Virus record (IMG/VR): IMGVR_UViG_3300042691_031247
Source of the DNA: a virus
Lineage: Duplodnaviria > Caudoviricetes
Direction: 5' to 3' (one strand)
DNA: 64,000 nucleotides
Shown: positions 1 through 64,000 of the stretch, one piece after another
Numbering within the stretch: position 1 is the first letter of the stretch
Layout: every line of letters begins with the position of its first letter
The notes under the pieces: model-generated
What the model saw: only the letters and a program-made list of their open reading frames with translations
Told to the model about the DNA's origin: nothing
The model's database searches: none
Position numbers and translations under genes: made by a program

Positions 1-1060
1 CGGTGGCGCCTTGCGGTCCGGTCGCGCCTGTAGCGCCTGTGTTGCCGCACGGCCCTGTAGCGCCCACGGGACCTGTTTGACCGACAGCGCCGGTCTGGCC
101 TGTAACACCGGTCGGGCCTCTGGCGCCGGTTGCTCCCACTGGGCCAACAAGTCCTGTCGCGCCAGTCGCGCCGCGCGGACCAACTTGCCCTTGCGGGCCT
201 GTCTGTCCGATTAAACCAGCCGGGCCTGTGACGCCCGTCGCGCCGCGTGGTCCCACCGCGCCGGCTTGTCCAGTAGCGCCTGCTGGTCCAATTGGTCCGG
301 TCGCGCCTGTGGCGCCCTTGTCGCCTTTGACGCCAGAAACGCCGCGGGGTCCCGCTGCGCCCGCCGGTCCGACTGGACCCGTGGCGCCGGTCGCGCCTGT
401 AACGCCCGTAGCGCCCGTTGCGCCTTTCGCTCCGGTTGAGCCGGTCACGCCAGTCGCGCCGCGCGGACCAACCGGGCCAGTAGCGCCGGTCGCTCCTGTT
501 GCGCCAGTAGCACCTGTTGCGCCAGTGACACCTGTTGCGCCGCGCGGTCCGGTCGGACCTGTCGGACCTGTTACACCAATCGGTCCGCTAGGTCCTGTAA
601 CGCCGCGATCACCTTTATCGCCTTTTGCGCCGTTGGCGCCGGCAGTACCTGCGACGCCGGTCGCGCCGCGCAAGCCGGTTACACCTTGGTCACCTTTGTC
701 GCCCTTGTCGCCCTTGTCGCCCTTGTCGCCAGTGCAGCCGGTCGGGCCCATTTCGCCCTGTGGGCCAATAATGCTGAAACCGGGGAGACCCTGAATACCC
801 TGATCGCCTTTATCGCCCTTGTCTCCCTTGTCGCCCTTGTCGCCTTTAAGTCCGCGCTCGCCGGGTAAACCCGGGAGGCCCATAAAGCCTTGTGGTCCGC
901 GGGCGCCGGGAACCCCCTGATCTCCTTTATCGCCCTTGTCTCCCTTGTCGCCCTTGTCGCCTTTATCGCCTTTAGCTCCTTGATTGCCCGTGTCGCCTTT
1001 ATCGCCTTTAGCTCCTTGAGCGCCCGGTCCGCCGGTTGGGCCTTGCGGCCCCGGCGGACC
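1..1060 (-). repeat. Collagen-like Gly-X-Y coding repeat (~115 triplets, continues beyond the window)
   Basis: GDK/GAK/GPQ triplets at ~690-1060, then GAT/GPT/GPV triplets. One interruption seen (GFS-II-GPQ). Confidence 0.95.
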
Positions 1061-4000
1061 GGGTACGCAACTACCACCACCACCACCGGCGCCACTGCCA
1101 GACGGGCATGTAGTGGTGTTTAAATTGATATCAATGTTGAGCTGGTCGCCATCGACAGTAACTGTACCGCTACCCAAACCAGACGGGTAAATGGTCACCG
1201 TGCCGCCGGCAATTTCGCATCTGGGAATCCACAGGTATGGTTCGAGTTTAAATTTGCAATCGCCGAGATCTGTAACCAAGATCTCCGCTCGCGGCTCCTC
1301 ATCACACCCGACAATCAACGCGCGACCTACGCTACCCTCGATTTGCGTCTGGCAAACCGGTACGCCAATGCTGATGTTCAGGTCATAAGAACACTGTGGC
1401 GGCTCATCTGGCGAGCCGCCGGGAGTAACGGTCGGCGTGACGTAACCGTTACCGTACAGATACGATGACTGCACAACGTCTACGTTTAACGTAATAGTCG
1501 GGCAGGGCGGCGGGGGGCATTTTGGAATCCACAAATACGGCGTTAATTTAAACTCGCAAAGATCTAGCTGCTCGACCAAAATCTCGGCGCGGGGCTCAAT
1601 GCCGCAACCGGTTAATACCATGCCTTCGCCGCCCTGAATTTTTGTCAGACACGGTTTCGGTATCCCGAGGTATAGCGGCAGTACAACTTCGCAGTAATAG
1701 CCGGGATCAAAGTTAAAGATTGGCGCGCCGGAGAACGCATACGGGTCTGCTTGCGGCGGCAGAGTCTGCATATCAACAATTAGTGAAACTATTGTGCATG
1801 GTGGTTTCGGAATTTGAATGAATAGGTCAAACTCAACTTCGTAGCAACAGACTGGTGGCTCGTTGGTGCCGCGTTTTTCGTCATACTCGGGGCACTTTTT
1901 GATCTCAAACGAAAATTTTGGTGCAACGTCATAACCAACTTCGTGGTCTGTGCGTTTAACGCGTACTTCGGTGCACGGCGGCCGAGGCGTCGGAATGTCG
2001 ATGTGGATGTCGAATAAAAAGTTGCATGAGCCCGGGTCGTTACATGTTGCCGGCGTTGACACGGCAAGCAAGTTAAAAAAGCTGGGCGTATTATTGAGCC
2101 GACCAGCCGGGCCGTCTTTATAGTGGCTGTTGACCGTTAAAAAGCGCGAGAGAATCGGGCAGCGCGGCCGAGGAATCGGGACGAAGATTTCAATTTCAAT
2201 TTCAAAGTCGCAGCGTTCCGGCTGATCGCACCCGGCTGCGGGTGTGATTGTTTTGATAATCTCAAACCGCGACTGCCCGTCTGCGCAACCGGTACCAGCA
2301 AAACCGGTTTTGACAGTAAACAGTTTTTTAGTTAGGTCGATGCACGGCGGCGGCGGGATTGGGATAACAATCTCTAACTCGATATCAAAATCACACGTGT
2401 CTGGTGTGGTGCAGTCGCCCGGCGTCACGCGCGGTGTAATTTCAAACCGATTTGACTTGCCTTGTACGCACGGAGAATCACTAAAACCTGTGGATACTTC
2501 AAATTTTGTGACGTTAAGGTTTGGACACGGCGGCTTGGGAATAGGAATATCGATCGTCAAATCGATATTGAATTCGCACTGATCTGGGTTGTTGCAGTCG
2601 CCGGGGACATGGCTTGTGGTGATTTCAAACTTGGATGTGCCCGTAGAGCAATTTTGCTCGTCGTAATGTACGGATACTTCAAACGTCCGCGCGTTGATGA
2701 TCGGGCATGGTGTGCGCGGAATCGGCACGACGATTGTGAGATCTAGGTCAAACTCACATGTGTCGGGTGTGGTGCAGTCGCCGGGCGTTCGGCGGGATGT
2801 GATTTCAAACGTAGAACCACCTTGCACGCACGATGAGTCACTAAACCCGGTTTTAACTTCAAACGTTTTACGGTTGATGATCGGGCATGGTGTGCGCGGA
2901 ATCGGTACGATGATTTCTAGTTCGATATCAAATATGCACTGGTCGGCGTTGTTACAGTCGCCGGGTGTGTGGTTTGGCGTAATTTTGAATGAAGACGAAC
3001 CCTGCACGCACGACGAGTCACTAAACCCAGTTTTTACTTCGAGCGTCGGCGCGTTAATAATCGGGCACGGTGGACGCGGAATCGGTACGACAATCTCTAA
3101 TTCAAAGTTAAACTCGCACTGGTCAGCGTTGTTGCAGTCGCCCGGCGTGTGGTTTGTTGTGATCTCAAAGCGGTTGGCGCCGGTTAGGCAATCAGAATCT
3201 GAAAACCCAGATGTGACGCTAAACTTTGTTGCGTTGATGAGCGGGCACGGCGTCCGCGGAATCGGTACGACAATCTCAAGCTCAAAGTTAAACTCACACT
3301 GATCGGCGTTGTTACAGTCGCCGGGAGTATGATTCGTCGTGATCTCAAAACGGTTGTCGCCGGTTAGGCAGTCAGAATCTGAAAAACCAGATGTGACGCT
3401 AAACTTTGTTGCGTTGATTGCTGGACATGGTGTACGCGGGATCGGAACGACAATCTCAAGCTCAAAGTTAAACTCGCACGTATCTGGCGTGTCGCAGTTG
3501 CCGGGTATATGCGCCGTTGTGATTTCAAAGCGATTTGTACCCTCGACGCAATCGGAATCGGCAAACCCGGACGAGACGCTAAAATTTGGCGGGTTTAGCG
3601 TGGGGCACGGCGTGCGCGGGATCGGAATATTGATTTCTAGGTCAACGTCAAACGAGCACTGATCGGCTGTGTCGCAGTCGCCGGGGGTATGTGTCGGCGT
3701 GATTCGGAACTCCGACACGCCCTGTCCGCAGCTATCGCCTGCAGGCTCGGCGCCGGCAAGTGTAGACGTGGTTAAGCCGGAGCTGACAACAAACGTTGTT
3801 GTGTTGATGATCGGACACGGCGTTTTGGGTACCGGGATTTTGAGATCTAAATCGATGACAAATTCGCAGTCGTCGGGACGATTGCAGTCGCCCGGCGTGA
3901 TGATTGGGGTAATGCGAATTTCGCTGCGGGGTGTAACGCAGTCTTGATATCCAACCTCTAAACCAAACTCACCCGCAGTTAACGTCGGGCACGGAATGCG

Positions 4001-4324
4001 CGGCACTGGCACATTGATATCTAAGGTGACATCGTACCGGCACGGGTCGATATCTTGCCGCGTAATCGTCAGTTCGTTTTTTGGCGGCGGGCAACCGTCA
4101 TCACCCTCGTTGACAAAGTTAACGCCAATGGATGTCAGCGTGGAAAAATCGGGGCACTGCAGCCCGACCTCTGTAGGCGGCTCGCGCGGGATGATTGGCG
4201 ACTGGCAGCCGAAAATTGGTGGCGGCAGCGGCTCTATTTCGCATACATCGGAAATGAAGTCAAAATCCGCCTTGGGGACGGATTCAATCGGGCACTGCGA
4301 GTCTTTAAAAAGATTTTCAGCCAT
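1..4324 (-). CDS. Giant tail-fibre-like protein (>=1441 aa, 3'-partial): N-terminal Cys/Pro-rich ~60-aa beta repeats followed by a collagen (Gly-X-Y) domain
   Basis: ATG at 4324 lies 1 nt after the TAA of the upstream gene. Manual translation of most of the frame ([23 protein letters not shown]...[15 protein letters not shown]...GATGPQGAT) showed no stop before the window edge. It is missing from the ORF track because it has no stop in the window. Confidence 0.88.
2200..3950 (-). repeat. Tandem 180-bp (60-aa) coding repeats, consensus like [60 protein letters not shown]
   Basis: The PGDC anchor recurs at 2594, 2774, 2954, 3134, 3314, 3494 and 3674 (exact 180-bp spacing). Flanking units are at 2411 and 3884, and degenerate units continue to ~1200. 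Confidence 0.93.
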
Positions 4325-4325
4325 G

Positions 4326-5588
4326 TTATGTGCAGTTGACTTGCGCGTTCGGTTTTTTCTGGACTGTAATTTGACCGTCGTCGAGCAGGATATTTACGCC
4401 CGCTCCGCCGATTAGATTAACATTTGTACCGCCAACGCCGTTGATAGATGAAATTGTTTCGCAGCAGCGCGGGCCGCCGCTAAAAAATGCCAACACAGAC
4501 TGAACGTCCGGCGGCATGTCTTTTGGAAAATCTTCAAACTCGCCAGTGGGTTGAATCGACACTTCGCCCGTACCGCTGATGACCTCTTCATAAAGTGGGG
4601 TAAAAATCACCTTTGCCGAGCGTACCCACGTTTTATTGTTCCACGTGTAGTAATAAGCCTCGTAGTATGGCGGCGGTGGCGGATCACCGGGCAGCTGTAT
4701 TAGATCTGATTTCCAGCCATACGTATCGCCGATTTTGTTACCGGCGCACACTGCCGGTAACAAGGCGAGAAGCTGAGTTGCAGTGGGCGGGTTTTCTCCG
4801 TGAATATCGAACGCCTCGACAAAGGTTGTCGGTTTAACTAGCCCGAGCGGTAGAGTTTCGTCGGGAAATAGCGGCAATTCTCCGGCGTACTCGCAAAGCT
4901 CGGCGCTTGTTTCTCCGACACCCGCGCCTTTAAACGCGGTAACGGTCAGTTCGTTTGCGCGGTCTGTTTGTGTAATTAAACAGTTGTAGCCTTCTTTTAA
5001 GCGAATATCACCTTTCATACATCGCGCGTTTACAACAATCGGGCGATTGTCGTTTGTGCTGGGCTCGTCACATTCGGGTACACGCACGCGCGCGTAGTTA
5101 CCGACACTGATTGACCGCAGATACGCTTTGTTTAGGTTTTGAATGCGACTGGGCTCGATTTGGTAATCGTTTGGTTGCAGCGCCCATACGCCGCCAGAAG
5201 ATGCCGCCGTAAATGCCGCAGTGAGAGCATCGAGCGGACCAGTAACTAAAAACCCAGACCAAATCGGCTCGGTGGCGCATTCGTTTTCTGTGTCGGCGGC
5301 TGACTCACCGTGTTCGAGCGCCCATTCGCCGTCGTCGTCGTGCCGTGTGAACGATATTGTTTCCGTACTAGCGTCTGTACTGAATACGAATTCAAAAATG
5401 CTGCCCGTTTTTTTAATTGCCGAGAGCCACACTGTATGTTGCGTTTCGTCATAGTGTGCGTCGAGCCCCATGATAAAACCAGCGTCTAAGACGGCACTGG
5501 TTGGCAGTGCGGGCAGCGTCATTGGCTTATTGTAAATAAACGGATACGCGCGGTATTCGTTATCGTTGTAAAATCCGGGACGAGGCAT
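4326..5588 (-). CDS. Baseplate/fibre-associated paralog 1 (RxYP...INGV family)
   Basis: 420 aa. N-terminal [12 protein letters not shown] and C-terminal [13 protein letters not shown] motifs are shared with the four neighbouring genes. Located at the distal end of the tail module. Confidence 0.6.
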
Positions 5589-6394
5589 TAGACAACACTC
5601 CTGCCAACCGTATCAATAACGATTGTCTCGCCGTCGGCGTAAACGCGCAACACATTGTTATTGACAGGCGGTATTTCGCGGCCTGCAACATTCGGCTGGT
5701 CGGTCGCGGTAAATGTGAAATTACCAAACTCGTCTGGTCCGCAGCCGTTAATCGTTTTCAGATATTGTTTGTTAGGGAAGTCTGCCCCTTGTTGCGGCTC
5801 GCACAGAAACCGACGAAATAGGGGCACGCCGATGATATCAATACGAATGACACTTGGACCGTCTTGACGCAACACCACACCCTGATCGCCCACGAGCCAT
5901 ATGTCCCCAGTTAAAAACTGTTTTGTCTCTGGGCGAATCGCCCGTACACCCGGCTCATTCGCTGGAATAACAACGCTGCTTACAAACTCAGTTTGGTCGA
6001 TGTCGAACGGGTACGAGCCGTTGCCCCAGCCAGAAAACCTCGCGAGCGCCGTCGGGGATGACAGCAGCATCCCGGCCGGGCGGCCGTACTGATCTGCAAA
6101 TAACAGCAACCCGTCGGCCGGCGGGCTCAGCGGGTTATACGTCGACGTAACGCGGACGCTTAATTCTTCGTCGCCCACGTTGATTGTGACGCTTTGCGGC
6201 GCTATTACGATGGACGAAATGTATACGCGCTGATAACCACCAATAATAAAAAACGACGCGTCAATAAACGTGTCAGGCGCAATTTGAATATTTTCTGCTG
6301 CGTCGCTTTGAAGCCCAGCGGAGTCGGCAAACGGGTAACGCGACGCCTCTTGCTCGTCACGAAACTCTGGAAATAGGATACGTGTGCCGGCCAT
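5588..6394 (-). CDS. Baseplate/fibre-associated paralog 2
   Basis: 268 aa, with EQEASRYPF and LKTINGCGPDEFGNF motifs. Stop/start overlaps with neighbours. Confidence 0.6.
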   Translation of the reverse strand: MAGTRILFPEFRDEQEASRYPFADSAGLQSDAAENIQIAPDTFIDASFFIIGGYQRVYISSIVIAPQSVTINVGDEELSVRVTSTYNPLSPPADGLLLFADQYGRPAGMLLSSPTALARFSGWGNGSYPFDIDQTEFVSSVVIPANEPGVRAIRPETKQFLTGDIWLVGDQGVVLRQDGPSVIRIDIIGVPLFRRFLCEPQQGADFPNKQYLKTINGCGPDEFGNFTFTATDQPNVAGREIPPVNNNVLRVYADGETIVIDTVGRSVV

Positions 6395-8124
6395 TACTGC
6401 ACCACAAATTTGTTAAAGAATGTTGATGCTTGGTTTGTAAACAGACCAATTGTTCCGGTGACGTCGCCGGGATTGTTGAGGCTAGCTGTTCCGCTTACTG
6501 GGTGCGCGCCGTCAAGTTCTGCAACGGAAAACGACACCGCAAGATTGCTACCGTCTAACGAAAGACTGGCATACATGCGATACCACGTGTTTACCTTTGC
6601 GTTGTAATTAACTGACAGTTCGTCAACAAAAACACTGCCGTTGTATCGAAGCACGCGTACTTTTCCGCGCGTGCTGTCAATGAGCACCACAACGTATCGT
6701 GTTACAACTTGCCCAAGCTCTAGCGTTTGCACATAGTTCAGTACGAGCCCGCCGTTTCGCGCAGCGCCATTTGTGCCAAGTTTAAATTCCCCCATGACCG
6801 ACTTGTTGAGCGCCCAGTCGGTGGCGCAATTTTTTAACACGGCGACATTGGTGCCGCCGATACCCGTTGCGACGTATGTGCCGTGGTTTGTCAGCGTGGC
6901 TCCAATCTCCGGCGAGAATTCGCCCGGCGAGCAGTTACCGCAGATAGGCGGCGCCATCGTCTCTTGCGGCGCAAACGCACCTGTTTTGGTAACAAAATGC
7001 GCGCTGGGCTGGCACGACCCGAAATCAATACACAGCGGTAGCGGCATGCACGCGTATTCTGGCGGATCCAATGTTTCGTCAACGACGATGTCTATCGCGT
7101 CAGTTGGGTCTGGCCAGCAGTACTCATCAAGAACGATATCGGTGTCGGCGTAGTTGGAGCCATCCCACCTATAGACGTTGTTTGTGTCAAACGCCAGATA
7201 AAGTTGATTGAGTTCGCCGGCCGGCGGAAACGAGGCGCGGTTTGCGTACACAGTAATGTTTTCGCCGGTTAGCTCGCAGCAAAGGTCTTTAAACTCTTGT
7301 GGCGGCTTTGGTTTGTTTGCGTCACATACCGCGTCAAGCTCAGTAGTTGTGACAATGTTTGCGCCGCCGCAGTTCTCAAAGTTGAGCGCGGTGAACCCGT
7401 CAAAAATAATATTGATGTTGCCGTCACAGTTTGGTGCGACACCGTTGATTGTTTCAATCGGTGTTTTCGGGCACGTTCCGCTTTCGGGCCGCTGCGCGCA
7501 CGAGCCGAGAAACGTTGACAGCGGGTTGTAATCACCTGTAACCAGTGCGCTATCAAGCCGGAAAACAATTGCGGGATACTCAACCGAGTCATACTGAATG
7601 GTTTCGTATTTAGCGGTTACAGGCGACGTGCCGATAACGTTGACCACGCCCTGCAACGACGTGCCAAGATTGATCTTGCCGATTGTCGGGATCGGAAGCG
7701 GGCGGTATGGGCGCGCGCTGCGCGGCTGTACAAGTGTTTGGCGCGCCGTGCTGTACCTGCCGACAAAAGGAGTGTCTACGCCGGGCCCGAATACCACCCA
7801 GCCCGACACAGCCTCAGCAAGCGGCGTGATCGGGTAGTTCACATATGGCGCCGCGGGCTGCGGAACAGAAACTGCGCATACGGTTTGTCCGGCGTCGTCA
7901 ATGTTGTTTACAGCGCCAAACACCACAGTGACAATTCCAGCAGAGACCGTGATTCCTTGCACGTATAAATATTCGCCCAAGCTGCGTGGAAAACGAATAT
8001 GGCAATCAACAATGATATCTTCACGGATAAACGCACCGCGGTCGTCAACACCCGTTGAAATATCATCAAGCGGGTATCGTCGCGTGGATTGGAGGTTGTA
8101 CCAGTTCTGGTTGCGAATAGACAT
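6394..8124 (-). CDS. Baseplate/fibre-associated paralog 3 with a C-terminal ConA/LamG-like beta-sandwich (possible receptor-binding domain)
   Basis: 576 aa, with WYNLQSTRRYPL and IETINGVAPNCDGNI motifs. The C-terminus (NTWYRMYASL...GTIGLFTNQASTFFNKFVVQ) resembles lectin/DUF1080-like folds. Confidence 0.6.
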   Translation of the reverse strand: MSIRNQNWYNLQSTRRYPLDDISTGVDDRGAFIREDIIVDCHIRFPRSLGEYLYVQGITVSAGIVTVVFGAVNNIDDAGQTVCAVSVPQPAAPYVNYPITPLAEAVSGWVVFGPGVDTPFVGRYSTARQTLVQPRSARPYRPLPIPTIGKINLGTSLQGVVNVIGTSPVTAKYETIQYDSVEYPAIVFRLDSALVTGDYNPLSTFLGSCAQRPESGTCPKTPIETINGVAPNCDGNINIIFDGFTALNFENCGGANIVTTTELDAVCDANKPKPPQEFKDLCCELTGENITVYANRASFPPAGELNQLYLAFDTNNVYRWDGSNYADTDIVLDEYCWPDPTDAIDIVVDETLDPPEYACMPLPLCIDFGSCQPSAHFVTKTGAFAPQETMAPPICGNCSPGEFSPEIGATLTNHGTYVATGIGGTNVAVLKNCATDWALNKSVMGEFKLGTNGAARNGGLVLNYVQTLELGQVVTRYVVVLIDSTRGKVRVLRYNGSVFVDELSVNYNAKVNTWYRMYASLSLDGSNLAVSFSVAELDGAHPVSGTASLNNPGDVTGTIGLFTNQASTFFNKFVVQ

Positions 8125-8127
8125 TGT

Positions 8128-9738
8128 TTAACACGGCGCCTCTGTTTTACCTTCCGCGTTGCAGTGCAGCGTTTGAACCGTTTCTGTGATAGCGGGGAGC
8201 GGCGGTAAGTCGTCGTCTAAGTTGTTTCCGCAGTTTGTCAGGATGGGTTGAGTAGTACCCAAGTATGTGCCAGTTAGCGTGCCAGTCACGACATACGGTC
8301 CGCGCGCGCGTGTGTTTACGGCGGTAAGCGCCGCGGGATCGTATTGGTTAAATTTCACGCGAAATTGTACGTAGGCTGAGTCGCCGGGTTTTAACTGAGG
8401 AAACACGGCCGAATACTGAAAACCATCGCCAGCTACGGCGATACCCACAGCGCTGCCGCGAATACCCGGCGCGTACATTGCCGTGTATCCGCACTCTAAT
8501 TCTGGTCGAATTGCCACCGACGTCTGTGTTTCTGGATCGGCGACTACGAGATCGCCGCTAATAGACAGGTTTAGCGTCAAGCGCGTCGGCTCTACGCACG
8601 TTTGGCAGGGGTTGCACAACATCATAACGATGTCAAGATACGGGCAACGTTGCGGCACCATAAGCAGCCGCAACGGTCGCTGTACGCTACATGAGCGCTG
8701 GTCTAACCACCGCGCAATATTGTTTTCGTGCTCTGTGCGTACCTTCTCTGCGCGCTGCCCGATAAGTTTGTACCGGTAACTCGTCTCGTTCATGTATTTC
8801 GCGGTACTGGCATAATCATCGCAACCGCAGCACGGATCGCAATCCGCGCCGATTTGTTGATGCGCAGTTGTGGACGGGTTTACAGGGTATGGCGCAGCAA
8901 TGCCGACAGTCACGGGCCGGCGGACCCACAAGCAATCCGTCGCGCTGAGCCTAAAGTCTCCGCCGGTACCAGCTACGCCATTAATTTTTGTGATCGGTAC
9001 GGCTGCGCCTTCCGGGCACGCGCCGTACCGGCCCAGACCAGTCCCGGCTACAGCGCTAAAATTAACTTTTGTGATGTTACGAAAATTGTTTGTTTCAGCC
9101 GGCGTGTTTGTAATTTGTGTGCTGTAACCGTTTTCAAACGTAAACGCGCCTGAATACCGCGGCGATGTTGTCTGCCCGTTACGCACGCGCATCGACAATA
9201 GGCGCCGCGGCATTTTGTACACGGCGCGCTCATCTAATCGCGCGTTGGTCGGCGCAAGAAATTTGTCGTAGTTGCGCCGCGTGTCATCGTCTGTTTCTCC
9301 GCTGTCGTCGTCTGGCCATGTCGTGTGCGTGACGAGGCGGCATACCACGCGCGCGGTCTTCCACTCATAAATGCGATAATCGCTGCTCCACGCTTGGGCG
9401 TTAAACGCAGTCGGCTGTGTCGTGGTGTCTAGGATGACGCGATTATTTGCATCGACAACGACAATGTCAGCCGTATGAACAGGCGTAGGAAACCCGGTCG
9501 GCGGCGTGTTTTCAACGCATCCAACGCCGTATAGATATTTAATCCGCAACGGGTGGGCGGCCGGCGTTAACGCTGTGTTGTATTCGCCGTCATCGTCGTA
9601 GGCTAGATGCAGGTCGGCCAACAAGTATCGAATGTCGGCAGACGGCGCGACGAGCGGATAATCTAAGCCGCTCTGCGGTTGAACTACGCCGATGCCGGCG
9701 CGGCCGTTTTTTGATGTCTGAAAGTCGGGGCATGTCAT
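8128..9738 (-). CDS. Baseplate/fibre-associated paralog 4 with PCCGC motif, coiled coil and C-terminal beta domain
   Basis: 536 aa, with QSGLDYPL, ITKINGVAGTGGDF and CDPCCGC motifs. Confidence 0.58.
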   Translation of the reverse strand: MTCPDFQTSKNGRAGIGVVQPQSGLDYPLVAPSADIRYLLADLHLAYDDDGEYNTALTPAAHPLRIKYLYGVGCVENTPPTGFPTPVHTADIVVVDANNRVILDTTTQPTAFNAQAWSSDYRIYEWKTARVVCRLVTHTTWPDDDSGETDDDTRRNYDKFLAPTNARLDERAVYKMPRRLLSMRVRNGQTTSPRYSGAFTFENGYSTQITNTPAETNNFRNITKVNFSAVAGTGLGRYGACPEGAAVPITKINGVAGTGGDFRLSATDCLWVRRPVTVGIAAPYPVNPSTTAHQQIGADCDPCCGCDDYASTAKYMNETSYRYKLIGQRAEKVRTEHENNIARWLDQRSCSVQRPLRLLMVPQRCPYLDIVMMLCNPCQTCVEPTRLTLNLSISGDLVVADPETQTSVAIRPELECGYTAMYAPGIRGSAVGIAVAGDGFQYSAVFPQLKPGDSAYVQFRVKFNQYDPAALTAVNTRARGPYVVTGTLTGTYLGTTQPILTNCGNNLDDDLPPLPAITETVQTLHCNAEGKTEAPC

Positions 9739-9741
9739 ACG

Positions 9742-10683
9742 TCACCCCGTTGAGCAGCCGGAGTCGCCGAGCTGGCTGCCCAACACGACCAGACTCATCT
9801 GGGTTACTTCAGACCCGAGACGTGTAATGAAATTTTGTAATGTCATAACGCCGTCACCAAAACGATTAATCTGATCGACAATGGCGTCAAGCTCAGTACA
9901 CCCGCAGCACGGCTGCGCGCACGTATCAGCAAACTTTAAACCGTTACTCATCGGCGTAATTTGCACGCAGTCATCGGGCGCAAGAATAAAGTTGCCGTCC
10001 GTGCTACACACCCCGTTAATGCAGCGAATGCAGTCGCCGATTTCGGGCGTTTCGCAATAGCACTCTTCGTTGAGGTTTGTGCCGGAGATTGCGTCAAAAA
10101 TGATTTCTGTTTCTGTGGCGAACGCTACTGCCGTGATCCGCACATTGTTGCCGGCGACCAGCGTCACATCTCCGTAAATCGGCGCGCTCAGTTCACCGTT
10201 GTTCGACACGCGGAGCCGTGTTACGGCGCGCAGCATCGGCCGGATAGTGTCGGGCTCTAACTCGCCGTCGGTAAAAGTAAATTCATACTGGCCGGGCGGC
10301 AGCTGATCGACCTCGTCAAGATTGCCGAGTACAACGCGGCCAACACAGTCGTCAAAGTTATCTACGCCGCCAAGCGCATATGACCGGTTTGGCTGATAAT
10401 TGCTGCGAATAACGTTTGCTGACGCGACGTCGACCGCGGTGCCGTTGTCGTCGTACCCAATAGTGATGTTAAACCCGGTCGGGGCAATTAGCAGGCTTTT
10501 GATAAAAAAACGGTTCGGCGCAAAAGCCAGACCAGAATGAATCGGCAGGTAGAGCGCGACAATAAAGCTGTCGGGCAGCCGAATAGTTCCAGTCGTATCT
10601 GTTTTGGTGGCGCGCTCTGTCAGCGGATATGACCGCTGAGAGTTATGGTTGAGCCACTGTAGATTCCAATTTCCGATGGGCAT
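9742..10683 (-). CDS. Baseplate/fibre-associated paralog 5 with PCCGC motif and C-terminal coiled coil
   Basis: 313 aa, with WLNHNSQRSYPL, IRCINGVCSTDGNF and CAQPCCGC motifs. Confidence 0.6.
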   Translation of the reverse strand: MPIGNWNLQWLNHNSQRSYPLTERATKTDTTGTIRLPDSFIVALYLPIHSGLAFAPNRFFIKSLLIAPTGFNITIGYDDNGTAVDVASANVIRSNYQPNRSYALGGVDNFDDCVGRVVLGNLDEVDQLPPGQYEFTFTDGELEPDTIRPMLRAVTRLRVSNNGELSAPIYGDVTLVAGNNVRITAVAFATETEIIFDAISGTNLNEECYCETPEIGDCIRCINGVCSTDGNFILAPDDCVQITPMSNGLKFADTCAQPCCGCTELDAIVDQINRFGDGVMTLQNFITRLGSEVTQMSLVVLGSQLGDSGCSTG

Positions 10684-10699
10684 GGCGGCTCACCTAGTT

Positions 10700-12562
10700 T
10701 TATGTCGCGCTATAAACGATTCCCGTAACGCGCAATACGCCGATTTCGCCGTAGACGTTATCCTCGTTTCGACCGATGGTTACCAACACTGTGTCGCCCT
10801 CTTCAACGACAATTGGCGCACTCTCGCGCGTGATGACGTGATCAATAAACAAATTGGCGCTGGAATTAAACGTTAGCGGATTGTCTGCTGTTATAAGCTG
10901 TTCTCCGTCAATCGCCGTCAGCGCGGGCGCAGTTAAAACGCGCCGCGTCATATACAACGACGGCATTACCTTTCGATTTCCGTTTGGAAAAGCTCCGCCG
11001 TCGCGCCCGAACAGCTGCACACGAATTTTCATTTCAAGATTGTCGCCAAGGTTGCTTCCGGGGACATTAAAACGCATACGTAGTAGCGCCGCCTGCCCGC
11101 CCGGAAAACCAAGGTAAGGAATATCCATGTACAACCGCTCGACGGTATCGCTTAGCCGAATGATTTGCGGCGCGATCTCGCGTTCGACGAGCTGATCGGT
11201 GTAGTCAATTTTCAGGATACCCTGATGCAGCGTAATTGGGCTTGTCGTGGTGAGATTGAACTGTTGTTTTTCTTGTGTCGTCAGCGTACGCGGGCTGGCA
11301 CGCGAGCCAGTGATCGCTAGTTGGTTAGACGTTGTAAACGCGCCTTCTGCCAACCAGCCTCTCGTTAACTGGTGGCGGTTAATTACGCTTTTAAACGCCT
11401 GCCCGCCCATAGCCTCAGCCGCTGCAATCTGCAGGTCTAGATTAAGCTGAAGATCGCCCGTAGACGCCGGGTCATCAGCGCAGTTCGATATCGCGATCGG
11501 GCTGTTGATGGTCTGAGCCGCTGGCGTGGGTTGTGTTTCGGCCGCCGTGCCGTCTACGTCTTTTACAAGACTCGTGACGACGTTGCGGTCATTGCCGACG
11601 AGCATACGCAAATACACAACTGATACGCGCATGTTCTCGTAGCGGGGACACTCGCCTGTCTCGCTCGGGTGTTCTGTCGGAGCTGCAAACGGAACGTCGT
11701 CTTCGCAGTCACTCATCCACCAAATGCCGTTTGTGTCGCAGACCGCCAAGCCAGTAGAACCGAGCGGGATTTCTGTAGCGCCGACATGATCGACGCCCTT
11801 GTCCCACAGCATTGCGACAGACTGAATCGGTAGCGGGGGCCACACGTTCGAGAGCGCCGAATGCTGACTTAAGTTGTAGCCAAACGCTGCGCCTGTCGGC
11901 GCTTTGCCGTTAAAGGTTGGATGACTTGCGGGCAGCCAGCCGGGATCATTTGCGGTCGCAGCCTGTAGCGGAACAAGATCAAAGCGGTAGTGCGTGTGCT
12001 CGTCGATAAAGTCGCGAATGTGCGGCATGACTACCACACGCGGTACAGTCGTGCAGCTATCCTTCGGGCCCTGTACGTGGCACACTGTTACTGTGACAGG
12101 CGGCTTTTGTTTAACAAGTTTGCCGGCGTCGGTAGCTGATAAGTAATAGCGGCCCGGCGTGATCGACCCCGCGATCGCGTTTGCTAAGTCAGGAATCTCG
12201 ACGATGCCGCGCAGCACAATGTCGCCAAGCGTCTCGGAGCGCTTTCGCAAACAGATGCCAACGCAATCTGACGACGGCTGCACAAGCAGCACTTGCGTTT
12301 CAGGATCAGACGCAACAGCGGCAAGCGCGGGCTCGTAGCGCTTTTCTACCCAGTTCCAGTACACAGGCTGACCGGGCAGCACTGAGCTGCAGATCGTCGC
12401 GTCGCTGTCGACAAGTACGCGGCCGAGGGCAGCAGCGTCAAGTCGGTCTTTTAGATAGTCAGTGCGGTCTTCGAGCGTGCGGTCAGGGCGTGAAACGACC
12501 CCGGCCTGTACAGGCTCTCCCGGATTGACATGTTTAAGGTTATGCAGCCAGTTACCGGACAT
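10700..12562 (-). CDS. Tail fibre / baseplate-attached fibre protein
   Basis: 620 aa. The N-terminal GEPVQAGVVSRPDRTLEDRTDYLK resembles myophage fibre baseplate-attachment segments (N..L..RT.YLK). A GQPVYW / GRYYLS..AG.L beta module follows. Confidence 0.62.
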   Translation of the reverse strand: MSGNWLHNLKHVNPGEPVQAGVVSRPDRTLEDRTDYLKDRLDAAALGRVLVDSDATICSSVLPGQPVYWNWVEKRYEPALAAVASDPETQVLLVQPSSDCVGICLRKRSETLGDIVLRGIVEIPDLANAIAGSITPGRYYLSATDAGKLVKQKPPVTVTVCHVQGPKDSCTTVPRVVVMPHIRDFIDEHTHYRFDLVPLQAATANDPGWLPASHPTFNGKAPTGAAFGYNLSQHSALSNVWPPLPIQSVAMLWDKGVDHVGATEIPLGSTGLAVCDTNGIWWMSDCEDDVPFAAPTEHPSETGECPRYENMRVSVVYLRMLVGNDRNVVTSLVKDVDGTAAETQPTPAAQTINSPIAISNCADDPASTGDLQLNLDLQIAAAEAMGGQAFKSVINRHQLTRGWLAEGAFTTSNQLAITGSRASPRTLTTQEKQQFNLTTTSPITLHQGILKIDYTDQLVEREIAPQIIRLSDTVERLYMDIPYLGFPGGQAALLRMRFNVPGSNLGDNLEMKIRVQLFGRDGGAFPNGNRKVMPSLYMTRRVLTAPALTAIDGEQLITADNPLTFNSSANLFIDHVITRESAPIVVEEGDTVLVTIGRNEDNVYGEIGVLRVTGIVYSAT

Positions 12563-12586
12563 CCTTGTCCTCCGGCAGTTAGTTGA

Positions 12587-13219
12587 TTACAGGAATGCGA
12601 CATCCCACGTGATGCCGATCTGAGATGACGCTTCCTTGGTCACCTGATGCTCGCTATCAAATACTGTGCGCGCAAATACAACGTCCTTAGACCGGTCGTT
12701 AATCGCCGGCGCAGCCACGAGGGCGGCGGCATATACGCGGCTGTTCGTCACGTTGCTGAAACGCCGCTCCTCGCCGCCATAGACCACTCGCGCTTCTGCG
12801 GTCTGCGCAAAAAATGTTAATTGATTGCCCGACTGATTGACGGGCAGATTTGCTTCATACCCCGACGACACGCTTAGCGCCGGTTCAATAGTGAGCGGCA
12901 CCCGAATGAAATTACGCGACGACGAATCGGCGAGCGAGTTGTAGTACGTGATGTCTACGTTGCGACTAAACGTCGGCGTGGAAATTTGAATCCCCGGGTC
13001 GACATTCTCGTATTCGATGTACATGGCTGAGATGTGGTAATCCAGCCGGTCGGGCTGGCGGCGGTACCCGAGTTGTTTCGCGGCGATAAAACCCCAGCCG
13101 TACTGGATCTGGTTGGACTGCGAAAACAGCGGCAACTTCAAACCAGTCTTCTCGTCGACGCGCCACACCGACACGTGTCCGCGTACGCCAAAAGCTGGGG
13201 TAATGTTATCGGCAGCCAT
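12587..13219 (-). CDS. Baseplate wedge / tail-collar-fibre-attachment-like protein
   Basis: 210 aa. Pattern G.V.V..VD..TG......NQI..G at the N-terminus and FARTVF....K.....I.W.V.F at the C-terminus, typical of this myophage family. Confidence 0.6.
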   Translation of the reverse strand: MAADNITPAFGVRGHVSVWRVDEKTGLKLPLFSQSNQIQYGWGFIAAKQLGYRRQPDRLDYHISAMYIEYENVDPGIQISTPTFSRNVDITYYNSLADSSSRNFIRVPLTIEPALSVSSGYEANLPVNQSGNQLTFFAQTAEARVVYGGEERRFSNVTNSRVYAAALVAAPAINDRSKDVVFARTVFDSEHQVTKEASSQIGITWDVAFL

Positions 13220-13228
13220 GTGTTGTCC

Positions 13229-14956
13229 TTATTGGCATGTTCCAGATACAAGTCGCGCCGTCGCGCCCAGATCACTGACTAATGATACCGGCACGGTGTC
13301 GGTTTGGGGGTCCATACCGGTGAAACGCTGCACGGTCTCCGCCGTCAAGTGTTCGGGGTTTATGCTATCTTTATCGGCCGTCAGCTCAAAAATCGCAATC
13401 ATGGCCGTGTGTGGCGGCAATAATTGACGTAGATGCCTAATATTGTACAGTCCCAGCTGATTTAACCCTAGCGCGTTCACATAAATTCGTACTACAAACA
13501 CGTTGTTTCGTAGCACGTTTTCCACGAGAAAACGCAGCGGATTAATAGTCTTCGGCAACTGCGACGCGGTCGGTTCCGTGCCGGCGTTTACGCGCTTGTC
13601 TAGCAGGTGCGCAAGCGTGCCGATTTTTAACTTTGGCGCGCAATCGGGCTGCGATTTGCGTAGCTCCGCTGCCTGCACGCCCCGGGCATGTACCTCGTCA
13701 AAAAACTGCTCAATGTCCGCCGGGTACCCGCCGAGCCGAAATTTTACATACGTGTAACCACTTGGATGTGTCGTGTTTACTTCGAGCGGAACGAGTTTGT
13801 TTTCAAACACGATGTCGCCATAAAAGCACGACGCCAAAAATCCGCTATCGACAGCAATGGCGGCGATTGTTTTTCTAACCGGTTGACACTGCTCGTCGTT
13901 TGGATCTACAAGCAGCTCTTCTTCGCTTTCGGTTGTGAGCGCGTCCCACGCGTTGCTCGACAAGATGTTATTCGGCGGAGGGCAGCACAATACGCTTTGC
14001 TCTGGCGCCCGCGCATAAGAGTTACCGACAAAAAACTCGTGCACGTCGACGCCGTACACAAGAGGCGTGCCGGCCGTTACGCGCTGTTCGACCGCTACGC
14101 GCGGTACCGCGGTCTCTGGAAAGCGATAGACCGCTTTGTCGGTAACTATTAATAATCCTCGTGCGTCGTTGTCTACGCGCTCGACAACCTCTTCTGGTTC
14201 GACGCTAATTGGGACGCCGCAGATAGCTGCAATAGCGGCGTCAAGAATTGCCGCCGTCGCGCCGCCTTCTACCAGACCAGAGATGACAGCGTTGGTGAGA
14301 TCCTTGTAGCCCTGACTTGTTCGGAGCTTTATACCGACGGCGTATGCAAATTGGTTGAAAATGTTGTTGTAGTCAAACTTACCGCAGAACGCCCACAACG
14401 TAAGTTCTTCGTCGTCCGCCGTGTCTGCAGCCGGTCGTTTCGTGAACACCGGGTTTTCAAACGGGTCTTTGGCAAAAATCAAAGCGCCGCGCTCGACGTC
14501 GATAAGAAAGTCGAGGTTTTTGCTGAGGACGCCTGTCGGAAACGTGATGCGATTAAACAGTTGCGCGGCGTCTACAAGCCCGGCCGGCAGCGGGAAAGAA
14601 AAGAACGGGGCGTTTACATTCGCGGCGTCAAACTGTAAGCCGCCATCAAACACAGCGGACGGGTCGCGATCAAACCGCGCGATTGTTGTCCGCGCGGAGT
14701 TGCGCTCGGATTTTTTCAAAACAACAGGGGTAAGCTTCTCCGTGTGAAATAACGGAATATCAAATCGGCTTAGCGCTTCGATGGTCTCGATCAGGTTTTG
14801 ATACGTCTGGTTTACGACGTGTGCTGTCGCGTCGGCATACGAATGCACTTGATCAACGCCGGTGTAGAGGCGTGACCAGAAGCTACCAAGCGCCGCAATT
14901 AAATTGCGACTGCGGTCAAAGTCTGATCCGGGATATACAAACTCAGGCTTTTTCAT
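13229..14956 (-). CDS. Baseplate wedge subunit, P2 gpI / T4 gp7-like
   Basis: 575 aa, directly downstream of gpJ. Contains YKDLTNAVISGLVEGGAT..ILDAAIAAICG and a C-terminal LLPPHT, equivalent to the KPAHT motif. Confidence 0.68.
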   Translation of the reverse strand: MKKPEFVYPGSDFDRSRNLIAALGSFWSRLYTGVDQVHSYADATAHVVNQTYQNLIETIEALSRFDIPLFHTEKLTPVVLKKSERNSARTTIARFDRDPSAVFDGGLQFDAANVNAPFFSFPLPAGLVDAAQLFNRITFPTGVLSKNLDFLIDVERGALIFAKDPFENPVFTKRPAADTADDEELTLWAFCGKFDYNNIFNQFAYAVGIKLRTSQGYKDLTNAVISGLVEGGATAAILDAAIAAICGVPISVEPEEVVERVDNDARGLLIVTDKAVYRFPETAVPRVAVEQRVTAGTPLVYGVDVHEFFVGNSYARAPEQSVLCCPPPNNILSSNAWDALTTESEEELLVDPNDEQCQPVRKTIAAIAVDSGFLASCFYGDIVFENKLVPLEVNTTHPSGYTYVKFRLGGYPADIEQFFDEVHARGVQAAELRKSQPDCAPKLKIGTLAHLLDKRVNAGTEPTASQLPKTINPLRFLVENVLRNNVFVVRIYVNALGLNQLGLYNIRHLRQLLPPHTAMIAIFELTADKDSINPEHLTAETVQRFTGMDPQTDTVPVSLVSDLGATARLVSGTCQ

Positions 14957-14958
14957 AA

Positions 14959-16674
14959 TCAGCGCGTCCAGCCGGCGGAGACTACGGATACCGATACATC
15001 TTGCGGGCTTGTTAAGAACGCGGTGGTGCGTCCGGTGACGAGCCGCGCAACGTCGTCGGGGATTTGCAGAATCGTGTTATCACGCACAAAAGCCGTGCTG
15101 CCGTCTGGCCGGCGAATACGGCCAAACATATCAATACCCCCGAGCGCTTGCTGCGCTGTGAGGTACTGGTGCGCTGCCGTACCGATAAGCGACGCGTGCA
15201 GCTGGCCAGAGAAACCAACACCGGCGACAGCCTTACTTACGGCCGCCTTGATCGCTTCAATATCTGGCGTCGGGTCAGCCGCGTTCTTACGAATTTCAAA
15301 CGCAATTTTTGTAAAGCACGGGATCGGAGCTTTGACCAGTACGTCTGCGGCGCGGGAGCGCGTTTCGCGGGACGCCATGTAATCTTGAAGCTCCGCGATC
15401 AGCGGGAGCCCGGCCGTAGTGATTGAGTACAGCCGTTTTGTTTGTCCCGGCGTCAGCGTCGGGTTTGGCTGGATGTCCGTGTTTACAAACCGGATCGTGG
15501 CTGTCTGGTAGCGTGTATATGCGCTTTCAGTTAGATACAGGATGTCAGGAATGAAGTCGAAATCAGAGAAGTCAACATTCCGCTCGTCGCTTAGCACAGA
15601 GTAATTGACTGGTAATGCCGCCGCGGGATTTACGATGCCGACAACTTCATAAAAACCGGGCGCAAGGTCACGACCGATTGATACCTGCCAGATGGTTCCT
15701 GTCGGTGTGCCGCCCACCAAGTCGCGCTCGTCGCACGGACCGGTCGCGTTTTGCTGGGGCGAATACGGCCCGATATACGTCGCTTCTAACAGGTGCTCGC
15801 GTTCTTGCGCATACGCGTTGGTGTGCGCATAGATATCCACTTTGCCGCCACCGGAGATCGGAAAGAGGGAGTGCTGATCGCGCTGCTGCTCCGCGTCTCC
15901 GCAGCCGAGCACAGACAGGTGCAGCGTATTAGCAAAAACGGGTTGCGTTTTAATGGCCGCCATGTAGCTCTGCCGGCTGCCGATCGTTTTTGCGGCTAAA
16001 CCGGTAGACAGGCGCGTAAGGTATTCGGCGTTGGTCGCCGGGTCGCGCCCGTCGATAAAGTCGGCACTGGCATAAAGATCTACAACGTTGCTGATCGAGC
16101 CGCGGCTGTTTAGCCGTGTGCGGCGGCGGATGTTACCGGCATCACCCACGACGCTAGCAATGACAGTAATTGTCGCGGCGTACGTGCCGTCACCGACAGC
16201 CACCATTTTGCGCTGATCTGGTTCCGTGGCCGGCAGCAGCGGGTCTGTTGGGAACACCACAAAGTTTTGTGTCGGACTAAAAGTAATGTCGCCGTCCTCG
16301 ATACCAAAAATCGCCGCGGTTGTGATCTCCGTGCGAATGTCAGAGTTGAAGACAACTGTGACATAACCCACCGCGGGGGAACCGTTGTCGCGCGCTACAT
16401 TGAAATTAGACAGTACCTGATCGACGATATCGGTGTCGGCGAGATCTGGATTCTGTGTGATGCTCAGCAAGCTCTGACTCTGCAGCACGCGATCAACGTT
16501 TTCTTGAATTGCCGCGTTTAACAGTCCGTCAAAGTACAGTACGAGATCGTGGAACACACCACGCGACAGCTCGACCTCGGGATGACGTTCGGCCATCAGC
16601 TGCGATAACGTCGCAACCATCGCCTGTACTTTTTCAGGGTTAAGCTGTTTGAGGCTGGAAATGGCAATCGGCAT
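14959..16674 (-). CDS. Baseplate J-like protein (P2 gpJ / T4 gp6)
   Basis: 571 aa. Contains VDQVLSNFNVARDNGSPAVGYVTV, ASVVGDAGNI and FIDGRDPATNAEYLTRL, the canonical gpJ pattern. Confidence 0.9.
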   Translation of the reverse strand: MPIAISSLKQLNPEKVQAMVATLSQLMAERHPEVELSRGVFHDLVLYFDGLLNAAIQENVDRVLQSQSLLSITQNPDLADTDIVDQVLSNFNVARDNGSPAVGYVTVVFNSDIRTEITTAAIFGIEDGDITFSPTQNFVVFPTDPLLPATEPDQRKMVAVGDGTYAATITVIASVVGDAGNIRRRTRLNSRGSISNVVDLYASADFIDGRDPATNAEYLTRLSTGLAAKTIGSRQSYMAAIKTQPVFANTLHLSVLGCGDAEQQRDQHSLFPISGGGKVDIYAHTNAYAQEREHLLEATYIGPYSPQQNATGPCDERDLVGGTPTGTIWQVSIGRDLAPGFYEVVGIVNPAAALPVNYSVLSDERNVDFSDFDFIPDILYLTESAYTRYQTATIRFVNTDIQPNPTLTPGQTKRLYSITTAGLPLIAELQDYMASRETRSRAADVLVKAPIPCFTKIAFEIRKNAADPTPDIEAIKAAVSKAVAGVGFSGQLHASLIGTAAHQYLTAQQALGGIDMFGRIRRPDGSTAFVRDNTILQIPDDVARLVTGRTTAFLTSPQDVSVSVVSAGWTR

Positions 16675-16681
16675 GCTACAC

Positions 16682-17158
16682 CTACGGTAAAGTTGCGATG
16701 GGGACTAGTATTTCGCGGGAATCACCGGCGCGGCTAGTGATAGCGATGCTGAGATTCATGTAACCCGGCAGCAAGCCGACAGATATAAGTTCCGCGTCAT
16801 CAAGCCGTTCGTCGTCTGGCATTCCTTCGTATTCTTCGTTTTGCAAAGTAACGCGAATACGCATGTTCGAGGCGTGAAATGTTTGCGTCACGTTTAGCTG
16901 CGTTTTAATGCTGCCCTGTCGGACAAACGTCATGAAATCGCAGCCGCGTTCTGGCAAGCCGGGCATTGACCCCTTTTCAGTCAAAAACTCTAACAGCCAC
17001 CGTTGGGCGAGCTTTTGCGGCCCGGCGCATATTTTTCCCGGGTTGTCTTCGGAGTATAGAACGAGATCGAGCCGGCTGTTGCGTGCGTCACCGCTTCGCT
17101 GCAGCGCGAGAAAGTCGTACTTTCGATTTGCAAAATCGGCGATGCTCATAACGCTCAC
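16682..17158 (-). CDS. Baseplate gp25/gpW-like sheath initiator
   Basis: 158 aa. Contains GPQKLAQRWLLEFLTEKGSMPGLPERGCDF and lies immediately upstream of gpJ. Confidence 0.85.
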   Translation of the reverse strand: MSVMSIADFANRKYDFLALQRSGDARNSRLDLVLYSEDNPGKICAGPQKLAQRWLLEFLTEKGSMPGLPERGCDFMTFVRQGSIKTQLNVTQTFHASNMRIRVTLQNEEYEGMPDDERLDDAELISVGLLPGYMNLSIAITSRAGDSREILVPIATLP

Positions 17159-17622
17159 TTACCGGCATTGATGTGCGATTGCACGCCGTCTTTCAAAAAT
17201 GAAAACACGCTTTTCTTCGGAAGCCCGTGGCCGTCGAGGCGCCCGTGCATAAAGCAGGCGCAGCGAATCATACTGGCGTGCCGCAGCCGCCAGCCCCGTT
17301 CTTCAGTCGCCATAAAGTCAGCCTGCCATTTCATAGCTACAAGATCGCCAGTGGTGCCGCCTTGGCTGCCCGGCCCGGCCAGTACGCTCATTGAGTACGT
17401 CTGATTAATGCCGTCCCGGTTCCAGCTCGGCTCGTGGAGGTTTGGTACGTCGAGCAGTTCTTTTTGCTTCATTTCGTCGGGGGTGTGCCACGGCCGCCAG
17501 TTGTTTTGCTGACGAAACGTTTCTGACATCTTTTTTGCGCGCTCTTCCAACTGGTTAATGCGCGCTTCAAACTTGCCGTCGACCTGCCCTTTAGTTGTGC
17601 CAATTCCTTGCGGTTTATCCAT
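17155..17622 (-). CDS. Hypothetical protein (baseplate operon)
   Basis: 155-aa ORF with a 4-nt overlap with the gp25-like gene. No recognised motif. Confidence 0.6.
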   Translation of the reverse strand: MDKPQGIGTTKGQVDGKFEARINQLEERAKKMSETFRQQNNWRPWHTPDEMKQKELLDVPNLHEPSWNRDGINQTYSMSVLAGPGSQGGTTGDLVAMKWQADFMATEERGWRLRHASMIRCACFMHGRLDGHGLPKKSVFSFLKDGVQSHINAGK

Positions 17623-17629
17623 GTGTCAC

Positions 17630-18451
17630 CTAAAAAGTGCTTTGTGTGTATTGCTTGTCTAACATCGCTTGAATTTTTGCTGCGCGTTGGCTTACGGCGC
17701 CGGGCGTAATGTTTAATCGGCGAGCAATCTCTTGCGTGCTCGTTTTGCGCCGGCCGTTGCGCCCCAGCGTCATGTCAGCAACAAGCTTGTCGATCGGACT
17801 CAGATCTTCGTAGACAAACTTAAACCACGCGTCCGCCGCTCGCGTGCTGTTCGGAATTGTGCTCGCGACGTCGCCGCCGTAGCTTTCTTCGTCCATAACT
17901 TCGCGTGTTGTCATGCCTTCAGATACAGGCTGATTGAACGCACGAATCTTTTGAATACGGCGCGTAGACAACCCGGTGGCGTCCGCGACTTCATCGTCGG
18001 TCGGCTCGCGGCCAAGCTGGTCACGCAGTTCGTTTTCGCTCTCGTTGAGTCGCGTGTAATCTAACCCTACTTGTTCCGGGATAGCGATAATGTTTTGATT
18101 CTGGGCCGATACCCGCCGGAGACTCTGCAGCTGCGACAGAAGATGTGTGCGCACATTCCCGCGGTTGGGGTCGTACGTGTCGAGCGCTTTTAACGCCATA
18201 AGCTTGGCTCGCGACCGGATTGTCGGGCTGGCGGCTTGCCCGGCGTAACTCATCACCGCGGTGTCGATTACAGGCTGAAGTGTCTGCAGCAGCGCCGAGC
18301 TGGTCTCGGGGGTTTTGTGGGCGGCCCACTGCGGGTACAGACTGTCAAACTCCGGGCTGACGCCGGCTGGTTTTTTAGCTGAAAACGGTGGCGGGGTGTC
18401 GCCCAGTATGGACGGCATGCCTTGCTGCTTTTTGTTATTTATATCGGTCAT
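17630..18451 (-). CDS. Phage sigma70-family RNA polymerase sigma factor
   Basis: Region 2 (ALKALDTYDPNRGNVRTHLLSQL), region 3 (LRDQLGREPTDDEVADATGLS) and region 4 HTH (STQEIARRLNITPGAVSQ). The likely start at 18451 overlaps the hub gene stop (ATGA). Confidence 0.9.
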   Translation of the reverse strand: MTDINNKKQQGMPSILGDTPPPFSAKKPAGVSPEFDSLYPQWAAHKTPETSSALLQTLQPVIDTAVMSYAGQAASPTIRSRAKLMALKALDTYDPNRGNVRTHLLSQLQSLRRVSAQNQNIIAIPEQVGLDYTRLNESENELRDQLGREPTDDEVADATGLSTRRIQKIRAFNQPVSEGMTTREVMDEESYGGDVASTIPNSTRAADAWFKFVYEDLSPIDKLVADMTLGRNGRRKTSTQEIARRLNITPGAVSQRAAKIQAMLDKQYTQSTF

Positions 18452-20070
18452 TTCAGCGTATATCCCGACCATTTTTGGCCTTTGTACAGCGGCGCAGTTT
18501 CTTGCGTAATTTTATTGGTTCTGAGATCTTCTAACTCGGTGCGAATGTACGACAAATCAAGCGACGTGCCGGCGAGGGCGCGTTCGGCGTTAATCGCGTA
18601 AGACACCTTCGTGACTGCCGCAATTAAATGCCCGCCGCCCTTACCAACGTCGCCGTCAGGGAGTTTAATTTTAACGATACTGCCCGGCGCAATATCAAAA
18701 CGCAGTTTACCAGACAGTTCGCCGTATCTTTGGCTTAAAAACTCGGTGTGGTAAAAGTGTTTTGCAAAACGTGTGCATACCTCGTTGTACATGGCATCGG
18801 CGAGTTCGGCTGGCTTTTTCCAGCCGGCCGGTAACGACGATTCACCTGTCTGTGGCGCAAGGCAGTCGCCCGGCCGTTTGCCGCCCTCGCCGGTCGTCGG
18901 CCCGCACATGATCGGCCACGGCGACGTGTTCGCCAACCACGATGGTAAGTCTTTAAATAGCTTTAAACCTTGCTGCGGTTTTTGCGCCGTAGCAGCGTCG
19001 GGCCACTGACCGGACGGCGTCGAAAACTTATCGCTGCTCTGCATGTCACCGCCGAGATGCAGCATAGGATCCATTTGCGCCGGCCAGAACACCGTCACGT
19101 TCTCGATCAGCTGGTGCATGGTCGAGTTAAAGTTGGCGTAGCTATAGTCGTCCGCGTGGATAGTGAGTTTGTCGCTACCGCTAAATTTAAGCCCGCCAAA
19201 AAAAGGAATGACGTACGCTTTGTCGATACACGGCGACACGGCAAAGAAAAACTGCGACGCATAATCACCGACGAGCGTGCTCCAAAATGTTGTATACGCA
19301 AACGATTCAACCGCGTCTTTGGTGAGCGCCTGCCGGACAGACATCTCGGCATTCAAACCGACGCCACTAATATCTAAACTCAATTTTGCCGGACCACTAA
19401 AACTAGGCGCTTCGTCGGGCATGCGCGCGAGGGCTTTGAGCGCGGCGTCATTTGGATCGTTTGACGACGTCTTCCACCCGGCCATGGTTTTAAAAATTGG
19501 TTTAATAACGTCGCCCCACAAATTCTGACTGATATTTGACTCAGTGATAATTTTTTCGTTGGCGTCGATAATCGGGACAGGTGACCAAACGTTTCCGTCG
19601 CTCGTTTGCAGCGCTTCGAAAGCTGCGTTCTGCGCCATCAAAAACGGCGCGTTTGGCGCCCACTTGCCATTAAGCGCAGACGAGTTATTCAGGTCGTCGA
19701 GCCAGTGCACGACGTTGATGACGTAATTGGCGCTATTGTGCGAACGCTGATACCCGACGCTGACCAAAAAACCTTCAAATATCTTTATCTCGCCGCTTTC
19801 CATTTTGTCTGTCTTACCGGCTGACGGTGTAATGGTTAAAAACACTTCAACCGGCGCGCGGGGCTGCAGCGCCACTTTTGCCATATGAATAGTCGCCGGT
19901 GCTCCGCCGCGGGCGTTTTGACCAACGGCGACAGTGATACTCGCGGTCGGTATTGTGTTCAGCGGAAACGACGCCGAAATCGCAACAATCTCATTACTAA
20001 AATCAAACCCAGCTATCTTTGCGCGGAGTTTAAATTTTGTGTGTACGTAATTCGGGTTCAGCTCGGTCAT
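18448..20070 (-). CDS. Baseplate hub protein (T4 gp27 / P2 gpD-like)
   Basis: 540 aa, with IVAISASFPLNTIPTASITV, IFEGFLVSV and GELSGKLRFDIAPGSIVKI...VTKVSYAI. Located downstream of the tape measure. Confidence 0.78.
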   Translation of the reverse strand: MTELNPNYVHTKFKLRAKIAGFDFSNEIVAISASFPLNTIPTASITVAVGQNARGGAPATIHMAKVALQPRAPVEVFLTITPSAGKTDKMESGEIKIFEGFLVSVGYQRSHNSANYVINVVHWLDDLNNSSALNGKWAPNAPFLMAQNAAFEALQTSDGNVWSPVPIIDANEKIITESNISQNLWGDVIKPIFKTMAGWKTSSNDPNDAALKALARMPDEAPSFSGPAKLSLDISGVGLNAEMSVRQALTKDAVESFAYTTFWSTLVGDYASQFFFAVSPCIDKAYVIPFFGGLKFSGSDKLTIHADDYSYANFNSTMHQLIENVTVFWPAQMDPMLHLGGDMQSSDKFSTPSGQWPDAATAQKPQQGLKLFKDLPSWLANTSPWPIMCGPTTGEGGKRPGDCLAPQTGESSLPAGWKKPAELADAMYNEVCTRFAKHFYHTEFLSQRYGELSGKLRFDIAPGSIVKIKLPDGDVGKGGGHLIAAVTKVSYAINAERALAGTSLDLSYIRTELEDLRTNKITQETAPLYKGQKWSGYTLK

Positions 20071-20954
20071 CGATGTAATCTCACTTGTTCTGTGCGGTAG
20101 ATAAGCGCCATGACGAGTCCGGCCAGTCTATAGGCTGGTAACGGGTGGTCAAACCACACATTTTTAAACGTTGCGTACGGTTCTTCAGGCGCAACGCCAA
20201 ATAGATCAAGAAACAGCGGCTCACCGAGAATTTCAAGCGTCGGCAGCAATGACGTGATTGCGGGCACTGGATTAGCGAGCAAGTTGATGTACCAACGCCC
20301 TTCGTACGTTGACGGGTCGGTGCTGAGTGCGCTGAGCTTTACGCGTACCTCAGTTTCAGGCAGTACGAGCGTCGGGAGCCCGTCTGCAACGGTCTGGCGT
20401 GTTTCTTGACGCTGGTCGTTAAGCGTCTCGGCACTGACTGTAAGAAACTCAGACTTTAACTCTTGCAGCATCAGTCCTTCGCCGGATTCCAGCGTCAACA
20501 CGGAACCTTCTTGTTCGCTAAGCACTGGGGTGTCGAGCGGGTCAACAAACGTGAGCGTGTATTGCCGATGCGCCCGCCCGGAGCCGTTGGCCGCGATAAA
20601 CTCGCCCCCAACCGCGACGGCGCGCGACGGCCCGCGAATTTGTTTAATCCAGATACCTGTCGGAAACTGAAAAGACGTCGCCGACGCTTCGGGCCAGTAT
20701 GTCACCCGGGGGTCGAGCTTGTATATGTATTCCGATAGTTCAGTTTGGTGTACGTAGCTCAGTAGTTCGCGGGCGCGCAGATTTAAAAACCGTTGGTCCG
20801 GCAGCGAGCCAAATAACACGCGGCGCAACGTCTTCAAAGTCTGCGGCAACACAAGCGGCCGGTATTCTACAGGAATGTACTCGTATCCGGCCAGCTGCTT
20901 GTCGGCGCTCTGGGCGAAGATATTCAACAAAAGTGTGCGGGCGTGATTAATCAT
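20067..20954 (-). CDS. Hypothetical baseplate-region protein
   Basis: 295 aa, coupled to the hub gene. Contains an LxxExG short repeat. Confidence 0.6.
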   Translation of the reverse strand: MINHARTLLLNIFAQSADKQLAGYEYIPVEYRPLVLPQTLKTLRRVLFGSLPDQRFLNLRARELLSYVHQTELSEYIYKLDPRVTYWPEASATSFQFPTGIWIKQIRGPSRAVAVGGEFIAANGSGRAHRQYTLTFVDPLDTPVLSEQEGSVLTLESGEGLMLQELKSEFLTVSAETLNDQRQETRQTVADGLPTLVLPETEVRVKLSALSTDPSTYEGRWYINLLANPVPAITSLLPTLEILGEPLFLDLFGVAPEEPYATFKNVWFDHPLPAYRLAGLVMALIYRTEQVRLHR

Positions 20955-20959
20955 GACGT

Positions 20960-21412
20960 CTACTTCTTTGGCAACACGTTAAACCGAAGAGACCACTGCG
21001 CAATTGCTGTTTGCGGGTCTTGCACCTCGACGCGCATACCGGTGAGGAACGCCCAGAAATTTGCGTTTGCGCACTCCCCGATATGGACCGAAAGATTGCC
21101 TTTTTCTTTAATGCGGTTTTGCGTATAGAAATCAAACAGGTTGCAGATCTTAGCTGACGAAGCGTTACCACATGTCTGCGAGAACCCGAAGCCCGACACC
21201 GTCAGCTCGCCGATTCGGTCACCGAACGCGTACACGTAAATAAAATCGTTTACGGTATGTAGAAACTGGTAATTGCCGTTTAGCTCTAGCGCGAAGCCAG
21301 ATATCGGCATGGTGAACTCGCCGCCGCTGATATCAACTTTAAATACGGCATCGCCAGAGCAGCCGGGAATTTTAGCGACGGCGCCAACGCAGGGACTAAA
21401 GACAGCAGCCAT
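20960..21412 (-). CDS. Tail-tube-initiator-like protein (tube fold, gp48/gp54-like)
   Basis: 150 aa directly after the tape measure. Contains NYQFLHTVNDFIYVYAFGDRIGELTVSG. Confidence 0.62.
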   Translation of the reverse strand: MAAVFSPCVGAVAKIPGCSGDAVFKVDISGGEFTMPISGFALELNGNYQFLHTVNDFIYVYAFGDRIGELTVSGFGFSQTCGNASSAKICNLFDFYTQNRIKEKGNLSVHIGECANANFWAFLTGMRVEVQDPQTAIAQWSLRFNVLPKK

Positions 21413-21419
21413 ATATCAC

Positions 21420-24400
21420 CTATCTGTGGTAAGAACCGGTTCCGCCCGCCATGTCGACTGGCGTACCGTCTGGCGTCTGTTCCATGTGGCGCCCGCTGGC
21501 CTGCATTACGGCCTCTGACAGGCCCTTTAATACAAGTGTGCCGGTAAGCTGCATGTCTCTCCCGCGCTCGTTGTCTTGAACGCCGCGCTGGGCACGCAAC
21601 GCTTGCTCGGCGTTTTGCTGCGCAACACTCGTCGCCTCGCGACCAGATGACACAAACGCTGCTTGTGTCTGCCGGATCGCTGTTACACCGGTAGACGCGC
21701 CGCTAGCCCACGGCGGCTCGCCGCCAGCGCTTGGAGCGTCGCCGCCTATGCTCGCCATCGGATCAATTTGTTGCTGCGCCGGATCAAGCGTTTTGATTTC
21801 GTCGCGCCGCTGGCGCAAGAAATCGTATTGCTTTTTGTCGTCACTAGACAGTTGCAGTTCGCTTGTAAACCAACCGGACTTTCCGCGCGATGCAATCTCT
21901 TCCATCTGCTTGGTAACAGTTCCAAGCGGATCGCCTGATTCGAGTTCTTTGCGTCGCTGACTCAGCGCGTCATATTTTTTGCGGTCTTCTTTTCCTAGCT
22001 GCAGTTCGCTAGTAAACCAGCCAGACTTACCGCGAGACGCAATCTCTTCCATCTGCTTGGTAACAGTTCCAAGCGGATCGCCGGATGTAATCTCGTCTTT
22101 GCGGCGCTGCAACGACGTGTATTTTTCTTTGTCTTCGTCGGATAGCTGTATTTCGCTGGTGAACCACCCCGGTTTGCCGCGCGACGCAATATCCTCCATC
22201 TGCTGCGTAACAAGCTGCAGCTGCTCTTGCTGCGACGGTTGACCCTGCGCACCGCCGCCGCCAGATAGCAAATCCATCATCTGCTGCAGCCCGCTCGAAT
22301 GCAGGGCTGCAGCTTGTTTAGGATCAAGATTTTGTGAAGTAAGTCCGCCGGCCGCGGGCGCTGGCGCGCCAGACTTTACGCGTTCCATTACTTTGGTCGC
22401 TTGATGTTCGGCCAACGTTTTGTGCAGGCGCGAGACGTTCGCGCGCTCTTCTTTCGACAAGAACATGCTGGTGCGCGCGCCGTCCAGCCCGTCTAAGCCC
22501 TTTTGCTGATCTTCTGGCGAGAACTTATCAAATAGCTTGCGCGCTTCGCCGCCGGGGAGCGACAGCAGCTGCTTTCGCTTATCCGTGTCGTACATCGCCG
22601 ACGTAAAGTTATCCGCGGTTGGATCTTTACTAATTTCGTCGACAACTTTTTGCTGCGCGTCTGTTAGTTTAGCGTCATCTGCGGCAGACGGTGTTGCCAG
22701 CTCTTTCTTTCTTTTCTGGAGTTCTTCCCACCGCTGCTGGTCCTCGTCGTTGCTGAATCGCATGTCAGTAGCCATCCAGCCGCGGTCTGTACCGCGTTTG
22801 CGCAGCGCCTCAATTTGAGCGTCGACGCTAGCGGGGTCGTCCATGTTGGTCTGCTTGGAACGAAACGTTTCCAACCCCTGCTCTTTGGCCGTTTCACGTG
22901 CTTTTGCGTAAACGTTGTTAAGCTGCTGCACGCCACGGTCGCCAGAGCCAAATACTGCTTCCAAGTGTTTTTTGGCTTTCTCTTCGGCGCGGGCTGGGAC
23001 CGAACCCTCGCTTTCAAAGTGCTTGATCATTTCTTCCTTCAAGCGCTTTGACATAAACTGCGCGCGATCTTCCGGTGTGTCGTCAACTTGGTTACCCATT
23101 TCGTTGATTGCAACGCCGGCGGCGACATCGGCCGTTTTGCGCATAAGATCTTTACGTCGGGCGTCGAACTGTTCGGCAGTTACGTTTTCCGGTTTAAGCG
23201 CAGCATACGCACGCTTATCGTAATTTTGTTCGAGCTGGTCGAACGTCTGCTTGCTAACGTCACGCGTAACCTCGTTGGTCTTGGCTAACGGTCGTTCTTG
23301 CGCCTCTGTGACTGTTTGCGCCGTTTGATTTAATCCGGCCGCAGCTAGCCCGCCGAACTCTTGCGACGCGCGTAATGCTTTTGACATAGCGCGGGCTTCT
23401 TCTTGTTTTGCGTCACTGAGTTTGCCGCCGAAGAAACCGCCCTGCATTTTCTTTTCAAATGCCGTTGTATCTTTATCCAGCGCAGCTTGAGCGAAAGCAT
23501 CGATTTGCTTCTGGTCAGCTTTCGGACCCAACACAGACTCGGCCATAGCGCGCGCGCCAGCCGTGACGTCTTCTTTTTTGCCGGTGTTATACGCTTTGAT
23601 GACCGCTGTAGACCGCCGGCGTTGCGCTTCGTTTTGTTCTTTTTGCGCAGGCGTATCACCCGCAGCCGTGTTACCGACCGCCATTTGAGCGCGGGCGTAG
23701 AGCGTCTGCTGCTGCTCGGCAGTCAATTCTTCGTCCGGCTTGAACCCTGCCATTGTCTTTAGTTTTTTCGCTTCCGGGCCAGTCGGATTTTTTTGCGCCT
23801 CTTCGTGCAGCTTTTGAATCTGCTCGGGTGTGATAGTAGCAGACGTATACATCTTGGCGGCTGCTACTAAACCTTCCTGCATGTCGGGCGCATACTTCTG
23901 CAGCATCTCGTCTTCCGACATGACGTTTAAGACGTGCTTTAATGATTCCGCGCGCGTACGCGTATTGTCCGACGAAATGTTATTTAATTCGTCGCCGACC
24001 CGTTGCGAGAACGTAGACTCGGTTCCCAGCGCGGCCTTATTGAAACGCTCGGCGCGACGCTCGTCGACCTTTTGCTTCGCATCAGCGTTCGCGAGTGCGC
24101 CGCGATCGCGGATTTGCTTCTGCCCCTCAATATTAACGCCCGTGCGCTCTTGCAGGATCGCGCTGGATTCCGTGTAGAGTGCGCGCATGTTTTCTTTGCG
24201 CGTTTCCGGGTCGGCGCCGTAAAGGGCGTTGAAGTATTTTTCAGCCCGGGCGTCGGCTGCGCGTTTGCCGAGATTACCACCGTCTTTACTCTGGAAGTAA
24301 TTCGACAGCTCTTCTTTGCCGCGCTTTTCGAGCGTCGCGTCAACCTCTTCGCTGCTCATGTCTTTCGTCTCGTTCATCACGACATCGAGCATGCGATTAG

Positions 24401-26306
24401 CGAGGTTAGGCGCAATCGTCTTTTTCTGTTCGGCAAACTCCTCGTCTGACATACCAGCCGGCTTAATCTTGTTGAAGTCTTCGCTGGCCATGGTGCCTTG
24501 CATAACCGCAGATTGGCGCTGCGCCAGCCGGCGCTGGTGCATGTAGGTTTGACCCTTGTAGGCATAGCCCTCCTGCACGAACGGCTGTAACCCCTGCCGA
24601 TCCATCTGGTACGCGCGGAAGAGGCGGTCCGACGCGCCGGATTCTTTTGCGAGTTGGTACATAGAGCCTACGCCGCCCTCGCCAACCATTTGCGCAAGAT
24701 TAAATTTTTGTCCCTTATACTCGAACTCTTCTTGATTGTTTCGGTATGCCTGTACGGCGGCTTCCATTTTGGTGCCGCGGTACTTGTCCGGGTTTTCTGT
24801 CACGAGCCTATTCAGCACAGCAATACTCTGCCCGCCGGCGCTCGCATCACCGCGGCGAGAGAAGTTAGCCATCACTTCATCGGCTTCTGCTTTTTGGAGC
24901 TTACCCGGGAGCATCTTGTTATACGCCCCGGAGTCGTGCATTGCTTGGCTACGCAGCATGTTTGTGTGCGCGCGCTCCAAACCGCTTTCGCGCGAGAGGC
25001 CCATCTGCACGCCCATCTCCTGCTCGTCACGCACGATCTTGTTTAATTCGGTCAGGCTGGTGTTAGAGTCTCGGGCCGCCATGCGCACTTGCCGCACCAG
25101 CTTTTCGAGTTTGCCCGGGGCTAGCGACGACGCGCCACCAGTTAAATGCTCAAGGCTTTTAATAAGCGCTTGAACCGGCGCGTTCTCTTGGCCATTGTCG
25201 CCAAAGATCTCGCGAATCGCGGCGATACTGCCCGTGTAGTCTTTAAGCGCTTTCGTGGTTCGCTGGGCGTCAACGGCGTTCGCGGCGGTGCTAAAACCGT
25301 CCATCTGCTCAATTTCAGAGACCGACTTGGCGCGCGGATCTTTGGCGGTGTGCCTGTCGATTTCTTGGAACGTCGAGCTGATGCGCTTCTTGTAGTCGCC
25401 CATCTTGTCGGCGAGCATGATCTTTTGTTCTTCTTCGGTGGCGTTCGCATAGTCGAAATTGCGCGACATTAAATCGTCATGCCCAAACTGCTCGGCAAGT
25501 CGGGTGATTGTCTTGTCGTCGCGCTTCGACGCGCTCATGGCTTTAACGCGCTCTGCCGGCGTGAGCGCGCCCAGCGCTTGCGGCAGCTGCCCCTTCTGGA
25601 ACAGGTGCTCCATCATTTCGCCGCTCGCTACGGCACCAAACCCGCGCATCTCGTTGAGGTTGGCGTCGGGGCCGTACATGTTTTGATATACATTCTGCGA
25701 AAACTGCCGCGTCGAGTTTTCGGACATCCGGCTGTCGCCTGTCGCGGCGTCGGCCCGGTAAAAGCCGATCCTGTTCGCGGCTGCGGCAGTAGCTGACGGG
25801 TCGCCGCGACGGCCGAACATAAGTCCTTCGTATGTTTCGGCGCCGATCTGGCTGGCGGCAAATTGTTTAAAAATTGGATTGTTTAATACGCGCGCCCCTG
25901 TGTTAGCCTGCTCGCGATCAAGCTGTGTGATTGGTTTGCCGCCGTTTGCGATCTGCTGCGCGGCTAGTATTTTTTTGGCGACCTCTTCGTTGCCGGCCAT
26001 GTGCGCGGCGTTAATAACCTGCGCGCCACCGCGCTGATACTGCGCAGCCGTGTGTTGGTCCATCACGTTCTGGCCGGGCATCTGGTGCATTAAAAACGCA
26101 TCTGGGCCGAAGGCGCCCTGCACCAGCTGCGGGCCGTACATGTTGGCCAGATAGCCAAACGCGTCGTCTACGTTTCTAGGATTCGTAAACGGCGAATAGG
26201 TCGGCGGGGCGTAGCGCAGAGCGTCTATAGACTGCGCCGCCGCCATGTCGTACTCGGACGGCGCGTTGCCAAAAAAGCCCGGATGAATGTACTGCGAAGC
26301 CTGCAT
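21420..26306 (-). CDS. Tape measure protein
   Basis: 1628 aa, helical and Ala/Gln/Glu/Lys-rich, Cys-free. Sits between the chaperone genes and the tube-initiator/hub genes. Confidence 0.85.
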   Translation of the reverse strand: MQASQYIHPGFFGNAPSEYDMAAAQSIDALRYAPPTYSPFTNPRNVDDAFGYLANMYGPQLVQGAFGPDAFLMHQMPGQNVMDQHTAAQYQRGGAQVINAAHMAGNEEVAKKILAAQQIANGGKPITQLDREQANTGARVLNNPIFKQFAASQIGAETYEGLMFGRRGDPSATAAAANRIGFYRADAATGDSRMSENSTRQFSQNVYQNMYGPDANLNEMRGFGAVASGEMMEHLFQKGQLPQALGALTPAERVKAMSASKRDDKTITRLAEQFGHDDLMSRNFDYANATEEEQKIMLADKMGDYKKRISSTFQEIDRHTAKDPRAKSVSEIEQMDGFSTAANAVDAQRTTKALKDYTGSIAAIREIFGDNGQENAPVQALIKSLEHLTGGASSLAPGKLEKLVRQVRMAARDSNTSLTELNKIVRDEQEMGVQMGLSRESGLERAHTNMLRSQAMHDSGAYNKMLPGKLQKAEADEVMANFSRRGDASAGGQSIAVLNRLVTENPDKYRGTKMEAAVQAYRNNQEEFEYKGQKFNLAQMVGEGGVGSMYQLAKESGASDRLFRAYQMDRQGLQPFVQEGYAYKGQTYMHQRRLAQRQSAVMQGTMASEDFNKIKPAGMSDEEFAEQKKTIAPNLANRMLDVVMNETKDMSSEEVDATLEKRGKEELSNYFQSKDGGNLGKRAADARAEKYFNALYGADPETRKENMRALYTESSAILQERTGVNIEGQKQIRDRGALANADAKQKVDERRAERFNKAALGTESTFSQRVGDELNNISSDNTRTRAESLKHVLNVMSEDEMLQKYAPDMQEGLVAAAKMYTSATITPEQIQKLHEEAQKNPTGPEAKKLKTMAGFKPDEELTAEQQQTLYARAQMAVGNTAAGDTPAQKEQNEAQRRRSTAVIKAYNTGKKEDVTAGARAMAESVLGPKADQKQIDAFAQAALDKDTTAFEKKMQGGFFGGKLSDAKQEEARAMSKALRASQEFGGLAAAGLNQTAQTVTEAQERPLAKTNEVTRDVSKQTFDQLEQNYDKRAYAALKPENVTAEQFDARRKDLMRKTADVAAGVAINEMGNQVDDTPEDRAQFMSKRLKEEMIKHFESEGSVPARAEEKAKKHLEAVFGSGDRGVQQLNNVYAKARETAKEQGLETFRSKQTNMDDPASVDAQIEALRKRGTDRGWMATDMRFSNDEDQQRWEELQKRKKELATPSAADDAKLTDAQQKVVDEISKDPTADNFTSAMYDTDKRKQLLSLPGGEARKLFDKFSPEDQQKGLDGLDGARTSMFLSKEERANVSRLHKTLAEHQATKVMERVKSGAPAPAAGGLTSQNLDPKQAAALHSSGLQQMMDLLSGGGGAQGQPSQQEQLQLVTQQMEDIASRGKPGWFTSEIQLSDEDKEKYTSLQRRKDEITSGDPLGTVTKQMEEIASRGKSGWFTSELQLGKEDRKKYDALSQRRKELESGDPLGTVTKQMEEIASRGKSGWFTSELQLSSDDKKQYDFLRQRRDEIKTLDPAQQQIDPMASIGGDAPSAGGEPPWASGASTGVTAIRQTQAAFVSSGREATSVAQQNAEQALRAQRGVQDNERGRDMQLTGTLVLKGLSEAVMQASGRHMEQTPDGTPVDMAGGTGSYHR
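21795..22235 (-). repeat. Three tandem 147-bp (49-aa) repeats in the tape measure C-terminus (GDPLGTVTKQMEEIASRGKSGWFTSELQL...)
   Basis: tccatctgct anchors at 21901, 22048 and 22195. Confidence 0.92.
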
Positions 26307-26321
26307 GTGCCGCCGCCGTGT

Positions 26322-26723
26322 TTATTTTTCGTTGTTTAGCGTTTTATATCGCTCCAACATGTCGCTCAGGTCTTTGCTTAACATTGTATCTTTTTTGGGC
26401 TCTTCGCCGCGCGGCTCTGACGGTTTTACGTCTTCCGGGGTGATCCACGGAAAAACAGTTTTTTGGATATCGCTTAGCAGTGCGTTTGAGCGCTTTTTGA
26501 TATCAGCAAAACTCTCTTCTGTCAGATTGCCGTGAGCCAACAGCGCCAACCAGTGCCGCTGCGCCGTAACTAGTAATTCGTAATCTTCTCGGCGCTCTAC
26601 CTCGTTTAGTAACAACCGGTGCTTAATTCTCCACTGACGATTTCTGGGATCGGCGCCGGCGTAGTTTATTGCGCCGGACACGGCAGCCCGCACCATTAGG
26701 GCTGCTACCCGATCCCGTTCCAA
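26322..26723 (-). CDS. Tail assembly chaperone, T-like segment (possibly expressed by -1 frameshift from the upstream gene)
   Basis: 133-aa helical ORF in the -1 frame, overlapping the upstream gene by 19 nt. TTG start with no clear SD. Immediately precedes the tape measure. Confidence 0.6.
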   Translation of the reverse strand: MERDRVAALMVRAAVSGAINYAGADPRNRQWRIKHRLLLNEVERREDYELLVTAQRHWLALLAHGNLTEESFADIKKRSNALLSDIQKTVFPWITPEDVKPSEPRGEEPKKDTMLSKDLSDMLERYKTLNNEK

Positions 26724-27742
26724 AAACTTGGTTCGAGCGCCATGGCCTCTAGCGCCTCCACCAGCCGCTGAAACCTCCGTAAGTGCGTACTGATCAGGCG
26801 GCGAGTAACTTCGTGCGCCAGCGCCTTTGTGTTAATGAACTGGCGCGCTGTTGGAAGAGCCGTCTGGTTCGGCTGATCCTCCGGCGGTGTAAACTTCACG
26901 TCGGCGAGGACGGGGTTTAACATCGTCGGCTTGCCGCTACTGTCGATGATGGCTTCAAGCGAGCACACCAACCGATATTCCGCAAGCCGCAGAAACCACT
27001 CCGCCTCCGAGAAAATCTCCCCGGCGTTCTGGTCAAGAAGCAGCTGCCGCTGAATTAAAAAGTTCTCGTCGGCAAGCAGGCTGCGGAGCCGCACAACCAT
27101 ACGGCCGCCGGCCAGCTCGTAGTCGCGCGTGAAGCGGTTGCCACCAAGCAGCGTGGCCAAAAAATCTTCTTTATCTGCGTCAGATACATCAACGTCAAAT
27201 TTCTGCTGCATGTTCCACCCGCACCGCGGGCAGAACGGCAGAATCGCCATCGGGCCTTCAACGTCGCCTGCTGGCGGTGGCAGCACTTCGTCAGCGGGCG
27301 CGGTCGGCGACTCGGCGGGCTTGTCGGCGTCGGCCGTTTGCACAATAACAACGTCGGGCTGGGTCGCTGGCGGCGTCTGCGGCACAAACTCAGCCGCGTC
27401 TGCGCGATCGTCTACGATTTGCGTCTCCATCATCTTCTTGTACGCCTCGGCCACGCTAGGCGCCATGTCTGCCGTCGCTTCTTTAAGCTTTTCGGCTGCT
27501 TCTTTCTTTTTACCTGCGTCCTTCGCGACCTTGAGGCTGTTCTTTACTTTTTCAACGTCCTCTTCCGTCATCAGCTCGGCGTCGATAAGTACGTCGATGC
27601 GCTTAGACGGCGGCAGCTTATCGCGAATTTGCAGCAGCAGCTCGCCAAGATCGGCCGGGATCGGGTCGTTTACTTTCCAACCAAACTGCTCCAGCGTGGC
27701 TTTGGTAAAGTCCGACACGTAGGGGTTTTCAACTAGCTCCAT
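26705..27742 (-). CDS. Tail assembly chaperone, G-like
   Basis: 346 codons from the ATG behind AAAGGAG. Pro/Ala linker, CPRC motif, ends ALEPSFWNGIG. Located two genes upstream of the tape measure. Confidence 0.6.
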   Translation of the reverse strand: MELVENPYVSDFTKATLEQFGWKVNDPIPADLGELLLQIRDKLPPSKRIDVLIDAELMTEEDVEKVKNSLKVAKDAGKKKEAAEKLKEATADMAPSVAEAYKKMMETQIVDDRADAAEFVPQTPPATQPDVVIVQTADADKPAESPTAPADEVLPPPAGDVEGPMAILPFCPRCGWNMQQKFDVDVSDADKEDFLATLLGGNRFTRDYELAGGRMVVRLRSLLADENFLIQRQLLLDQNAGEIFSEAEWFLRLAEYRLVCSLEAIIDSSGKPTMLNPVLADVKFTPPEDQPNQTALPTARQFINTKALAHEVTRRLISTHLRRFQRLVEALEAMALEPSFWNGIG

Positions 27743-27753
27743 GACCAACTCCT

Positions 27754-30639
27754 TTAGGTACGCGGAATGACGGGGTAGTTACCGTTGATAATCTTTGGCG
27801 TATTGGGTTTAAACTCTGGCTCTTTGTATTCGCCGGCCAAACCGGGGGCCGGGTTGCGTTTCTTGTCGATATAGCCGCCCTCGTTTTGCACGATCTTGAA
27901 ATCTTGCTCGACGTACGCGGGTTCGGAGTTGAGCCATTTATCGCCGGGGAACGGGAACGTCTTTCCGCACGCGGCAGCCGTGACTGGCCGCTCTGTCCAC
28001 TTGTCGGGGCTCTTGCCGCCGATACGGGCCATCTGCTGCCAACGGTCCTCGTAAAGCATGAAGTCGGGAATCTTGTAGTCCTCGTCACGTCGGAACGAAA
28101 ACTCCATAATCGTCATCACGCGGTCGTTGCCGGCGCGTTTTTCCTCGTACCACATCTGTTGAATTTTTTGCGTATCAATCAGGTCGCCGACTTTTGGAAT
28201 TTCAACGTCGATGAGTTCTTTAAACAGCTCCACTGCCGCCCGTACTTGCGCCTGACAATCACCGTCACACGGACCTACGAAAATAGCGCCGCGAGCCGCC
28301 ATCTCGGTAAGAATATGGCCCTTTGATACGAGCACGCTTCCGTCGCACAGAACGTTGCCGTCAACAAAAAGATCCTTGTCTGTGCCGACCGGGCCGCAAA
28401 GCAATGTTAACGACTGTTTAAATAGGTTGGCCTTGTTTGTGCCGCCGACCTTTTGACCGCCAAAGAAGTGATAAACTGAACCCGATTCTTTGAGGTAGTT
28501 ATACAGGTTCTCAGACTTGGTAATGATATCTTTGCTGCCCTGTGCGGCGTCGAGCATGATGTCGCCCGGCTTTATGTTGCCGCCGCCTGTGCGCATGTAA
28601 ATCTGATGCGCCAGCCCCACCACGTTCGAGTAAGGGGCGCGCGCAACGACACCGGCAAACTTAATCTGGTCGCCGCACTGCTCGAAGTCGTACTCGATGG
28701 TCTTTCCGCGCGACTCCAACAGAATGCCGCCTTCACGGTCAGACGTCTCGTTACCGGCAAACACCAAGACGTTGCGCTCGGCTTTAATGCGGACGTTCTT
28801 TTCGGTGGCGGAGATATCGACTGTCTTGTTGCCGCGCAGAATGACGTCGTTACCACCCCACGCTTGAACGTCGCGGCCGCCTTTGAGCCACACGTCACCC
28901 GGCGCCGAGATAATCACGCACCCAGCCACCATTCGGATCTCGCCGCCGTATCCGTCACCAATGACTACGCCGCCATCCTCCAGCAACGAGATATACGATT
29001 CTTGCTCATAGAACTTTTGCTGGTTGTAGCGGTGGTCGATTTTCCACTCTTTTGGCGTCGGCTCTTTGAGATACATCGAGCCCTTGAGCTGGCTGAACTC
29101 AGGAATCTTTTGGTTAACGTCAGCGTAGCCTTCGGTTTTTAGATCCTGTTCTTCCCACGTCTTGTAGTCTTTCTCGTGCCAGTAGAACGGGTGCAGGCCG
29201 GCGTAGTTAAACAGATAACCGTGGAGATCGAGGACAGCCGTGGCGCGCTGCATGTTTGGCCACTTGGAGTCTGTCGTCTTGATGTCGCCTGTAATCTTGT
29301 GATCGGGGCCGCTACCGTACTTGCTGGCGGCCTTGTAGTTCCGCTCGGTGTCGTCGCCCTTGCCGGACTCAGGGCGCTTTAGGCGCTGCGGGAAGGGCAG
29401 CAGAATGCGTTTAGATAACACAATGCCCTTGGACGACGTGATAAACCGCCGACCGTCCATGGCCACGTTATCTTCTTGCAGGCCATATACGGGCTTTTCT
29501 TCGTGATCGGGGCTTTTGCTCCCGCCACCACAGTCCGGGGGGAAACTGTGTTTGCTGACGAGCGGCGATTCGAACGGCGGGCCCGGCTGGCCTTCTGGGT
29601 CGGGCTTGTACGTCCATTTCTGCTGGCCCGGTGGCGGCGCGTGGACAATCGTCCTCGTTCCCTGCCCGAGATAGCCGTAGAACTTCTGTGTGCGGTGGTA
29701 CGGCTGCGCAAAGTCGTCTTTGTTTTCCCAGTGCGAGTAATACGGCACGCCCTTGGGGCACTGATAGTCTTTCGGCTGGAAGTCTTTAACAATATCCTGC
29801 CCGGGCTGCAGTAACCCCATCGCTTCCCACGGGTACGGCGCATAACCGTTGGTGTCGTTGCACTCGGCCTGATCCATGTAGGCGTCGCGCTCGCTGCCGG
29901 CCGTCCAGACCTGCATGTTGTAACCGGCCACGCGGAGCATCTGGTCGTGATAGAAGCCGTATACGCCGCAGAACTCGTTTACGGACGCGCGGAACATGAA
30001 GTCATCGACCGTGACGCCAATGCCGGTTGTCGAGATCGCGCCCCACTCGCTGGCTAGCGTGGCGTCCCATGGCCGCCAACCGCTCCAGTCGACCATCTGG
30101 CCGTTGAGCTTTTCTTTGATGTACTTCTTGTGGCAGTCGTCTACGCGCTTGCGGCTAGCCTGCGAAATGTAGTCGTGATAGGCCCGCGTACCGATATCTA
30201 AAACACCCGGGGCGGCGCCAAGAATGAAACCCTGCCCGAGCCGGTCGTGCACCATGACGATGACAGGCGTACCGGGGGCGTACGTATTGATAGCAGAAGC
30301 GCCAAAGCACACCTGACTCGTATGACTCAGGGCCGACGCGATAATTGGCGCACGCGACTTCTCGACAAACACTTTATAGCAATTTGCGATAGCCGTGCCG
30401 TCGGCGATCGTGCCCATACAGATCCGCCCAGTATCCTGAAACCCGGCTTTAAAGCCGTGTAACTTACTGTTGGGATCTGCTACTGCTTGTGTTTGTGCCC
30501 CCCACGCCGCGGTTGCTGTACGACTTGAAAACTGCGTATTACTTTGAACTCGTCGCGCAGTTTGAGTTGTGTCGTATGTGTGTTGCTGTCCGGTGGCTGG
30601 AGAAATACTAACTGGTTTGGGGAGCGGTTGCTCGCTCAT
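27754..30639 (-). CDS. Baseplate central spike (T4 gp5 / VgrG / gpV-like) with OB-fold and beta-helix
   Basis: 961 aa. N-terminal OB-fold (MGTIADG...CYKV...YAPGTPVIVM...GFILG). Beta-helix repeats ISLLEDGGVVIGDGYGGEIRMVAGCVIISAPGDVWLKGGRDV. Confidence 0.8.
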   Translation of the reverse strand: MSEQPLPKPVSISPATGQQHTYDTTQTARRVQSNTQFSSRTATAAWGAQTQAVADPNSKLHGFKAGFQDTGRICMGTIADGTAIANCYKVFVEKSRAPIIASALSHTSQVCFGASAINTYAPGTPVIVMVHDRLGQGFILGAAPGVLDIGTRAYHDYISQASRKRVDDCHKKYIKEKLNGQMVDWSGWRPWDATLASEWGAISTTGIGVTVDDFMFRASVNEFCGVYGFYHDQMLRVAGYNMQVWTAGSERDAYMDQAECNDTNGYAPYPWEAMGLLQPGQDIVKDFQPKDYQCPKGVPYYSHWENKDDFAQPYHRTQKFYGYLGQGTRTIVHAPPPGQQKWTYKPDPEGQPGPPFESPLVSKHSFPPDCGGGSKSPDHEEKPVYGLQEDNVAMDGRRFITSSKGIVLSKRILLPFPQRLKRPESGKGDDTERNYKAASKYGSGPDHKITGDIKTTDSKWPNMQRATAVLDLHGYLFNYAGLHPFYWHEKDYKTWEEQDLKTEGYADVNQKIPEFSQLKGSMYLKEPTPKEWKIDHRYNQQKFYEQESYISLLEDGGVVIGDGYGGEIRMVAGCVIISAPGDVWLKGGRDVQAWGGNDVILRGNKTVDISATEKNVRIKAERNVLVFAGNETSDREGGILLESRGKTIEYDFEQCGDQIKFAGVVARAPYSNVVGLAHQIYMRTGGGNIKPGDIMLDAAQGSKDIITKSENLYNYLKESGSVYHFFGGQKVGGTNKANLFKQSLTLLCGPVGTDKDLFVDGNVLCDGSVLVSKGHILTEMAARGAIFVGPCDGDCQAQVRAAVELFKELIDVEIPKVGDLIDTQKIQQMWYEEKRAGNDRVMTIMEFSFRRDEDYKIPDFMLYEDRWQQMARIGGKSPDKWTERPVTAAACGKTFPFPGDKWLNSEPAYVEQDFKIVQNEGGYIDKKRNPAPGLAGEYKEPEFKPNTPKIINGNYPVIPRT

Positions 30640-30698
30640 TTTTAATCACCAAGTTGGCGTGTTACGGGCGCGAACGCCCCGGGCGGCTGCCCAATACA

Positions 30699-30735
30699 AT
30701 AAACGGCGGCTGCGAAAACCGCAACCGCCGTTTAT
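30699..30735 (-). terminator. Probable intrinsic terminator after the sheath-tube operon
   Basis: Minus strand AUAAACGGCGGUUGCG-GUUUU-CGCAGCCGCCGUUUAU followed by UGUAUU: a 16-bp stem with one G-U pair. Confidence 0.8.
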
Positions 30736-30763
30736 GTTTGTTCCATCACATCAACGTGCCGTA

Positions 30764-31195
30764 TCAAGACACGTCAATATCACTGCAAATAAAGCTCAGA
30801 TTCTCGTTGATTACGACGTCTTGCGCCGTGACGCTGGCGCCGATCGACGTCAGTGTCGCGTCTTTTACGTCGTAATTTACAGAGCCACCGCCCTTGCACG
30901 CGATGCCTTGCAGCATCATGTTCTTGGGTTGGCACATGTTGCCGTAGGTTTGAATCAACGTCTGGAAATCTCCGTTACCGGCCATCACGCGCGTAAGCTG
31001 GCACTGCCCCTGCCGACGGTTACCAACGTAATACACGTTGTTGCTGCCGATCTCGTACAGGAAGTTTACGGTACGGTTCACCGTAAACTGGAACTGCTGC
31101 ACGAGTACGGCCTTAGATCCGAGCGTTAAAACAACATCTTCTGCGCGCACGGCGCCAGTATGTGTTTGCGCTGCACTCTGCCACGGTACTGCCAT
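30764..31195 (-). CDS. Tail tube protein
   Basis: 143 aa directly after the sheath gene. Contains LVQQFQFTVNRTVNFLYEIGSNNVYYV, a tube-type pattern. Confidence 0.85.
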   Translation of the reverse strand: MAVPWQSAAQTHTGAVRAEDVVLTLGSKAVLVQQFQFTVNRTVNFLYEIGSNNVYYVGNRRQGQCQLTRVMAGNGDFQTLIQTYGNMCQPKNMMLQGIACKGGGSVNYDVKDATLTSIGASVTAQDVVINENLSFICSDIDVS

Positions 31196-31237
31196 AATTC
31201 ACCTGCTGTTGTTGGGTTGGTACTTACAATTACGCGA

Positions 31238-34200
31238 TTAGACAACTAAGTGCAGCTCAATGTTGTTGAGCGGCGCCGGGACAGTCAGATCAAGCACAAT
31301 CTCGATACGATCCTTAAGCAGCGGATGAATCTGCAGCTTACGAATCGCGCCGTCGATGAGTTGCGAACCCAGCTCCTCGGTATTACCGTTGCCCTTGAGG
31401 AAATCGATAATCGCCGTGACCTCGTAACGTAACCGACGTACCATGCCCGGCTGCGCGTTCGTGCGGCCGATGAACGGCTTCAGACGGCGGTAGAACAGGT
31501 ACGACATGCTGTCGACGTTACGACGAATCATCTCTTCGCGGCGGTTCAGATCGAGGTTGTCGGTCGTCAAGGCGTGACGCGTGTGCGGCGTGCCGTCCTT
31601 GTCTTCCGTCACGATCCAGACGCCGGCCTCAGCCATGCGGTTAAGCTGGGTTTCGTTGAGGTACTTGTAGGAGCGCGAGAAGTCGTCGAACCCGGCGACC
31701 TCGACGTTCGTCAGCGGCTGGTGGGGCACCACACCGGAGACGAGACCGGCCAGAGCGGCCGCGAGGTAGTAACCGGGCTGAATCGTGCCGGCTTCGCCGA
31801 CCTGATCCGGCCACACGGCGCACACGCGACGGTTCGAAAGCGAACCGCCTTGTTGTGCAACGTCTTCAACGATCTCGTTGCGGTTGCGGTTATGCCAGAC
31901 CTCGACACGCTGCGGAACTGTAACAGCGGCGTCAGCGCCGGAGTACAGCAGCAGGGTCGATTCCGAGATAACCTGATCAACCACGTACTCTTCGTACTGC
32001 TCCTCGCCGAACCCGTCGACCGAGTAGTTGTAGCGCACGATATCGCCGGGACGTACGTCATTCGTGATGAAGTAGCCGTTGCCCGACGTGACCGTCAGCT
32101 TCGTGTACTGCGTGTTGGTGGCGTTCGGGTCGTCGGAGAGCGTGGCAAGAACCGGATCGTCGACCGTCTCGCCAAGCACACCTTCGATGTTAACGCCTTC
32201 ACCAACAACCTTCACGACCGGAACCGCCTTGAGGGCGAAGAAGCCAGCCTTCCAGTTGTTTGCGTACTCGTTCGACTCGCCGCCAATGTGCGCAGCCCAC
32301 AGGTTTTGAATCCTGCGGTCGAACGTCATCGGAACGAGGTTATACATGTCGTCGCGACCCTTGATGCGCTCAAGCACCTGCACCCACTTGTCCATGTCGA
32401 CACCGAGCGAACGACCCTCTTGGTCGTACTTCTCGGGGTCGGCCACGGCGGTGTACTTCACTACGGTGCCGTTGCTGTTAGAGAGCGCCTTGTAAACGCC
32501 CCACTTCAGCGGGTTATCAGGATCGAGCTGGCCCTTGATTTGATCAAGGTCAGCCACGTCGCTGATCGAGTTGACCTGATCGGCCAGCTCAGACAGCCAC
32601 TCGCGGTACTCGACGTACACCTTGCCGGAGATAACCGGCAGGGGCTGCTCGGCGCCAGCGCTTGTCCACTCGGGGTGGTAAGCGACGATGCCTTCCTGTA
32701 CGCAGATCTGGGTGTCTTCGTACCAGAAGTTGGTCATCGGGGCGAATCCGATCCGATTCTTCGAGATCTGGATGTTGTCCTTGATGAACAGCTTAAGGTC
32801 CATGTCTTCGCCGCTGATCAGCTGGCAAGTTGCCGTAGCTGTCACCGCGCCGGGGCCGGACGGCGGCGCCGAAAGCGTGACAGTCGGGGCGCTGGTGTAG
32901 CCGGCGCCACGATCCGTCACAACAACGCCGACAACCATGTCGTCGTTTTCGCCTTGGATGCTGCCGAGCACGGCATAACCGACGGCAGTACGAGCCTGCA
33001 CAAGGTTGCCTGTCGGAGCCGAGAACGTCACAGTCGGGGCGGCGCCGTAACCCGAGCCAGCATTCGTGATGCTGACCGGACCCACCTTGTCGACCGGCGC
33101 GCCGTCCTGCGTGAGCAGTACGGTCGGGAGGTCGTCGCGGAGGATAAGCTGGCGGACCGGGCCGGCCTTGCTGGAGTTAACAGTGATGTACCACTTGTCA
33201 CCCTTGCGGAGACCAGCAACAGCGAAGTTGTCCTCTTGGTCGGTGGCGCCAAGGAAACGAACCTTTACGCCATTCGTGCCGATCGCTACGGAGATGGCGT
33301 TGCCGCCAGCGCCGTCGCCGACAACTTCGGTCGGGCCGGAGAAGTCGAGGCCCTTGACCGTGCGGACAGTGATCTCAGGAAGCTGAGCCCACGTGCCGCC
33401 CTTGGTGCACTCGATGACGTAGGTGTCGTTCTTGGTGCCAGCGTACTTGCCAAGGATGTCAACCGCACCCTGCACGCCGTTTACCGACTCTTCAGTCTGG
33501 TACACGCCGTCAGCGTCCGAAACAGCCTTGACCTTTTCGTACGTCTGCTTGACGTCGAACTTCCACTTCTGACCGACAACAAAGTTATCAAGACCAGTTG
33601 TCGTGAAGCGCACCGAGAGGCCGCGCGTGCCGATGAACGTCACGCCGTCGTTGTCGTCAAAGTCGTTCGGCTGAATTTCAGCCTGATCGTCTGTGCCGGT
33701 TCCCGACACAACGCGCAGACGCGCGGCGTTGCAGCCGGCAATCGTGCTCTTGATGACTTCGACGTAATACTCTTCTTCAACTGCACCGGAGACAAGACCG
33801 TCGTAATCATTGGCGCCTTCGTCTTGGGCGCCAAGAACGGTCACTGCAACTGCGTTATCAACACCCTCGATCTGCGTAACAGTTACGTCAACGCCGTTGG
33901 CGCTTTCGGCTGTGTAGCTGTCTTGGTTGTTAACGTCAGCAGTGGCGGGCAGAATGCGCGACGGAACAAGGTCGCTGGCAAAGCCGGTTACATATGTCTC
34001 AAGCACAGTCTCGATGCAGTCGTTGTCGGCGCTCACAGTGCGGAGCTGAACAACGTCGCCGAGCTGAACGTCACGATCGAAGAACACGCTCGAACGCGGG
34101 TACGCAGCGCCGTTCGACTTGAACGACAGTGTGCTGGACTGCACCCAGTTGGTCTTGCCGGGAACGGCTGTAATCGTCGTGTCGCTCTCGCCCATGTTGT

Positions 34201-34474
34201 GCTGGTAGTAGCGCAGCATGGCGTCGTCAACATAAAGCTTGACGTAAGGAAGATCGACAACAGAGCCGGGCAGACGTTGCGGCCACGTGTAGCACGTATC
34301 GTTAAGACGATCGTACTGACCGAGAAGGCTGAACCGCTTCTCGTCCGTGTTGCTATAGCGGTGAAGAATGCCGTGCGGACCAGCGATGTGGGCGCGCAGC
34401 GGTTCCGTGATCTCCGTGGGGACGATACGGAACTCTTGGAAAACGAGTACTTGTGGTTTTACGTAGCTCGACAT
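31238..34474 (-). CDS. Contractile tail sheath protein (large, with inserted domains)
   Basis: 1078 aa. Sheath C-terminus (YYLAAALAGLVSGVVPHQPLTN; EEMIRRNVDSMSY; DRIEIVLDLTVPAPLNNIELHLVV). Strong codon bias and a GGAGG SD. Confidence 0.93.
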   Translation of the reverse strand: MSSYVKPQVLVFQEFRIVPTEITEPLRAHIAGPHGILHRYSNTDEKRFSLLGQYDRLNDTCYTWPQRLPGSVVDLPYVKLYVDDAMLRYYQHNMGESDTTITAVPGKTNWVQSSTLSFKSNGAAYPRSSVFFDRDVQLGDVVQLRTVSADNDCIETVLETYVTGFASDLVPSRILPATADVNNQDSYTAESANGVDVTVTQIEGVDNAVAVTVLGAQDEGANDYDGLVSGAVEEEYYVEVIKSTIAGCNAARLRVVSGTGTDDQAEIQPNDFDDNDGVTFIGTRGLSVRFTTTGLDNFVVGQKWKFDVKQTYEKVKAVSDADGVYQTEESVNGVQGAVDILGKYAGTKNDTYVIECTKGGTWAQLPEITVRTVKGLDFSGPTEVVGDGAGGNAISVAIGTNGVKVRFLGATDQEDNFAVAGLRKGDKWYITVNSSKAGPVRQLILRDDLPTVLLTQDGAPVDKVGPVSITNAGSGYGAAPTVTFSAPTGNLVQARTAVGYAVLGSIQGENDDMVVGVVVTDRGAGYTSAPTVTLSAPPSGPGAVTATATCQLISGEDMDLKLFIKDNIQISKNRIGFAPMTNFWYEDTQICVQEGIVAYHPEWTSAGAEQPLPVISGKVYVEYREWLSELADQVNSISDVADLDQIKGQLDPDNPLKWGVYKALSNSNGTVVKYTAVADPEKYDQEGRSLGVDMDKWVQVLERIKGRDDMYNLVPMTFDRRIQNLWAAHIGGESNEYANNWKAGFFALKAVPVVKVVGEGVNIEGVLGETVDDPVLATLSDDPNATNTQYTKLTVTSGNGYFITNDVRPGDIVRYNYSVDGFGEEQYEEYVVDQVISESTLLLYSGADAAVTVPQRVEVWHNRNRNEIVEDVAQQGGSLSNRRVCAVWPDQVGEAGTIQPGYYLAAALAGLVSGVVPHQPLTNVEVAGFDDFSRSYKYLNETQLNRMAEAGVWIVTEDKDGTPHTRHALTTDNLDLNRREEMIRRNVDSMSYLFYRRLKPFIGRTNAQPGMVRRLRYEVTAIIDFLKGNGNTEELGSQLIDGAIRKLQIHPLLKDRIEIVLDLTVPAPLNNIELHLVV

Positions 34475-34525
34475 ACGTCTCGGCCTCCGTGCCTAAAATT
34501 TACGTGTGTGCGGTAGGGCGTTCAG

Positions 34526-34560
34526 GTCGTAGTATACACAACTACGCGTTTGCAAAAAAA
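34526..34560 (-). promoter_or_regulatory. Putative promoter for the sheath operon (TATACT -10-like box overlapping a CGTAGT/ACTACG hairpin)
   Basis: TATACT at 34536-34531 in a 103-bp intergenic gap, with an upstream T-tract. No canonically spaced -35. Confidence 0.4.
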
Positions 34561-34577
34561 ACACCCCGTGAAAATTC

Positions 34578-35288
34578 TTAACAAGACAATAGATCCGATG
34601 CCTTGAAGACAATCCGCTTTAGGCGCGGCGCATACGGCTGGAGCAACCAAGCTTCCTCGGCAACGTATGCAACAGTCACAGGGACGGCATATCCCTGAGC
34701 GACCTCTTGAACTTCTCCTATGCCGCCAACCTCGGCGACGTAAAAACGAAACAAATCCATTTGATCTCGGATTAGGGGCGAGAAGTTGATTAAAAACTTC
34801 AGCACCTCGGTCGCGAGAAATTCGGTTTCTGCGCCGGCGGAACTAAGGCAGTATATCGTATGACTACCTTCCCACAGTCCGGCGTAACTTACTTCTCCAG
34901 TATAATCACTGGAGCTTGCAATGTCACCAATAGTTTGTTTTTGCCAGCGCCAGCCATTTCGCTTAATAAGTATAGCCGGCCGTTTATCTGCCGTATTGGG
35001 CGACCAGCGGGTAATACTTTCTATCAAAATGCCGCCTTTGTTATCGCCTGCGTCGGACGGGCGCCACGCGCCAAGCGTTTCAACGTGCCGGCGAATACGC
35101 GGTTCCTCTATATTTTCAGGGTCAGCAAAGTGGCCCATTAACAACTGCCGTAAAAAACCGGTCATTACGTGAGGGCGCGTGCCGTAAGAGCACAGCGCGC
35201 TCACCTTATCGACGCGGTTTTCTGGCGCACTGCCGGCCGGGAACTGCGCTTCAATTTCCGGCGGATTCGGATCGTCGCAGGTACTCAC
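34578..35288 (-). CDS. Tail terminator / tail completion protein
   Basis: 236 aa immediately upstream of the sheath gene. Contains RPAILIKR and GSHTIYCLS..GAETEFLATEV. Confidence 0.65.
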   Translation of the reverse strand: MSTCDDPNPPEIEAQFPAGSAPENRVDKVSALCSYGTRPHVMTGFLRQLLMGHFADPENIEEPRIRRHVETLGAWRPSDAGDNKGGILIESITRWSPNTADKRPAILIKRNGWRWQKQTIGDIASSSDYTGEVSYAGLWEGSHTIYCLSSAGAETEFLATEVLKFLINFSPLIRDQMDLFRFYVAEVGGIGEVQEVAQGYAVPVTVAYVAEEAWLLQPYAPRLKRIVFKASDLLSC

Positions 35289-35403
35289 TGAATTGTTCCT
35301 TTAACTTTTGATCGTGCGCCGCGGTTGGCGCCAGCAGGCTTATTTTTTTGGGTAGGATGCGAATTTTGTCGAGGCGCGGTTCAGACGGGTTTTTGTTTGA
35401 CAT
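35251..35403 (-). CDS. Small hypothetical ORF, 50 aa (MSNKNPSEPRLDKIRILPKK...)
   Basis: The ATG overlaps the upstream stop (TGATG) and the ORF fills an otherwise empty 114-bp gap. It is below the ORF-track size cut-off. Confidence 0.45.
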   Translation of the reverse strand: MSNKNPSEPRLDKIRILPKKISLLAPTAAHDQKLKEQFSEYLRRSESAGN

Positions 35404-36719
35404 CAGATATCCCAAAAATCTTCTGGGGTGCTTTGCGGCGCCGGGTCATTTTCGCACAGTTTAAATTCGTCGGCTGTCGTTAATGTTTTGCCGTCCTCAG
35501 TCGTGAGCGGAAAAACGTCGCCGTCTTCTTCTGTGGCCGTAAGCGGCAGTGTTGGCACCCACGTGCATAATTGCGGCGCGCCAATATTGACTACGTTAAC
35601 AAAGTCGACGTCGGGGCCGTATTCGCCAAGCTTTTCGTATACGATAGCATAATCGCCCGGGTCAAGCGCGATTGATTGCGCCCAGCGCCCGTTGGCGGTT
35701 GTCGAAGTTACACCCAACGCTAAGTTTTTTGGTGTTTCAAACCCGCTGACGTCAAATACGTCTTTAGCGTAGATATAAATAGCCGCGCCGTGAATCGGGC
35801 AGCCGGTTTCGGTTTTGTAAACAAATCGATCGTTACCGCCGTAATTCTGGTCGACCGGTACATCGCCGCAGCCCTCGACCGGTAGCGTGGGCCCAACCCG
35901 CTCCGCCGGCTCGCCGCCGATCTCGATGGCGTAGGCGGTATTGCTGAACGGCAGTAAGCCCATCTTGATTTGATAGATAATTGGGACGTTGCGGATGGCA
36001 GCCTCGATTTTGATGGTTTCTACTAACCACCGTTCGTCGCTGGAGCCGTTGACCCAGATGTCGCTTTTGTTAATCGCGGGAAAGCCGATGACCCGCGCTG
36101 TGATATACGGATTGTGGCGCGTCATACCCTTAAACTGCGCGTCGACGTCTTCCTGAATAGTCTGGGTCGATAAGTCCCAACATTGCAAAGACAGCGGCGG
36201 GTGATAACCAACCTCGAAGCCGGTGCCGTTGCAAACCGGGCAGTCCGAGTCCAGTACTTCTTGCGTCAGCTGATCGCGGCACCTACGGCAGGGCTTCCCG
36301 AACCGAAACGGCTTTAACAGGTAGCCCGGCACGGCGACATATTTAAACCGCAGCTGCTCTTTACGGATAATCTCGCGCGCAATTAGCCAATCTTTCTCGG
36401 GTAAGTCGCCGTAGCAGTTGGCCGCCTGCGAAACGTAAACACTGGTCGGCGTGGTCAGTACGACGCGGTAATGGTCGAGCAGGTCGTAACCGGCTTTGCG
36501 CCATGCCGGGTCATACGCGTTATAGCCGTTTAATACCGGCTGGCCGATATTTACCCAGTCGGTTGCGTCGCGTAAGCCGGTCTTACCCAGCTGCAATTGA
36601 AAAACGTACGGCCCGGGCTCGTTAAACGTCTGCTCTAGCTGCCACCAAACACGGGTAGTTCCGCGGACCATGTGATCTACGGAAACCCGGCGGAACGGAA
36701 AGATGCGCGACTGTGGCAT
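35403..36719 (-). CDS. Neck / head-closure protein with a CxxC...CxxCxGTG zinc motif, N-terminal FN3-like and C-terminal beta domains
   Basis: 438 aa. Contains KPCRRC...DCPVCNGTGFEVGY, a motif seen in head-closure proteins of large myophages. Lies between the adaptor and the tail terminator. Confidence 0.7.
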   Translation of the reverse strand: MPQSRIFPFRRVSVDHMVRGTTRVWWQLEQTFNEPGPYVFQLQLGKTGLRDATDWVNIGQPVLNGYNAYDPAWRKAGYDLLDHYRVVLTTPTSVYVSQAANCYGDLPEKDWLIAREIIRKEQLRFKYVAVPGYLLKPFRFGKPCRRCRDQLTQEVLDSDCPVCNGTGFEVGYHPPLSLQCWDLSTQTIQEDVDAQFKGMTRHNPYITARVIGFPAINKSDIWVNGSSDERWLVETIKIEAAIRNVPIIYQIKMGLLPFSNTAYAIEIGGEPAERVGPTLPVEGCGDVPVDQNYGGNDRFVYKTETGCPIHGAAIYIYAKDVFDVSGFETPKNLALGVTSTTANGRWAQSIALDPGDYAIVYEKLGEYGPDVDFVNVVNIGAPQLCTWVPTLPLTATEEDGDVFPLTTEDGKTLTTADEFKLCENDPAPQSTPEDFWDI

Positions 36720-36771
36720 TGAGCTTTTGAGCGGTTAAGCCTAAAAAACTTGTGTAATTCCCAACATATTA

Positions 36772-37764
36772 TCAATAACGAATCCGAATCGCGTCGGTGT
36801 AGGCCGAGTACTTATATGTCGAAGAAACCTCGCCGTAGCCGCCCTCTAAGTTGATGCTGGCTTTCGTCGCGCGCACCCATTCGCGATACGCCTGCCACCG
36901 AGCCTGACCCGCACGCTCATAGCTAGCTTCTTTATTCTGGTCGTTTACCGCCAGTCCCGCAGCCGAGTAGTCAAACTGATTGCGCCGGAACTGCTCCGCC
37001 ACCATCATGAACAGGTTGGCGCAGATACCTTCCAGCCAGTGATATCTAAATGGAAACGACTGTGTGTTGTATACGGCGTCGATCGGCGGAGGCACTTCAT
37101 TCCAGTACATAACTGGGCGCGCAATAGCTAGGGCAATCTCCGCGTCGTCAAACATTAAGCTATCGAGCAGAAAGCTTTCGCCCGGGGCCGAGTCGCGCAG
37201 GTGTAAGCGGATCTCAGCGATACTCGGAGGCCCGCCCGGCTGATTTACGCTCGAAAACGTGCTGCGGGCGATTACCACCGAGAACGTGTTCGAGAAGATC
37301 ACGCAGGGTTGATTGCTGGTCTGCGCCGGGATGCTCACTAGCGCCATCTCGCCGTAGTACACGCCGGGAACACTGGTGGCGTTACTGGAAAGCGCGACAG
37401 ACACCTTGCCGGTTTCTGGCTCGACAATTGTGGCCTGAACCTCGACCGGCTCGTTCTGGTTGCCTAGCGACAGCTGCTCTTTTAACCGCAGCACGACTTT
37501 AAAATCTTGCGCATTGGTGCAGGCGGTCAGGCTCACTGGGCGGCCTTCGCGGTCGTGCATCGTCCACTCAATCGTGGCGCAGTGACCCTGCGTGAGCGTA
37601 ATGGCGCGCATGCGTGTTAACAGCGGCTGGCCGTTAACACCGGAAATCGGCGCGCTGATGACGTTCTGCCCGATACACGAAACCGGCGTAATGGCTTGGC
37701 CGTTTGTGTTGCCGTTGCAGCACGGAACAATGGGATGCTCAGCGGGTGTGGCGATAACGACCAT
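36772..37764 (-). CDS. Head-tail adaptor (T4 gp13-like) with an N-terminal BppU-like beta domain
   Basis: 330 aa. Contains IAEIRLHLRD...FDDAEIALAI...WNEVPP and GLAVNDQNK..SY. Confidence 0.72.
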   Translation of the reverse strand: MVVIATPAEHPIVPCCNGNTNGQAITPVSCIGQNVISAPISGVNGQPLLTRMRAITLTQGHCATIEWTMHDREGRPVSLTACTNAQDFKVVLRLKEQLSLGNQNEPVEVQATIVEPETGKVSVALSSNATSVPGVYYGEMALVSIPAQTSNQPCVIFSNTFSVVIARSTFSSVNQPGGPPSIAEIRLHLRDSAPGESFLLDSLMFDDAEIALAIARPVMYWNEVPPPIDAVYNTQSFPFRYHWLEGICANLFMMVAEQFRRNQFDYSAAGLAVNDQNKEASYERAGQARWQAYREWVRATKASINLEGGYGEVSSTYKYSAYTDAIRIRY

Positions 37765-37784
37765 GCGAACCTCCGTGTTACACC

Positions 37785-37796
37785 GTAAGTATACAA
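37785..37796 (-). promoter_or_regulatory. Putative -10 box (TATACT) directly after the capsid terminator, for the neck operon
   Basis: atttgTATACTtacgg, ~20 nt upstream of CACGGAGG. Same hexamer as at 34531. Confidence 0.4.
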
Positions 37797-37832
37797 ATAA
37801 AAACGGCTGGCCGCTTACGCAGCCAGCCGTTT
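37793..37832 (-). terminator. Probable intrinsic terminator ending the capsid operon
   Basis: Minus strand AAACGGCUGGCUGC-GUAA-GCGGCCAGCCGUUU followed by UUAUUUG: GNRA tetraloop and U-tract. Confidence 0.85.
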
Positions 37833-37856
37833 AGAAGAGATTGACTAGATCGACGC

Positions 37857-38183
37857 TCAGTTGCTGTCCCAACCTTCGGGGGTTGTGGTGCCCAGCGTGT
37901 CTTCGTCGAGGTTAACCTGATCGACGCTTCCGTCGTCCGCGTCGGTGAGGTAAACGGCCGGCGACTTGGTGATCTGCAGCGCGCCGTTCTCCAGCGCCTT
38001 TTCAAGCGCCTTGAACTGCCGCTGACCGCCGCGACCGCCCTTACCCACGGTCGAGACTAGATCGCCCGGGACCGTGTAGGTCTCGTTGTTGGCGAGCCGC
38101 TTGCCGTGCGCACCGAGGAAGCCGAACACGCGGGCAGCGCCCGACGTGTTCTTAACTGTCGTGTATAAACCGGGAACTGCCAT
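37857..38183 (-). CDS. Small capsid-operon protein (possible decoration protein)
   Basis: 108 aa with strong codon bias. Last gene before the terminator. Confidence 0.65.
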   Translation of the reverse strand: MAVPGLYTTVKNTSGAARVFGFLGAHGKRLANNETYTVPGDLVSTVGKGGRGGQRQFKALEKALENGALQITKSPAVYLTDADDGSVDQVNLDEDTLGTTTPEGWDSN

Positions 38184-38202
38184 TGTTATTTACTCCATTT
38201 CT

Positions 38203-38592
38203 TCAGGATGCGCTTTGCAGAGCCGCGGCGGCGGCAGCCTGCAGCGTCAGAACAGCCTGCGCAATCGCAGGTTGCTCCGCCGCTACGCTCGCCACGTCGC
38301 CGTAAGCAGCCGCCTTTTCACCAGTGCCGCCAAGGCCCGCGGCGGCAAGCATCTCGTCCAGCTGCTGGTTGGCAGCCGAGAGCGAGGAAGCTTGCGCAGC
38401 CGCGACCTTTTCTTGCTCCGCCGTGTAGAGCACATGAAGCTTGGAGGCAGCAGCCCACATCTCTGCGGCTTCGCCTTCCGTACGCGGCTGGATGCCGTGC
38501 GCGGCAAGCTTCTCGAAGAAATACGGTGCGGCAAGTTCCGACACGATTGTGGCGTATGCTTGCTCAGCCGCTTCTTTAACATTATCAGACAT
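38203..38592 (-). CDS. Ala-rich helical head-associated protein with K-x-A motifs
   Basis: 129 aa, with EKLAA, EKVAA and EKAAA. SD AAAGGAG. Confidence 0.7.
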   Translation of the reverse strand: MSDNVKEAAEQAYATIVSELAAPYFFEKLAAHGIQPRTEGEAAEMWAAASKLHVLYTAEQEKVAAAQASSLSAANQQLDEMLAAAGLGGTGEKAAAYGDVASVAAEQPAIAQAVLTLQAAAAAALQSAS

Positions 38593-38626
38593 AACGTGCT
38601 CCTTTGGGTTTAATTCCTACACGGCA

Positions 38627-39553
38627 TCACTTGAAGTCAACGCGAGCCAGACCGTTGGTGTGGCCGAACGAGCCACCCGAAGTCTGGTAAGCGAAGTACT
38701 CAAGCATGTAAGCCTCACGACGGATGTACATCGTGGTGGGCTCCAGCTCGTAGTTCTTGCCGATGAACTTCGGCGAGGCGAACATGAACATGGCGTCATC
38801 GGGGACAAGATCGCGCTTGATCGTAACGATCCAGCGGCAGTTGAGGAAGTTAGTCTCCGCCCAACCGTTCTTGATGATGTCCTGCGAGAAGTCGCCACCC
38901 ATCTCGTCACGGCCGAACTTGAGGAGTTCCTTGATCGTGATGTTATTCACGAGGCAGGTTTCAACCTCAAAGTGCGACGGCGTCCGGGGCATGACCTTCA
39001 GCGCGTCGACAAGGGTCTCACGCGTGATGCCGCCCGAGATCTCTTCGTACTGCACAGCGCCGCTGGCGACGTTGGCAACACCCGGAGTCGGGAGCACGGC
39101 GTTGAAGGCGGCAATAAACTTGCCGTCCTCTTCAGCCAGCATGTCCTTGATCATGTTGTCGCTGAGGACCTGACGGATGTCGATCACGTACGTACGCAGC
39201 TCGTCGACGTCCTTCACAGCGCGGGGCGACACGATCCGGTCAAACATGACGCGGTAGCGCGGGCCACGGATGTAGAAGTTAATCGGGAGCGTCGCAAACG
39301 GGAGCGACACAGCCGCCGGGGAATCGGGCTCCTTGTCCACCACCTTGACGGGCTTGTCAGTGTCAACCTGACGGTCAAGCTCGTCGTTGGTGATGGTCAG
39401 CGGCGGCATAATCCGCCGGTAGAACCCGTCTTCACGCATCTTGGTGCGCGTGAAGTCGTTAACCGCGTCGATGGCCTGCTTCTGCATGCCGGGGGTATCG
39501 AGCTGCTCAAAAAGCGTTTCGTTGAGCAGTTGGATCTCTTGCTGAGTGGGCAT
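38627..39553 (-). CDS. Major capsid protein (HK97 fold)
   Basis: 308 aa from MPTQQE behind GGAGG. Follows the protease-scaffold-cement genes, has the strongest codon bias, and its sequence pattern (FYRRIMPP; PRAVKDVDEL; IKDMLAEEDGKFI) fits large-phage capsid proteins. Confidence 0.85.
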   Translation of the reverse strand: MPTQQEIQLLNETLFEQLDTPGMQKQAIDAVNDFTRTKMREDGFYRRIMPPLTITNDELDRQVDTDKPVKVVDKEPDSPAAVSLPFATLPINFYIRGPRYRVMFDRIVSPRAVKDVDELRTYVIDIRQVLSDNMIKDMLAEEDGKFIAAFNAVLPTPGVANVASGAVQYEEISGGITRETLVDALKVMPRTPSHFEVETCLVNNITIKELLKFGRDEMGGDFSQDIIKNGWAETNFLNCRWIVTIKRDLVPDDAMFMFASPKFIGKNYELEPTTMYIRREAYMLEYFAYQTSGGSFGHTNGLARVDFK

Positions 39554-39592
39554 TTTGGGAACCTCCATGTTCCTTAATTAGTTAGGGATAGG

Positions 39593-40171
39593 TCAGTCGA
39601 TTGTGGCCGCAGTACCCGCCGGGAGGTACACGCACCAGAAGGAAAGCGTGTCCACACCGTTGTGGTTCTTCGACGCACCACTCGAAACAACACCGCAAAC
39701 CGGGTTTACGTACTGCACGGCGTTGGCCTTCGTCAGCACACCCTCAACGGCAGCGCCGCCAGTGGTGGGAGCAGTCAGAAGGTCACCCGGAGCATACGTC
39801 ACCGCGCTACCGCCGGACGTCTTCACGTACTCGGTGGTGGCGATTTCATAACCACCGGTCGCAACAAGACCCGACAGCTTGCCCGAGGGCGACACTGCTT
39901 GGTGCATGAAGTTACCGGCCGCTGTGGTACCCGGATTGCTGACGTCAGCATCCGTCGAACCGTTCAGCAAGAAAATCGCGACGCCCGTAGCGCTGACACC
40001 CGGAACGAACACGTCCTTGCCGCCCTCTTTCGAGAGATGCACGACGCGACCGCGCGGGACGTCATAAGCGACCGTGCTCAGCAGCTTGGCCGAGTAGTCG
40101 AGGGACGCCATATCGAACCAGCCCTTTTTGACGTCAAGGCCGTGTTCAAACATAAGATCAGGAGCAGGCAT
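39593..40171 (-). CDS. Capsid cement/decoration protein (beta-tulip-like)
   Basis: 192 aa, Gly-rich beta protein immediately upstream of the capsid gene. Contains GRVVHL...GYEIATTEY...YAPGDLLT. Confidence 0.72.
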   Translation of the reverse strand: MPAPDLMFEHGLDVKKGWFDMASLDYSAKLLSTVAYDVPRGRVVHLSKEGGKDVFVPGVSATGVAIFLLNGSTDADVSNPGTTAAGNFMHQAVSPSGKLSGLVATGGYEIATTEYVKTSGGSAVTYAPGDLLTAPTTGGAAVEGVLTKANAVQYVNPVCGVVSSGASKNHNGVDTLSFWCVYLPAGTAATID

Positions 40172-40226
40172 TGTTAGACCTCCGTGTCTTTCTCAATTGG
40201 AAACGTGTTCCGTAAAGGGGACGAAC

Positions 40227-40652
40227 TCAGGTAGTGGGCGGGTTAAGACCAAGGCCCGTAAACAGCTTTACGTCGGAAGCCTTGAGGCGACCATCGCGGG
40301 CACCCACATACCCGCTCGTCAGGCTGGCCGTCGGGTCGTAGCTGGCGGACTTTGTGGCCACCGGCGTACCAAGACGAGCCAGTTCAGCCGCGTTTTTGTG
40401 CGCGGCTAATTTGATAACAAGTTCCATCGCGCGCACCGGATCTTGAAGGGCGGCGGCAAGCGCTTCCTTCTGGTGGGCCTCGATCCGCTCGTTCTCCACG
40501 CACGCCTTGACGGCTTCGGGGATCAGGTGAGCCAGCTTTTCGCTGGTTTCAACCTGCGCCTTTTCGGCGGCGGCGGCTTTGGTCATCGCAGCATCGGAGT
40601 AACCGATGTAGTCGATGATCTTCTGTACGAGCGCGTTATTTTCGGTAGACAT
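40227..40652 (-). CDS. Helical head-assembly/scaffold-like protein
   Basis: 141 aa, with TKAAA and TKSAS motifs. Lies between scaffold and cement genes. Confidence 0.6.
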   Translation of the reverse strand: MSTENNALVQKIIDYIGYSDAAMTKAAAAEKAQVETSEKLAHLIPEAVKACVENERIEAHQKEALAAALQDPVRAMELVIKLAAHKNAAELARLGTPVATKSASYDPTASLTSGYVGARDGRLKASDVKLFTGLGLNPPTT

Positions 40653-40668
40653 TAAAACCTCCGTGTGA

Positions 40669-42012
40669 TCAACGATTCACGAGTTCGAGAACGTGCTGCT
40701 TCATCATGTCCCGCAGCTGGCGCGAACGCTTTGTGCGAGCTTCTTTGACTTGAAACCGACCAGCACGCTTAAAGTTTACAACAGCGCGACCGATGGCGTC
40801 TAAATCTTTAGCAGCAGCCATCTTCGGTTCTTCCATCGGCGGCATACCCGCGTCAGGCGCAGCGCCAGCTTCGGGCGGCATACCGCCTTCTGCGCCAGCA
40901 CCACCGGCCCCGGACAGAGCTTGCAGCAACGCTTCCGGCGGAATGCCGAGTTCTTCAAGCGCCATAGCCAGCTCTTGAACAGCCTCGTCTTCCGACGGCT
41001 CGCCGCCGGCAGCTTCAGGAGCCGGGCCACCCTCAGCGCCCATCATGGCTTCAAGACCAGCGGGTGCGCCGCCAGCAGCAGCGTCATCAGCCGGGGCGTC
41101 GCTCATACCAGAAGCAGCGTCTTCCGGCGCGGAGTGATCCTCGCCTTCAGCCGCCTCTTCGGTCGGATCGGCGGCCGCGGCCTTGGAGTTTACAAAACCG
41201 ATAAACAGGTCGGCCATTTCGTCGGCTTCGCGGATCGTGTTAGCGCACACTTCGCGAACGGAAGCTTCGGCAGCAGCCTTGTCCATACCGAGATGCGCGG
41301 CAAGCTCGTAACCCGCTTTGAACGCGGCAGCTTTGTCGCTGCGAAGCGCGGCAAGATCAGAACCTTCAATCTTGCCATCGTTGTCGGTGTCGAGTTTGTG
41401 CTGGTCGCCTTTTAGCTCGCCGGTCGACTCGCTTTTTTCTTCGGACTTCTCTTCAGTCTTTTTCTTTAAAAAAGCCGGCATCTCGGCCGCCTTCTCGTTG
41501 GTCAGCTTACTGGCGCCAAAGTTGATAAGGTTGGCAAGAATGTCGTTACCAAGTGTGCCGGCACGATCGCGAGCTTCCTTGAACGTAACCGAGCTGTACT
41601 TCTCGCCGTCGTTAGCCTTGACCGGCGACGAAGTGCCCGGGTCATCCTTATCGCCCTTGAAATCTTTCTCGTTGGACGGATCTTCGCCAGTGGCCTTGGC
41701 CGAGACGCCGATGTTCGTTTGAACTTCGTCTTGGCGACCTTCTTGCGACATCTCCGGTGTGTTGTCTACAGCAAGAGCACCCTGCTGCTTCTTGACGTCA
41801 GCTTCGTACTCGCTGGCGCGCGCACCAGTGCTGGCGTTTTGCACGCCGTTGTCAGCGCTGGTCGTCGGATGCGATGAGGCACCCTGATAGCCACCCGGAT
41901 CAGCGGGCACGGGACCGGCCGACTTTTCAGCCGCAGTCTTAACCGGGCTCTGCGCAATCTCAGCGGCGAGAGCGTTAAGTTGATCGAACAGTGAACGTTG
42001 CATCCGTGCCAT
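40669..42012 (-). CDS. Scaffolding-like protein (acidic, low complexity, many K-x-A motifs)
   Basis: 447 aa directly after the protease, with VKTAAEKSAG, EKAAE, DKAAA (twice), SKAAA and PKMAAA. Confidence 0.68.
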   Translation of the reverse strand: MARMQRSLFDQLNALAAEIAQSPVKTAAEKSAGPVPADPGGYQGASSHPTTSADNGVQNASTGARASEYEADVKKQQGALAVDNTPEMSQEGRQDEVQTNIGVSAKATGEDPSNEKDFKGDKDDPGTSSPVKANDGEKYSSVTFKEARDRAGTLGNDILANLINFGASKLTNEKAAEMPAFLKKKTEEKSEEKSESTGELKGDQHKLDTDNDGKIEGSDLAALRSDKAAAFKAGYELAAHLGMDKAAAEASVREVCANTIREADEMADLFIGFVNSKAAAADPTEEAAEGEDHSAPEDAASGMSDAPADDAAAGGAPAGLEAMMGAEGGPAPEAAGGEPSEDEAVQELAMALEELGIPPEALLQALSGAGGAGAEGGMPPEAGAAPDAGMPPMEEPKMAAAKDLDAIGRAVVNFKRAGRFQVKEARTKRSRQLRDMMKQHVLELVNR

Positions 42013-42055
42013 GACTTTCTCCTTTGGGGTCTAACCGTTACCGATTAGCTTCCGT

Positions 42056-43513
42056 TCATGTGACATAATTTTGCATTACACAGTGGTTTGCTGTCAACCA
42101 ATTGTTTCCATATTTCTCGCAGATGGCGGCGTAAGCAGCGATCTTATACAACGCGTAATGTTGCGCAAGAGCTGTTTCTGCTTTTCCACTCGCTTGCTTG
42201 TCGGACGGAAACTCAACTGCCCGGGCGTTACGAAGCGCGGCTAAGTAAGCACGCTTCTCAACACTGACGGGTAATACGCTATGTGTGTGTGCTACCTTTT
42301 CAGCCCACACGCGCACGTTTTGCGGCGCCGCGTCAGCTGGAAAGTATACGTTATTCTCAAGCAACGTGACGACATCTGCGTCGTTCGCTAACTTTGAAAA
42401 CACGTTAGGCAGCGCATACGCAACTGCACTAACAAGTGTGGCGTTAGCTGACTTAACTGTCAACGCTAAAAAATCTCGCAGCGGCAAGATTACTCCAGCG
42501 TCGGCTAGTCCGCGTAACACCTCAGACATTTTAACAGAAGGAGCGTTATTTGCATCAATAGCCGGTTGTACTTCGCCGGCGCTGGCAAGTGCTGTCTGCG
42601 CCCAGTTACCACCCGCGCCTGCATCCTTCTCCGCCTGCGCAAGCTGTGTTAACGCCTCTAGCTGCAGCTGAACACGGGCGGCAGGTGTGCGCCCTAAGTC
42701 GAACCCAAGCGGCGCGGTAATACCCAGCTGTTCGGCTAGTTCGGCGCCGGAAACACAGCTATTTGACGCGGCTTTCTGCAGCTGGCCGGATACGTAAGCA
42801 ATGCGGTCTGCCGGGCGAAACACGTGGCTGATATCAAAAAACGTCGGGTTGGGGTTGTCGGCGTGGAGTACGTGGCCGTCTTCCAGTACCCGCCCCATAT
42901 TGTGCTTTAACCCGCCCGCCTTGCAGTGGCCGCCGTTTTCTACAGAGTCGCAGTACTCGGCGCGGGTCTTGGCCGTGTTACCGCAGGACGAGCACTTGTC
43001 GAACGGGATCTTACATGCCATCGACACGGCGATCTCTTTGTCGTTGGCCAGCTTTTCCAGCTCTTTGTCTGCAATCAGGCCGCCGTTCCGGTCAGCCGCC
43101 TCTTTCGAGCCGTTTAGCGCCACGACCAGCTCGATACGTTTCATGGGCTCGTGGTAGGCGCTGGCCTTTACGATGCCGAAACTTTTAGCGGGGTTCTTGT
43201 TGGCGTGGTCGCGATAGAAGCGGGCAAACTTCTCGAACGTCTGATGGTAGTTCCGACAGCAGTCGCGAGTAAAGCCGTCGCCGTTACGGTTCGGGCCGTA
43301 ATCTTCTGTGGCGCCGATCGCGATCATGTGAACCGGCACTTCGTCTTTGGCAAACTTGATATTTTCAAGCTTGTGTGCAAACTCGGCACCGGCGCGCTTT
43401 ACAAGTTCCTGCTTGTCTACGCCGATGATCCCGCGGCTAGATACTTTGATAAGCGCAGCGACTGGCTCACTAAAGTCTTGAGCGTGCGGCTGGATGACCT
43501 TAATCATGCTCAT
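42056..43513 (-). CDS. Prohead maturation protease (HK97/assemblin-type His-Ser) with a Zn-ribbon insert and C-terminal extension
   Basis: Contains GPNRNGDGF, YRDHANK (His), VSMAC (Ser), CSSC..YC..HC and FFDISHVFRPADRIA. Confidence 0.88.
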   Translation of the reverse strand: MSMIKVIQPHAQDFSEPVAALIKVSSRGIIGVDKQELVKRAGAEFAHKLENIKFAKDEVPVHMIAIGATEDYGPNRNGDGFTRDCCRNYHQTFEKFARFYRDHANKNPAKSFGIVKASAYHEPMKRIELVVALNGSKEAADRNGGLIADKELEKLANDKEIAVSMACKIPFDKCSSCGNTAKTRAEYCDSVENGGHCKAGGLKHNMGRVLEDGHVLHADNPNPTFFDISHVFRPADRIAYVSGQLQKAASNSCVSGAELAEQLGITAPLGFDLGRTPAARVQLQLEALTQLAQAEKDAGAGGNWAQTALASAGEVQPAIDANNAPSVKMSEVLRGLADAGVILPLRDFLALTVKSANATLVSAVAYALPNVFSKLANDADVVTLLENNVYFPADAAPQNVRVWAEKVAHTHSVLPVSVEKRAYLAALRNARAVEFPSDKQASGKAETALAQHYALYKIAAYAAICEKYGNNWLTANHCVMQNYVT

Positions 43514-43515
43514 GT

Positions 43516-44499
43516 TTACTCTCCCGCGGACGAGCCGCCCAAGCTGTTAAGAAGCGCCGGGACGCTAAGTGCGCCAAGGACCGGAAGACCAATACCAGCC
43601 ATCCGTCCGCCAAAACGCGGTAACCGACGCAGCGCCTGTTGCAGCTGCGCGCCAGTCAAACGGCGGCCAGCCTTACCAACACCAGACGCCGGCTCTGACG
43701 CAACTGCGGCAAGGACGTTAGCTGTGTCGTCAGCGCCGTGGCCAAATAAGCCGCCTAAGAAGTTACCGCGCGCGGCGTTCGTCGCGCCGCGTACACGCGG
43801 GCCGACCGATGACGGCGTCGTCATACCAGCAGATTCAAGCGGCAGGCTAACGTCACGCGGCACGTAATCCGCGCCGCGGAGTCGGCGGATGCTGTTGAGC
43901 ATTTGCTGTGTGAACGACGGGTCGTGTGTGGCGTCGGGAAGGCCGCGTACATGCTTTGTGAGGTTTTCTGTAACACGTGACGGACCGGTATTTGCGCGCA
44001 GCTGTTCGATAGTGGGGCGAAGTTGCTTGGCGACGTCGTCACCGGACGCAAGAAACCGATCCATCTTGCCGTACGCGTCAATGGAGTTTGCTATTTGCCG
44101 CCCGCCGTAGCCGCCGACGCCAGCGCCCGCCAGATTAAGCAACGCGCCGCCAGAAGAGCCATCTTGGCCTTTTGCGGCAGCGATGGCGGGCGGCGGGTCA
44201 GTCTTGGTCAGCAGCATGTTCTTAGCCGCTGTCGCGCCAAGGCCGCCGATGCCGCCCATCAGCGCATAGTCGAGCATGGCGCGCCGTTTCTTTTTCCCCT
44301 GCAGCGCGCCGATTAAACCACCGGCGCCGGCACCGAGGGCGGCGTTCTGCAGATACGGGTTGCTCAGGATCTGAGACAGGTCAGCTTGCTTGCCGAGTGC
44401 CGCAGTTACTGTGGCTACTTTTTCAATTGCCGGATCGGGCGTGCGTGTAGCAATCGCCGACAAACCGCGGGCAAGCTCTTGTACGTCTGTTGTTTTCAT
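43516..44499 (-). CDS. Gly-zipper putative internal-head/ejection protein
   Basis: 327 aa, Cys-free. Contains AALGAGAGGLIGAL, GGIGGLGA and GAGVGGYGG, plus an N-terminal EKVA..GKQA. Confidence 0.55.
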   Translation of the reverse strand: MKTTDVQELARGLSAIATRTPDPAIEKVATVTAALGKQADLSQILSNPYLQNAALGAGAGGLIGALQGKKKRRAMLDYALMGGIGGLGATAAKNMLLTKTDPPPAIAAAKGQDGSSGGALLNLAGAGVGGYGGRQIANSIDAYGKMDRFLASGDDVAKQLRPTIEQLRANTGPSRVTENLTKHVRGLPDATHDPSFTQQMLNSIRRLRGADYVPRDVSLPLESAGMTTPSSVGPRVRGATNAARGNFLGGLFGHGADDTANVLAAVASEPASGVGKAGRRLTGAQLQQALRRLPRFGGRMAGIGLPVLGALSVPALLNSLGGSSAGE

Positions 44500-44501
44500 A
44501 A

Positions 44502-45875
44502 TTACAGTAACTCGCGGGCCTTCTGCTGCGCTTCGAGATTACTCTTCAAACTCTCAGCGCGGATCTTCTCCATTTCAATCAGCTGTTTGATATCAAAATC
44601 AGCGAGCTGACCGGCCTCTAGCCGTTTGCGCAAAAGAGCCTGCATAGCTGCACCTGAACCAGTAAAGTTAGGAGCAATTTCGGCAATTTGGTTGTACGCG
44701 GAAGCTACCTCGTGCGGGTCATAACCGGAGATAACCGGATCGTTCAGGATAAGGTCGTTTAGTACGCCGCGCGATTTGATTTGCTGCAGTTTGTTTTCGT
44801 GCTCGGCGTCGGACATCTGCGCAAACGCTTTTTGCTTTTGTTTGGTCGGGTCGGTCGATTTCCCGGCGTTGGCGTCCATTTCCGCTGCAAAACCAGACGG
44901 GCTCATGATCTTACCGAGATAACCCATCGTTCCGCTGTATGATGTCAGCGGGGGTGTTGTATCTGGTTTTTTTTTAACGGCTGCCACCTTAAGGGCGAGC
45001 GGGGCCGTTCTCGGATCGTGCAGAATTGAGCCCGTAACGGGGGTCGGCGTCACTTTCTGCGCCACGGCGGGCTGCGTTAACGCCGCGAGCTTGCTCGCTG
45101 CATTGTTGTGCAACTCCACCGCTTTGATCACGTTCTCGACCAGCGTTACCACCGGAAGCGCGCCGAAAAAGTTTTCGCTGCTAGCGGCCTGCTTTGTGAA
45201 GTGCGGGTAAACAGCCGCAACCTTGTTTAGCGTCGAAACACCGAGGTCGCCGAGCCGCAGACCAACTTCGCGCAGCGCGTCCGGGAACGCCATGTTGCCG
45301 GGTACACGAAAATACTGCGCCAACTCTTCCATAGCTGACGCCGCTTTGTGATGCGTCAGTGTGGCTAGCCGGCGGACTTCGTCGGCGTGGCGGGCGGCGG
45401 CCTGTTTTTCGCTATAGGCGCGTCGCGCGGCGGAGTGCTCGTCACGCGGCGGCGGTACATATGTGGGCGCCGGGAGCACGCTCTTGGCGGCGGCTGCTTT
45501 ATTCAAGCTCGCGTTGCGCCGATTAATGAAACCTGTCGGCGCAACAGCGTACTCTGTCGAGATGATGCTGTTGTTTGTTAACTCAGCCGATGTTTTAACG
45601 TGCTTGGGATATAGCGCGTCCATAACCACGTTTACGTCGGCAAGCTGGAAGTCTGCCGCTTTCTCTAACGTGTTTGCGCCAAGTTCGCGTTGCTTGTTGG
45701 TGCGTCCAGTGTTGTACGCATGCACCATAAGATTAATATGCCCGGACGGGATGCCCGCATCACTCGCGCTTTTAATAATCGCGTTGTTCGGGGTGGCGCC
45801 TTCGTTGACCAACGTGGCCGCACGCTCAATTGCGCTCAGCAATTTTTGCTCAGCTTCTTTACTTAATGCCCGCAT
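44502..45875 (-). CDS. Helical putative internal-head protein rich in K-x-A motifs
   Basis: 457 aa, Cys-free, about ten KxA motifs (KSAS, EKAA, NKAAA, EKQAA, HKAAS, NKVAA, TKQAA, SKLAA, LKVAA). Confidence 0.55.
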   Translation of the reverse strand: MRALSKEAEQKLLSAIERAATLVNEGATPNNAIIKSASDAGIPSGHINLMVHAYNTGRTNKQRELGANTLEKAADFQLADVNVVMDALYPKHVKTSAELTNNSIISTEYAVAPTGFINRRNASLNKAAAAKSVLPAPTYVPPPRDEHSAARRAYSEKQAAARHADEVRRLATLTHHKAASAMEELAQYFRVPGNMAFPDALREVGLRLGDLGVSTLNKVAAVYPHFTKQAASSENFFGALPVVTLVENVIKAVELHNNAASKLAALTQPAVAQKVTPTPVTGSILHDPRTAPLALKVAAVKKKPDTTPPLTSYSGTMGYLGKIMSPSGFAAEMDANAGKSTDPTKQKQKAFAQMSDAEHENKLQQIKSRGVLNDLILNDPVISGYDPHEVASAYNQIAEIAPNFTGSGAAMQALLRKRLEAGQLADFDIKQLIEMEKIRAESLKSNLEAQQKARELL

Positions 45876-46806
45876 CGGTTTTCTCCGGGTAGTGCAGTTC
45901 TTGGATCAGACCTTGATTCTGTAAAGAACCGCCAGCCGCAATAATCATCATTTCATCGTTGCGTAATTCTGCAGCGCCGTCATCAAAGGGTAACATTTTT
46001 ATAGCTGCGGAATCCAGTTTAGTCCCCACTTTGAACGGCAGCGTGGCCAGCATCGCGCCAATATTCTCGACGATTGTGGCCTGCGATTTCGTGGCGTTGT
46101 CGCTGTTTTTCTCGATCTCTACATATTTTACAAAAGAATCGATCAGCGGTAACTGGGTATGGCTATTTACCGGCACCGTGAGGCTGGCAATCGCGGCCTT
46201 GTACTTCATCGAGTGAATAGCGAAGTCTTGGAAAAACGCCGAAACACCCCCCGCGCCATCCGGTTTGGGAATCTCTAGACAACGATTAATTGCGGCGTCC
46301 AGTACGTATTGCCCGCCGCGAAAACCAAGTAGTTTCCACAGAAGGTCGTAGTGGCGCTCTTGGAGCCCGCGGGTCACAGCGTCAGCCATCACAACGTTTA
46401 CGATATAGTCGGTGTTGGGCAGCTTATTCCGAACGTCAAAAAAGGTATTGGCATACGCCTCAATTGTTTCGACTTCGGTGCCCAGTTTGTCGGCGATTTC
46501 TTGATCTGACTCGCCAGCCAGAATGCGCGCTTCAATAGCCCAGCGCGTCGGTTGCTTATCGGCGGCCCAGAGCGAGTGGGCCCAGAACATCGCGCCGTCC
46601 CGCAGCATGGCGCCGTACGTGGCTGTTGGGTCGTTGTTAGCTTGCTCGAAGTGCCGCTTGAGCCGCAGTGCCCGCCTGATCCACACAAAGCCTTCTGGGC
46701 CGTCTAACGCGCGGGACGCATTTCGACCGCCGCTGTCGATTTGGACAGCCCGCAGCCAACGCCAGTTTGGCGGGCGCAACGGGTTGGTGCGGAACGCATT
46801 TAACAT
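45859..46806 (-). CDS. HTH-containing hypothetical protein
   Basis: 315 aa. IEARILAGESDQEIADKLGTEVETIEAYANTFFDV is HTH-like. Confidence 0.6.
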   Translation of the reverse strand: MLNAFRTNPLRPPNWRWLRAVQIDSGGRNASRALDGPEGFVWIRRALRLKRHFEQANNDPTATYGAMLRDGAMFWAHSLWAADKQPTRWAIEARILAGESDQEIADKLGTEVETIEAYANTFFDVRNKLPNTDYIVNVVMADAVTRGLQERHYDLLWKLLGFRGGQYVLDAAINRCLEIPKPDGAGGVSAFFQDFAIHSMKYKAAIASLTVPVNSHTQLPLIDSFVKYVEIEKNSDNATKSQATIVENIGAMLATLPFKVGTKLDSAAIKMLPFDDGAAELRNDEMMIIAAGGSLQNQGLIQELHYPEKTDAGIK

Positions 46807-47189
46807 TAGCGCAACGTCGGCGTATCGACGGTAACAGAAAAGACCAGCGTCTTGTTGGCCGACGGCGTGATCTTGAGATAAAGATATCTTTGCGGGTTTG
46901 ACGGCGAACCGTCGCGATTAAGATACGACACGTTTAAGTCGTTTTTAAACGCGGTTGTCTGATCAAACGCCAGCACTTTAAACGTGTCTGCAGGCAGCGT
47001 GTTATTTGGCGCTTTGTCCTGTTTGCTTGAGTACAGGGTCGCCGTAAAGTTACCAGTCGCGCCGCCAGCGGCTTCAGCAAGGCTGTAGCCCTTTAAAACG
47101 CCGCGGTGCGGCATGGGAACGGCGACCGTAGTCGCTTCGCCGCTGTTGGCTGTAAACGTGACGCTACCGGACCATACTGTGCTGGGCAT
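46806..47189 (-). CDS. Small beta-rich hypothetical protein (possible virion surface protein)
   Basis: 127 aa, Thr/Ser/Val-rich. Stop/start overlap with the next gene. Confidence 0.6.
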   Translation of the reverse strand: MPSTVWSGSVTFTANSGEATTVAVPMPHRGVLKGYSLAEAAGGATGNFTATLYSSKQDKAPNNTLPADTFKVLAFDQTTAFKNDLNVSYLNRDGSPSNPQRYLYLKITPSANKTLVFSVTVDTPTLR

Positions 47190-47198
47190 ATTTCACCT

Positions 47199-49580
47199 TT
47201 ACGCGTTAGCGATGGCGCCAAGATCAATATCCTGCGCGGCTTCTTCGGGATACGGCTCGATGGTCTTTTGCTTGAGGAACAGAATGACGTCGCCAAGCAT
47301 TTCAAATGCGTTGCGCAGCGAGTCTTCCAGTTCCGGCATGTCGGCTTTACCGTAACGTTCGGCAAACCGGTCACCGTGCCAGTAGAACATGAACAGGATG
47401 CGGCCCAACTTGTCGAGGCCCTTGGTTAGTTCGCCCATGTACCGGTCGACGAGCGAGTCGTCGCGCACGGCGCGCAGCATGGCGCCCACCATCGCGGTGT
47501 CGAACACTTCGCGCTGGCCGCTTTGCGCGGCGTCGATCACGGAGCGCACGTCCCGCTGGTCGAGGAGCGTGTTCGGGTTGTAAACGCTGCGGTCGGTTTG
47601 ACTGGCACTCATACCCGGTACTTGCACCGCGGTATCAATGCCGAGCTGCGTTGGGATACTTGTACCCATGATACTCTCACCGCCCATCACGGGGCCCGGA
47701 TCGGTCGGAGCGGAGGGTGCGCCGTTGATCATCATCGGGCCGCCGTACGGATCAGCATACTTAACGCGGCACTCAAACTTGCGCTTGGCGGCCGCTTGTT
47801 TCAGGATCTCGCGAGCAGCTTGCTCGCGCAGACCGTGGTGCTCCACCAGCGTAACGAGCGCCTTGATGGGGCTCAGGTTAGCCTCTTTGTTAATCGTTAC
47901 CGACGAGCCGTTGTGATAAACAGTCAGAGCAGCGGTCTTTTGCATGAGCGCCAACTGGGCGTCAACAAGGTTGCCGGGCATCAGGGCCGGCGGATCACTC
48001 TCACCACAACCACATGCGCCCTGATCTTCCGCGATCTCGTCATCATCTTCGCCTTTGCTCACCTTGAGCAGCTTGAAACCTTCCGGCACAAAGATGTCGC
48101 CCATGCTCGCGCGCAGGCTGGCACCTTTCTTACCGTTGAGGTGAATACGGACACCGTCGCGCCACTTGTCGTAGTTCAGCGGGTCGGTATAGCAGCTGCC
48201 GCAAATGCTGCCCTTGGGCGGATACTTCGAGTGATCCTCAAGGTGCACTTCATAAACAGTGCTGCCGTTGCTGTCGCCGTATTCTTTGATCACGCGGAAC
48301 GGCGCTGTTGTGTCGCCGCGCTTGCTGAGCGCAATGTAGCGGGCGTCTTTACTCGGGACGCTGTTGGCTTCCGGCAGGCCGTTAAACCACGTATCAAACT
48401 CTTCGCCCTCGATCCGGGCCAGCGCAAAGACTTGGTCGGCGCGTGTATTGAGCCAGTTGCGCGCACCGTCAACGCGCACGACCGTGATGAAGTTTTCACG
48501 CTTAGCGGCGCCTTGCGGATGTACAGCCACGTAGCAGCGCTCAATGTTGCCCGGCTTGACCAAAATTTCATACAAACCGCTTTCGGTCGGATTGAACAGC
48601 TTCTTTTCGACCTGAATGTGATACGGGATCGAGACGTTGTCGCGGTCACGCTCGTCTTGAATCAGCACGCCGTCGCGCAGCAGCTTTTCTTGATCGTCTT
48701 CGCTGTAACCAACGGGCGCCTTGGTCTGCACCGTGACGTCGTATGTGATAATTGTCAGGCCCTTAGCGGCGGCCGGCTCTTTGGGAGCCTCAGACAGCAC
48801 ACTGGCAATCTTTGTGTTTGCGGCAACTTCGCGCGCAGAGGCTTCAGCAATAGCCTGCTTGACGATATCTAAACCGTGAAACTCGTCGACGGCGGCGGCT
48901 AGTTGCGGCGCGTGTTTGCACGTGTTAATAAGCGTGCCAATCACTTCGCGCCCGGCCTGCTTCAAAAACGTCTGCAGGTCTAGCGCTTCGCCCATCTCCT
49001 TAAACGCCTGCGCTGTGTTTAACGTAGCGCTCTTGGCGAGAGCCGGCATCGCAGCCGTCATCATCTCTTTGAGTGTGGGCTGCGCAGAGCCAAACTTAGC
49101 CGGGCTGCGCGAAAGCTGCGTAAAGTCGGGCTGACGTTGGCCCATGCCCGACAGGTTGCGCTGTACGCCGCTACCCAGAATGTTGGGCTTGCGGTTGATC
49201 AGGTAGTTAATCCAGTTTTCCTTAAGCGGTACGAACATGTCCTGATTTTTGATATACAGGAGTTCGTGGCCTTTGAGGTCGCCGTTGAGGAAGAACACCG
49301 GCGCATACAGCCAGTTAGAGCCGACCTTGAACGCAAAAACACCAACCGCCTTGGTGTTTTCCCGGTTGCGGTCGAGCAGCTGGAAACCAATTTCGTGGTC
49401 GAGTAGCTTGGGCGCTGAATCGCGCAGGTAGGCGTGAGCCAGATTGCTGAACGACTGCTCGAAGGAGGTGTCGTCGCCTTTACCGCCTAAATCGGCGTAC
49501 TTGGTCTGGGTGCGGTCATACGACTGCATCACCTTCAGCCAATGCTTAACAGACGACTCTTTCGCTTTTTTGTTATACAC
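47199..49580 (-). CDS. Large hypothetical head-module protein (~793 aa)
   Basis: GTG start behind CATGGAGG. Beta-rich N-terminus (AVGVFAFKVGSNWLYAPVFFLNG), helical C-terminus, several KxA motifs. Confidence 0.7.
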   Translation of the reverse strand: MYNKKAKESSVKHWLKVMQSYDRTQTKYADLGGKGDDTSFEQSFSNLAHAYLRDSAPKLLDHEIGFQLLDRNRENTKAVGVFAFKVGSNWLYAPVFFLNGDLKGHELLYIKNQDMFVPLKENWINYLINRKPNILGSGVQRNLSGMGQRQPDFTQLSRSPAKFGSAQPTLKEMMTAAMPALAKSATLNTAQAFKEMGEALDLQTFLKQAGREVIGTLINTCKHAPQLAAAVDEFHGLDIVKQAIAEASAREVAANTKIASVLSEAPKEPAAAKGLTIITYDVTVQTKAPVGYSEDDQEKLLRDGVLIQDERDRDNVSIPYHIQVEKKLFNPTESGLYEILVKPGNIERCYVAVHPQGAAKRENFITVVRVDGARNWLNTRADQVFALARIEGEEFDTWFNGLPEANSVPSKDARYIALSKRGDTTAPFRVIKEYGDSNGSTVYEVHLEDHSKYPPKGSICGSCYTDPLNYDKWRDGVRIHLNGKKGASLRASMGDIFVPEGFKLLKVSKGEDDDEIAEDQGACGCGESDPPALMPGNLVDAQLALMQKTAALTVYHNGSSVTINKEANLSPIKALVTLVEHHGLREQAAREILKQAAAKRKFECRVKYADPYGGPMMINGAPSAPTDPGPVMGGESIMGTSIPTQLGIDTAVQVPGMSASQTDRSVYNPNTLLDQRDVRSVIDAAQSGQREVFDTAMVGAMLRAVRDDSLVDRYMGELTKGLDKLGRILFMFYWHGDRFAERYGKADMPELEDSLRNAFEMLGDVILFLKQKTIEPYPEEAAQDIDLGAIANA

Positions 49581-49661
49581 GGCCAGCCTCCATGCTGCGC
49601 TCAAAATTAGACACAGTATTAATTTACTGCGTCGAAGTCTCTATATCCTACAAAAACAGGC

Positions 49662-51542
49662 TCACGGCTTCCACCCGCTTGTTGTGCCTGTTACGCCGAA
49701 CTGCTCGCCTTGGGCTAGAGCGGGCACATAACTGCTGCCCGCGGTATCGCTACTTAGGCCGCGTTGCACGCTATTCATAAGCCCTTTTTCTTGATACGAG
49801 CCCAGCATGCGGGTCATCCAGTCGGGGTCATTTGAGATATTCGCCATACCTCGCACCATTTCGGGCTGGAACGGCGGTGGTTCTTTGTGGGCTTGAATTG
49901 TCTTCACGCCGTATTTATTCAAATTGGTCAGCACGTTTTTACCGATCTTTGTGCCAATTGAATAGTGCAATACCGGTTTTTCAAGGTAATGCCCGGTTAA
50001 TGTGTTAGGCGCGGCTGATACGCTACCTTCACGCGGCGTCCAATTACGTTCAATTGCTGAGTAGGGCACTACATCGTCTGGCGCATAATCGCCGTACTCG
50101 TCATTCAAACGCACGTGATTAACAAGACCGCGCGCAAGTAGCTCGATGTTCCGTCGGTGGGCTGTAATGCCGCTATTGCCCATGACCTGCCGCATCGCCT
50201 GCACAAAGTAACGGCGGCCTTCTCCTACCCCTTTGTGCCGGACAATTTCAGCTGGATTTGGCATACCGTCGGATATGACGTCGCCGGCTTCAAGCTCGTC
50301 GCCTTTTTTAACAGCAAGCTTTCGCTCGGTCGGAACGTAGTGATCCTGCCCGTTAATCTGCACGTAATAACCGCCCTGCGGCGCTGGCCGAACTTCTTGT
50401 ACTCGCCCGTCAAGCTGCGAATGCGCTGCGCCGTCTGGATATTTTTTCGGGACCTGTACCAGCGCGTTAAGCGCTTTAAAGCCAGAAATCGCGCCCGCGC
50501 CACCAACGCCGCCCGAGTGCTTCGAGCTGATCTGGCTTTGCGTAACCGGCTCGGACAGCGCCTGTGCGGCGGTAATGCCTACGTAATCGCCGATGGGCGG
50601 TAGGCGCCCCTTCTCCCGGTAACCAACGTCTTTGGCGTAAACGCCGCCATCGCCCGGGCCGCCGACAATCGGACTGCGGACTAAGATATCTTTAGCGCCG
50701 CTTTCTTTCAGGTCTCGCAAGATCTTGGGCGTCAGAATTGTATTGCGTTTATACGGCCCGACAGCGCGAGCGAGTAACGCACCTTCGTTGTCTGGATCGT
50801 CTACGTCGGTGGGGTAGCCGCGCTCTTCCGCGGTCATGCGCCGCTCTTCATCGTCGTTATCATCGTCATCTGCCGTAACGAGCAGTCGGTGCGTCATCTG
50901 CGCAAGCTGTTTACCGTAGAACCCCGCGTCGGCGGTGGCCGTCTTCAGATCGATAACGCCCTTGCGGGTACCGAACGCGCCGGCAAAGTATTCAACCGGG
51001 CGCAAACCTTGGCTGTAGCCGCGCAACACCGGAATTGGAATCGGGTCGCCGCGGTGGTCGAGATACTGCATGTCAGCGCCAAGAATCGAGTTTAACTGAA
51101 ACTTGTTACCGACGCCGGCGCCAGCAATTTGATGCACCAGCGGATTATCTTGACCTTCCGCTTCTTTGTACACTTTTTCGAGAAGTTCTTGCTGCGCTGC
51201 TTGCGCAAGTTCGAGGAGCTTGATGTTGCGCTGTTTTTCGTCAAGCCGGCGATCGGCAAAGATGTCGCGCATCTGATTTTGCACACGCAGTTGCACGTGA
51301 CGTGCCGCAAGCGTCGGGCGAATGTCTTTAAGCCCGAACGATAAGCCGTTTGTCGTATACCCGGCGTCGCGGCCGATGTCGTGAAGCCGCTTCATGACTT
51401 CGCGGTATTTTTCTGGATGCGTTTTGGCTAGCTCAGTCGCGACACCGGACATTGTCTTTTTCGTCAACACACGATCGTAGTCGCGCATCTCGGGCGGCAA
51501 CGCTTCGTTAATCAGGAGTTGGCCGAGCGTTGTCTTCAGCAT
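49662..51542 (-). CDS. rpoC: Phage RNA polymerase beta' subunit, C-terminal half (funnel, bridge helix, trigger loop, jaw)
   Basis: Contains TTLGQLLINEALP, GLRPVEYFAGAFGTRKGVID..TADAGFYGKQL (bridge helix), GITAAQALSEPVTQ......HSGG (trigger loop) and HRRNIELLAR. Confidence 0.93.
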   Translation of the reverse strand: MLKTTLGQLLINEALPPEMRDYDRVLTKKTMSGVATELAKTHPEKYREVMKRLHDIGRDAGYTTNGLSFGLKDIRPTLAARHVQLRVQNQMRDIFADRRLDEKQRNIKLLELAQAAQQELLEKVYKEAEGQDNPLVHQIAGAGVGNKFQLNSILGADMQYLDHRGDPIPIPVLRGYSQGLRPVEYFAGAFGTRKGVIDLKTATADAGFYGKQLAQMTHRLLVTADDDDNDDEERRMTAEERGYPTDVDDPDNEGALLARAVGPYKRNTILTPKILRDLKESGAKDILVRSPIVGGPGDGGVYAKDVGYREKGRLPPIGDYVGITAAQALSEPVTQSQISSKHSGGVGGAGAISGFKALNALVQVPKKYPDGAAHSQLDGRVQEVRPAPQGGYYVQINGQDHYVPTERKLAVKKGDELEAGDVISDGMPNPAEIVRHKGVGEGRRYFVQAMRQVMGNSGITAHRRNIELLARGLVNHVRLNDEYGDYAPDDVVPYSAIERNWTPREGSVSAAPNTLTGHYLEKPVLHYSIGTKIGKNVLTNLNKYGVKTIQAHKEPPPFQPEMVRGMANISNDPDWMTRMLGSYQEKGLMNSVQRGLSSDTAGSSYVPALAQGEQFGVTGTTSGWKP

Positions 51543-51543
51543 G

Positions 51544-51783
51544 TCACGGCGTCCAGACGATGTTTTGCAACGATTTCGGCTTGAAGTCGGTTACAACAAC
51601 TGTTTTATTGATACCCAGCGCGCGTAACATTGGATGAAAATCTTTTTCACCCACGGTTGAATAAACAACCGCCTCGTCGACTTGAATGGCGACGAATAGC
51701 GGGTTACCTAGATCGTCCTCGACAACGACGCTGTGCGATTTCTGCTCAGCGGGTTGAAGATTGTGCTGCGTTTTAACCAGCAT
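51544..51783 (-). CDS. Small hypothetical protein between the RNAP genes
   Basis: 79 aa, beta-rich, Cys-free. Coupled to both neighbours. Confidence 0.6.
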   Translation of the reverse strand: MLVKTQHNLQPAEQKSHSVVVEDDLGNPLFVAIQVDEAVVYSTVGEKDFHPMLRALGINKTVVVTDFKPKSLQNIVWTP

Positions 51784-52501
51784 TGTCCGCAATACTCCGA
51801 ATCATGGCGGCGATAGCATTTGCTTTGATCTGCATTGCCGTGGGCGCATTCGGATTCGAGTAGCTGGGGCCGAACGGCCGGCCGATTGACGACGCAGACT
51901 TTTCAGCGCGGTCCCACCACGCCGCCTTAGACGGATCACCCTCTGGCGGTGCGGCGTTCGGCGGCATCGGGCCGCCCGGGGGCATCGGACCACCCGGCGG
52001 TTGCATACCGGCCTGCGCGTTGGGATCTTGCGCGGGAGGCGCCATCGGGCCGCCGGGCAGCGCGGTTTCAGCCGGCGGGGCGCCGGTTGTTCCGGGCGGG
52101 AGCACAAGTGACTCTGGCGGAACTTGCACACCCATCGCGTTCATAATGGCCGTGAGCTGCTGCTGCATGTTGTACAAGCGATAGTCGAGCATCTGCATCA
52201 TCTGCTCGGGCTTTAGTTTTTGCTGCGTGCCTGCAGGGGCTGCGCCCGGAGCGGCGGGTGCGGCGGGCGCTGCGGGAGGAGCAGCGGGCGGCGCCATACC
52301 CATAGCCGCAGGATCCACTGGCGGTGCAGCTGCTGCAGCAACAGCAGACGGATCGGCCGGCGGTACAGCCCCCATGGCGGCTGGGTCAACCGGCGGAGCA
52401 CCACCAGCAGCAGCGGGATCCACCGCCGCTCCGGGCACTAATGCGGATTTTTCAAAGCGCGCCTTCGCCAGCGCAATGAGTTCGGGGTTTACCGTGAACA
52501 T
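51773..52501 (-). CDS. Pro/Ala-rich low-complexity protein with a central helical segment
   Basis: 242 aa behind CATGGAGG. PAAP/PPGGPM tracts flank MMQMLDYRLYNMQQQLTAIMNAMG. Contains EKSA twice. Confidence 0.65.
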   Translation of the reverse strand: MFTVNPELIALAKARFEKSALVPGAAVDPAAAGGAPPVDPAAMGAVPPADPSAVAAAAAPPVDPAAMGMAPPAAPPAAPAAPAAPGAAPAGTQQKLKPEQMMQMLDYRLYNMQQQLTAIMNAMGVQVPPESLVLPPGTTGAPPAETALPGGPMAPPAQDPNAQAGMQPPGGPMPPGGPMPPNAAPPEGDPSKAAWWDRAEKSASSIGRPFGPSYSNPNAPTAMQIKANAIAAMIRSIADNAG

Positions 52502-52521
52502 ACAGCCTCCATGTTTAACGA

Positions 52522-55500
52522 TTACGTATTATCTTCCACAATATGAACCGGGGTGTCCACCTCTATTTCGCCGCGCCGGTACGCCTGCATGGCATCCTGC
52601 TTGCTGCGAAACACGCGTGGTTTAGCTTTTTTACTGATTCGACTGGACGCTAAGTATAACCCAGTCTGGTAGTCTTTGTTTGGGACGTAGTGCGCCTTGA
52701 ACGTCGAAGCTGCAAACAGGTTCTTACTCGGCAGCATCTTTTCCACGGCTTCTTTAGCGGCGTCTTCGGTACTTGGGACGTGATACTGCATCGCGTCGCC
52801 GTCGAAGTCAGCGCCGAACCCCTTCGTGATTACGGGGTTTACTTCCATGACTTTGTTCTTAGTTAACTTGGGGTAAAACGCCATCATGCCGTAACGGTGA
52901 AGCACGGGCGCGCGGTTAATAACAATAGGCCGCGACGACATCTGCCGATCTAGCTCGGCGCCAGCTTCTTTCGTCTTGTCTTCCACGGCCTGCATCGCCT
53001 GCATGCGCGGAAGACCCCTGCGAACAAGACCGCGCACAACGAACGGCTTGTAAATATCCCACGCTTTCTCTTCCGGCAACGCAACCTCGTCCATGTCGAG
53101 ATCGGGATTCGGTGTAATGACCGCGCGCCCCACGAGGTCGACCGTGGAGCTAAGAAGCTTACGCTGCACGGTGCCGTACTTTGGCGAGTTACCGAACACG
53201 TGCCGCAGAAAACCTTTCACATTGCGCTCAACGTTTTTCGGCTGCTGCGGCTCACCCAGTCCAGTGACAGCCTTCATCGAGTCATACACGCTCAGGCGTT
53301 CGTCGCCGTAATCGGCCAGCGCGCCAGACGCCTCTTTCAGTGTGTCGTTCGCATCAAGCAGTTCTTTGTACAGATAGTTTGCGTCAGCGACGAGCGGCAG
53401 CTTCTTACTGCCCATCGTGCTCACGGGGCGGAAGAGTGGCGGCAAGACGGGGACTTTACTAATCATCCAGTCTTTGGGGTGCACGCCGGTTGTTTCCGCG
53501 CTCTTTAAGAACCCCAACCGGCGCACGGCAGCGTCGCGAAGCGTCTTGCGCCCGGATTTAATATCTAAACGCGCCTGCTCGATAGCCTTTGGTAGGTTAA
53601 TTCGTTCAAGCGCGGCCTTGATCGCCGTGGGCCCTGTTTTGTCGCCCAGCTGTTCGCGACCAGCCAGCACGCCGCGGAACTGCTTTTCCGTCATCCCCAG
53701 TACGCGTCGAATCGGGTCTTCCATGACCGGATTCGGCAGCGGCTCGTGCAGCGTGATCTTGCTCCACCTGTTACCGCCGTGGCCGCCCGTCAAAGCCTCA
53801 TCAAATAAACCGCCGGCAATAGGCTTGAGGCGCCCCTTCCAGTCAACGGTCTCAGAGCTTTTCAATTCACGCGGACCGGCCAGCTCGTCGATGTCTTTGT
53901 CGGTCATGGCCATGAGGTTCGACCGCGTGCCTTTGCGCACAACGTTAATACCAGACGCCCTAAGCTGCCCGACGAACTTCTCGTATACGTGTGGCACCTT
54001 GGGTAGCGGCGGAGTGTAGCCGGCCATGAACTGCGACCAGTATTCGGGATTTGCTTGGCCGCGCACCATCTTGGCGTCGCGAATAACCTTACCGGCGCCG
54101 TGCGAAAGCAGCGCGCCAAGATCCAGCATGCCGACGCGCTTGGCGCCTTCGCTGCCGCCCTTCGCCGGAGTGCCTTCGGCTGTATATGCACCCATCGACC
54201 GGCCCTGCGCTTTTGATTCGCTGGTATGGTGCAGCTTCATGAAAAACCGGCTGCCGGTCAGCACACCGCCGATTTTCCGCCCGGTTTCTGCGTCGATGAC
54301 GTCTTCGGTATCGGACAGCCCGTGCTTTGCCAGTTCTTTCTGCGCAAACTCAATGAGGTCGTTTTTGTTATCAAAGTCCTTGAGCTTGTACGGCGAGCCG
54401 GTCTTTGCTGCGACCTTGCCTAGTGCGGCTTCAATCACCTGCGCCGGGTTAATACGGCTGATCAGACCCAGCGGCGAGACGAGCACTTCAAAAGGATTGC
54501 CGTCGCGGTCTTTGGGCATCTGGTCGTCAGGTACGATCTCTGCGACGACGCCCTTGTCGCCAAAGCGCCCGGTGAGCTTGTCGCCAACGTCCATGGGCGC
54601 TTGGTTTTTAACGACAACGCTCACACCCTTCTTGGTGTGCATAACGTCGGTCACGATACCCGGCGCATGATGCTCCCACGTGATTGTGTCGTTTGTAAAG
54701 TTACCAGCACGCCCACGATGCACTTTGCCGTACACCGTGTCTTTCTTTTTGGCCACGAGCACGAGCGGGTCACCAAACTTGACCTCAGTACCTTTTTTAA
54801 TCGCGCCGTCGTCGTCAAAGTTGTCAAGATACTTTTTGTCGTACTCAGTCGGGAACAAACTCACGAACGCCTTCTTGCCAACGTGAGTGTTGTCGTCCCA
54901 CTCGGCTTCGTGCTGATACATGTGCTCAGACGTTAGCCGCTTGGATGCGGATTCAGAGATAACTACCGCATCTTCGTAGTTCTTGCCGCGGAACGGCAGA
55001 TAGGCTGTACGCAGATTCAAGCCGAGCGCTGCGCTGCCGTTTTGATCTGTAAAGTTCGACCGGGCGAGCAGTTGTCCGGGCTCTACCGTGTCGCCGGGCT
55101 TCACAATCGGCGTCTGGTGTAAGAACGTCTTACGGTTGTACGGCATTTCGTTATACAAATCGATCGTCTTCTTATTACCATCTTTGTCGCGCAGTACGAT
55201 GCCGTCAGGTGTGACATCGACGACTTGCGCGCGTTCGGTAGCCCGGGTGGCGCCAAGCTTTTCGCCCATCTCGTCTTCGTGCGACATGCTCTCGTCATCG
55301 GCCTTGGCGGATTGCAGCAACGGCGCCTCGGCGTTTACTAGCGGGAGCGCTTGCGTAAACATACGGCTACCCATGATCACGCGGTGGCCTTTGATCATGG
55401 ACTTAATCGGCACCATGTTGGATAACGTCGAAAACGTTGAATCCATGTTCGGCAGGCTGAACTGCGCCTCTTTACGCGGAACATACTTGAGCTTGCCGTT

Positions 55501-56925
55501 GACGAGCGCTGCCACCACGGGAAGTCCGTTATCTTCTTCGCCGGGAAACACGAGCGGCGTATCGGCCAGCTCTTGCGGCGTCTTGTACACCTTATCGCCG
55601 GTTTTCATATCAACAACCGGCGTATACACCTTGCCGTCGGAGCCCTTCATAGCGCCGCGGGCAAAGCGCATGTCAACACCCACCTTGCCGGATTCTGGCG
55701 TGCGAAGATAGTCGATAAACCCAAGGTGGCTGGGCTGCACAGAACGTGACTCGGCAGGCACGGCGTCCAGCGAGCCAATGCCGCCTTCGCCCATACGGGT
55801 CACACGCGTCTGGTGGTCAAAGATCTCCGCAGGATTAATTTCTTCTAAACTCGACCCCAGACCGCTGCCAATAAGCGCAGCTGAGATTGCCTTGTCGAAT
55901 ACGCCCGACGGAATGTGATCAATTGACTTCTTCGCCGTAGCTTTCCAGAGCAGCTTGTTAAGCGATTGGCGGTCTTTGGTAAAACGCTCGGCAATGAGGT
56001 CCTCCGGGCCGACGACGGACTGATACACCATGTTGTCTCGGTCGTCGCTCTCGGCCTCGCGGCGATTCACTGCGATTAATTTCTTAGTGATCGCCAGAAT
56101 CGTCTCCGGCGTCATGTTCTTGTATTCAGAACCCAGTGTGCGCCGGGTGACTTCCGGGTCGAGTTCGGTCTTGGCAAACTCGGCCGCGATCGCCTGCGCT
56201 TTGGCAATAGCGTCTGCGCCGGCAACTGGTTTGTTTACAAGGCGGGCGTAGATCTTGTCCATCGTGCCAGCATCGCCCTTCTCCATGTTGACGGCGGTGA
56301 TCTCATTGCCCCACGCTTTGCGGATGTCCTGATCTGACACGCCCATGGACTTGAGCAGCGGCATGAGCGGGATCTGCGCCTGACCAATGCTGATTTTGAA
56401 CACGCCGGTTTTGGGGTCGAGGAAGTACCGGTGCGAACGGCCCTTACCCGGTAGCGTGTTTACGTGCGCCTCAATCTCGCCGTTGTCTTTCTCGCGGGTA
56501 AACACGCCGGGGCGCAACCGCATCTGGTGCGCAAGGGTGTACTCGACGCCGCCGTTAACGAACGTGCCCGAGTCGGTGAGATACGGCACGTGGGCGATCG
56601 TGGCGCGGCGCTGGCCGACAGGCTGCCCGGTTTTGTTATCTGTAAGCGTCCACGTACCTTGCAGCCGGCGGGCAAGTGTCCCTCTGGAAAGGACAGCTTT
56701 CTTCTGATCTGACCTTGTGAAGCGCTCAGGTCCCGAATACCCGACGTCTTGCAGCTGCAACGTATACAGGTCATTCTGCAGCGGCTTGAGCCCCTGCGCG
56801 CTCGTAAGCGCCTGATTAAAAATGTTATCCCGCATCACGCCAACGTCGCCGAACGTGCGCATCGTGGGCGCGACCGGCGCGGGTGTCATCGGCGATTTTA
56901 AGTCGGGCAGTTCAGGGGTCGGCAT
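52522..56925 (-). CDS. rpoB/rpoC: Phage RNA polymerase: fused beta subunit plus beta' N-terminal half, containing the catalytic DFDGD
   Basis: Beta motifs RTPESGKVG, MGSRMFTQA, KNYEDA, GDKLTGRFGDKGVV and GAKRVGMLD. Beta' motifs follow: ETVDWKGRLKPIAGGLF, VLPPLFRP, LLSSTVDLVGRAVI, NRAPVLHR and GADFDGD (52795-52815). Confidence 0.95.
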   Translation of the reverse strand: MPTPELPDLKSPMTPAPVAPTMRTFGDVGVMRDNIFNQALTSAQGLKPLQNDLYTLQLQDVGYSGPERFTRSDQKKAVLSRGTLARRLQGTWTLTDNKTGQPVGQRRATIAHVPYLTDSGTFVNGGVEYTLAHQMRLRPGVFTREKDNGEIEAHVNTLPGKGRSHRYFLDPKTGVFKISIGQAQIPLMPLLKSMGVSDQDIRKAWGNEITAVNMEKGDAGTMDKIYARLVNKPVAGADAIAKAQAIAAEFAKTELDPEVTRRTLGSEYKNMTPETILAITKKLIAVNRREAESDDRDNMVYQSVVGPEDLIAERFTKDRQSLNKLLWKATAKKSIDHIPSGVFDKAISAALIGSGLGSSLEEINPAEIFDHQTRVTRMGEGGIGSLDAVPAESRSVQPSHLGFIDYLRTPESGKVGVDMRFARGAMKGSDGKVYTPVVDMKTGDKVYKTPQELADTPLVFPGEEDNGLPVVAALVNGKLKYVPRKEAQFSLPNMDSTFSTLSNMVPIKSMIKGHRVIMGSRMFTQALPLVNAEAPLLQSAKADDESMSHEDEMGEKLGATRATERAQVVDVTPDGIVLRDKDGNKKTIDLYNEMPYNRKTFLHQTPIVKPGDTVEPGQLLARSNFTDQNGSAALGLNLRTAYLPFRGKNYEDAVVISESASKRLTSEHMYQHEAEWDDNTHVGKKAFVSLFPTEYDKKYLDNFDDDGAIKKGTEVKFGDPLVLVAKKKDTVYGKVHRGRAGNFTNDTITWEHHAPGIVTDVMHTKKGVSVVVKNQAPMDVGDKLTGRFGDKGVVAEIVPDDQMPKDRDGNPFEVLVSPLGLISRINPAQVIEAALGKVAAKTGSPYKLKDFDNKNDLIEFAQKELAKHGLSDTEDVIDAETGRKIGGVLTGSRFFMKLHHTSESKAQGRSMGAYTAEGTPAKGGSEGAKRVGMLDLGALLSHGAGKVIRDAKMVRGQANPEYWSQFMAGYTPPLPKVPHVYEKFVGQLRASGINVVRKGTRSNLMAMTDKDIDELAGPRELKSSETVDWKGRLKPIAGGLFDEALTGGHGGNRWSKITLHEPLPNPVMEDPIRRVLGMTEKQFRGVLAGREQLGDKTGPTAIKAALERINLPKAIEQARLDIKSGRKTLRDAAVRRLGFLKSAETTGVHPKDWMISKVPVLPPLFRPVSTMGSKKLPLVADANYLYKELLDANDTLKEASGALADYGDERLSVYDSMKAVTGLGEPQQPKNVERNVKGFLRHVFGNSPKYGTVQRKLLSSTVDLVGRAVITPNPDLDMDEVALPEEKAWDIYKPFVVRGLVRRGLPRMQAMQAVEDKTKEAGAELDRQMSSRPIVINRAPVLHRYGMMAFYPKLTKNKVMEVNPVITKGFGADFDGDAMQYHVPSTEDAAKEAVEKMLPSKNLFAASTFKAHYVPNKDYQTGLYLASSRISKKAKPRVFRSKQDAMQAYRRGEIEVDTPVHIVEDNT

Positions 56926-56928
56926 GAA

Positions 56929-57783
56929 TCACCCCGCCTGCGATTGCTCAACTTGCTGCTTCAGCGCGATGATCTCGTCGGGATCGACGTACGTCGGCAA
57001 AATGCCGGAGATGCGCGCTTTCGACTTCGCGGCTTCTTCAACCGCTTTGGCGCGGGAACGCTCGCGCGCACGATCGTACATTAACTTGGCAGCCAGACCG
57101 CCGAGTCCCAAACCACCAGCAACGTATGTGCCGCCGAGCGCCGCCGGCACCCGTTTCGCTGTGTCGTACGCGCTGGTGAGCCAGTCGAGCAGCGCCTTCT
57201 TCTCCGCAGCTGCTTTTTCGCTCGCGGTGTCGTATGCGCTGTCGAGCGCTTTGGCCGGGCCGCCGGTCAGCGCGTCGTAGTACTCTTTTTCAGCAGCCGC
57301 GATTTGCTCCTGCTGATCGCGCTTCTTTTTGCGCTTGTGCAGCGTCTCGATCAGTTTGTAACCGCCGAGTCCGCCCAAAGCCGCGGCGCCAAACGTCGCG
57401 CCCGTACCAAATGACGAACGAATCACGTTCGGGTCGTACGAGTTCTGGCTTTTGCTTGTGGCGGGCGTGAACGGCCGTAAAAAACTGAGCACTGAATCTG
57501 GCAGCATTTTGCCAACGCCTTCAGTGACGTTGTCGTATATGCCAGCGGCTTTTGTCTCGGTAATCTTGGGCGTTTCTTCTTCGTCTTCTTCGTACTTCGG
57601 CTTGTTTAGCGCCTGAGAAAGCCCGCGGGCCAGATAATACAAACTAGCAGCAGTAGCACCAGCGCCAAGCCCGCCAACACCAGTACGGATAATACGATTG
57701 CCCCAGAAACGCTGGTAATCTTGGGCGGTAGGTTGGCCAACAGGGGCTGCGGGTGGGATGGCATTGTTTGCTAGTTTTTCCAT
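56929..57783 (-). CDS. Gly-zipper putative ejection/internal protein
   Basis: 284 aa, Cys-free. Three hydrophobic Gly-rich segments each followed by basic or coiled-coil stretches. Contains MEKLA, TKAAG and EKAAA. Confidence 0.55.
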   Translation of the reverse strand: MEKLANNAIPPAAPVGQPTAQDYQRFWGNRIIRTGVGGLGAGATAASLYYLARGLSQALNKPKYEEDEEETPKITETKAAGIYDNVTEGVGKMLPDSVLSFLRPFTPATSKSQNSYDPNVIRSSFGTGATFGAAALGGLGGYKLIETLHKRKKKRDQQEQIAAAEKEYYDALTGGPAKALDSAYDTASEKAAAEKKALLDWLTSAYDTAKRVPAALGGTYVAGGLGLGGLAAKLMYDRARERSRAKAVEEAAKSKARISGILPTYVDPDEIIALKQQVEQSQAG

Positions 57784-57795
57784 TGGTCGCGCTCA

Positions 57796-58143
57796 CTAGT
57801 GTTTGGGCGGAATCATGCCATAAACCTGTGCCCATTCAAGCCAGACACGAAAATGTTTATGTTCATCGTCCCAGTTGTCGGTTCGTTTTAATAGCCGATA
57901 CCAGCCGTTGACTATCTTATCATTTATATCGTCAAATTCTGATTTTTGCGCCGTATCCCACAGCTCAAACATATGCGATTTAAAGTCGTACTGGATATCA
58001 ATGTTTTCCAGTTCGTCTTGCTTTAAATCTGCCCGCTGCCCGCCATTCAGCACAGGAAACCCGTCGAGAGTTCCCGGCCAATTTAGCTGAGCGTTGTTGT
58101 GCTGCGGACCGCCGATTTCGCCGTGATATTTGCGCAGGCTCAC
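57796..58143 (-). CDS. Hypothetical protein
   Basis: 115-aa ORF with GTG start, closely packed with neighbours. Confidence 0.62.
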   Translation of the reverse strand: MSLRKYHGEIGGPQHNNAQLNWPGTLDGFPVLNGGQRADLKQDELENIDIQYDFKSHMFELWDTAQKSEFDDINDKIVNGWYRLLKRTDNWDDEHKHFRVWLEWAQVYGMIPPKH

Positions 58144-58146
58144 AAA

Positions 58147-58506
58147 TTACCTTTCTGGCCGGTAGAGGCGTAACTTCCTGTTTGTCTTGGCCCGTGCCGC
58201 ATATGCCTTGTAGGCCGCGGCGAGTTCGCGCGCTTTCAGGTCTTCTTCGTCAACATCGGGCTCCGTCATCTTGCCCGCGACGTGCCCGGCTAGTCCGCCA
58301 CCAACTGTGGCCAACATGAGCGGCGTATACGCAATGTTTCCAAGCGCCTGAAACGAGTCAGACATTGTCGGCAGCTGAATAGCCGCACTTTTTACAAACG
58401 CCTCGGCGGCTTTGATGCGCGTCTCAAGCGCGGCGCCTGTTAACTGCTCTTCTGCGCAGCGGCGAAGAAACCCGAGTTTAAAAGCTTCTTTTTCGTTGAC
58501 ATCCAT
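58147..58506 (-). CDS. Small Gly-zipper protein (K-x-A motif, single hydrophobic segment)
   Basis: 119 aa from the ATG 1 nt after the upstream TGA. Contains AFKLGF..RCAE, FVKSAA and LATVGGGLAGHVAG. Confidence 0.6.
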   Translation of the reverse strand: MDVNEKEAFKLGFLRRCAEEQLTGAALETRIKAAEAFVKSAAIQLPTMSDSFQALGNIAYTPLMLATVGGGLAGHVAGKMTEPDVDEEDLKARELAAAYKAYAARAKTNRKLRLYRPER

Positions 58507-58507
58507 G

Positions 58508-59002
58508 TCAAAACTCTCCGGGCAAAATAAGTTTTTTGGTTGGCGCCCCGACGGCAAAGTCGGGTGTTACGTGCTTGCCGGTATCCTTACCAAGCGGTAA
58601 CGCGCCCGGCAGCGCTGATGTAAAATTAGCGCCGCTGGCCAAAGATATCTTACTCTTTCTGCCCGGTCGGTGTCGCATAAACCACGCATCAACGGCCGGG
58701 TCGTTCCGGTCGCCCTGTTCTTTTGCTTCGTGCGCGACAGCCACCATATTCTCGATTGCCTGCTGCAGTTCGGCGCGGTCGGCGGATAACCACGCGGCTT
58801 TTCCGGGGTTTTCGGCCGCCATGTGCCGCAGCCGCTTCGCTTCGTCGCTGATCGCCTGCGCCCGCTGTAAAAACTCTTTACGGGTCAGTACAAAAAACTC
58901 GCCGGTCTGTTCGTCGTGAAGGCAGACGAAGCCATTTTTGGCGTAAAACTTTAACCCGCGATATGAATAGCATTTACCTGTTGAACCAGCAGCAGCAGAC
59001 AT
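58508..59002 (-). CDS. Hypothetical protein
   Basis: 164-aa ORF in a packed operon. Confidence 0.6.
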   Translation of the reverse strand: MSAAAGSTGKCYSYRGLKFYAKNGFVCLHDEQTGEFFVLTRKEFLQRAQAISDEAKRLRHMAAENPGKAAWLSADRAELQQAIENMVAVAHEAKEQGDRNDPAVDAWFMRHRPGRKSKISLASGANFTSALPGALPLGKDTGKHVTPDFAVGAPTKKLILPGEF

Positions 59003-59010
59003 TCAACACC

Positions 59011-59370
59011 TTACTTACGGGGGAGCGGGCAACCGTTTTCGTCGCAGTCGTTGGGCTTTACGGGCGGCAGCGGATTGGCCTGTAAACGCATCGACGGCTT
59101 GGGGCCGGTATTTTTCATTTCGCCAGCCGGGGCGCCGGTTTTAGGTTCGCAGTCCGGGCAGTCAGTCCATGGGTGATTACTGTCGCCCGTGGGGATCTTG
59201 CCGGTACGATTACACCGCGCGCAATCTTTGGTGTCAATAAGAGGTTTTACTACCGGCGTATCAGGAAGCAGAGCAGCGTAAGCAACCTCTGCAGCGACCA
59301 CCCCGACAAAGTCTTTTTTGGGCGGTTCGACATGGGTCACCGGGGCTAGTGCTAAAAGCCATTCGAACAT
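59011..59370 (-). CDS. Hypothetical protein with CxxC...CxxC zinc-finger-like motif and hydrophobic N-terminus
   Basis: Contains DCARCNRTGKI...DCPDC. Confidence 0.6.
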   Translation of the reverse strand: MFEWLLALAPVTHVEPPKKDFVGVVAAEVAYAALLPDTPVVKPLIDTKDCARCNRTGKIPTGDSNHPWTDCPDCEPKTGAPAGEMKNTGPKPSMRLQANPLPPVKPNDCDENGCPLPRK

Positions 59371-59395
59371 GATGTCACCTATTAAAGTTTACCAA

Positions 59396-60421
59396 TTAGA
59401 TCCGGCCGAGCGCGCCATAGCTGCGCAGCTTCTTCGGCGGCCAACCGTTAACACCGGAGATCGCCACCATGTATCGATTTTTGATATCGGACCATTTAGC
59501 CCAAAAAGCGCCAACTGGAATGTCTACAACCGTACCAAAAATACGGCGACTTCCGGCATTCCACGCGCCCCAGCTATTTTGAATTAACACAAGCGGTTCA
59601 CCATAAAGTTTTTTAATCTCGTCGCGATCGTCTACGCCAAGATAGGCGAGAGCGTGCGCCCAAGAGCCTCTACGTTTACTTACGCCGTTTAAATCGCGCT
59701 CGGATGAAAAGCCCTCACTCCCGCAGCTACTTACGCAATACCCATTGGCAAGTAAATCGCGGAGCGCTTCAAACTCTTCGATTTCAGTAATCGTCTGGAC
59801 AAGATGTAACTTACCGACCTCGCGCCACGAATCGGGCGGCGTGCGAGAGCCGTAGATGCCGGCGTTACGCGCCGAGTACTGCGTGAAGTCAACCTCGATC
59901 TCGTCGTACTTCTTGCGCAGCCACAGGCCGCTATCGTTCAGCATGACTTGCGCAGCAGACGCGCAGCTCCAGCCGTCCCCGCCGTGCCGACGCCAATTGT
60001 AAATCGCTTCGGTCGACAACACGCCGTTGAGCCGCGCCGTGTCGCTAACTTCCGGCGCGCCTTCTAGCCGCCCGCTGTTTACGTCCGGGAGGCCGCTGGT
60101 GATTTCGCAGCACATTGTGCCGAGCGCGGCGTTTCGGCTCGACCAACTGACGCAGTCACCGCGACCTTGTGCTCCACCCGGCAAGCAGTCCGGGTAGAGC
60201 TTCAAGATCTCTAGCACAGGAAGACTTAACTTTCCCTTGCCTGTTTCTTCCAGTGCGTAGGCCGAGCAGGCCATAGCGCCATCGGGAATACCGCCCGCAG
60301 CTTTAATCTGATCGCGGAGCGCTTCAGCGGCTTCGGGGTCGCCGTAGGCGCCCACAAAGCCCTTTTCATACGCTGCCACGACGTCATAAACGTCGGTAAA
60401 AAAATGTTCGGTATCGGCCAT
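59396..60421 (-). CDS. Papain-like (clan CA, C1-like) cysteine peptidase
   Basis: QGRGDCVSW (Gln/Cys), WAHALAYLG (His) and IQNSWG (Asn). Start MADTEH behind AGGAG. Confidence 0.88.
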   Translation of the reverse strand: MADTEHFFTDVYDVVAAYEKGFVGAYGDPEAAEALRDQIKAAGGIPDGAMACSAYALEETGKGKLSLPVLEILKLYPDCLPGGAQGRGDCVSWSSRNAALGTMCCEITSGLPDVNSGRLEGAPEVSDTARLNGVLSTEAIYNWRRHGGDGWSCASAAQVMLNDSGLWLRKKYDEIEVDFTQYSARNAGIYGSRTPPDSWREVGKLHLVQTITEIEEFEALRDLLANGYCVSSCGSEGFSSERDLNGVSKRRGSWAHALAYLGVDDRDEIKKLYGEPLVLIQNSWGAWNAGSRRIFGTVVDIPVGAFWAKWSDIKNRYMVAISGVNGWPPKKLRSYGALGRI

Positions 60422-60440
60422 GGCATCTCTCCTGCGGTTA

Positions 60441-60896
60441 TCAAGCAGTCGGCTCTTCGCCCTTGGTCTCGCTGACAAGAGTGACGCCGAACGAACCCGG
60501 CTGCGCAGGCGGCAGGGTGTCTTCAGCCACAAACTCCAACACGGCCGGTTCCGACCGGTTACCGGCGTCGTCTACGTCGACGAGCGTCAGCAGTACCGAC
60601 GAACCCTGCGGCACGGTCACTTCACCAAGATCGGTGGTGTCGGCCGGGAACGTCTTAAACTCGTCGACCGGCACAACGCCGTCGACGGCCACGACCAGCT
60701 GGCGCTCGACAACGTCGGCGTCAACGACCGGGCCTACAGAAACACGATACGTTAAAAGATCAGCCATAGTGAGCTTGCTCCTAATTTGTAAAACACTAAA
60801 CCCCTCTGGCGATGACGGGGCAGCTAAAAACTGCGCCATCACCACCAACAACCACACCACCAAACACAACAAAACGGCGGCGGTTATAGCGCCCAT
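60441..60896 (-). CDS. Membrane-anchored FN3/Ig-like protein (possible second in-frame start at 60767)
   Basis: N-terminal TM (AVLLCLVVWLLVVMAQFL) and DDAGNRSEP..DTLPPAQPG, an FN3-type motif. Confidence 0.6.
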   Translation of the reverse strand: MGAITAAVLLCLVVWLLVVMAQFLAAPSSPEGFSVLQIRSKLTMADLLTYRVSVGPVVDADVVERQLVVAVDGVVPVDEFKTFPADTTDLGEVTVPQGSSVLLTLVDVDDAGNRSEPAVLEFVAEDTLPPAQPGSFGVTLVSETKGEEPTA

Positions 60897-60897
60897 G

Positions 60898-61350
60898 TTA
60901 CTTAGCGGCCGCGACTGAATTCGCAATGATGTCGCACGCCTCCGTAAGTTTTTTCAGCGTCTCAGGTGTGCCGGGCAGTACGTCATCGGTACCGGCGGTG
61001 GTCTTAAACACCCGCTCAATCGCTGCGTCGAGCCCCGGATACTTGTTCACCTGCTCAATGGCGAGATCCAACGTGTTCCCGTGCACTTCTTCCCACTTCT
61101 CGGTCGTGGTGATACGCGCAGGGGCCGTCGGACGCTGCAGCACCTTCTTGAGCGATGTGTATACGTCGTAGACACGCGCCCGGTCAGCAATGTCGCTGCC
61201 GGTCATAAGCTTGACAATCTCGGCGTCTGTCGGCACTGACTCCACGACCGGCCGTGTCACTTCGGGCTGCACGCTAGGAAAGCGCGGGCCGTTCGGAAAC
61301 ACGATCGATGTAATGAGCAGCAGACCGGCAACTAACACCAGCTTTTTCAT
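60898..61350 (-). CDS. Signal/TM-anchored hypothetical protein
   Basis: MKKLVLVAGLLLITSIVFP followed by a helical domain. Confidence 0.65.
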   Translation of the reverse strand: MKKLVLVAGLLLITSIVFPNGPRFPSVQPEVTRPVVESVPTDAEIVKLMTGSDIADRARVYDVYTSLKKVLQRPTAPARITTTEKWEEVHGNTLDLAIEQVNKYPGLDAAIERVFKTTAGTDDVLPGTPETLKKLTEACDIIANSVAAAK

Positions 61351-61631
61351 ACAGCACCCTTTGACGGCTGTTCATACTCCACAATCACACGCAACAGAGC
61401 GGTGCACGCATCTACGCCTTCTTTGCAGCCTTCCCCGGCGAGCTTATCGCGCAGCTTGGTCACGGCAATAATGTCGTCCACCAGCGGCACGGCGATCGAC
61501 TCGTGTACGGTCTGCGTCGTAGCCGTCACGAGCGGGCGCGCAAGCTTCAGACGCGCCAGAATTTCTTTGCGATACGCGATAACAACGAGCACCGCGAAGG
61601 CGGCGGCGCTGAATAACTGAAACGGTGTCAT
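61347..61631 (-). CDS. Small single-TM protein
   Basis: 94 aa, starting MTPFQLFSAAAFAVLVVIAYR. SD GGAGG. Confidence 0.65.
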   Translation of the reverse strand: MTPFQLFSAAAFAVLVVIAYRKEILARLKLARPLVTATTQTVHESIAVPLVDDIIAVTKLRDKLAGEGCKEGVDACTALLRVIVEYEQPSKGAV

Positions 61632-61654
61632 AAACCCTCCAATGTGAATTGCGC

Positions 61655-61670
61655 TGAACTATTTTATCAG
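61655..61670 (-). promoter_or_regulatory. Putative -10 box (TAAAAT) upstream of the small TM genes
   Basis: gaTAAAATag overlaps the end of the MMP gene, ~30 nt before GGAGG-ATG. Confidence 0.3.
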
Positions 61671-62494
61671 GTTTGCGGCACAAGTACATACGGACGACCG
61701 TTAATTACAAGTGTGCCGTTTATCTGCAGCCCGGCATCTTTCGTAATAGGATATGCCGTAGTGCGCTTGCCATATAACTTAATTATTTCGGCAATGTCGC
61801 CGTTTTGCGGCTTGGTGACGTTCGGGTCGTAATACGGGGCCATGAGGTTGCCGTTGGCGAGGTGCGGAAGACCGAGCGCATGACCCAGCTCGTGGCAAAT
61901 CACGGCCACAGCCATGTTGAAGCTCCAGTCTTCCGCTTCATCAAACATCTGATCGAGCTGGATATTCTCAGCGACACCGCACGGCAGTTCGCTCCACGCG
62001 AGAGTGCCGCCTTTGTTATCTAAACCGTTTTTCTTGCCGACACCCGAGCGCGCATAAATGTTGGCTTTCTTGTGCGTGTCGACTCGCGTCGGATCAATCG
62101 CGCACACTTCGGCCCACTGCGAGAAGGCGATGTCGTACGCTTCGGCAACCTGTGAGTTCGATAGGCCGGGCAACCGGATCTCGTGGTAGTACGAGATGTT
62201 CGGCATCGGCCACTTGCACGGGTCGCCGCCGGGAGCCGTGATATTAAAATCAGGCAGCCCGCAGCGGCGGCGATTAATCCGGTGTGCGGTCGTGGGGCCA
62301 ACGGTGCCAGTCGGATTCAGGCCGTTGAACTCTTGAAACGCCCGGACTGCCTTCTGCAGTTCGGCACCCTTGATCTTCTTGACCTGCGCCAGTGTTTTAT
62401 CGCCGAAATACCCCAGCGCGTGAAGGCGCCGAAGAATTTCACTGACGGGGAGAACGTGCGGTTCAGGCGGGTGGTGGGCTGGCTTCCGTGCCAT
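61667..62494 (-). CDS. Matrixin (M10A, MMP-like) zinc metalloprotease with a PG-binding-like prodomain and cysteine switch
   Basis: LRRLHALGYF...AVRAFQEFNGLNPTGTVGPTT (PGBD-like), RRRCGLPD (switch), HELGHALGLPH (Zn) and LMAPYY (Met-turn). Confidence 0.9.
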   Translation of the reverse strand: MARKPAHHPPEPHVLPVSEILRRLHALGYFGDKTLAQVKKIKGAELQKAVRAFQEFNGLNPTGTVGPTTAHRINRRRCGLPDFNITAPGGDPCKWPMPNISYYHEIRLPGLSNSQVAEAYDIAFSQWAEVCAIDPTRVDTHKKANIYARSGVGKKNGLDNKGGTLAWSELPCGVAENIQLDQMFDEAEDWSFNMAVAVICHELGHALGLPHLANGNLMAPYYDPNVTKPQNGDIAEIIKLYGKRTTAYPITKDAGLQINGTLVINGRPYVLVPQT

Positions 62495-62514
62495 AAATGC
62501 GCATCCTTGTAGGT

Positions 62515-62919
62515 TTATTGCGCGGCAGCCAACTCCATAAGACCGGCGGCTGCGGCGTCATCGATTGTATCACTCAGTGTATAGACGGCGCCAACCACTG
62601 GATTATCTCGCGTATATTCAACACCTGTCTTCGCGCAGTGCTCCCGCCACACGTTATTTAAACGCCGGCGGAGCCGCATCAGTTTACGCGGCGGAAGCGT
62701 GCGCAGTTCTCGCATGCTCTGCTGGATCGCGTCTTCCGCGTTCTTTTCTTTGCAGTGAATAATCACCTGCACAATGATCGAGATGATCATGATGATGGTG
62801 ATCGGATCAAACTGATACGAGTTGTTACCCTGAGCGACAAGCTCATCCGTGAGCCTGTCTCTCAGGGCTGCCAGCGCAGGCGACTCGTTCACACGGCGCT
62901 GCAGTTCTTCTGTGGTCAT
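62515..62919 (-). CDS. Single-TM hypothetical protein
   Basis: Contains FDPITIIMIISIIVQVIIHC. Confidence 0.65.
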   Translation of the reverse strand: MTTEELQRRVNESPALAALRDRLTDELVAQGNNSYQFDPITIIMIISIIVQVIIHCKEKNAEDAIQQSMRELRTLPPRKLMRLRRRLNNVWREHCAKTGVEYTRDNPVVGAVYTLSDTIDDAAAAGLMELAAAQ

Positions 62920-63290
62920 CAGTTTGCCGTCCGTTCAGCACGCATCTTCTCGACCGCGACCGCTTCCATATAGCGATACCGCGCGTCGATCATCTGCGCC
63001 CGAATCTCGGTCCTGCCGGCAATGTACTTCCAGATCAGCGCGCTATTGAGCACCACAATCTGCGACGCGCCGATGATGGCAGTAACTGCCTTCGTCAGCG
63101 TCTCGGCCTGCGACTGATCCACCCAGCCGATGAGCACGGCGACAGCGACCAGATTCGTCAGCGCGCCAACCGCCATGGTCCAAAATTCGGGTGTCAGCCA
63201 GTTGCCGGAATCGACGTTAGCGTCGTCAGCCGCGGCGTTTAAAACACGAAGCTCTTCGCGAACAGTTTCAACACTTTTTTTGGTAGCCAT
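62919..63290 (-). CDS. Holin-like membrane protein
   Basis: 123 aa from MATKK behind AGGAG. GNWLTPEFW followed by two TM segments and a charged C-terminus. Confidence 0.6.
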   Translation of the reverse strand: MATKKSVETVREELRVLNAAADDANVDSGNWLTPEFWTMAVGALTNLVAVAVLIGWVDQSQAETLTKAVTAIIGASQIVVLNSALIWKYIAGRTEIRAQMIDARYRYMEAVAVEKMRAERTAN

Positions 63291-63314
63291 AACTTCTCCT
63301 AGAAAAAAGACGTG

Positions 63315-63332
63315 TGTGTATTGTACTAACCT
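63315..63332 (-). promoter_or_regulatory. Putative -10 box (TACAAT) upstream of the holin-like gene
   Basis: gttagTACAATacac in a 63-bp intergenic gap. Confidence 0.35.
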
Positions 63333-63353
63333 CGAAATAGCGCGCAAGACACA

Positions 63354-64000
63354 TTATCGCCCGAATAGGCTGGGCACAACTGCGTGCATCATTCCGCCCC
63401 ACAGCCCCATGTCTTGTAACTTAGCCTGCCCGGCCGGAGTTAATCCAGCCATCGCCGAGAGGGCTTTTCCGGCGATCGTAGCGGTGGCCAGACCGACACC
63501 GGCAGAGGCAATACCGTTAATAACGTCCACGGGCCGAATGATCGGCGACCGCATGTTCGTGCTGATGCCGCTCATGAGTCCCGTAGTCGCCGCGGCAAAC
63601 TGCGGCGGTGTGTGGTTTTGAAACCCGCGGTACATGCCCATGTTTACGTCTTGCCACGCCGCGCTGTTGAACTGCGGCACGGATACCGTCGGCGCAAATA
63701 ACGGATTATTGGCGAACGACTTTTTTGTCATCTTTTCTTGATACGGATACACAACGGGCGTTTTGTTATTTGTAAGCAGCCCGCGCAGCATGCTCGTGCG
63801 CAGGGCTTTCGCGTTGGCGTAGGAGTTCAACCCGGCCACACCGACGCCGCTCAACGCACCCATGAGACCAAGTGTGCGCCGTAGTTTGCCGCGCTCTAGA
63901 TAACGCTCTGGAAAAAACTGCTCGGCAAGGGTGCCGGCGCCATAGCCAAGCCCGCCGGCCAGCAAGCCTGTCATCAATCCGTTCGACAGCGGCGTGGGTC
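63354..64000 (-). CDS. Gly-zipper hydrophobic protein (5'-partial), putative internal/ejection protein
   Basis: The frame is open to the right edge. Contains GLLAGGLGYGAG, GALSGVGVAG and GIASAGVGLA, and is Cys-free in the visible part. Confidence 0.6.
   Translation of the reverse strand, partial: PTPLSNGLMTGLLAGGLGYGAGTLAEQFFPERYLERGKLRRTLGLMGALSGVGVAGLNSYANAKALRTSMLRGLLTNNKTPVVYPYQEKMTKKSFANNPLFAPTVSVPQFNSAAWQDVNMGMYRGFQNHTPPQFAAATTGLMSGISTNMRSPIIRPVDVINGIASAGVGLATATIAGKALSAMAGLTPAGQAKLQDMGLWGGMMHAVVPSLFGR

Follow-up and report, generated by a model that had tools for sequence, protein, structure and literature searches.

The only RNA polymerase (RNAP) detected in an uncultured freshwater phage has lost both of the four-cysteine zinc sites of bacterial β′ and contains no cysteine in the 2093 residues of its two chains, a fusion of β to the N-terminal half of β′ (β::β′N, 1467 aa) and a separate C-terminal subunit (β′C, 626 aa). 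Here, we analyse 64,000 nucleotides (the window) of the 198-kb genome of this phage, which is rated 97% complete. By analogy with phage N4, we consider it probable that this is the virion-packaged, ejected RNAP of an Arash-like myovirus, held under selection against cysteine.

Both RNAP genes are located among head genes on the minus strand. β::β′N (52522..56925) matches the Pfam families Rpb2_6 (E 2e-50) and Rpb1_2 (E 1e-24) and is 32% identical to Arash gp206 at 99% coverage, and β′C (49662..51542; Pfam Rpb1_5, E 7e-24; PDB β′ matches, E 5e-35) is the orthologue of Arash gp216. The catalytic barrels of β and β′ are present, with the β Lys motif preserved along with all three Asp of the catalytic Mg loop GADFDGD (52795..52815, minus strand); several close relatives show NADFDGD in this loop. 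Only two-barrel domains were detected in the RNAP genes, the single-subunit T7-type polymerase domain of the N4 gp50 family being absent, and searches of the genome found neither a second RNAP nor, for the alpha subunit gene, a match to PF01000. A sigma factor is encoded in the tail gene block (17630..18472, minus strand; phrog_351, E 4e-12; tblastn E 5e-16 to the Arash virion sigma gp10). The head gene block (38627..43513) forms a same-strand run with the RNAP genes and includes the major capsid protein (38627-39568; orthologue of Arash gp226, E 2e-27) and a putative protease-like head protein of 485 aa (42056-43513; orthologue of Arash gp222, E 2e-30), both on the minus strand. A Pro/Ala-rich 242-aa protein without a Pfam match, encoded between the two RNAP genes (51773..52501, minus strand), is a candidate internal virion protein, and a Cys-free 284-aa protein encoded immediately upstream of the RNAP (56929..57783, minus strand) is a candidate for co-ejection. 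The sequencing runs listed as carrying the phage DNA are mostly freshwater metagenomes, with no RNA datasets among them; as homologues in genome bins bear unrelated organism labels, we claim no host.

Site I, in the β′ N-terminal zinc-binding domain, is reduced to a remnant at 53764-53814 (minus strand; residues 1038-1054 of β::β′N), which aligns with E. coli β′ 54-106 in an alignment that included S. aureus β′. E. coli residues 58-101, 44 residues that include C70, C72, C85 and C88, are replaced by a 12-residue turn linking the flanks. The Cys4 site is missing from 98/98 family segments, that of cultured Arash among them, and the replacement turn, 11-17 residues long where the pattern is readable, contains Cys in none of the 98 relatives. 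Judged from these alignments, loss of site I is ancestral to the entire family. To our knowledge, all cellular RNAPs have site I and site II is limited to bacteria and plastids, and the description of both sites as near-universal in cellular RNAPs, given in an earlier note on this DNA, thus suits the first site only. That note had reported both sites as lost, and alignments with E. coli β′ and with relatives agree; the two segments are on the minus strand at the positions it gave, each in a gene of its own.

Site II is considered to serve the assembly and folding of bacterial RNAP. Its remnant in β′C, the RSP...RE segment (50613..50678, minus strand), has a pLDDT of 90-95 in the fragment model described below. 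The E. coli ligands C814, C888, C895 and C898 correspond to D227, at the start of a variable loop, G294, Y302 and D305, respectively, and among 150 representatives G294 is present in 122, Y302 in 138 and D305 in all. The variable loop (50820..50873, minus strand) lies at the C814 position, contains an acidic run (50844-50873) and ends in Arg241, which is preserved in 125/138 relatives. The earlier note had this loop take the place of a metal ligand, a role ruled out by its variable length (7-32 residues among relatives), its mean acidity of about 31% and the presence of Asp in the C814 column of only 47 of 138 relatives; as far as the sequences tell, it is a tolerated surface insertion and not a conserved ligand. 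Asp226, Asp249 and Asp251 are strongly conserved, and no conserved His occurs in the domain besides the ancestral His218. The Asp preceding the loop and the DxDNxG motif (50781..50801, minus strand) occur in relatives with all four Cys, and the motif, being older than the loss, is ruled out as a calcium or zinc site that arose after it. In relatives at 36-46% identity, four Cys occupy precisely the ligand columns, with identical flanks, which fixes the register and makes the misalignment that the note had named as a possible refutation very unlikely.

As the full-length β′C model (mean pLDDT 65) resolved site II poorly, a fragment model built with a deeper alignment was used in its place. The fragment reaches a pLDDT of 91.9, with a TM score of 0.79 to Thermus β′ and, against M. 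tuberculosis β′, a Z score of 21.1 and an rmsd of 2.6 Å over 245 residues. Structure prediction, suggested earlier as a check, thus gives a β′-like domain, and the fold is predicted to be retained at site II; AlphaFold does not model metals and may simply reproduce a known fold. Most likely, the metal has been replaced by ordinary packing in the zinc-less clade, where Gly294 would give space, Tyr302 would occupy the old metal cavity and Asp305 might cap a short helix or pair with Arg241.

Across the family, site II is a matter of four Cys or none: 99 of 184 segments keep Cys4 and 83 have zero. The enzymes of Arash, phiKZ and PBS1 also keep the site, and it survives in nearly all other phage RNAPs checked. 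At least four independent losses of it have occurred, with different replacement residues; a single origin is rejected by an AU test (p 4e-67; tree with the site II columns masked, LG+G4 model). Along one lineage the decay is graded, passing from four Cys through two and one to none, and two other loss lineages have Asp in the C888 column, so that the Asp column differs between lineages. In the Arash group the four ligands are present in 120/120, and non-ligand Cys number 7 in 72,993 residues. Loss of site II is, on this comparison, later than that of site I and repeated, and the two do not form the one event earlier supposed. No report of zinc or Cys loss in the Arash-like RNAP family emerged from our literature search.

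The absence of Cys from both chains, which the earlier reading missed, has a chance probability of 2e-12 at the genome's 1.28% and of 2e-5 at the E. coli non-ligand frequency, and close β′C homologues have 0 Cys in 71,338 residues. Inteins and inserts within RNAP genes contain 1.9% Cys, compared with 0.09% in the core and 0.04% in the C-terminal extensions; since the inteins keep Cys, the bias is a property of the mature protein rather than of the DNA. The depletion extends to sigma (0 Cys in the protein itself and in 7,140 residues of 29 homologues, against 0.89% in neighbours), to the SNF2 helicase (0 in 710 residues), to the 242-aa protein (6 in 8,059 residues, 41 homologues) and to the 284-aa protein (1 in 6,946 residues, 29 homologues). 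Of the Arash sigmas, the virion sigma has 0 Cys and the other 3. By contrast, Cys makes up 2.15% of the 485-aa head protein across 38 homologues, and six other phage proteins, including the portal orthologue, retain paired CxxC motifs. Some of the Cys-free proteins, such as one of 846 aa encoded outside the window, may not be ejected, and Lys-x-Ala processing motifs in the β′C extensions show no enrichment over shuffles.

In the mechanism that we favour, the RNAP would be synthesized late together with the head proteins and taken up by the capsid with its own sigma and probably also the SNF2 helicase; it would then thread into the host partly unfolded, refold and transcribe early genes. Selection against Cys in ejected proteins would have worked stepwise, the surface ribbon of site I being deleted and non-ligand Cys purged in a first step, a state that Arash and most family members show, and the final four Cys of site II being purged independently in several lineages in a second. 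In purified Arash particles, gp206 was the top protein and gp216, the sigma gp10 and the helicase gp217 were present too; ligase, primase and ribonucleotide reductase were also in the preparation, and the authors allow for co-purification (PMC10585845). N4-like ejection proteins are marked by Cys suppression (PMC11445570). With the Arash orthologues in virions and this N4-like purge, the earlier suggestion of a zinc-independent, refoldable enzyme probably stands. Ejection does not require loss of site II, as the virion RNAPs of phiKZ, PBS1, SPFM16 and EL-like phages keep it together with some Cys. The Cys-rich YerA41 RNAP has also been found in particles.

Among the alternatives, we consider relaxed constraint the strongest, though unlikely: an RNAP streamlined to a single sigma and free of host regulators would no longer need its zinc domains, which would have decayed, packaging being incidental. 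Host factors such as SspA dock on site I (PMC7515715), the non-virion RNAP of AR9 is a published precedent for an enzyme without site I (PMC7618050), no alpha gene was found, and the graded decay described above fits. Such relaxation covers site I but not the purge of every other Cys from β, β′, sigma and helicase, a purge that spares the inteins. A shade less likely still is a different metal site, with Mg, Ca, Mn or Zn bound by Asp305 together with Asp226, Asp249, Asp251, Glu253 or the acidic loop; the invariance of Asp305, the conservation of the other three Asp and the Asp at C888 in two other lineages speak for it. However, Asp226 and DxDNxG are older than the loss, the loop lacks conservation, Gly and Tyr have taken over two of the four ligand columns, the sole conserved His is ancestral and the Asp column shifts among lineages.

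Cys-free ribosomal protein paralogues are a known parallel for zinc sparing, and the 4-or-0 pattern recalls such paralogue pairs, as the freshwater origin of most of the DNA would suit a phage of zinc-poor water. We nevertheless hold this to be improbable, since the paired CxxC motifs in six other proteins, which rule out sparing across the genome, and the Cys-rich 485-aa head protein stand against it, and the Cys-free sigma is left unexplained. Least of all do we credit an artefact of misassembly, misalignment or gene decay: contigs from three other runs span both sites and are identical there, there are hundreds of intact homologues, the catalytic Asp triad and β Lys motif of this enzyme are preserved, and the register is fixed by the four-Cys relatives.

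Taken further, packaging and ejection could imply a bacterial-type RNAP free of structural metal that is ejected unfolded with its sigma and assembles without alpha, site II having been removed at least four times by the same selection against Cys, a proposition on which we are evenly divided. If true, nature has provided a whole set of solutions to folding the site II domain without zinc. The matched four-Cys and no-Cys versions in the family, with cultured Arash (Salmonella), make the role of β′ zinc testable, as well as the reason why ejected proteins avoid Cys. The N4 rule would extend to a multisubunit enzyme of unrelated origin, with enough force to delete metal sites, and single-Cys labelling would gain a handy scaffold in a two-chain RNAP that is Cys-free and brings its own sigma.

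Compared with bacterial β′ (C70/72/85/88 and C814/888/895/898), the phage enzyme shares the predicted site II domain fold, the adjoining helices and the catalytic motifs, but both sites are gone, the chain boundaries are shifted and no alpha gene was found. The closest known systems are Arash (OQ632216; PMC10585845) and the Vibrio phages D69, D148 and D181, which have the same β::β′N and β′C layout, the same site I deletion and almost no non-ligand Cys. Arash further has orthologous sigma, helicase, capsid, portal and sheath and is the sister group in the β′C tree (support 95/90, in a tree that included the long phiKZ and PBS1 branches). Arash and D69 differ in keeping all four site II Cys, at 23-32% identity; the RNAP passages of the Arash paper are silent on zinc or Cys. 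mReC phages (PMC7481178) and the cultured RHph_TM30, YerA41, Carin-5, IME392 and RP13 also encode bacterial-like β and β′, but these cultured phages keep both zinc sites, and in TM30, YerA41 and Carin-5 the RNAP genes sit among replication genes. The mReC markers, Gp23-type capsid (PF07068) and PF03237 terminase, were unmatched in our phage; the mReC paper itself detected them in only part of its contigs, and zinc, Cys, virion and sigma go unmentioned there (PMC7481178). The RNAPs of phiKZ and AR9/PBS1 (PMC7618050, PMC7824862) are likewise two-barrel, with split β′ and no alpha, but come as two sets, lack a sigma70-type factor and are not Cys-free, site II Cys4 being present in 4/4 β′C subunits checked; zinc is not discussed in the paper on the AR9 structure or in the review of jumbo phage RNAPs. 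Finally, the N4-like (Schitoviridae) virion RNAPs, gp50 and DEV gp71, are Cys-suppressed and packaged, and are presumed to leave the virion unfolded and refold afterwards (PMC11445570, PMC13434306), but they have a non-homologous single-subunit T7-type fold, with no β′ zinc sites to lose.

The RNA polymerase (RNAP) of the window phage, whose virus record has a completeness rating of 97% and spans 198,101 bases, with the window at 14719-78718, comprises a β::β′N fusion (1467 aa; 52522-56925) and a separate β′C chain (626 aa; 49662-51542), both encoded among tail and head genes that lie on the minus strand and include, by tblastn, orthologues of the sheath, the capsid protein and one head protein of the cultured Salmonella phage Arash. 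A sigma factor is encoded at 17630-18472, while no second sigma factor, second β′C gene or alpha gene was found in the window phage genome. Among cultured phages, full-length matches are confined to Arash and the Vibrio phages D69, D148 and D181, and freshwater metagenomes make up the majority of datasets containing the window DNA. Many genome assemblies of unrelated bacteria and archaea include contigs of this phage family in their bins, and rpoB/rpoC trees could be distorted as a result.

The earlier note had claimed that both conserved zinc sites of β′ are deleted or replaced, and both regions are identical in contigs from three runs. At site I, the N-terminal Cys4 ribbon, the deletion is borne out by alignment, with 12 residues replacing E. 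coli β′ 58-101 (44 aa, four ligands) between readily aligned flanks. Cysteine is absent here from all 98 distinct family segments read, Arash and D69 included, and the gap measures 11-17 residues wherever the pattern is readable, again including these two phages; the loss is therefore real and ancestral to the whole family. The ribbon is retained in TM30, YerA41, Carin-5, IME392, RP13 and the phiKZ non-virion enzyme, and its loss is not new in kind, since the AR9 non-virion RNAP provides a precedent (PMC7618050).

At site II, the C-terminal Cys4 site of β′, the ligand columns of the window β′C are occupied by D227, G294, Y302 and D305, and no cysteine occurs in these columns among 150 representatives at 46-57% identity. 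Asp305 is invariant (150/150), the Tyr302 column holds Tyr in 138 and Phe in 7, and Gly294 is conserved in 122. Nearer relatives, at 36-46% identity, carry four cysteines in identical columns, which fixes the alignment register and upholds the claimed replacement. The same relatives already possess the DxDNxG motif and an Arg-Glu pair, so these acidic motifs did not originate as zinc replacements, and the loop following ancestral Asp226 is variable (7-32 residues, 31% acidic), the window version being among the most acidic; the proposal of an acidic loop in place of a metal ligand is thus not supported.

Structure prediction, like alignment with homologues, had been suggested as a check. A template-free AlphaFold2 model of β′C 209-480, built from 115 Cys-less homologues, is confident (mean pLDDT 91.9, pTM 0.87; 90-95 in the former ligand segment, 79 in the acidic loop) and matches the β′ of both Thermus (TM 0.79) and M. 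tuberculosis (Z 21.1, rmsd 2.6 Å, 245 residues), for which reason the domain is predicted to keep its fold despite the cysteine loss, the model being silent on metal. Conservation, including that of Arg241 (120/132), suggests that Tyr302 fills the old metal cavity and that Asp305 pairs with Arg241.

Site II has been lost repeatedly. Four cysteines are present in 99 of 184 family segments, none in 83, two in one and one in another, counts that are skewed by the searches used and are not natural frequencies. On a 77-sequence β′C tree with the site columns masked and the Arash group as root, five changes of state are counted (four of them required by the starred branches; 4-5 on bootstrap trees), and these changes are losses because bacteria and the outgroup have four cysteines. 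A single origin is rejected, as the log-likelihood falls by 541 units when all losses are forced into one group (AU p 4e-67). One of the losses is that of the window's clade (support 99/95); in a second lineage the decay is graded, from four cysteines through two and one to none, and the remaining lineages carry Asp in the C888 column, with Pro or small residues elsewhere. Outside the family, the β′ of Vibrio phage 1.031.O (contig L086:8752-12543), read by motif, has site I and shows no second CxxC pair, and may be a further loss.

These losses belong to a wider depletion of cysteine. Both window RNAP chains have none, against a genome average of 1.28%, and the clade has 8 in 74,234 aligned residues of the fusion and 1 in 31,553 of β′C; across 29 genomes the 7,140 residues of sigma include none, versus 0.89% in its neighbours. 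Inteins and inserts of the same RNAP genes carry 486 in 25,267 residues and C-terminal extensions only 26 in 58,527, so the bias tracks residues that stay in the mature protein. Since β′C of the Arash group is already down to exactly the four ligands (120/120, with 7 other cysteines in 72,993 residues), site II loss is the final step of a purge that was by then nearly complete. General zinc sparing is rejected, because other window-phage proteins keep CxxC pairs. A 1628-aa protein in a tape-measure-like position of the tail block (21420-26306; no PHROG match) also has no cysteine, and a Family A DNA polymerase that carries a uracil-DNA glycosylase-like domain at its N terminus (contig L080:4012-7176; genome 160008-163175) has a normal content (16 in 1055).

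In N4-like phages, cysteine suppression marks ejection proteins and is thought to prevent disulphides in transit (PMC11445570; PMC3915230), the N4 virion RNAP being thought unfolded or loosely folded during tail passage (PMC13434306). Arash particles yield spectra for gp206 (β::β′N; 3516, the most), gp216 (β′C; 1210), sigma gp10 (467) and helicase gp217 (1148), all orthologues of Cys-free window-phage proteins, although many replication enzymes are also present in that preparation and the zinc-bearing RNAP of YerA41 is likewise detected in particles. The RNAP-sigma set would be packaged in the virion and then ejected, refolding without a zinc requirement; candidate pressures against cysteine would be periplasmic oxidation, oxidation in the free virion or a need to unfold. 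Site II is intact in the virion and non-virion enzymes of both phiKZ and PBS1, and in SPFM16, an EL-like phage, TM30, YerA41, Carin-5, IME392, RP13, Arash and D69; because phiKZ-type virion RNAPs retain it, losing it is not a requirement but is allowed or advantageous.

The gp217 orthologue, an SNF2-type helicase (710 aa, no cysteine; contig L077:16418-18547, genome 94414-96546), is a candidate RNAP partner that may be co-ejected; the zinc domain absent from the window RNAP has been discussed in connection with RapA, an SNF2 ATPase of the host. Arash has two sigma factors (L068:2561-3598 and L082:11892-12596): gp10, particle-listed and without cysteine, and gp196, unlisted and with three. In the window's catalytic loop, GADFDGD (52795-52815), Gly takes the first position, where Asn would be expected; relatives vary between Asn, Ala, Met and Leu ahead of the Asp triad, and Arash has Tyr for Phe. 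The trigger-loop segment (50508-50552) keeps its His, has altered bacterial Met, Arg and Phe, and is strongly conserved in the clade. In many relatives, inteins with homing endonucleases recur at two insertion sites of β′C, one in the bridge helix (around residues 200-210) and one beside the trigger-loop His (around residue 339). Many also bear an extension C-terminal to β′C that is rich in Ala, Pro and Gly, almost devoid of cysteine and 300-1100 residues long (proteins P0125-P0272; contigs L042, L048, L062 and L067 from about 11860), which the window β′C lacks. In relatives L105, L107 and L108 the large chain appears as a 1000-residue ORF plus a separate upstream part, so β is split differently there.

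No description of zinc or cysteine loss in the Arash-type RNAP family was found in a literature search that covered few subscription journals. The enzyme resembles the ejected RNAP of N4 in its mode of working, although the two are unrelated, and the phage does not show the markers, a capsid and a terminase, that are reported for mReC, a phage group with a bacterial-like RNAP (Weinheimer and Aylward 2020). The window RNAP is one of the Arash-type enzymes, a variant gone one step further.

Follow-up and report, generated by a model that had tools for sequence, protein, structure and literature searches.

The window, i.e., the whole stretch of 64,000 nucleotides that was analysed, is part of a 198-kb IMG/VR virus genome record that is 97% complete and represents an uncultured phage of ~200 kb. 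Its RNA polymerase (RNAP) is encoded by two separate genes on the minus strand (Table 1). The product of the larger one, P0001, contains a Pfam RNA_pol_Rpb2_6 match at residues 584–915 (E = 2.4e-50), corresponding to the partner β subunit, and a RNA_pol_Rpb1_2 match at residues 1315–1395 (E = 9.6e-25; 88.2 bits versus a curated cut-off of 25.3), the latter in agreement with the whole-genome search. The presence of both domains within one chain identified P0001 as a fusion of β with the N-terminal part of β'. When compared by HMMER with solved chains, residues 1100–1467 of P0001 aligned to positions ~184–560 of the bacterial β' (E = 9e-47 over 360 residues), while the C-terminal part of β' was located in a separate gene, whose product P0121 aligned to T. 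thermophilus β' 1049–1322. A eukaryotic-type RdRP (PF05183) was rejected, as no such match was present and only the RNA_pol_Rpb1/Rpb2 families were matched at E ≤ 0.01.

A single β and a single β' catalytic domain were detected in the 198-kb genome, and the search for these two domains revealed no second multisubunit RNAP in it. The T7-type RNAP (PF00940) had no match in the genome either, the control genomes likewise giving none. No function could be assigned from PHROGs to the genes neighbouring the RNAP. The Pro/Ala-rich protein P0122, encoded between both RNAP genes, matched neither Pfam nor PHROG families; besides it, another small ORF is present between the fusion gene and the β'C gene. 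The 801-aa protein encoded directly downstream of β'C had a weak similarity to the gp218 region of the Salmonella phage Arash (tblastn to L001 21637–22068, E = 7.6e-5) and also matched the Vibrio phage D181 (tblastn E = 7e-7). A weak Sigma70_r2 match (E = 0.048) was located at G000 32855–32914, which corresponds to window positions 18137–18196, within an ORF of the baseplate operon. Judged from this match, the ORF probably encodes the sigma factor of the P0001/P0121 polymerase.

Table 1. Features of the RNAP locus and the candidate sigma gene (window coordinates).
Feature	Position	Strand	Basis
RNAP β::β'(N-part) fusion gene, P0001, 1467 aa, catalytic loop inside	52522-56925	minus	Pfam + HMMER
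Catalytic Mg-binding loop GADFDGD, P0001 residues 1371-1377	52795-52815	minus	translation + HMMER alignment
Gly1371 codon, GGC	52813-52815	minus	
NRAP motif with R1338, equivalent of E. coli β' R425	52906-52917	minus	alignment
P0122, 242 aa, Pro/Ala-rich, low-complexity, between both RNAP genes	51773-52501	minus	translation
β' C-terminal part, separate gene, P0121, 626 aa	49662-51542	minus	Pfam Rpb1_5, E = 7.2e-24
Trigger-loop core TQSQISSKH, in the β'C gene	50517-50543	minus	alignment
801-aa protein, directly downstream of β'C	47199-49604	minus	tblastn
Candidate sigma factor within the baseplate operon	17630-18472	minus	Sigma70_r2, weak

The plus strand of the loop interval reads GTCGCCGTCGAAGTCAGCGCC, and its reverse complement, GGC GCT GAC TTC GAC GGC GAC, encodes GADFDGD, which places the feature on the minus strand. 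The heptapeptide falls inside the Pfam RNA_pol_Rpb1_2 match, and in the HMMER alignment with solved bacterial β' the string 'kgfGADFDGDam' stands over 'tayNADFDGDqm', with the Gly positioned on the Asn that corresponds to E. coli N458. By sequence, therefore, GADFDGD is the true catalytic loop and not a chance string. The Asn of β' at this position is usually described as universally conserved, being part of the ribose-recognition triad of the multisubunit RNAPs. In P0001 the Asn preceding ADFDGD is missing and residue 1371 is Gly, while the Mg-binding aspartates D1373, D1375 and D1377 (DxDGD) are all present, with Asp found in 250–266 of 268 homologues. The 'NRAPVLHR' stretch of P0001 aligned with the 'NRAPTLHR' of bacterial β', and TQSQISSKH matched the T. 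thermophilus TQLTMRTFH column by column: in E. coli numbering, the equivalents of Q929 and H936 are kept, while M932 is replaced by Ile, R933 by Ser and F935 by Lys. Across the phage family the trigger-loop consensus was [TS]Q[SAG]Q[IL]S[SA]KH. The first-pass annotation had reported GADFDGD at 52795–52815, together with a retained NRAP Arg and trigger-loop His and an altered trigger loop; translation and alignment bore out all of this and placed the loop on the minus strand.

Gly1371 is genuine and selectively maintained. The identical 1467-aa protein was encoded by 10 contigs, and each of the three listed occurrences came from a different sample. Among 63 related IMG/VR loci, most had a Gly codon at this position (GGC in 31, GGG in 9, GGT in 8 and GGA in 4), with Asn encoded by AAC in 8 and AAT in 2 and Ala by GCC in a single locus; the G and N alleles among these loci may have identical flanking bases. 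Third-base variation that leaves the Gly in place marks purifying selection rather than error. The conservation survey that had been proposed in the first-pass annotation gave Gly in 186 and Asn in 60 of 268 homologues, and the case in which all close homologues would carry Asn, indicating a sequencing error, is thus excluded, Gly being present in most homologues and written with four codons. An origin of the Gly from a sequencing or assembly error, or from a decaying gene, is extremely improbable, since the exact protein recurs on 10 contigs and in at least three samples, the Gly codons of the homologues vary synonymously, the reading frame is open and the remaining catalytic residues are intact.

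The word-indexed search produced 1991 homologues, the best 120 of which each had 79% identity or more in the β' part and carried G in 103, N in 16 and A in one sequence at the N458-equivalent position. The exhaustive search of representatives resulted in 7206 matches; the best 150 of these, one per 50%-identity cluster and 45–61% identical, all came from the same phage family, many with inteins. After the insertions had been stitched out, an alignment of 268 sequences was made, in which the N458-equivalent column contained G in 186, N in 60, A in 12, T in 6 and S in 3 sequences, so that Gly is the majority state of the phage family. The window phage's own subclade (P0001–P0022) was entirely Gly. 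In a maximum-likelihood tree built from these 268 sequences, 65–66 parsimony changes were needed at the site, against a mean of 75.6 and a minimum of 69 for shuffled labels, and the lability of the site corresponded to the 66th percentile among the sites of the region. R1338, P1340, D1373 and G1376 changed at most once each on the same tree.

A finer picture was obtained with a close set of 103 full-length sequences, about 80% identical or more, for which the G/N site was masked during the tree building. Nine changes occurred at the site, eight of them G/N flips, with a node support of 0.9–1.0, while shuffled labels resulted in a mean of 15.2 and a minimum of 12 changes. Within the 21-residue loop region (residues 1366–1386) position 1371 was the sole freely variable one in this set, the others having 0–1 changes. 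P0031, carrying G, and P0035, carrying N, came closest among the G/N pairs, with 93.5% identity across the entire protein. A G to N replacement takes two base changes, and the five residues observed at the site are linked by single steps, either GGY-AGY-AAY or GGY-GCY-ACY-AAY. No β'N column covaried with the G/N state beyond chance (best p = 0.0066 among ~360 columns), and no covariation was found with the trigger loop, its variants TQAQISSKH, SQSQLSSKH and SQGQLSAKH each being paired with both G and N. For the nearest IMG/VR G/N DNA pairs, which at no more than 80% identity are too divergent to be informative on recombination, the differences within 100 bases on either side of the codon showed no local excess: in 12 of 14 pairs the observed number equalled or fell below the expected one, and in the remaining pairs it differed from it by no more than 2.

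The loop was also looked for in cellular organisms by a pattern scan over one genome per prokaryotic species, most of the matches being due to chance by estimate (about 280 chance matches expected). At least eight cellular β'/A' genes with GADFDGD were present, as counted among the first 120 matches, including, in the bacteria, a Saccharibacteria MAG, a Limnocylindria MAG and a 3.7-Mb Chloroflexota chromosome and, in the archaea, a Nanoarchaeota MAG, two Woesearchaeota MAGs, an unclassified archaeon and a Methanomicrobia MAG. CPR bacteria, Chloroflexota and DPANN-type archaea are thereby represented. These enzymes have the identical seven-residue loop, but an ordinary cellular subunit architecture, and each should be the sole RNAP of its cell. 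The losses of Asn in these cells are independent ones. The N458-equivalent Asn defines neither the fold nor the chemistry of a multisubunit RNAP.

In the E. coli RNAP, the NTP ribose is contacted by R425, N458 and Q929 (Makinen et al., 2021, PMC7862312), with R425 acting as the main determinant of the discrimination against 2'-dNTPs (PMC7862312). The N458S replacement, which concerns Ser instead of Gly and another enzyme background, shifted the sugar selectivity less than 5-fold: the selectivity was ~4-fold lower at binding and slightly higher at incorporation, and in processive assays the mutant was nearly wild type (PMC7862312). The participation of N458 in sugar discrimination, as put forward in the first-pass annotation, holds in so far as the residue contacts the NTP ribose, but its weight is limited by the small effect of N458S and by the dominance of R425, which is invariant here. 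As the three aspartates, the counterpart of R425 and both trigger-loop residues, Gln and His, are intact, the phage enzyme should be an ordinary DNA-templated RNAP. Since the equivalents of R425 and Q929 are present, the Gly most likely costs one hydrogen bond, few-fold at most in effect, and, given the N458S result, it is likeliest a modest, near-neutral relaxation.

The best explanation, which is considered rather probable, is a genuine Gly on a near-neutral G/N network in an ordinary RNAP, with at most a few-fold effect. The N458-equivalent site would lie on a small neutral network with the preference order Gly > Asn >> Ala, Thr, Ser, in which the Gly and Asn states would interchange repeatedly without compensating changes. 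Removal of the Asn side chain would eliminate one hydrogen bond to the ribose of the incoming NTP, and the loss may influence the NTP affinity or the sugar selectivity few-fold at most. A few-fold effect fits the free G/N alternation. We infer the kinetic effect size and the near-neutrality from the comparisons described above. The Gly1371 is probably a tolerated variant that brings no new enzyme chemistry. The altered sugar selectivity suggested by the first-pass annotation is supported in part, the Gly being real and homologous to N458, but its extent is restricted by the alternation of G and N up to 93.5% identity without compensation and by the occurrence of GADFDGD in cells. As the equivalents of R933 and M932 are also missing from the trigger loop, the combined effects could exceed those of N458S.

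The two-peaked G/N distribution, with rare S, A and T intermediates, is not obviously predicted by pure neutrality and leaves room for selection. The Gly and Asn states might be alternative fitness peaks tuning the reading of the hydroxyls of the incoming ribose, with the flips following changes in selection exerted, for example, by the host NTP/dNTP pools, by host-made chain-terminating analogues or by inhibitors of the NTP site or the secondary channel. The dominance of two states (G in 186 and N in 60 sequences versus 21 with A, T or S), at least eight flips in a shallow clade despite two base changes per flip, the variability confined to a single site within a frozen loop and the contact of N458 with the NTP ribose (PMC7862312) all speak for such a switch. 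It is opposed by the lack of a covarying residue in β'N or in the trigger loop and by the small effects of N458S in E. coli (PMC7862312); moreover, large phage populations or recombining co-circulating alleles could cross a shallow fitness valley without selection. Overall, an adaptive switch appears unlikely. The more specific proposal of a recurrent arms-race toggle at the nucleotide site of an injected phage RNAP, with flips tracking the host defence, is regarded as quite improbable. If true, one state would be strict on the 3'/2'-hydroxyls of the ribose, excluding host-made chain terminators or deoxy-nucleotides, while the other, relaxed state would allow an escape from an active-site or secondary-channel inhibitor or suit a different nucleotide pool.

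The first-pass annotation had also connected the Gly with a modified DNA template or an altered template preference. A parallel exists in the nvRNAP of phage AR9, which transcribes uracil-containing DNA and also lacks the Asn (S-G-DYDGD). However, uracil recognition in AR9 has been attributed to gp226, the subunit for promoter specificity (PMC9209446), and N458 contacts the sugar of the substrate and not the template (PMC7862312). Furthermore, nearly identical phages differ in carrying G or N, and GADFDGD is also found in cellular organisms. Of the DNA-modification genes, two families were searched for, and neither the ThyA family (PF00303) nor TGT/DpdA (PF01702) had a match in the genome. With a substrate-side residue and none of these genes found, the modified-DNA idea is left without support, and a role of the template as the reason for the Gly is very improbable.

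The P0001/P0121 polymerase itself is bacterial-type and probably sigma-dependent. In phage Arash, Gp206 was the most abundant protein of the virion proteome (PMC10585845), and Gp216, corresponding to β'C, a sigma factor (PMC10585845) and gp218 (PMC10585845) were detected in the virions as well, the presence of the polymerase in virions having been shown by mass spectrometry. The virion location of the Arash homologues, together with the gp218-like 801-aa gene and the weak sigma match in the window phage, suggests a sigma-dependent polymerase that is packed in the virion. By analogy with the Arash homologue, which is 32% identical, the packed enzyme would probably serve early transcription.

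The polymerase is of a known kind; the loop toggling between Gly and Asn is undescribed and probably of modest functional consequence. In the literature that could be searched, a string search found no paper with GADFDGD or related loop strings. The previous screen of phages for mReC required NADxDGD and separate β and β' of at least 800 aa each (Weinheimer and Aylward, 2020, PMC7481178). The present polymerase has the motif GADFDGD and a split β', divided between the 1467-aa fusion and the 626-aa chain, so that a filter combining NADxDGD with the 800-aa limit would have missed this phage family (PMC7481178). Motif filters of the 'NADxDGD' type thus overlook whole viral RNAP lineages (PMC7481178). 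What emerges is a very large environmental phage family with Gly in the majority and with many Gly/Asn switches in otherwise frozen surroundings. The family offers naturally occurring matched pairs, with identities of up to 93.5%, that are suited to measuring the part of the Asn in sugar selection and fidelity. The Gly/Asn switching alone points to no new mechanism.

Among the cultured phages, the closest relatives are the Salmonella phage Arash (OQ632216), with its Gp206 and Gp216, and the Vibrio phages D69, D148 and D181, albeit only about 32% identical. They share with the window phage the β::β'N fusion of ~1500 aa, the separate β'C of ~600 aa and the position of the RNAP genes among the virion-protein genes, and their trigger loop is likewise of the ..KH type without an equivalent of R933. 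In Arash and D181 the Asn is gone too, but the loop reads AADYDGD, i.e., with Ala instead of Gly and DYDGD instead of DFDGD. Furthermore, Arash is a cultured phage, whose polymerase has been seen in virions (PMC10585845). A more remote parallel is gp270 of the AR9/PBS1 nvRNAP (PDB 7S00/7S01), an active phage RNAP without the Asn and with β' split near the same place. In contrast to the window phage, the AR9 enzyme is very distant (about 20% identity to bacterial RNAP), has an unfused β and Ser-Gly in place of Gly-Ala, possesses no bacterial-type sigma-like factor and uses uracil DNA. Its DYDGD is described as having a conformation like that in other RNAPs and its four-protein core as catalytically active, the missing Asn not being discussed in that report (PMC9209446).

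Other phage RNAPs have kept the Asn. The nvRNAP gp55 of phiKZ (PDB 7OGP) has the same catalytic core and reads NADFDGD. The 'TADFDGD' seen in the raw DNA of phiKZ was rejected as an intron artefact in view of the solved protein, its T belonging to the known intron; the phiKZ β' domain was not detected by Pfam. The RNAPs of the Vibrio phages 1.031.O and Va2 and of the Rhizobium phage RHph_Y65, which are multisubunit enzymes with this core as well, have NADFDGD or NADHDGD. The retention of Asn in these four phages demonstrates that its loss is not general among the phage RNAPs. The bacterial β' subunits of E. coli (RpoC) and T. thermophilus are clear homologues of the phage enzyme, with the NRAP Arg, the three Asp and the trigger-loop Gln and His common to both, while the phage polymerase differs from them by the Asn to Gly replacement, by Ile, Ser and Lys in place of M932, R933 and F935, by the fusion of β to β'N and by the split of β'.

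The fusion-plus-split phage RNA polymerases form a very large family, in which the catalytic-loop motif of the majority is GADFDGD. The published survey of phage multisubunit RNA polymerases filtered for 'NADxDGD' and subunits of at least 800 aa (PMC7481178), and the family was therefore left out of it. Further residues near the active site were also variable in the family alignment (n = 268): position 1372 of the window's fusion protein, corresponding to E. coli A459, was occupied by A in 221 sequences, M in 28, L in 10, G in 5 and C in one, while the bulky position 1374 was F in 228, H in 15, Y in 9 and N in 8. The first residue of the NRAP motif was N (194), D (30), S (20) or T (19).

The small protein encoded between the two polymerase genes had no match in Pfam or PHROG, and the larger neighbouring ORF was likewise without any family match. 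The latter was weakly similar to the gp218 region (virion protein) of Salmonella phage Arash and to ORF 0273 of Vibrio phage D181, a resemblance which suggests a conserved virion protein tied to the polymerase genes.

Features of the window at and around the polymerase genes
Feature	Position	Strand	Remark
801-aa ORF	47199-49604	(-)	downstream of beta'C
242-aa protein	51773-52501	(-)	mostly Pro/Ala/Gly low-complexity; exactly at the beta' split point
Mapped insertion point of homologues	~52794		
F1374	52804-52806	(-)	bulky residue of DFDGD
A1372	52810-52812	(-)	follows the Gly

About 50 of the 150 best-matching family representatives (among homologues P0136-P0271, none of them a window sequence) carried an intein-like insert of 200-550 aa exactly at the catalytic loop, downstream of which the homologue chain resumed at '[DN]T.xxHVP'. 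These inserts fell into three classes: in the first, DFDGD was intact and the insert lacked Cys1; in the second, the loop read 'DFDGN|C...D|T', an Asn codon standing in place of that for the third Asp; and in the third, it read 'D[FYH]NGDS|C...hN|T', with Asn encoded at the second Asp.

In Vibrio phages D181 (OZ196140.1, locus 7899-13413) and D148 the annotation of the fusion gene is divided, with a homing-endonuclease ORF (0266) lying between 0263 and 0267, whereas Vibrio phage D69 has the gene in a single piece; the arrangement resembles insertion of a mobile element, or an intron, within the beta part. In the beta'N gene of PBS1/AR9 (PBS1, LC680884.1, ~226.7-227.6 kb) the frame was broken directly after 'SGDYDG' and followed by an endonuclease-like ORF in a different frame, while in phiKZ gp55 (NC_004629, ~50.1-50.8 kb) the exon past the known intron restarted at 'ADFDGD'. 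The catalytic-loop codons are a target of mobile introns as well, and the same seven codons are a homing site common to the inteins of the window phage's family and the introns of two other families.

What the first reader, a model, noticed from the sequence alone, without database searches (positions are those of the whole stretch)
59011..63290. Lysis-like cassette built on two proteases instead of a peptidoglycan hydrolase
Seen: holin-like gene, single-TM gene, MMP-like M10A protease, two TM-anchored genes, TM-FN3 protein, papain-like protease and Zn-finger protein, in one operon with its own -10-like box. No lysozyme, amidase or M15/M23 motif. Known: standard lysis uses holin-endolysin-spanin. 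Inference: a proteolytic lysis or envelope-remodelling system for a host with a protein-rich envelope (for example Planctomycetota or S-layer bacteria).
Basis: partly seen in the sequence, partly recalled or inferred. Interest (0 to 1): 0.78.

Follow-up and report, generated by a model that had tools for sequence, protein, structure and literature searches.

The report
Phage lysis-like block with two proteases
A 198-kb uncultured phage, with no recognisable cell-wall-cutting enzyme anywhere in its genome, carries a conserved block of small membrane proteins plus a latent animal-type metalloprotease and a papain-type protease. The papain-type module recurs in unrelated phages that also lack a classical lysin, so it may be a new way for phages to break out of cells.

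Summary
They are a two-helix holin-like protein, four further membrane-anchored small proteins, a complete pro-MMP-type zymogen, a papain-fold (C1) protease and a CxxC protein.

- **M10 protein:** it has a PG_binding_1-like prodomain, an invariant RRCGLPD cysteine switch, HELGHALGLPH and a Met-turn.
- **C1 protease:** the AF2 model has pLDDT 93, and Q85/C90/H256/N282 are conserved.
- **No classical lysin:** I found no classical peptidoglycan hydrolase family in the whole 198-kb genome (97% complete).

New here: the block is two separable modules.

- **C1 module:** the C1 protease and the membrane protein just upstream of it (sp150 family) form a pair. This pair recurs in unrelated phages, always behind small membrane proteins and at typical lysis-cassette positions. 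Three further complete genomes that carry it also lack the classical hydrolase families tested.
- **M10 module:** the holin-like gene, a single-helix gene and the M10 gene are specific to this clade of about 200-kb phages.

Not supported: a private promoter or operon, and a spanin. The FN3 fold is unverified. A Planctomycetota host is only a lead, from one prophage-like copy in Rosistilla oblonga.

A lysis role is inferred from context, not shown. The scan also noted this stretch from another window (e1-5340506).

The parts
62919..63290 (-). hol123: holin-like protein, 123 aa, two transmembrane helices, charged C-terminal helix
   Evidence: Hydropathy. Alignment of 38 homologues. Pfam Phage_holin_10 E 1e-4, below the cut-off. 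The nearest named atlas clusters are holin families at only 0.80. All 174 homologues lie in the same phage clade.
62515..62919 (-). tm134: 134-aa protein with one central transmembrane helix (aa 37-55)
   Evidence: No family hit. Always lies between hol123 and M10 in 51 loci, at 32-91% identity.
61667..62494 (-). Pro-MMP-like zymogen (M10A matrixin), 275 aa, no signal peptide
   Evidence: Peptidase_M10 E 2.5e-18 and PG_binding_1 E 3e-11. The best PDB match is proMMP-1 (1su3), aligned through the prodomain. All 5 Cys and all motif residues are invariant in 121 sequences. It is the only PG_binding_1 domain in the genome.
62249..62269 (-). Cysteine-switch motif RRCGLPD (aa 76-82 of the M10 protein)
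   Evidence: Invariant in 121 homologues. It aligns with PRCGVPD of proMMP-1 with the same spacing from FQxFxGL..TG.
61862..61894 (-). Zinc-binding motif HELGHALGLPH (aa 201-211), followed by the Met-turn LMAPYY
61347..61631 (-). tm94: 94-aa protein with an N-terminal membrane anchor
   Evidence: Distant phages have an anchored protein of about 70-130 aa at the same position, two genes upstream of the C1 gene. This is positional only; no sequence similarity was found.
60898..61350 (-). sp150: N-terminal anchor, Pro-rich linker and a helical domain of about 100 aa; conserved partner of the C1 protease
   Evidence: Homologues sit immediately upstream of the C1 gene in distant phages (phmmer E 9e-14 and chained hits; profile E 2e-43 in L094). 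AF2 pLDDT 89. No PDB fold match.
60441..60896 (-). fn151: anchored beta-rich protein, present in some clade members and absent in others
   Evidence: Homologues lie near the C1 gene in L023 and L082 (E 1e-19). The FN3/Ig fold is not verified.
59396..60421 (-). Papain-family (C1-like) cysteine protease, 341 aa from Met38 of the ORF, no signal peptide; catalytic Q85, C90, H256, N282
   Evidence: AF2 pLDDT 92.9. Foldseek finds xylellain 3ois at E 3e-11, then procathepsins. Catalytic residues are conserved in 55 sequences. 868 family representatives. No Pfam or PHROG model matches.
59011..59370 (-). zn119: 119-aa protein with two CxxC pairs (DnaJ/Anti-TRAP-type zinc finger) and a hydrophobic N-terminus
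   Evidence: Present in all 51 clade loci at 32-83% identity. In several distant phages this position holds a Cys-rich lipobox protein instead.

Best explanation
The block is most likely the egress (lysis) region of this phage. It is built from two separable modules that use proteases where other phages use a peptidoglycan hydrolase.

Module B (tm94, sp150, optional fn151, C1 protease, zn119) is old and mobile. Its core is the pair of sp150-type membrane protein and papain-fold protease. I infer that the protease accumulates in the cytoplasm, since it has no signal peptide. The small membrane proteins encoded just upstream would then let it reach the envelope at the end of infection. There it would cut either the peptide part of the wall or the proteins that hold the envelope together. 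On this reading it is the functional equivalent of an endolysin.

Module A (hol123, tm134, pro-MMP) is an addition specific to this clade of about 200-kb phages. It encodes a matrixin made as a latent zymogen, with Cys78 of the cysteine switch on the catalytic zinc. I infer that the two-helix holin-like protein releases it. It would then be switched on outside the reducing cytoplasm, either by oxidation of the thiol or by removal of the prodomain, possibly by the C1 protease.

Shown: gene identities, folds, motifs, conservation, synteny, the recurrence of module B, and the absence of classical hydrolase families. Inferred: the lysis role, latency, the order of events and the substrates.
For: 1. 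The enzymes are real and under strong constraint.
- The M10 protein aligns with proMMP-1 through the prodomain, switch, zinc site and Met-turn.
- All of these residues and all 5 Cys are invariant in 121 homologues.
- The C1 fold and the Q/C/H/N residues are confirmed.

2. No classical peptidoglycan hydrolase in the genome.
- Pfam scans covered 227 ORFs of at least 60 aa and the 3718-aa ORF.
- Six-frame family searches covered Phage_lysozyme, SLT, Amidase_2, Amidase_3, GH19, M15_4, M23, GH108 and NlpC/P60.
- The only PG_binding_1 domain is in the M10 protein.

3. The sp150-type gene plus C1 gene pair recurs in phages that share nothing else with this block.
- It always lies directly behind one or two small membrane-anchored proteins.
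- It is often followed by a lipobox protein.
- Its positions are typical of lysis cassettes: at the end of the tail operon in G001, and 3 kb upstream of the large terminase in G002.

4. Other C1 carriers also lack classical hydrolases.
- Complete genomes G001 (62.5 kb) and G002 (35.1 kb) have no hydrolase family in full Pfam scans.
- G006 (63.8 kb, 100% complete) and G012 (135.8 kb, 83%) lack the ten families tested.

5. G002 has its own S78 prohead protease, so the C1 enzyme is not the head-maturation protease.

6. Neither protease has a signal peptide, and both lie next to small membrane proteins.

7. The block lies outside the cysteine-free run of genes around the RNA polymerase, and its proteins do contain Cys.
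Against: - No experiment, expression timing or substrate information is available.
- The holin assignment is weak: the Pfam hit is below the cut-off, and the homologues occur only in this clade.
- There is no spanin-like lipoprotein in the block.
- Absence of Pfam-detectable hydrolases does not prove absence. A cryptic lysin among the many unassigned ORFs is possible, and I did not measure how often environmental phages lack such hits.
- In one distant contig the C1 gene lies two genes upstream of the major capsid gene, which is not a classical lysis position.
- Synteny within the clade covers the whole genome region, so it does not by itself show functional linkage.
- Papain-type and matrixin-type enzymes are not known to cut peptidoglycan. 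I found no paper on this.
- The sp150 fold gave no functional clue.
Confidence: 0.5

Rival explanations
1. The block has an envelope or host-protein remodelling function that is not lysis. The proteases would process host or phage surface proteins during infection, for example receptor removal, superinfection exclusion, or trimming of the phage's own collagen-like fibres. The true endolysin would be an unrecognised protein elsewhere.
For: The genome encodes other enzymes with predicted export and several collagen-repeat proteins: Trypsin, thioredoxin, arylsulfotransferases and Collagen hits. Many ORFs have no family assignment, so a cryptic lysin could hide among them. The MMP relatives of the M10 protein are collagenases.
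Against: Neither protease has a signal peptide. Four independent, complete or nearly complete genomes with the C1 module all lack classical hydrolase families. The C1 gene is a stand-alone enzyme next to small membrane proteins, at lysis-type positions.
Confidence: 0.22
2. Only the M10 protein is the endolysin. It would be a modular lysin with an N-terminal peptidoglycan-binding domain and a metallopeptidase domain that cuts wall peptides, released by hol123. The C1 module would do something unrelated.
For: PG_binding_1 scores over the Pfam cut-off. The same residues match the binding-domain part of two PHROG endolysin families. It is the only such domain in the genome. The gene lies two genes after the holin-like gene.
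Against: The domain matches the MMP prodomain residue for residue, including the switch, so it need not bind peptidoglycan. The structural-zinc histidines of MMPs are replaced. This does not explain the C1 carriers that have neither M10 nor a classical lysin.
Confidence: 0.12
3. The proteases are packed into the virion and injected. They would act at entry rather than exit.
For: The block is adjacent to the RNA polymerase genes, which earlier notes argue are virion-packed (e1-5340489). It is flanked by Gly-rich proteins.
Against: The block's proteins contain Cys, whereas the neighbouring run from 49662 to 58143 has none. Membrane-anchored partners are not expected in capsids. The cultured relative Arash has no homologue of either protease, so its virion proteome gives no support.
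Confidence: 0.06
4. There is no functional unit. The genes are neighbours only because nearly the whole genome is one co-directional array.
For: 199 of 235 ORFs lie on one strand. There are no distinct promoter or terminator signals. Synteny extends well beyond the block.
Against: The sp150-type plus C1 pair, with upstream anchored proteins, is kept in phages that share nothing else with this block. fn151 homologues also travel with the C1 gene.
Confidence: 0.1

Closest known systems
Classical holin-endolysin-spanin lysis cassette (phage lambda S, R, Rz/Rz1; established knowledge)
   Same: A small two-helix membrane protein with a charged tail sits next to soluble enzymes that lack a signal peptide. 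Further small anchored proteins are present. In distant phages the C1 module sits before the terminase or after the tail genes, often with a lipobox protein downstream.
   Different: There is no peptidoglycan hydrolase family and no lipobox o-spanin in this block. The enzymes are a matrixin and a papain-family protease. Late timing is not shown.
Pro-matrix metalloproteinases (MEROPS M10A), e.g. human proMMP-1, PDB 1su3; bacterial karilysin, 2xs3
   Same: Prodomain with FQxFxGL..TG followed 14 residues later by CG.PD, then HExxHxxGxxH and a Met-turn. The alignment covers prodomain and catalytic domain at E 6e-17. The nearest non-viral atlas clusters are plant and animal MMPs.
   Different: There is no signal peptide and no hemopexin domain. 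The structural-zinc histidines are replaced. Four extra invariant Cys and a conserved tail of about 30 aa are present. The gene is encoded by a phage next to membrane proteins.
Papain family C1 proteases, closest xylellain of Xylella fastidiosa (PDB 3ois) and procathepsins
   Same: The fold matches (E 3e-11 to 1e-5). The motifs are Q..GDC, SWAH and NSWG. An N-terminal segment of about 80 aa precedes the catalytic core, as in pro-forms.
   Different: The Pfam Peptidase_C1 model does not detect it; only 1 of 55 members gives a weak hit. TM-scores are only 0.4-0.55. It has a membrane-anchored partner gene and a phage-only distribution, and many members carry inteins.
Listeria Mtz/Tim: phage-derived metzincin and TIMP-like lipoprotein pair (PMC8235301)
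   Same: A phage-associated metzincin encoded beside a membrane or lipoprotein partner. Its expression changes the wall and increases phage-mediated lysis, according to that paper's abstract.
   Different: Mtz is secreted, acts in a Gram-positive host alongside normal lysins, and is controlled by a CI/Cro switch. The phage protein here has an MMP-type prodomain, no signal peptide and no TIMP-like neighbour. sp150 is helical with one Cys.
CHAP and NlpC/P60 endolysin domains (papain-clan peptidoglycan peptidases; established knowledge)
   Same: They are cysteine peptidases of the papain clan used by phages to cut wall peptides. This is the precedent that makes a papain-fold lysin plausible.
   Different: Neither family is detected in this genome. 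NlpC/P60 was tested six-frame; CHAP was covered only by the whole-genome Pfam scans. The protein is a full two-lobe C1-type enzyme of 341 aa, not a CHAP domain of about 100-130 aa.

Membership tests
Matrixins (MEROPS M10A / Pfam Peptidase_M10) | HExxHxxGxxH zinc site and Met-turn; Pfam score over the cut-off | tested here: met
   66.9 bits against a cut-off of 24. HELGHALGLPH and LMAPYY are invariant.
Matrixins (MEROPS M10A / Pfam Peptidase_M10) | Prodomain with the cysteine switch PRCGxPD | tested here: met
   RRCGLPD aligns with PRCGVPD of 1su3 with identical spacing. It is invariant in 121 sequences.
Matrixins (MEROPS M10A / Pfam Peptidase_M10) | Structural zinc and calcium sites of the catalytic domain | tested here: inconclusive
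   In the 1su3 alignment, two histidines of the MMP structural-zinc region are W and M here. No coordinates were available to check for replacement ligands.
Matrixins (MEROPS M10A / Pfam Peptidase_M10) | Secretion signal | tested here: not met
   No N-terminal hydrophobic segment.
Papain family (MEROPS C1 / clan CA) | Two-lobe papain fold | tested here: met
   AF2 pLDDT 92.9. All top Foldseek hits are C1 proteases, the best at E 3e-11.
Papain family (MEROPS C1 / clan CA) | Catalytic Gln, Cys, His and Asn in order | tested here: met
   Q85 and C90 are invariant. H256, S283 and W284 are at least 90% conserved. The consensus motifs are SWAH and NSWG. The NSWG segment aligns to a papain-family chain.
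Papain family (MEROPS C1 / clan CA) | Match to the Pfam Peptidase_C1 model | tested here: not met
   No hit for this protein. Only 1 of 55 relatives hits, at E 4e-4.
Classical phage lysis cassette | Holin: small protein with one to three transmembrane helices and a charged C-terminus | tested here: inconclusive
   The topology fits. The family hit is below the cut-off. No distant homologues beside known lysins were found.
Classical phage lysis cassette | Endolysin of a known peptidoglycan hydrolase family | tested here: not met
   None in the block or in the genome.
Classical phage lysis cassette | Spanin pair: anchored i-spanin plus lipobox o-spanin | tested here: not met
   No lipobox ORF on the coding strand in 56900-64000. 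sp150 folds as a compact helical domain, not a long coiled coil.
Classical phage lysis cassette | Late expression and lysis phenotype | not testable with these tools
   No cultured host. Promoter scans were uninformative.

The most novel reading that the evidence does not exclude
A previously unrecognised class of phage lysis machinery exists. In it, a papain-family protease with a dedicated membrane-anchored partner replaces the peptidoglycan-hydrolase endolysin in many unrelated phages, including at least one prophage-like element of Planctomycetota. In the 200-kb freshwater clade it is joined by a cysteine-switch MMP zymogen, which would be switched on by the change of redox state when it leaves the cytoplasm.
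Probability: 0.33. Interest if true: 0.87.

Novelty: new variant of a known kind. Interest (0 to 1): 0.72.

Why it matters
If correct, endolysins are not universal. A large, intein-ridden and so far unannotated phage protein family (868 representatives at 50% identity, with no Pfam or PHROG model) would be a lysis enzyme of a new catalytic type.

A phage would also be using the animal-style cysteine-switch zymogen as a lysis safety catch.

This would change how lysis genes are annotated in environmental viromes. It would offer new enzymes that attack bacterial envelopes. It would also give a handle on the envelopes of hard-to-culture freshwater hosts.

Tried and rejected
- **GenBank phages:** tblastn of the M10 and C1 proteins found nothing.
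- **Salmonella phage Arash:** it shares the RNA polymerase at 32% identity, but its synteny is too different to inform on this block. Its paper names no lysis genes.
- **PHROGs:** only the PG-binding part of the M10 protein hits endolysin families. There is no model for any other gene.
- **Profile search of the C1 family against PDB sequences:** only a marginal papain hit.
- **sp150 as an inhibitor or propeptide-like fold:** the confident AF2 model has no PDB match.
- **Host inference:** the genome-contig scan with the M10 alignment found only a phage contig binned in a MAG. Relatives cannot be drawn for a virus record. The Rosistilla genome is not held. A second set of cluster look-ups gave no organism names.
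- **M23 hits:** they fall in the RNA polymerase subunits and are below the cut-off, so they were rejected as lysins.
- **Sub-threshold Amidase_3 hits:** 13 bits in an 84-aa ORF of G012/G013, rejected.
- **C1 protease as head-maturation protease:** rejected, because G002 has a canonical S78 protease.
- **Archaeal host suggested by a Volactin hit:** rejected, because the genome carries sigma-70, alpha-CTD and CsrA genes.
- **Literature searches for matrixin or papain-type phage lysins:** only the Listeria Mtz/Tim paper was found.

Full report
**Context.** The window is bases 14719-78718 of a single 198,101-bp IMG/VR virus record, rated 97% complete. A simple ORF call gives 235 ORFs, 199 of them on the minus strand. 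The finding therefore lies inside one long co-directional gene array. It sits just upstream, in transcription order, of a 1467-aa fused beta/beta' RNA polymerase gene.

**The observation.** All the genes described exist on the minus strand.
- hol123 (62919-63290) is 123 aa from its ATG. It has two hydrophobic helices and a charged C-terminal helix. Its only family hit is Phage_holin_10 at 22.8 bits, below the cut-off of 27, over 22 residues. The protein atlas places holin families nearest among named clusters, but at a score that is often chance. All 174 homologues belong to the same phage clade. The holin label therefore rests on topology and position.
- tm134, tm94, sp150 and fn151 each have one hydrophobic helix.
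- zn119 has six Cys in CxxC pairs and a weak DnaJ/Anti-TRAP-type zinc-finger hit.
- A sigma-70-type promoter scan and a terminator scan find no more sites than in shuffled sequence. The 'own -10 box' is therefore not supported.
- I could not verify the FN3 fold of fn151.

**The metalloprotease.**
- The 275-aa protein scores over the Pfam cut-off for both Peptidase_M10 and PG_binding_1.
- Its best solved relative is human proMMP-1 (1su3). The alignment runs from the prodomain through the catalytic domain.
- FQEFNGLNPTG, 14 residues, then CGLPD matches the MMP prodomain and its PRCGVPD switch with identical spacing. HELGHALGLPH and the Met-turn follow.
- In 121 homologues at 64-96% identity, the switch, the zinc ligands, the Met-turn and all five cysteines are invariant.
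- Two histidines of the MMP structural-zinc region are replaced.
- There is no signal peptide.
- The PG_binding_1 hit and the two PHROG 'endolysin' hits cover the same prodomain residues. They cannot tell a wall-binding domain from an MMP prodomain.
- Other Uroviricota clusters of matrixin plus PG_binding_1 exist. The next nearest clusters are plant and animal MMPs.
- No homologue is present in GenBank phages. I found no paper on phage matrixins other than the Listeria Mtz/Tim pair.

**The cysteine protease.**
- Read from Met38 of the ORF, the protein is 341 aa and has no Pfam or PHROG hit.
- A whole-library search finds 868 representatives at the 50% level.
- An AF2 model built on 55 sequences has pLDDT 92.9.
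- Every top Foldseek hit in PDB and Swiss-Prot models is a papain-family protease. The best is xylellain at E 3e-11, followed by procathepsins.
- Q85 and C90 are invariant, H256 is nearly so, and the consensus carries SWAH and NSWG.
- It is a full C1-type enzyme, not a CHAP or NlpC/P60 domain.

**No classical lysin in the genome.**
- I scanned 227 ORFs of at least 60 aa and the 3718-aa ORF against Pfam.
- I also searched the six frames for nine hydrolase families.
- Nothing was found except faint M23-like matches inside the RNA polymerase subunits.
- Caveat: for the middle third of the genome, 17 weak families (E between 6e-7 and 1e-3) were not displayed.
- The only PG_binding_1 domain is the M10 prodomain.
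- No lipobox ORF lies in the block.

**Two modules, not one.**
- In 51 loci of the clade the order is fixed: Gly-rich gene, hol123, tm134, M10, tm94, sp150, fn151 (present or absent), C1, zn119, four small genes, RNA polymerase.
- C1, M10 and the polymerase are the best conserved. The membrane proteins evolve fast.
- More distant phages (C1 identity 36-57%) carry the C1 gene without hol123, tm134 or M10.
- In those phages the gene immediately upstream of C1 is a homologue of sp150. The evidence is phmmer E 9e-14 plus a chain of further hits, and a profile hit at E 2e-43 in L094. fn151 homologues also occur nearby.
- In every locus examined, one or two small membrane-anchored proteins precede the C1 gene. 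In several loci a Cys-rich lipobox protein follows it.

**Where the C1 module sits, and what else those phages have.**
- In G001 (62.5 kb, terminal repeats, 100% complete) the module ends the tail-gene operon, just before a strand switch.
- In G002 (35.1 kb, terminal repeats, 100% complete) it lies 3 kb upstream of the large terminase.
- Full Pfam scans of both genomes list 20 and 14 families, none of them a wall hydrolase. G002 has its own S78 prohead protease.
- G006 (63.8 kb, 100% complete) and G012 (135.8 kb, 83%) lack all ten hydrolase families tested.
- One distant copy is WP_417744743.1 of Rosistilla oblonga, a planctomycete. It lies behind a tail-fibre-like gene.
- One contig places the gene two genes upstream of a major capsid gene, which does not fit a lysis position.

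**Interpretation.** The recurrent pair of membrane partner and soluble protease without a signal peptide, its positions, and the repeated absence of any classical lysin make a lysis role the best single reading. On that reading the C1 enzyme is the endolysin equivalent, and the cysteine-switch matrixin is a clade-specific second effector that stays latent in the reducing cytoplasm. This is inference. Substrates, timing and the holin function are untested. A cryptic lysin cannot be excluded. I did not measure how often environmental phages lack Pfam-detectable lysins. I put the lysis reading at about 0.5.

**Virion packaging.** The genes from 49662 to 58143 encode no cysteine at all, whereas the block's proteins do.

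**Host.** The host remains unknown. MAG labels on clade contigs (Betaproteobacteria, Sphingorhabdus) probably reflect binning.

Noticed in passing
relatives of window 59396-60421: P0242, P0253, P0254, P0244, P0263, P0303, P0348: Many members of the C1-like protease family carry inteins (Hint plus LAGLIDADG). One site is exactly before the catalytic Cys (..GD | C...HN | CVS..). A second is right after the catalytic His motif (SWAHAM | C..). A third lies before the Cys of a conserved 'W.C' motif near residue 150. I know of no report of inteins in a protease gene.
   Followed up: partly
window 49662-58143: Six consecutive proteins contain no cysteine at all. They are the RNA polymerase subunits of 626 and 1467 aa and their neighbours of 82, 242, 284 and 115 aa. 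The genome average is 1.5% Cys. The run ends just before the block studied here.
   Followed up: partly
genome G000:C1:123876-135032 (outside the window): A 3718-aa ORF with about 15 Laminin_G_3 repeats and an N-terminal Mtd_N domain, probably a giant fibre or adhesin.
   Followed up: no
genome G000, about 79-146 kb (outside the window): Strong Pfam hits to Volactin (an actin homologue first described in archaea, E 2e-62), two arylsulfotransferase-like proteins, a trypsin-like protease, ferritin, PhoH and thymidine kinase. A bactofilin hit lies in the last third of the genome.
   Followed up: no
window 1-64000 and genome 1-79 kb: The phage encodes CsrA, an RNA polymerase alpha-CTD protein (E 1e-46) and a sigma-70-type factor, besides the fused beta/beta' subunit. 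Two collagen-repeat proteins are also present.
   Followed up: no
L083 9562-10248, L086 7089-7847, L022 7998-8276: In distant phages the gene after the C1 protease (after one intervening gene in L083) encodes a lipobox protein unusually rich in cysteine: 17, 10 and 9 Cys. In the window the Cys-rich zn119 holds the position directly after the C1 gene.
   Followed up: partly
window 63354-64000 and 56929-57783: Two Gly-rich proteins with glycine-zipper-like stretches flank the block. They are of 336 aa (runs off the window) and 284 aa. Both are conserved in position in all 51 clade loci, but the 284-aa one is only 29-95% identical.
   Followed up: no
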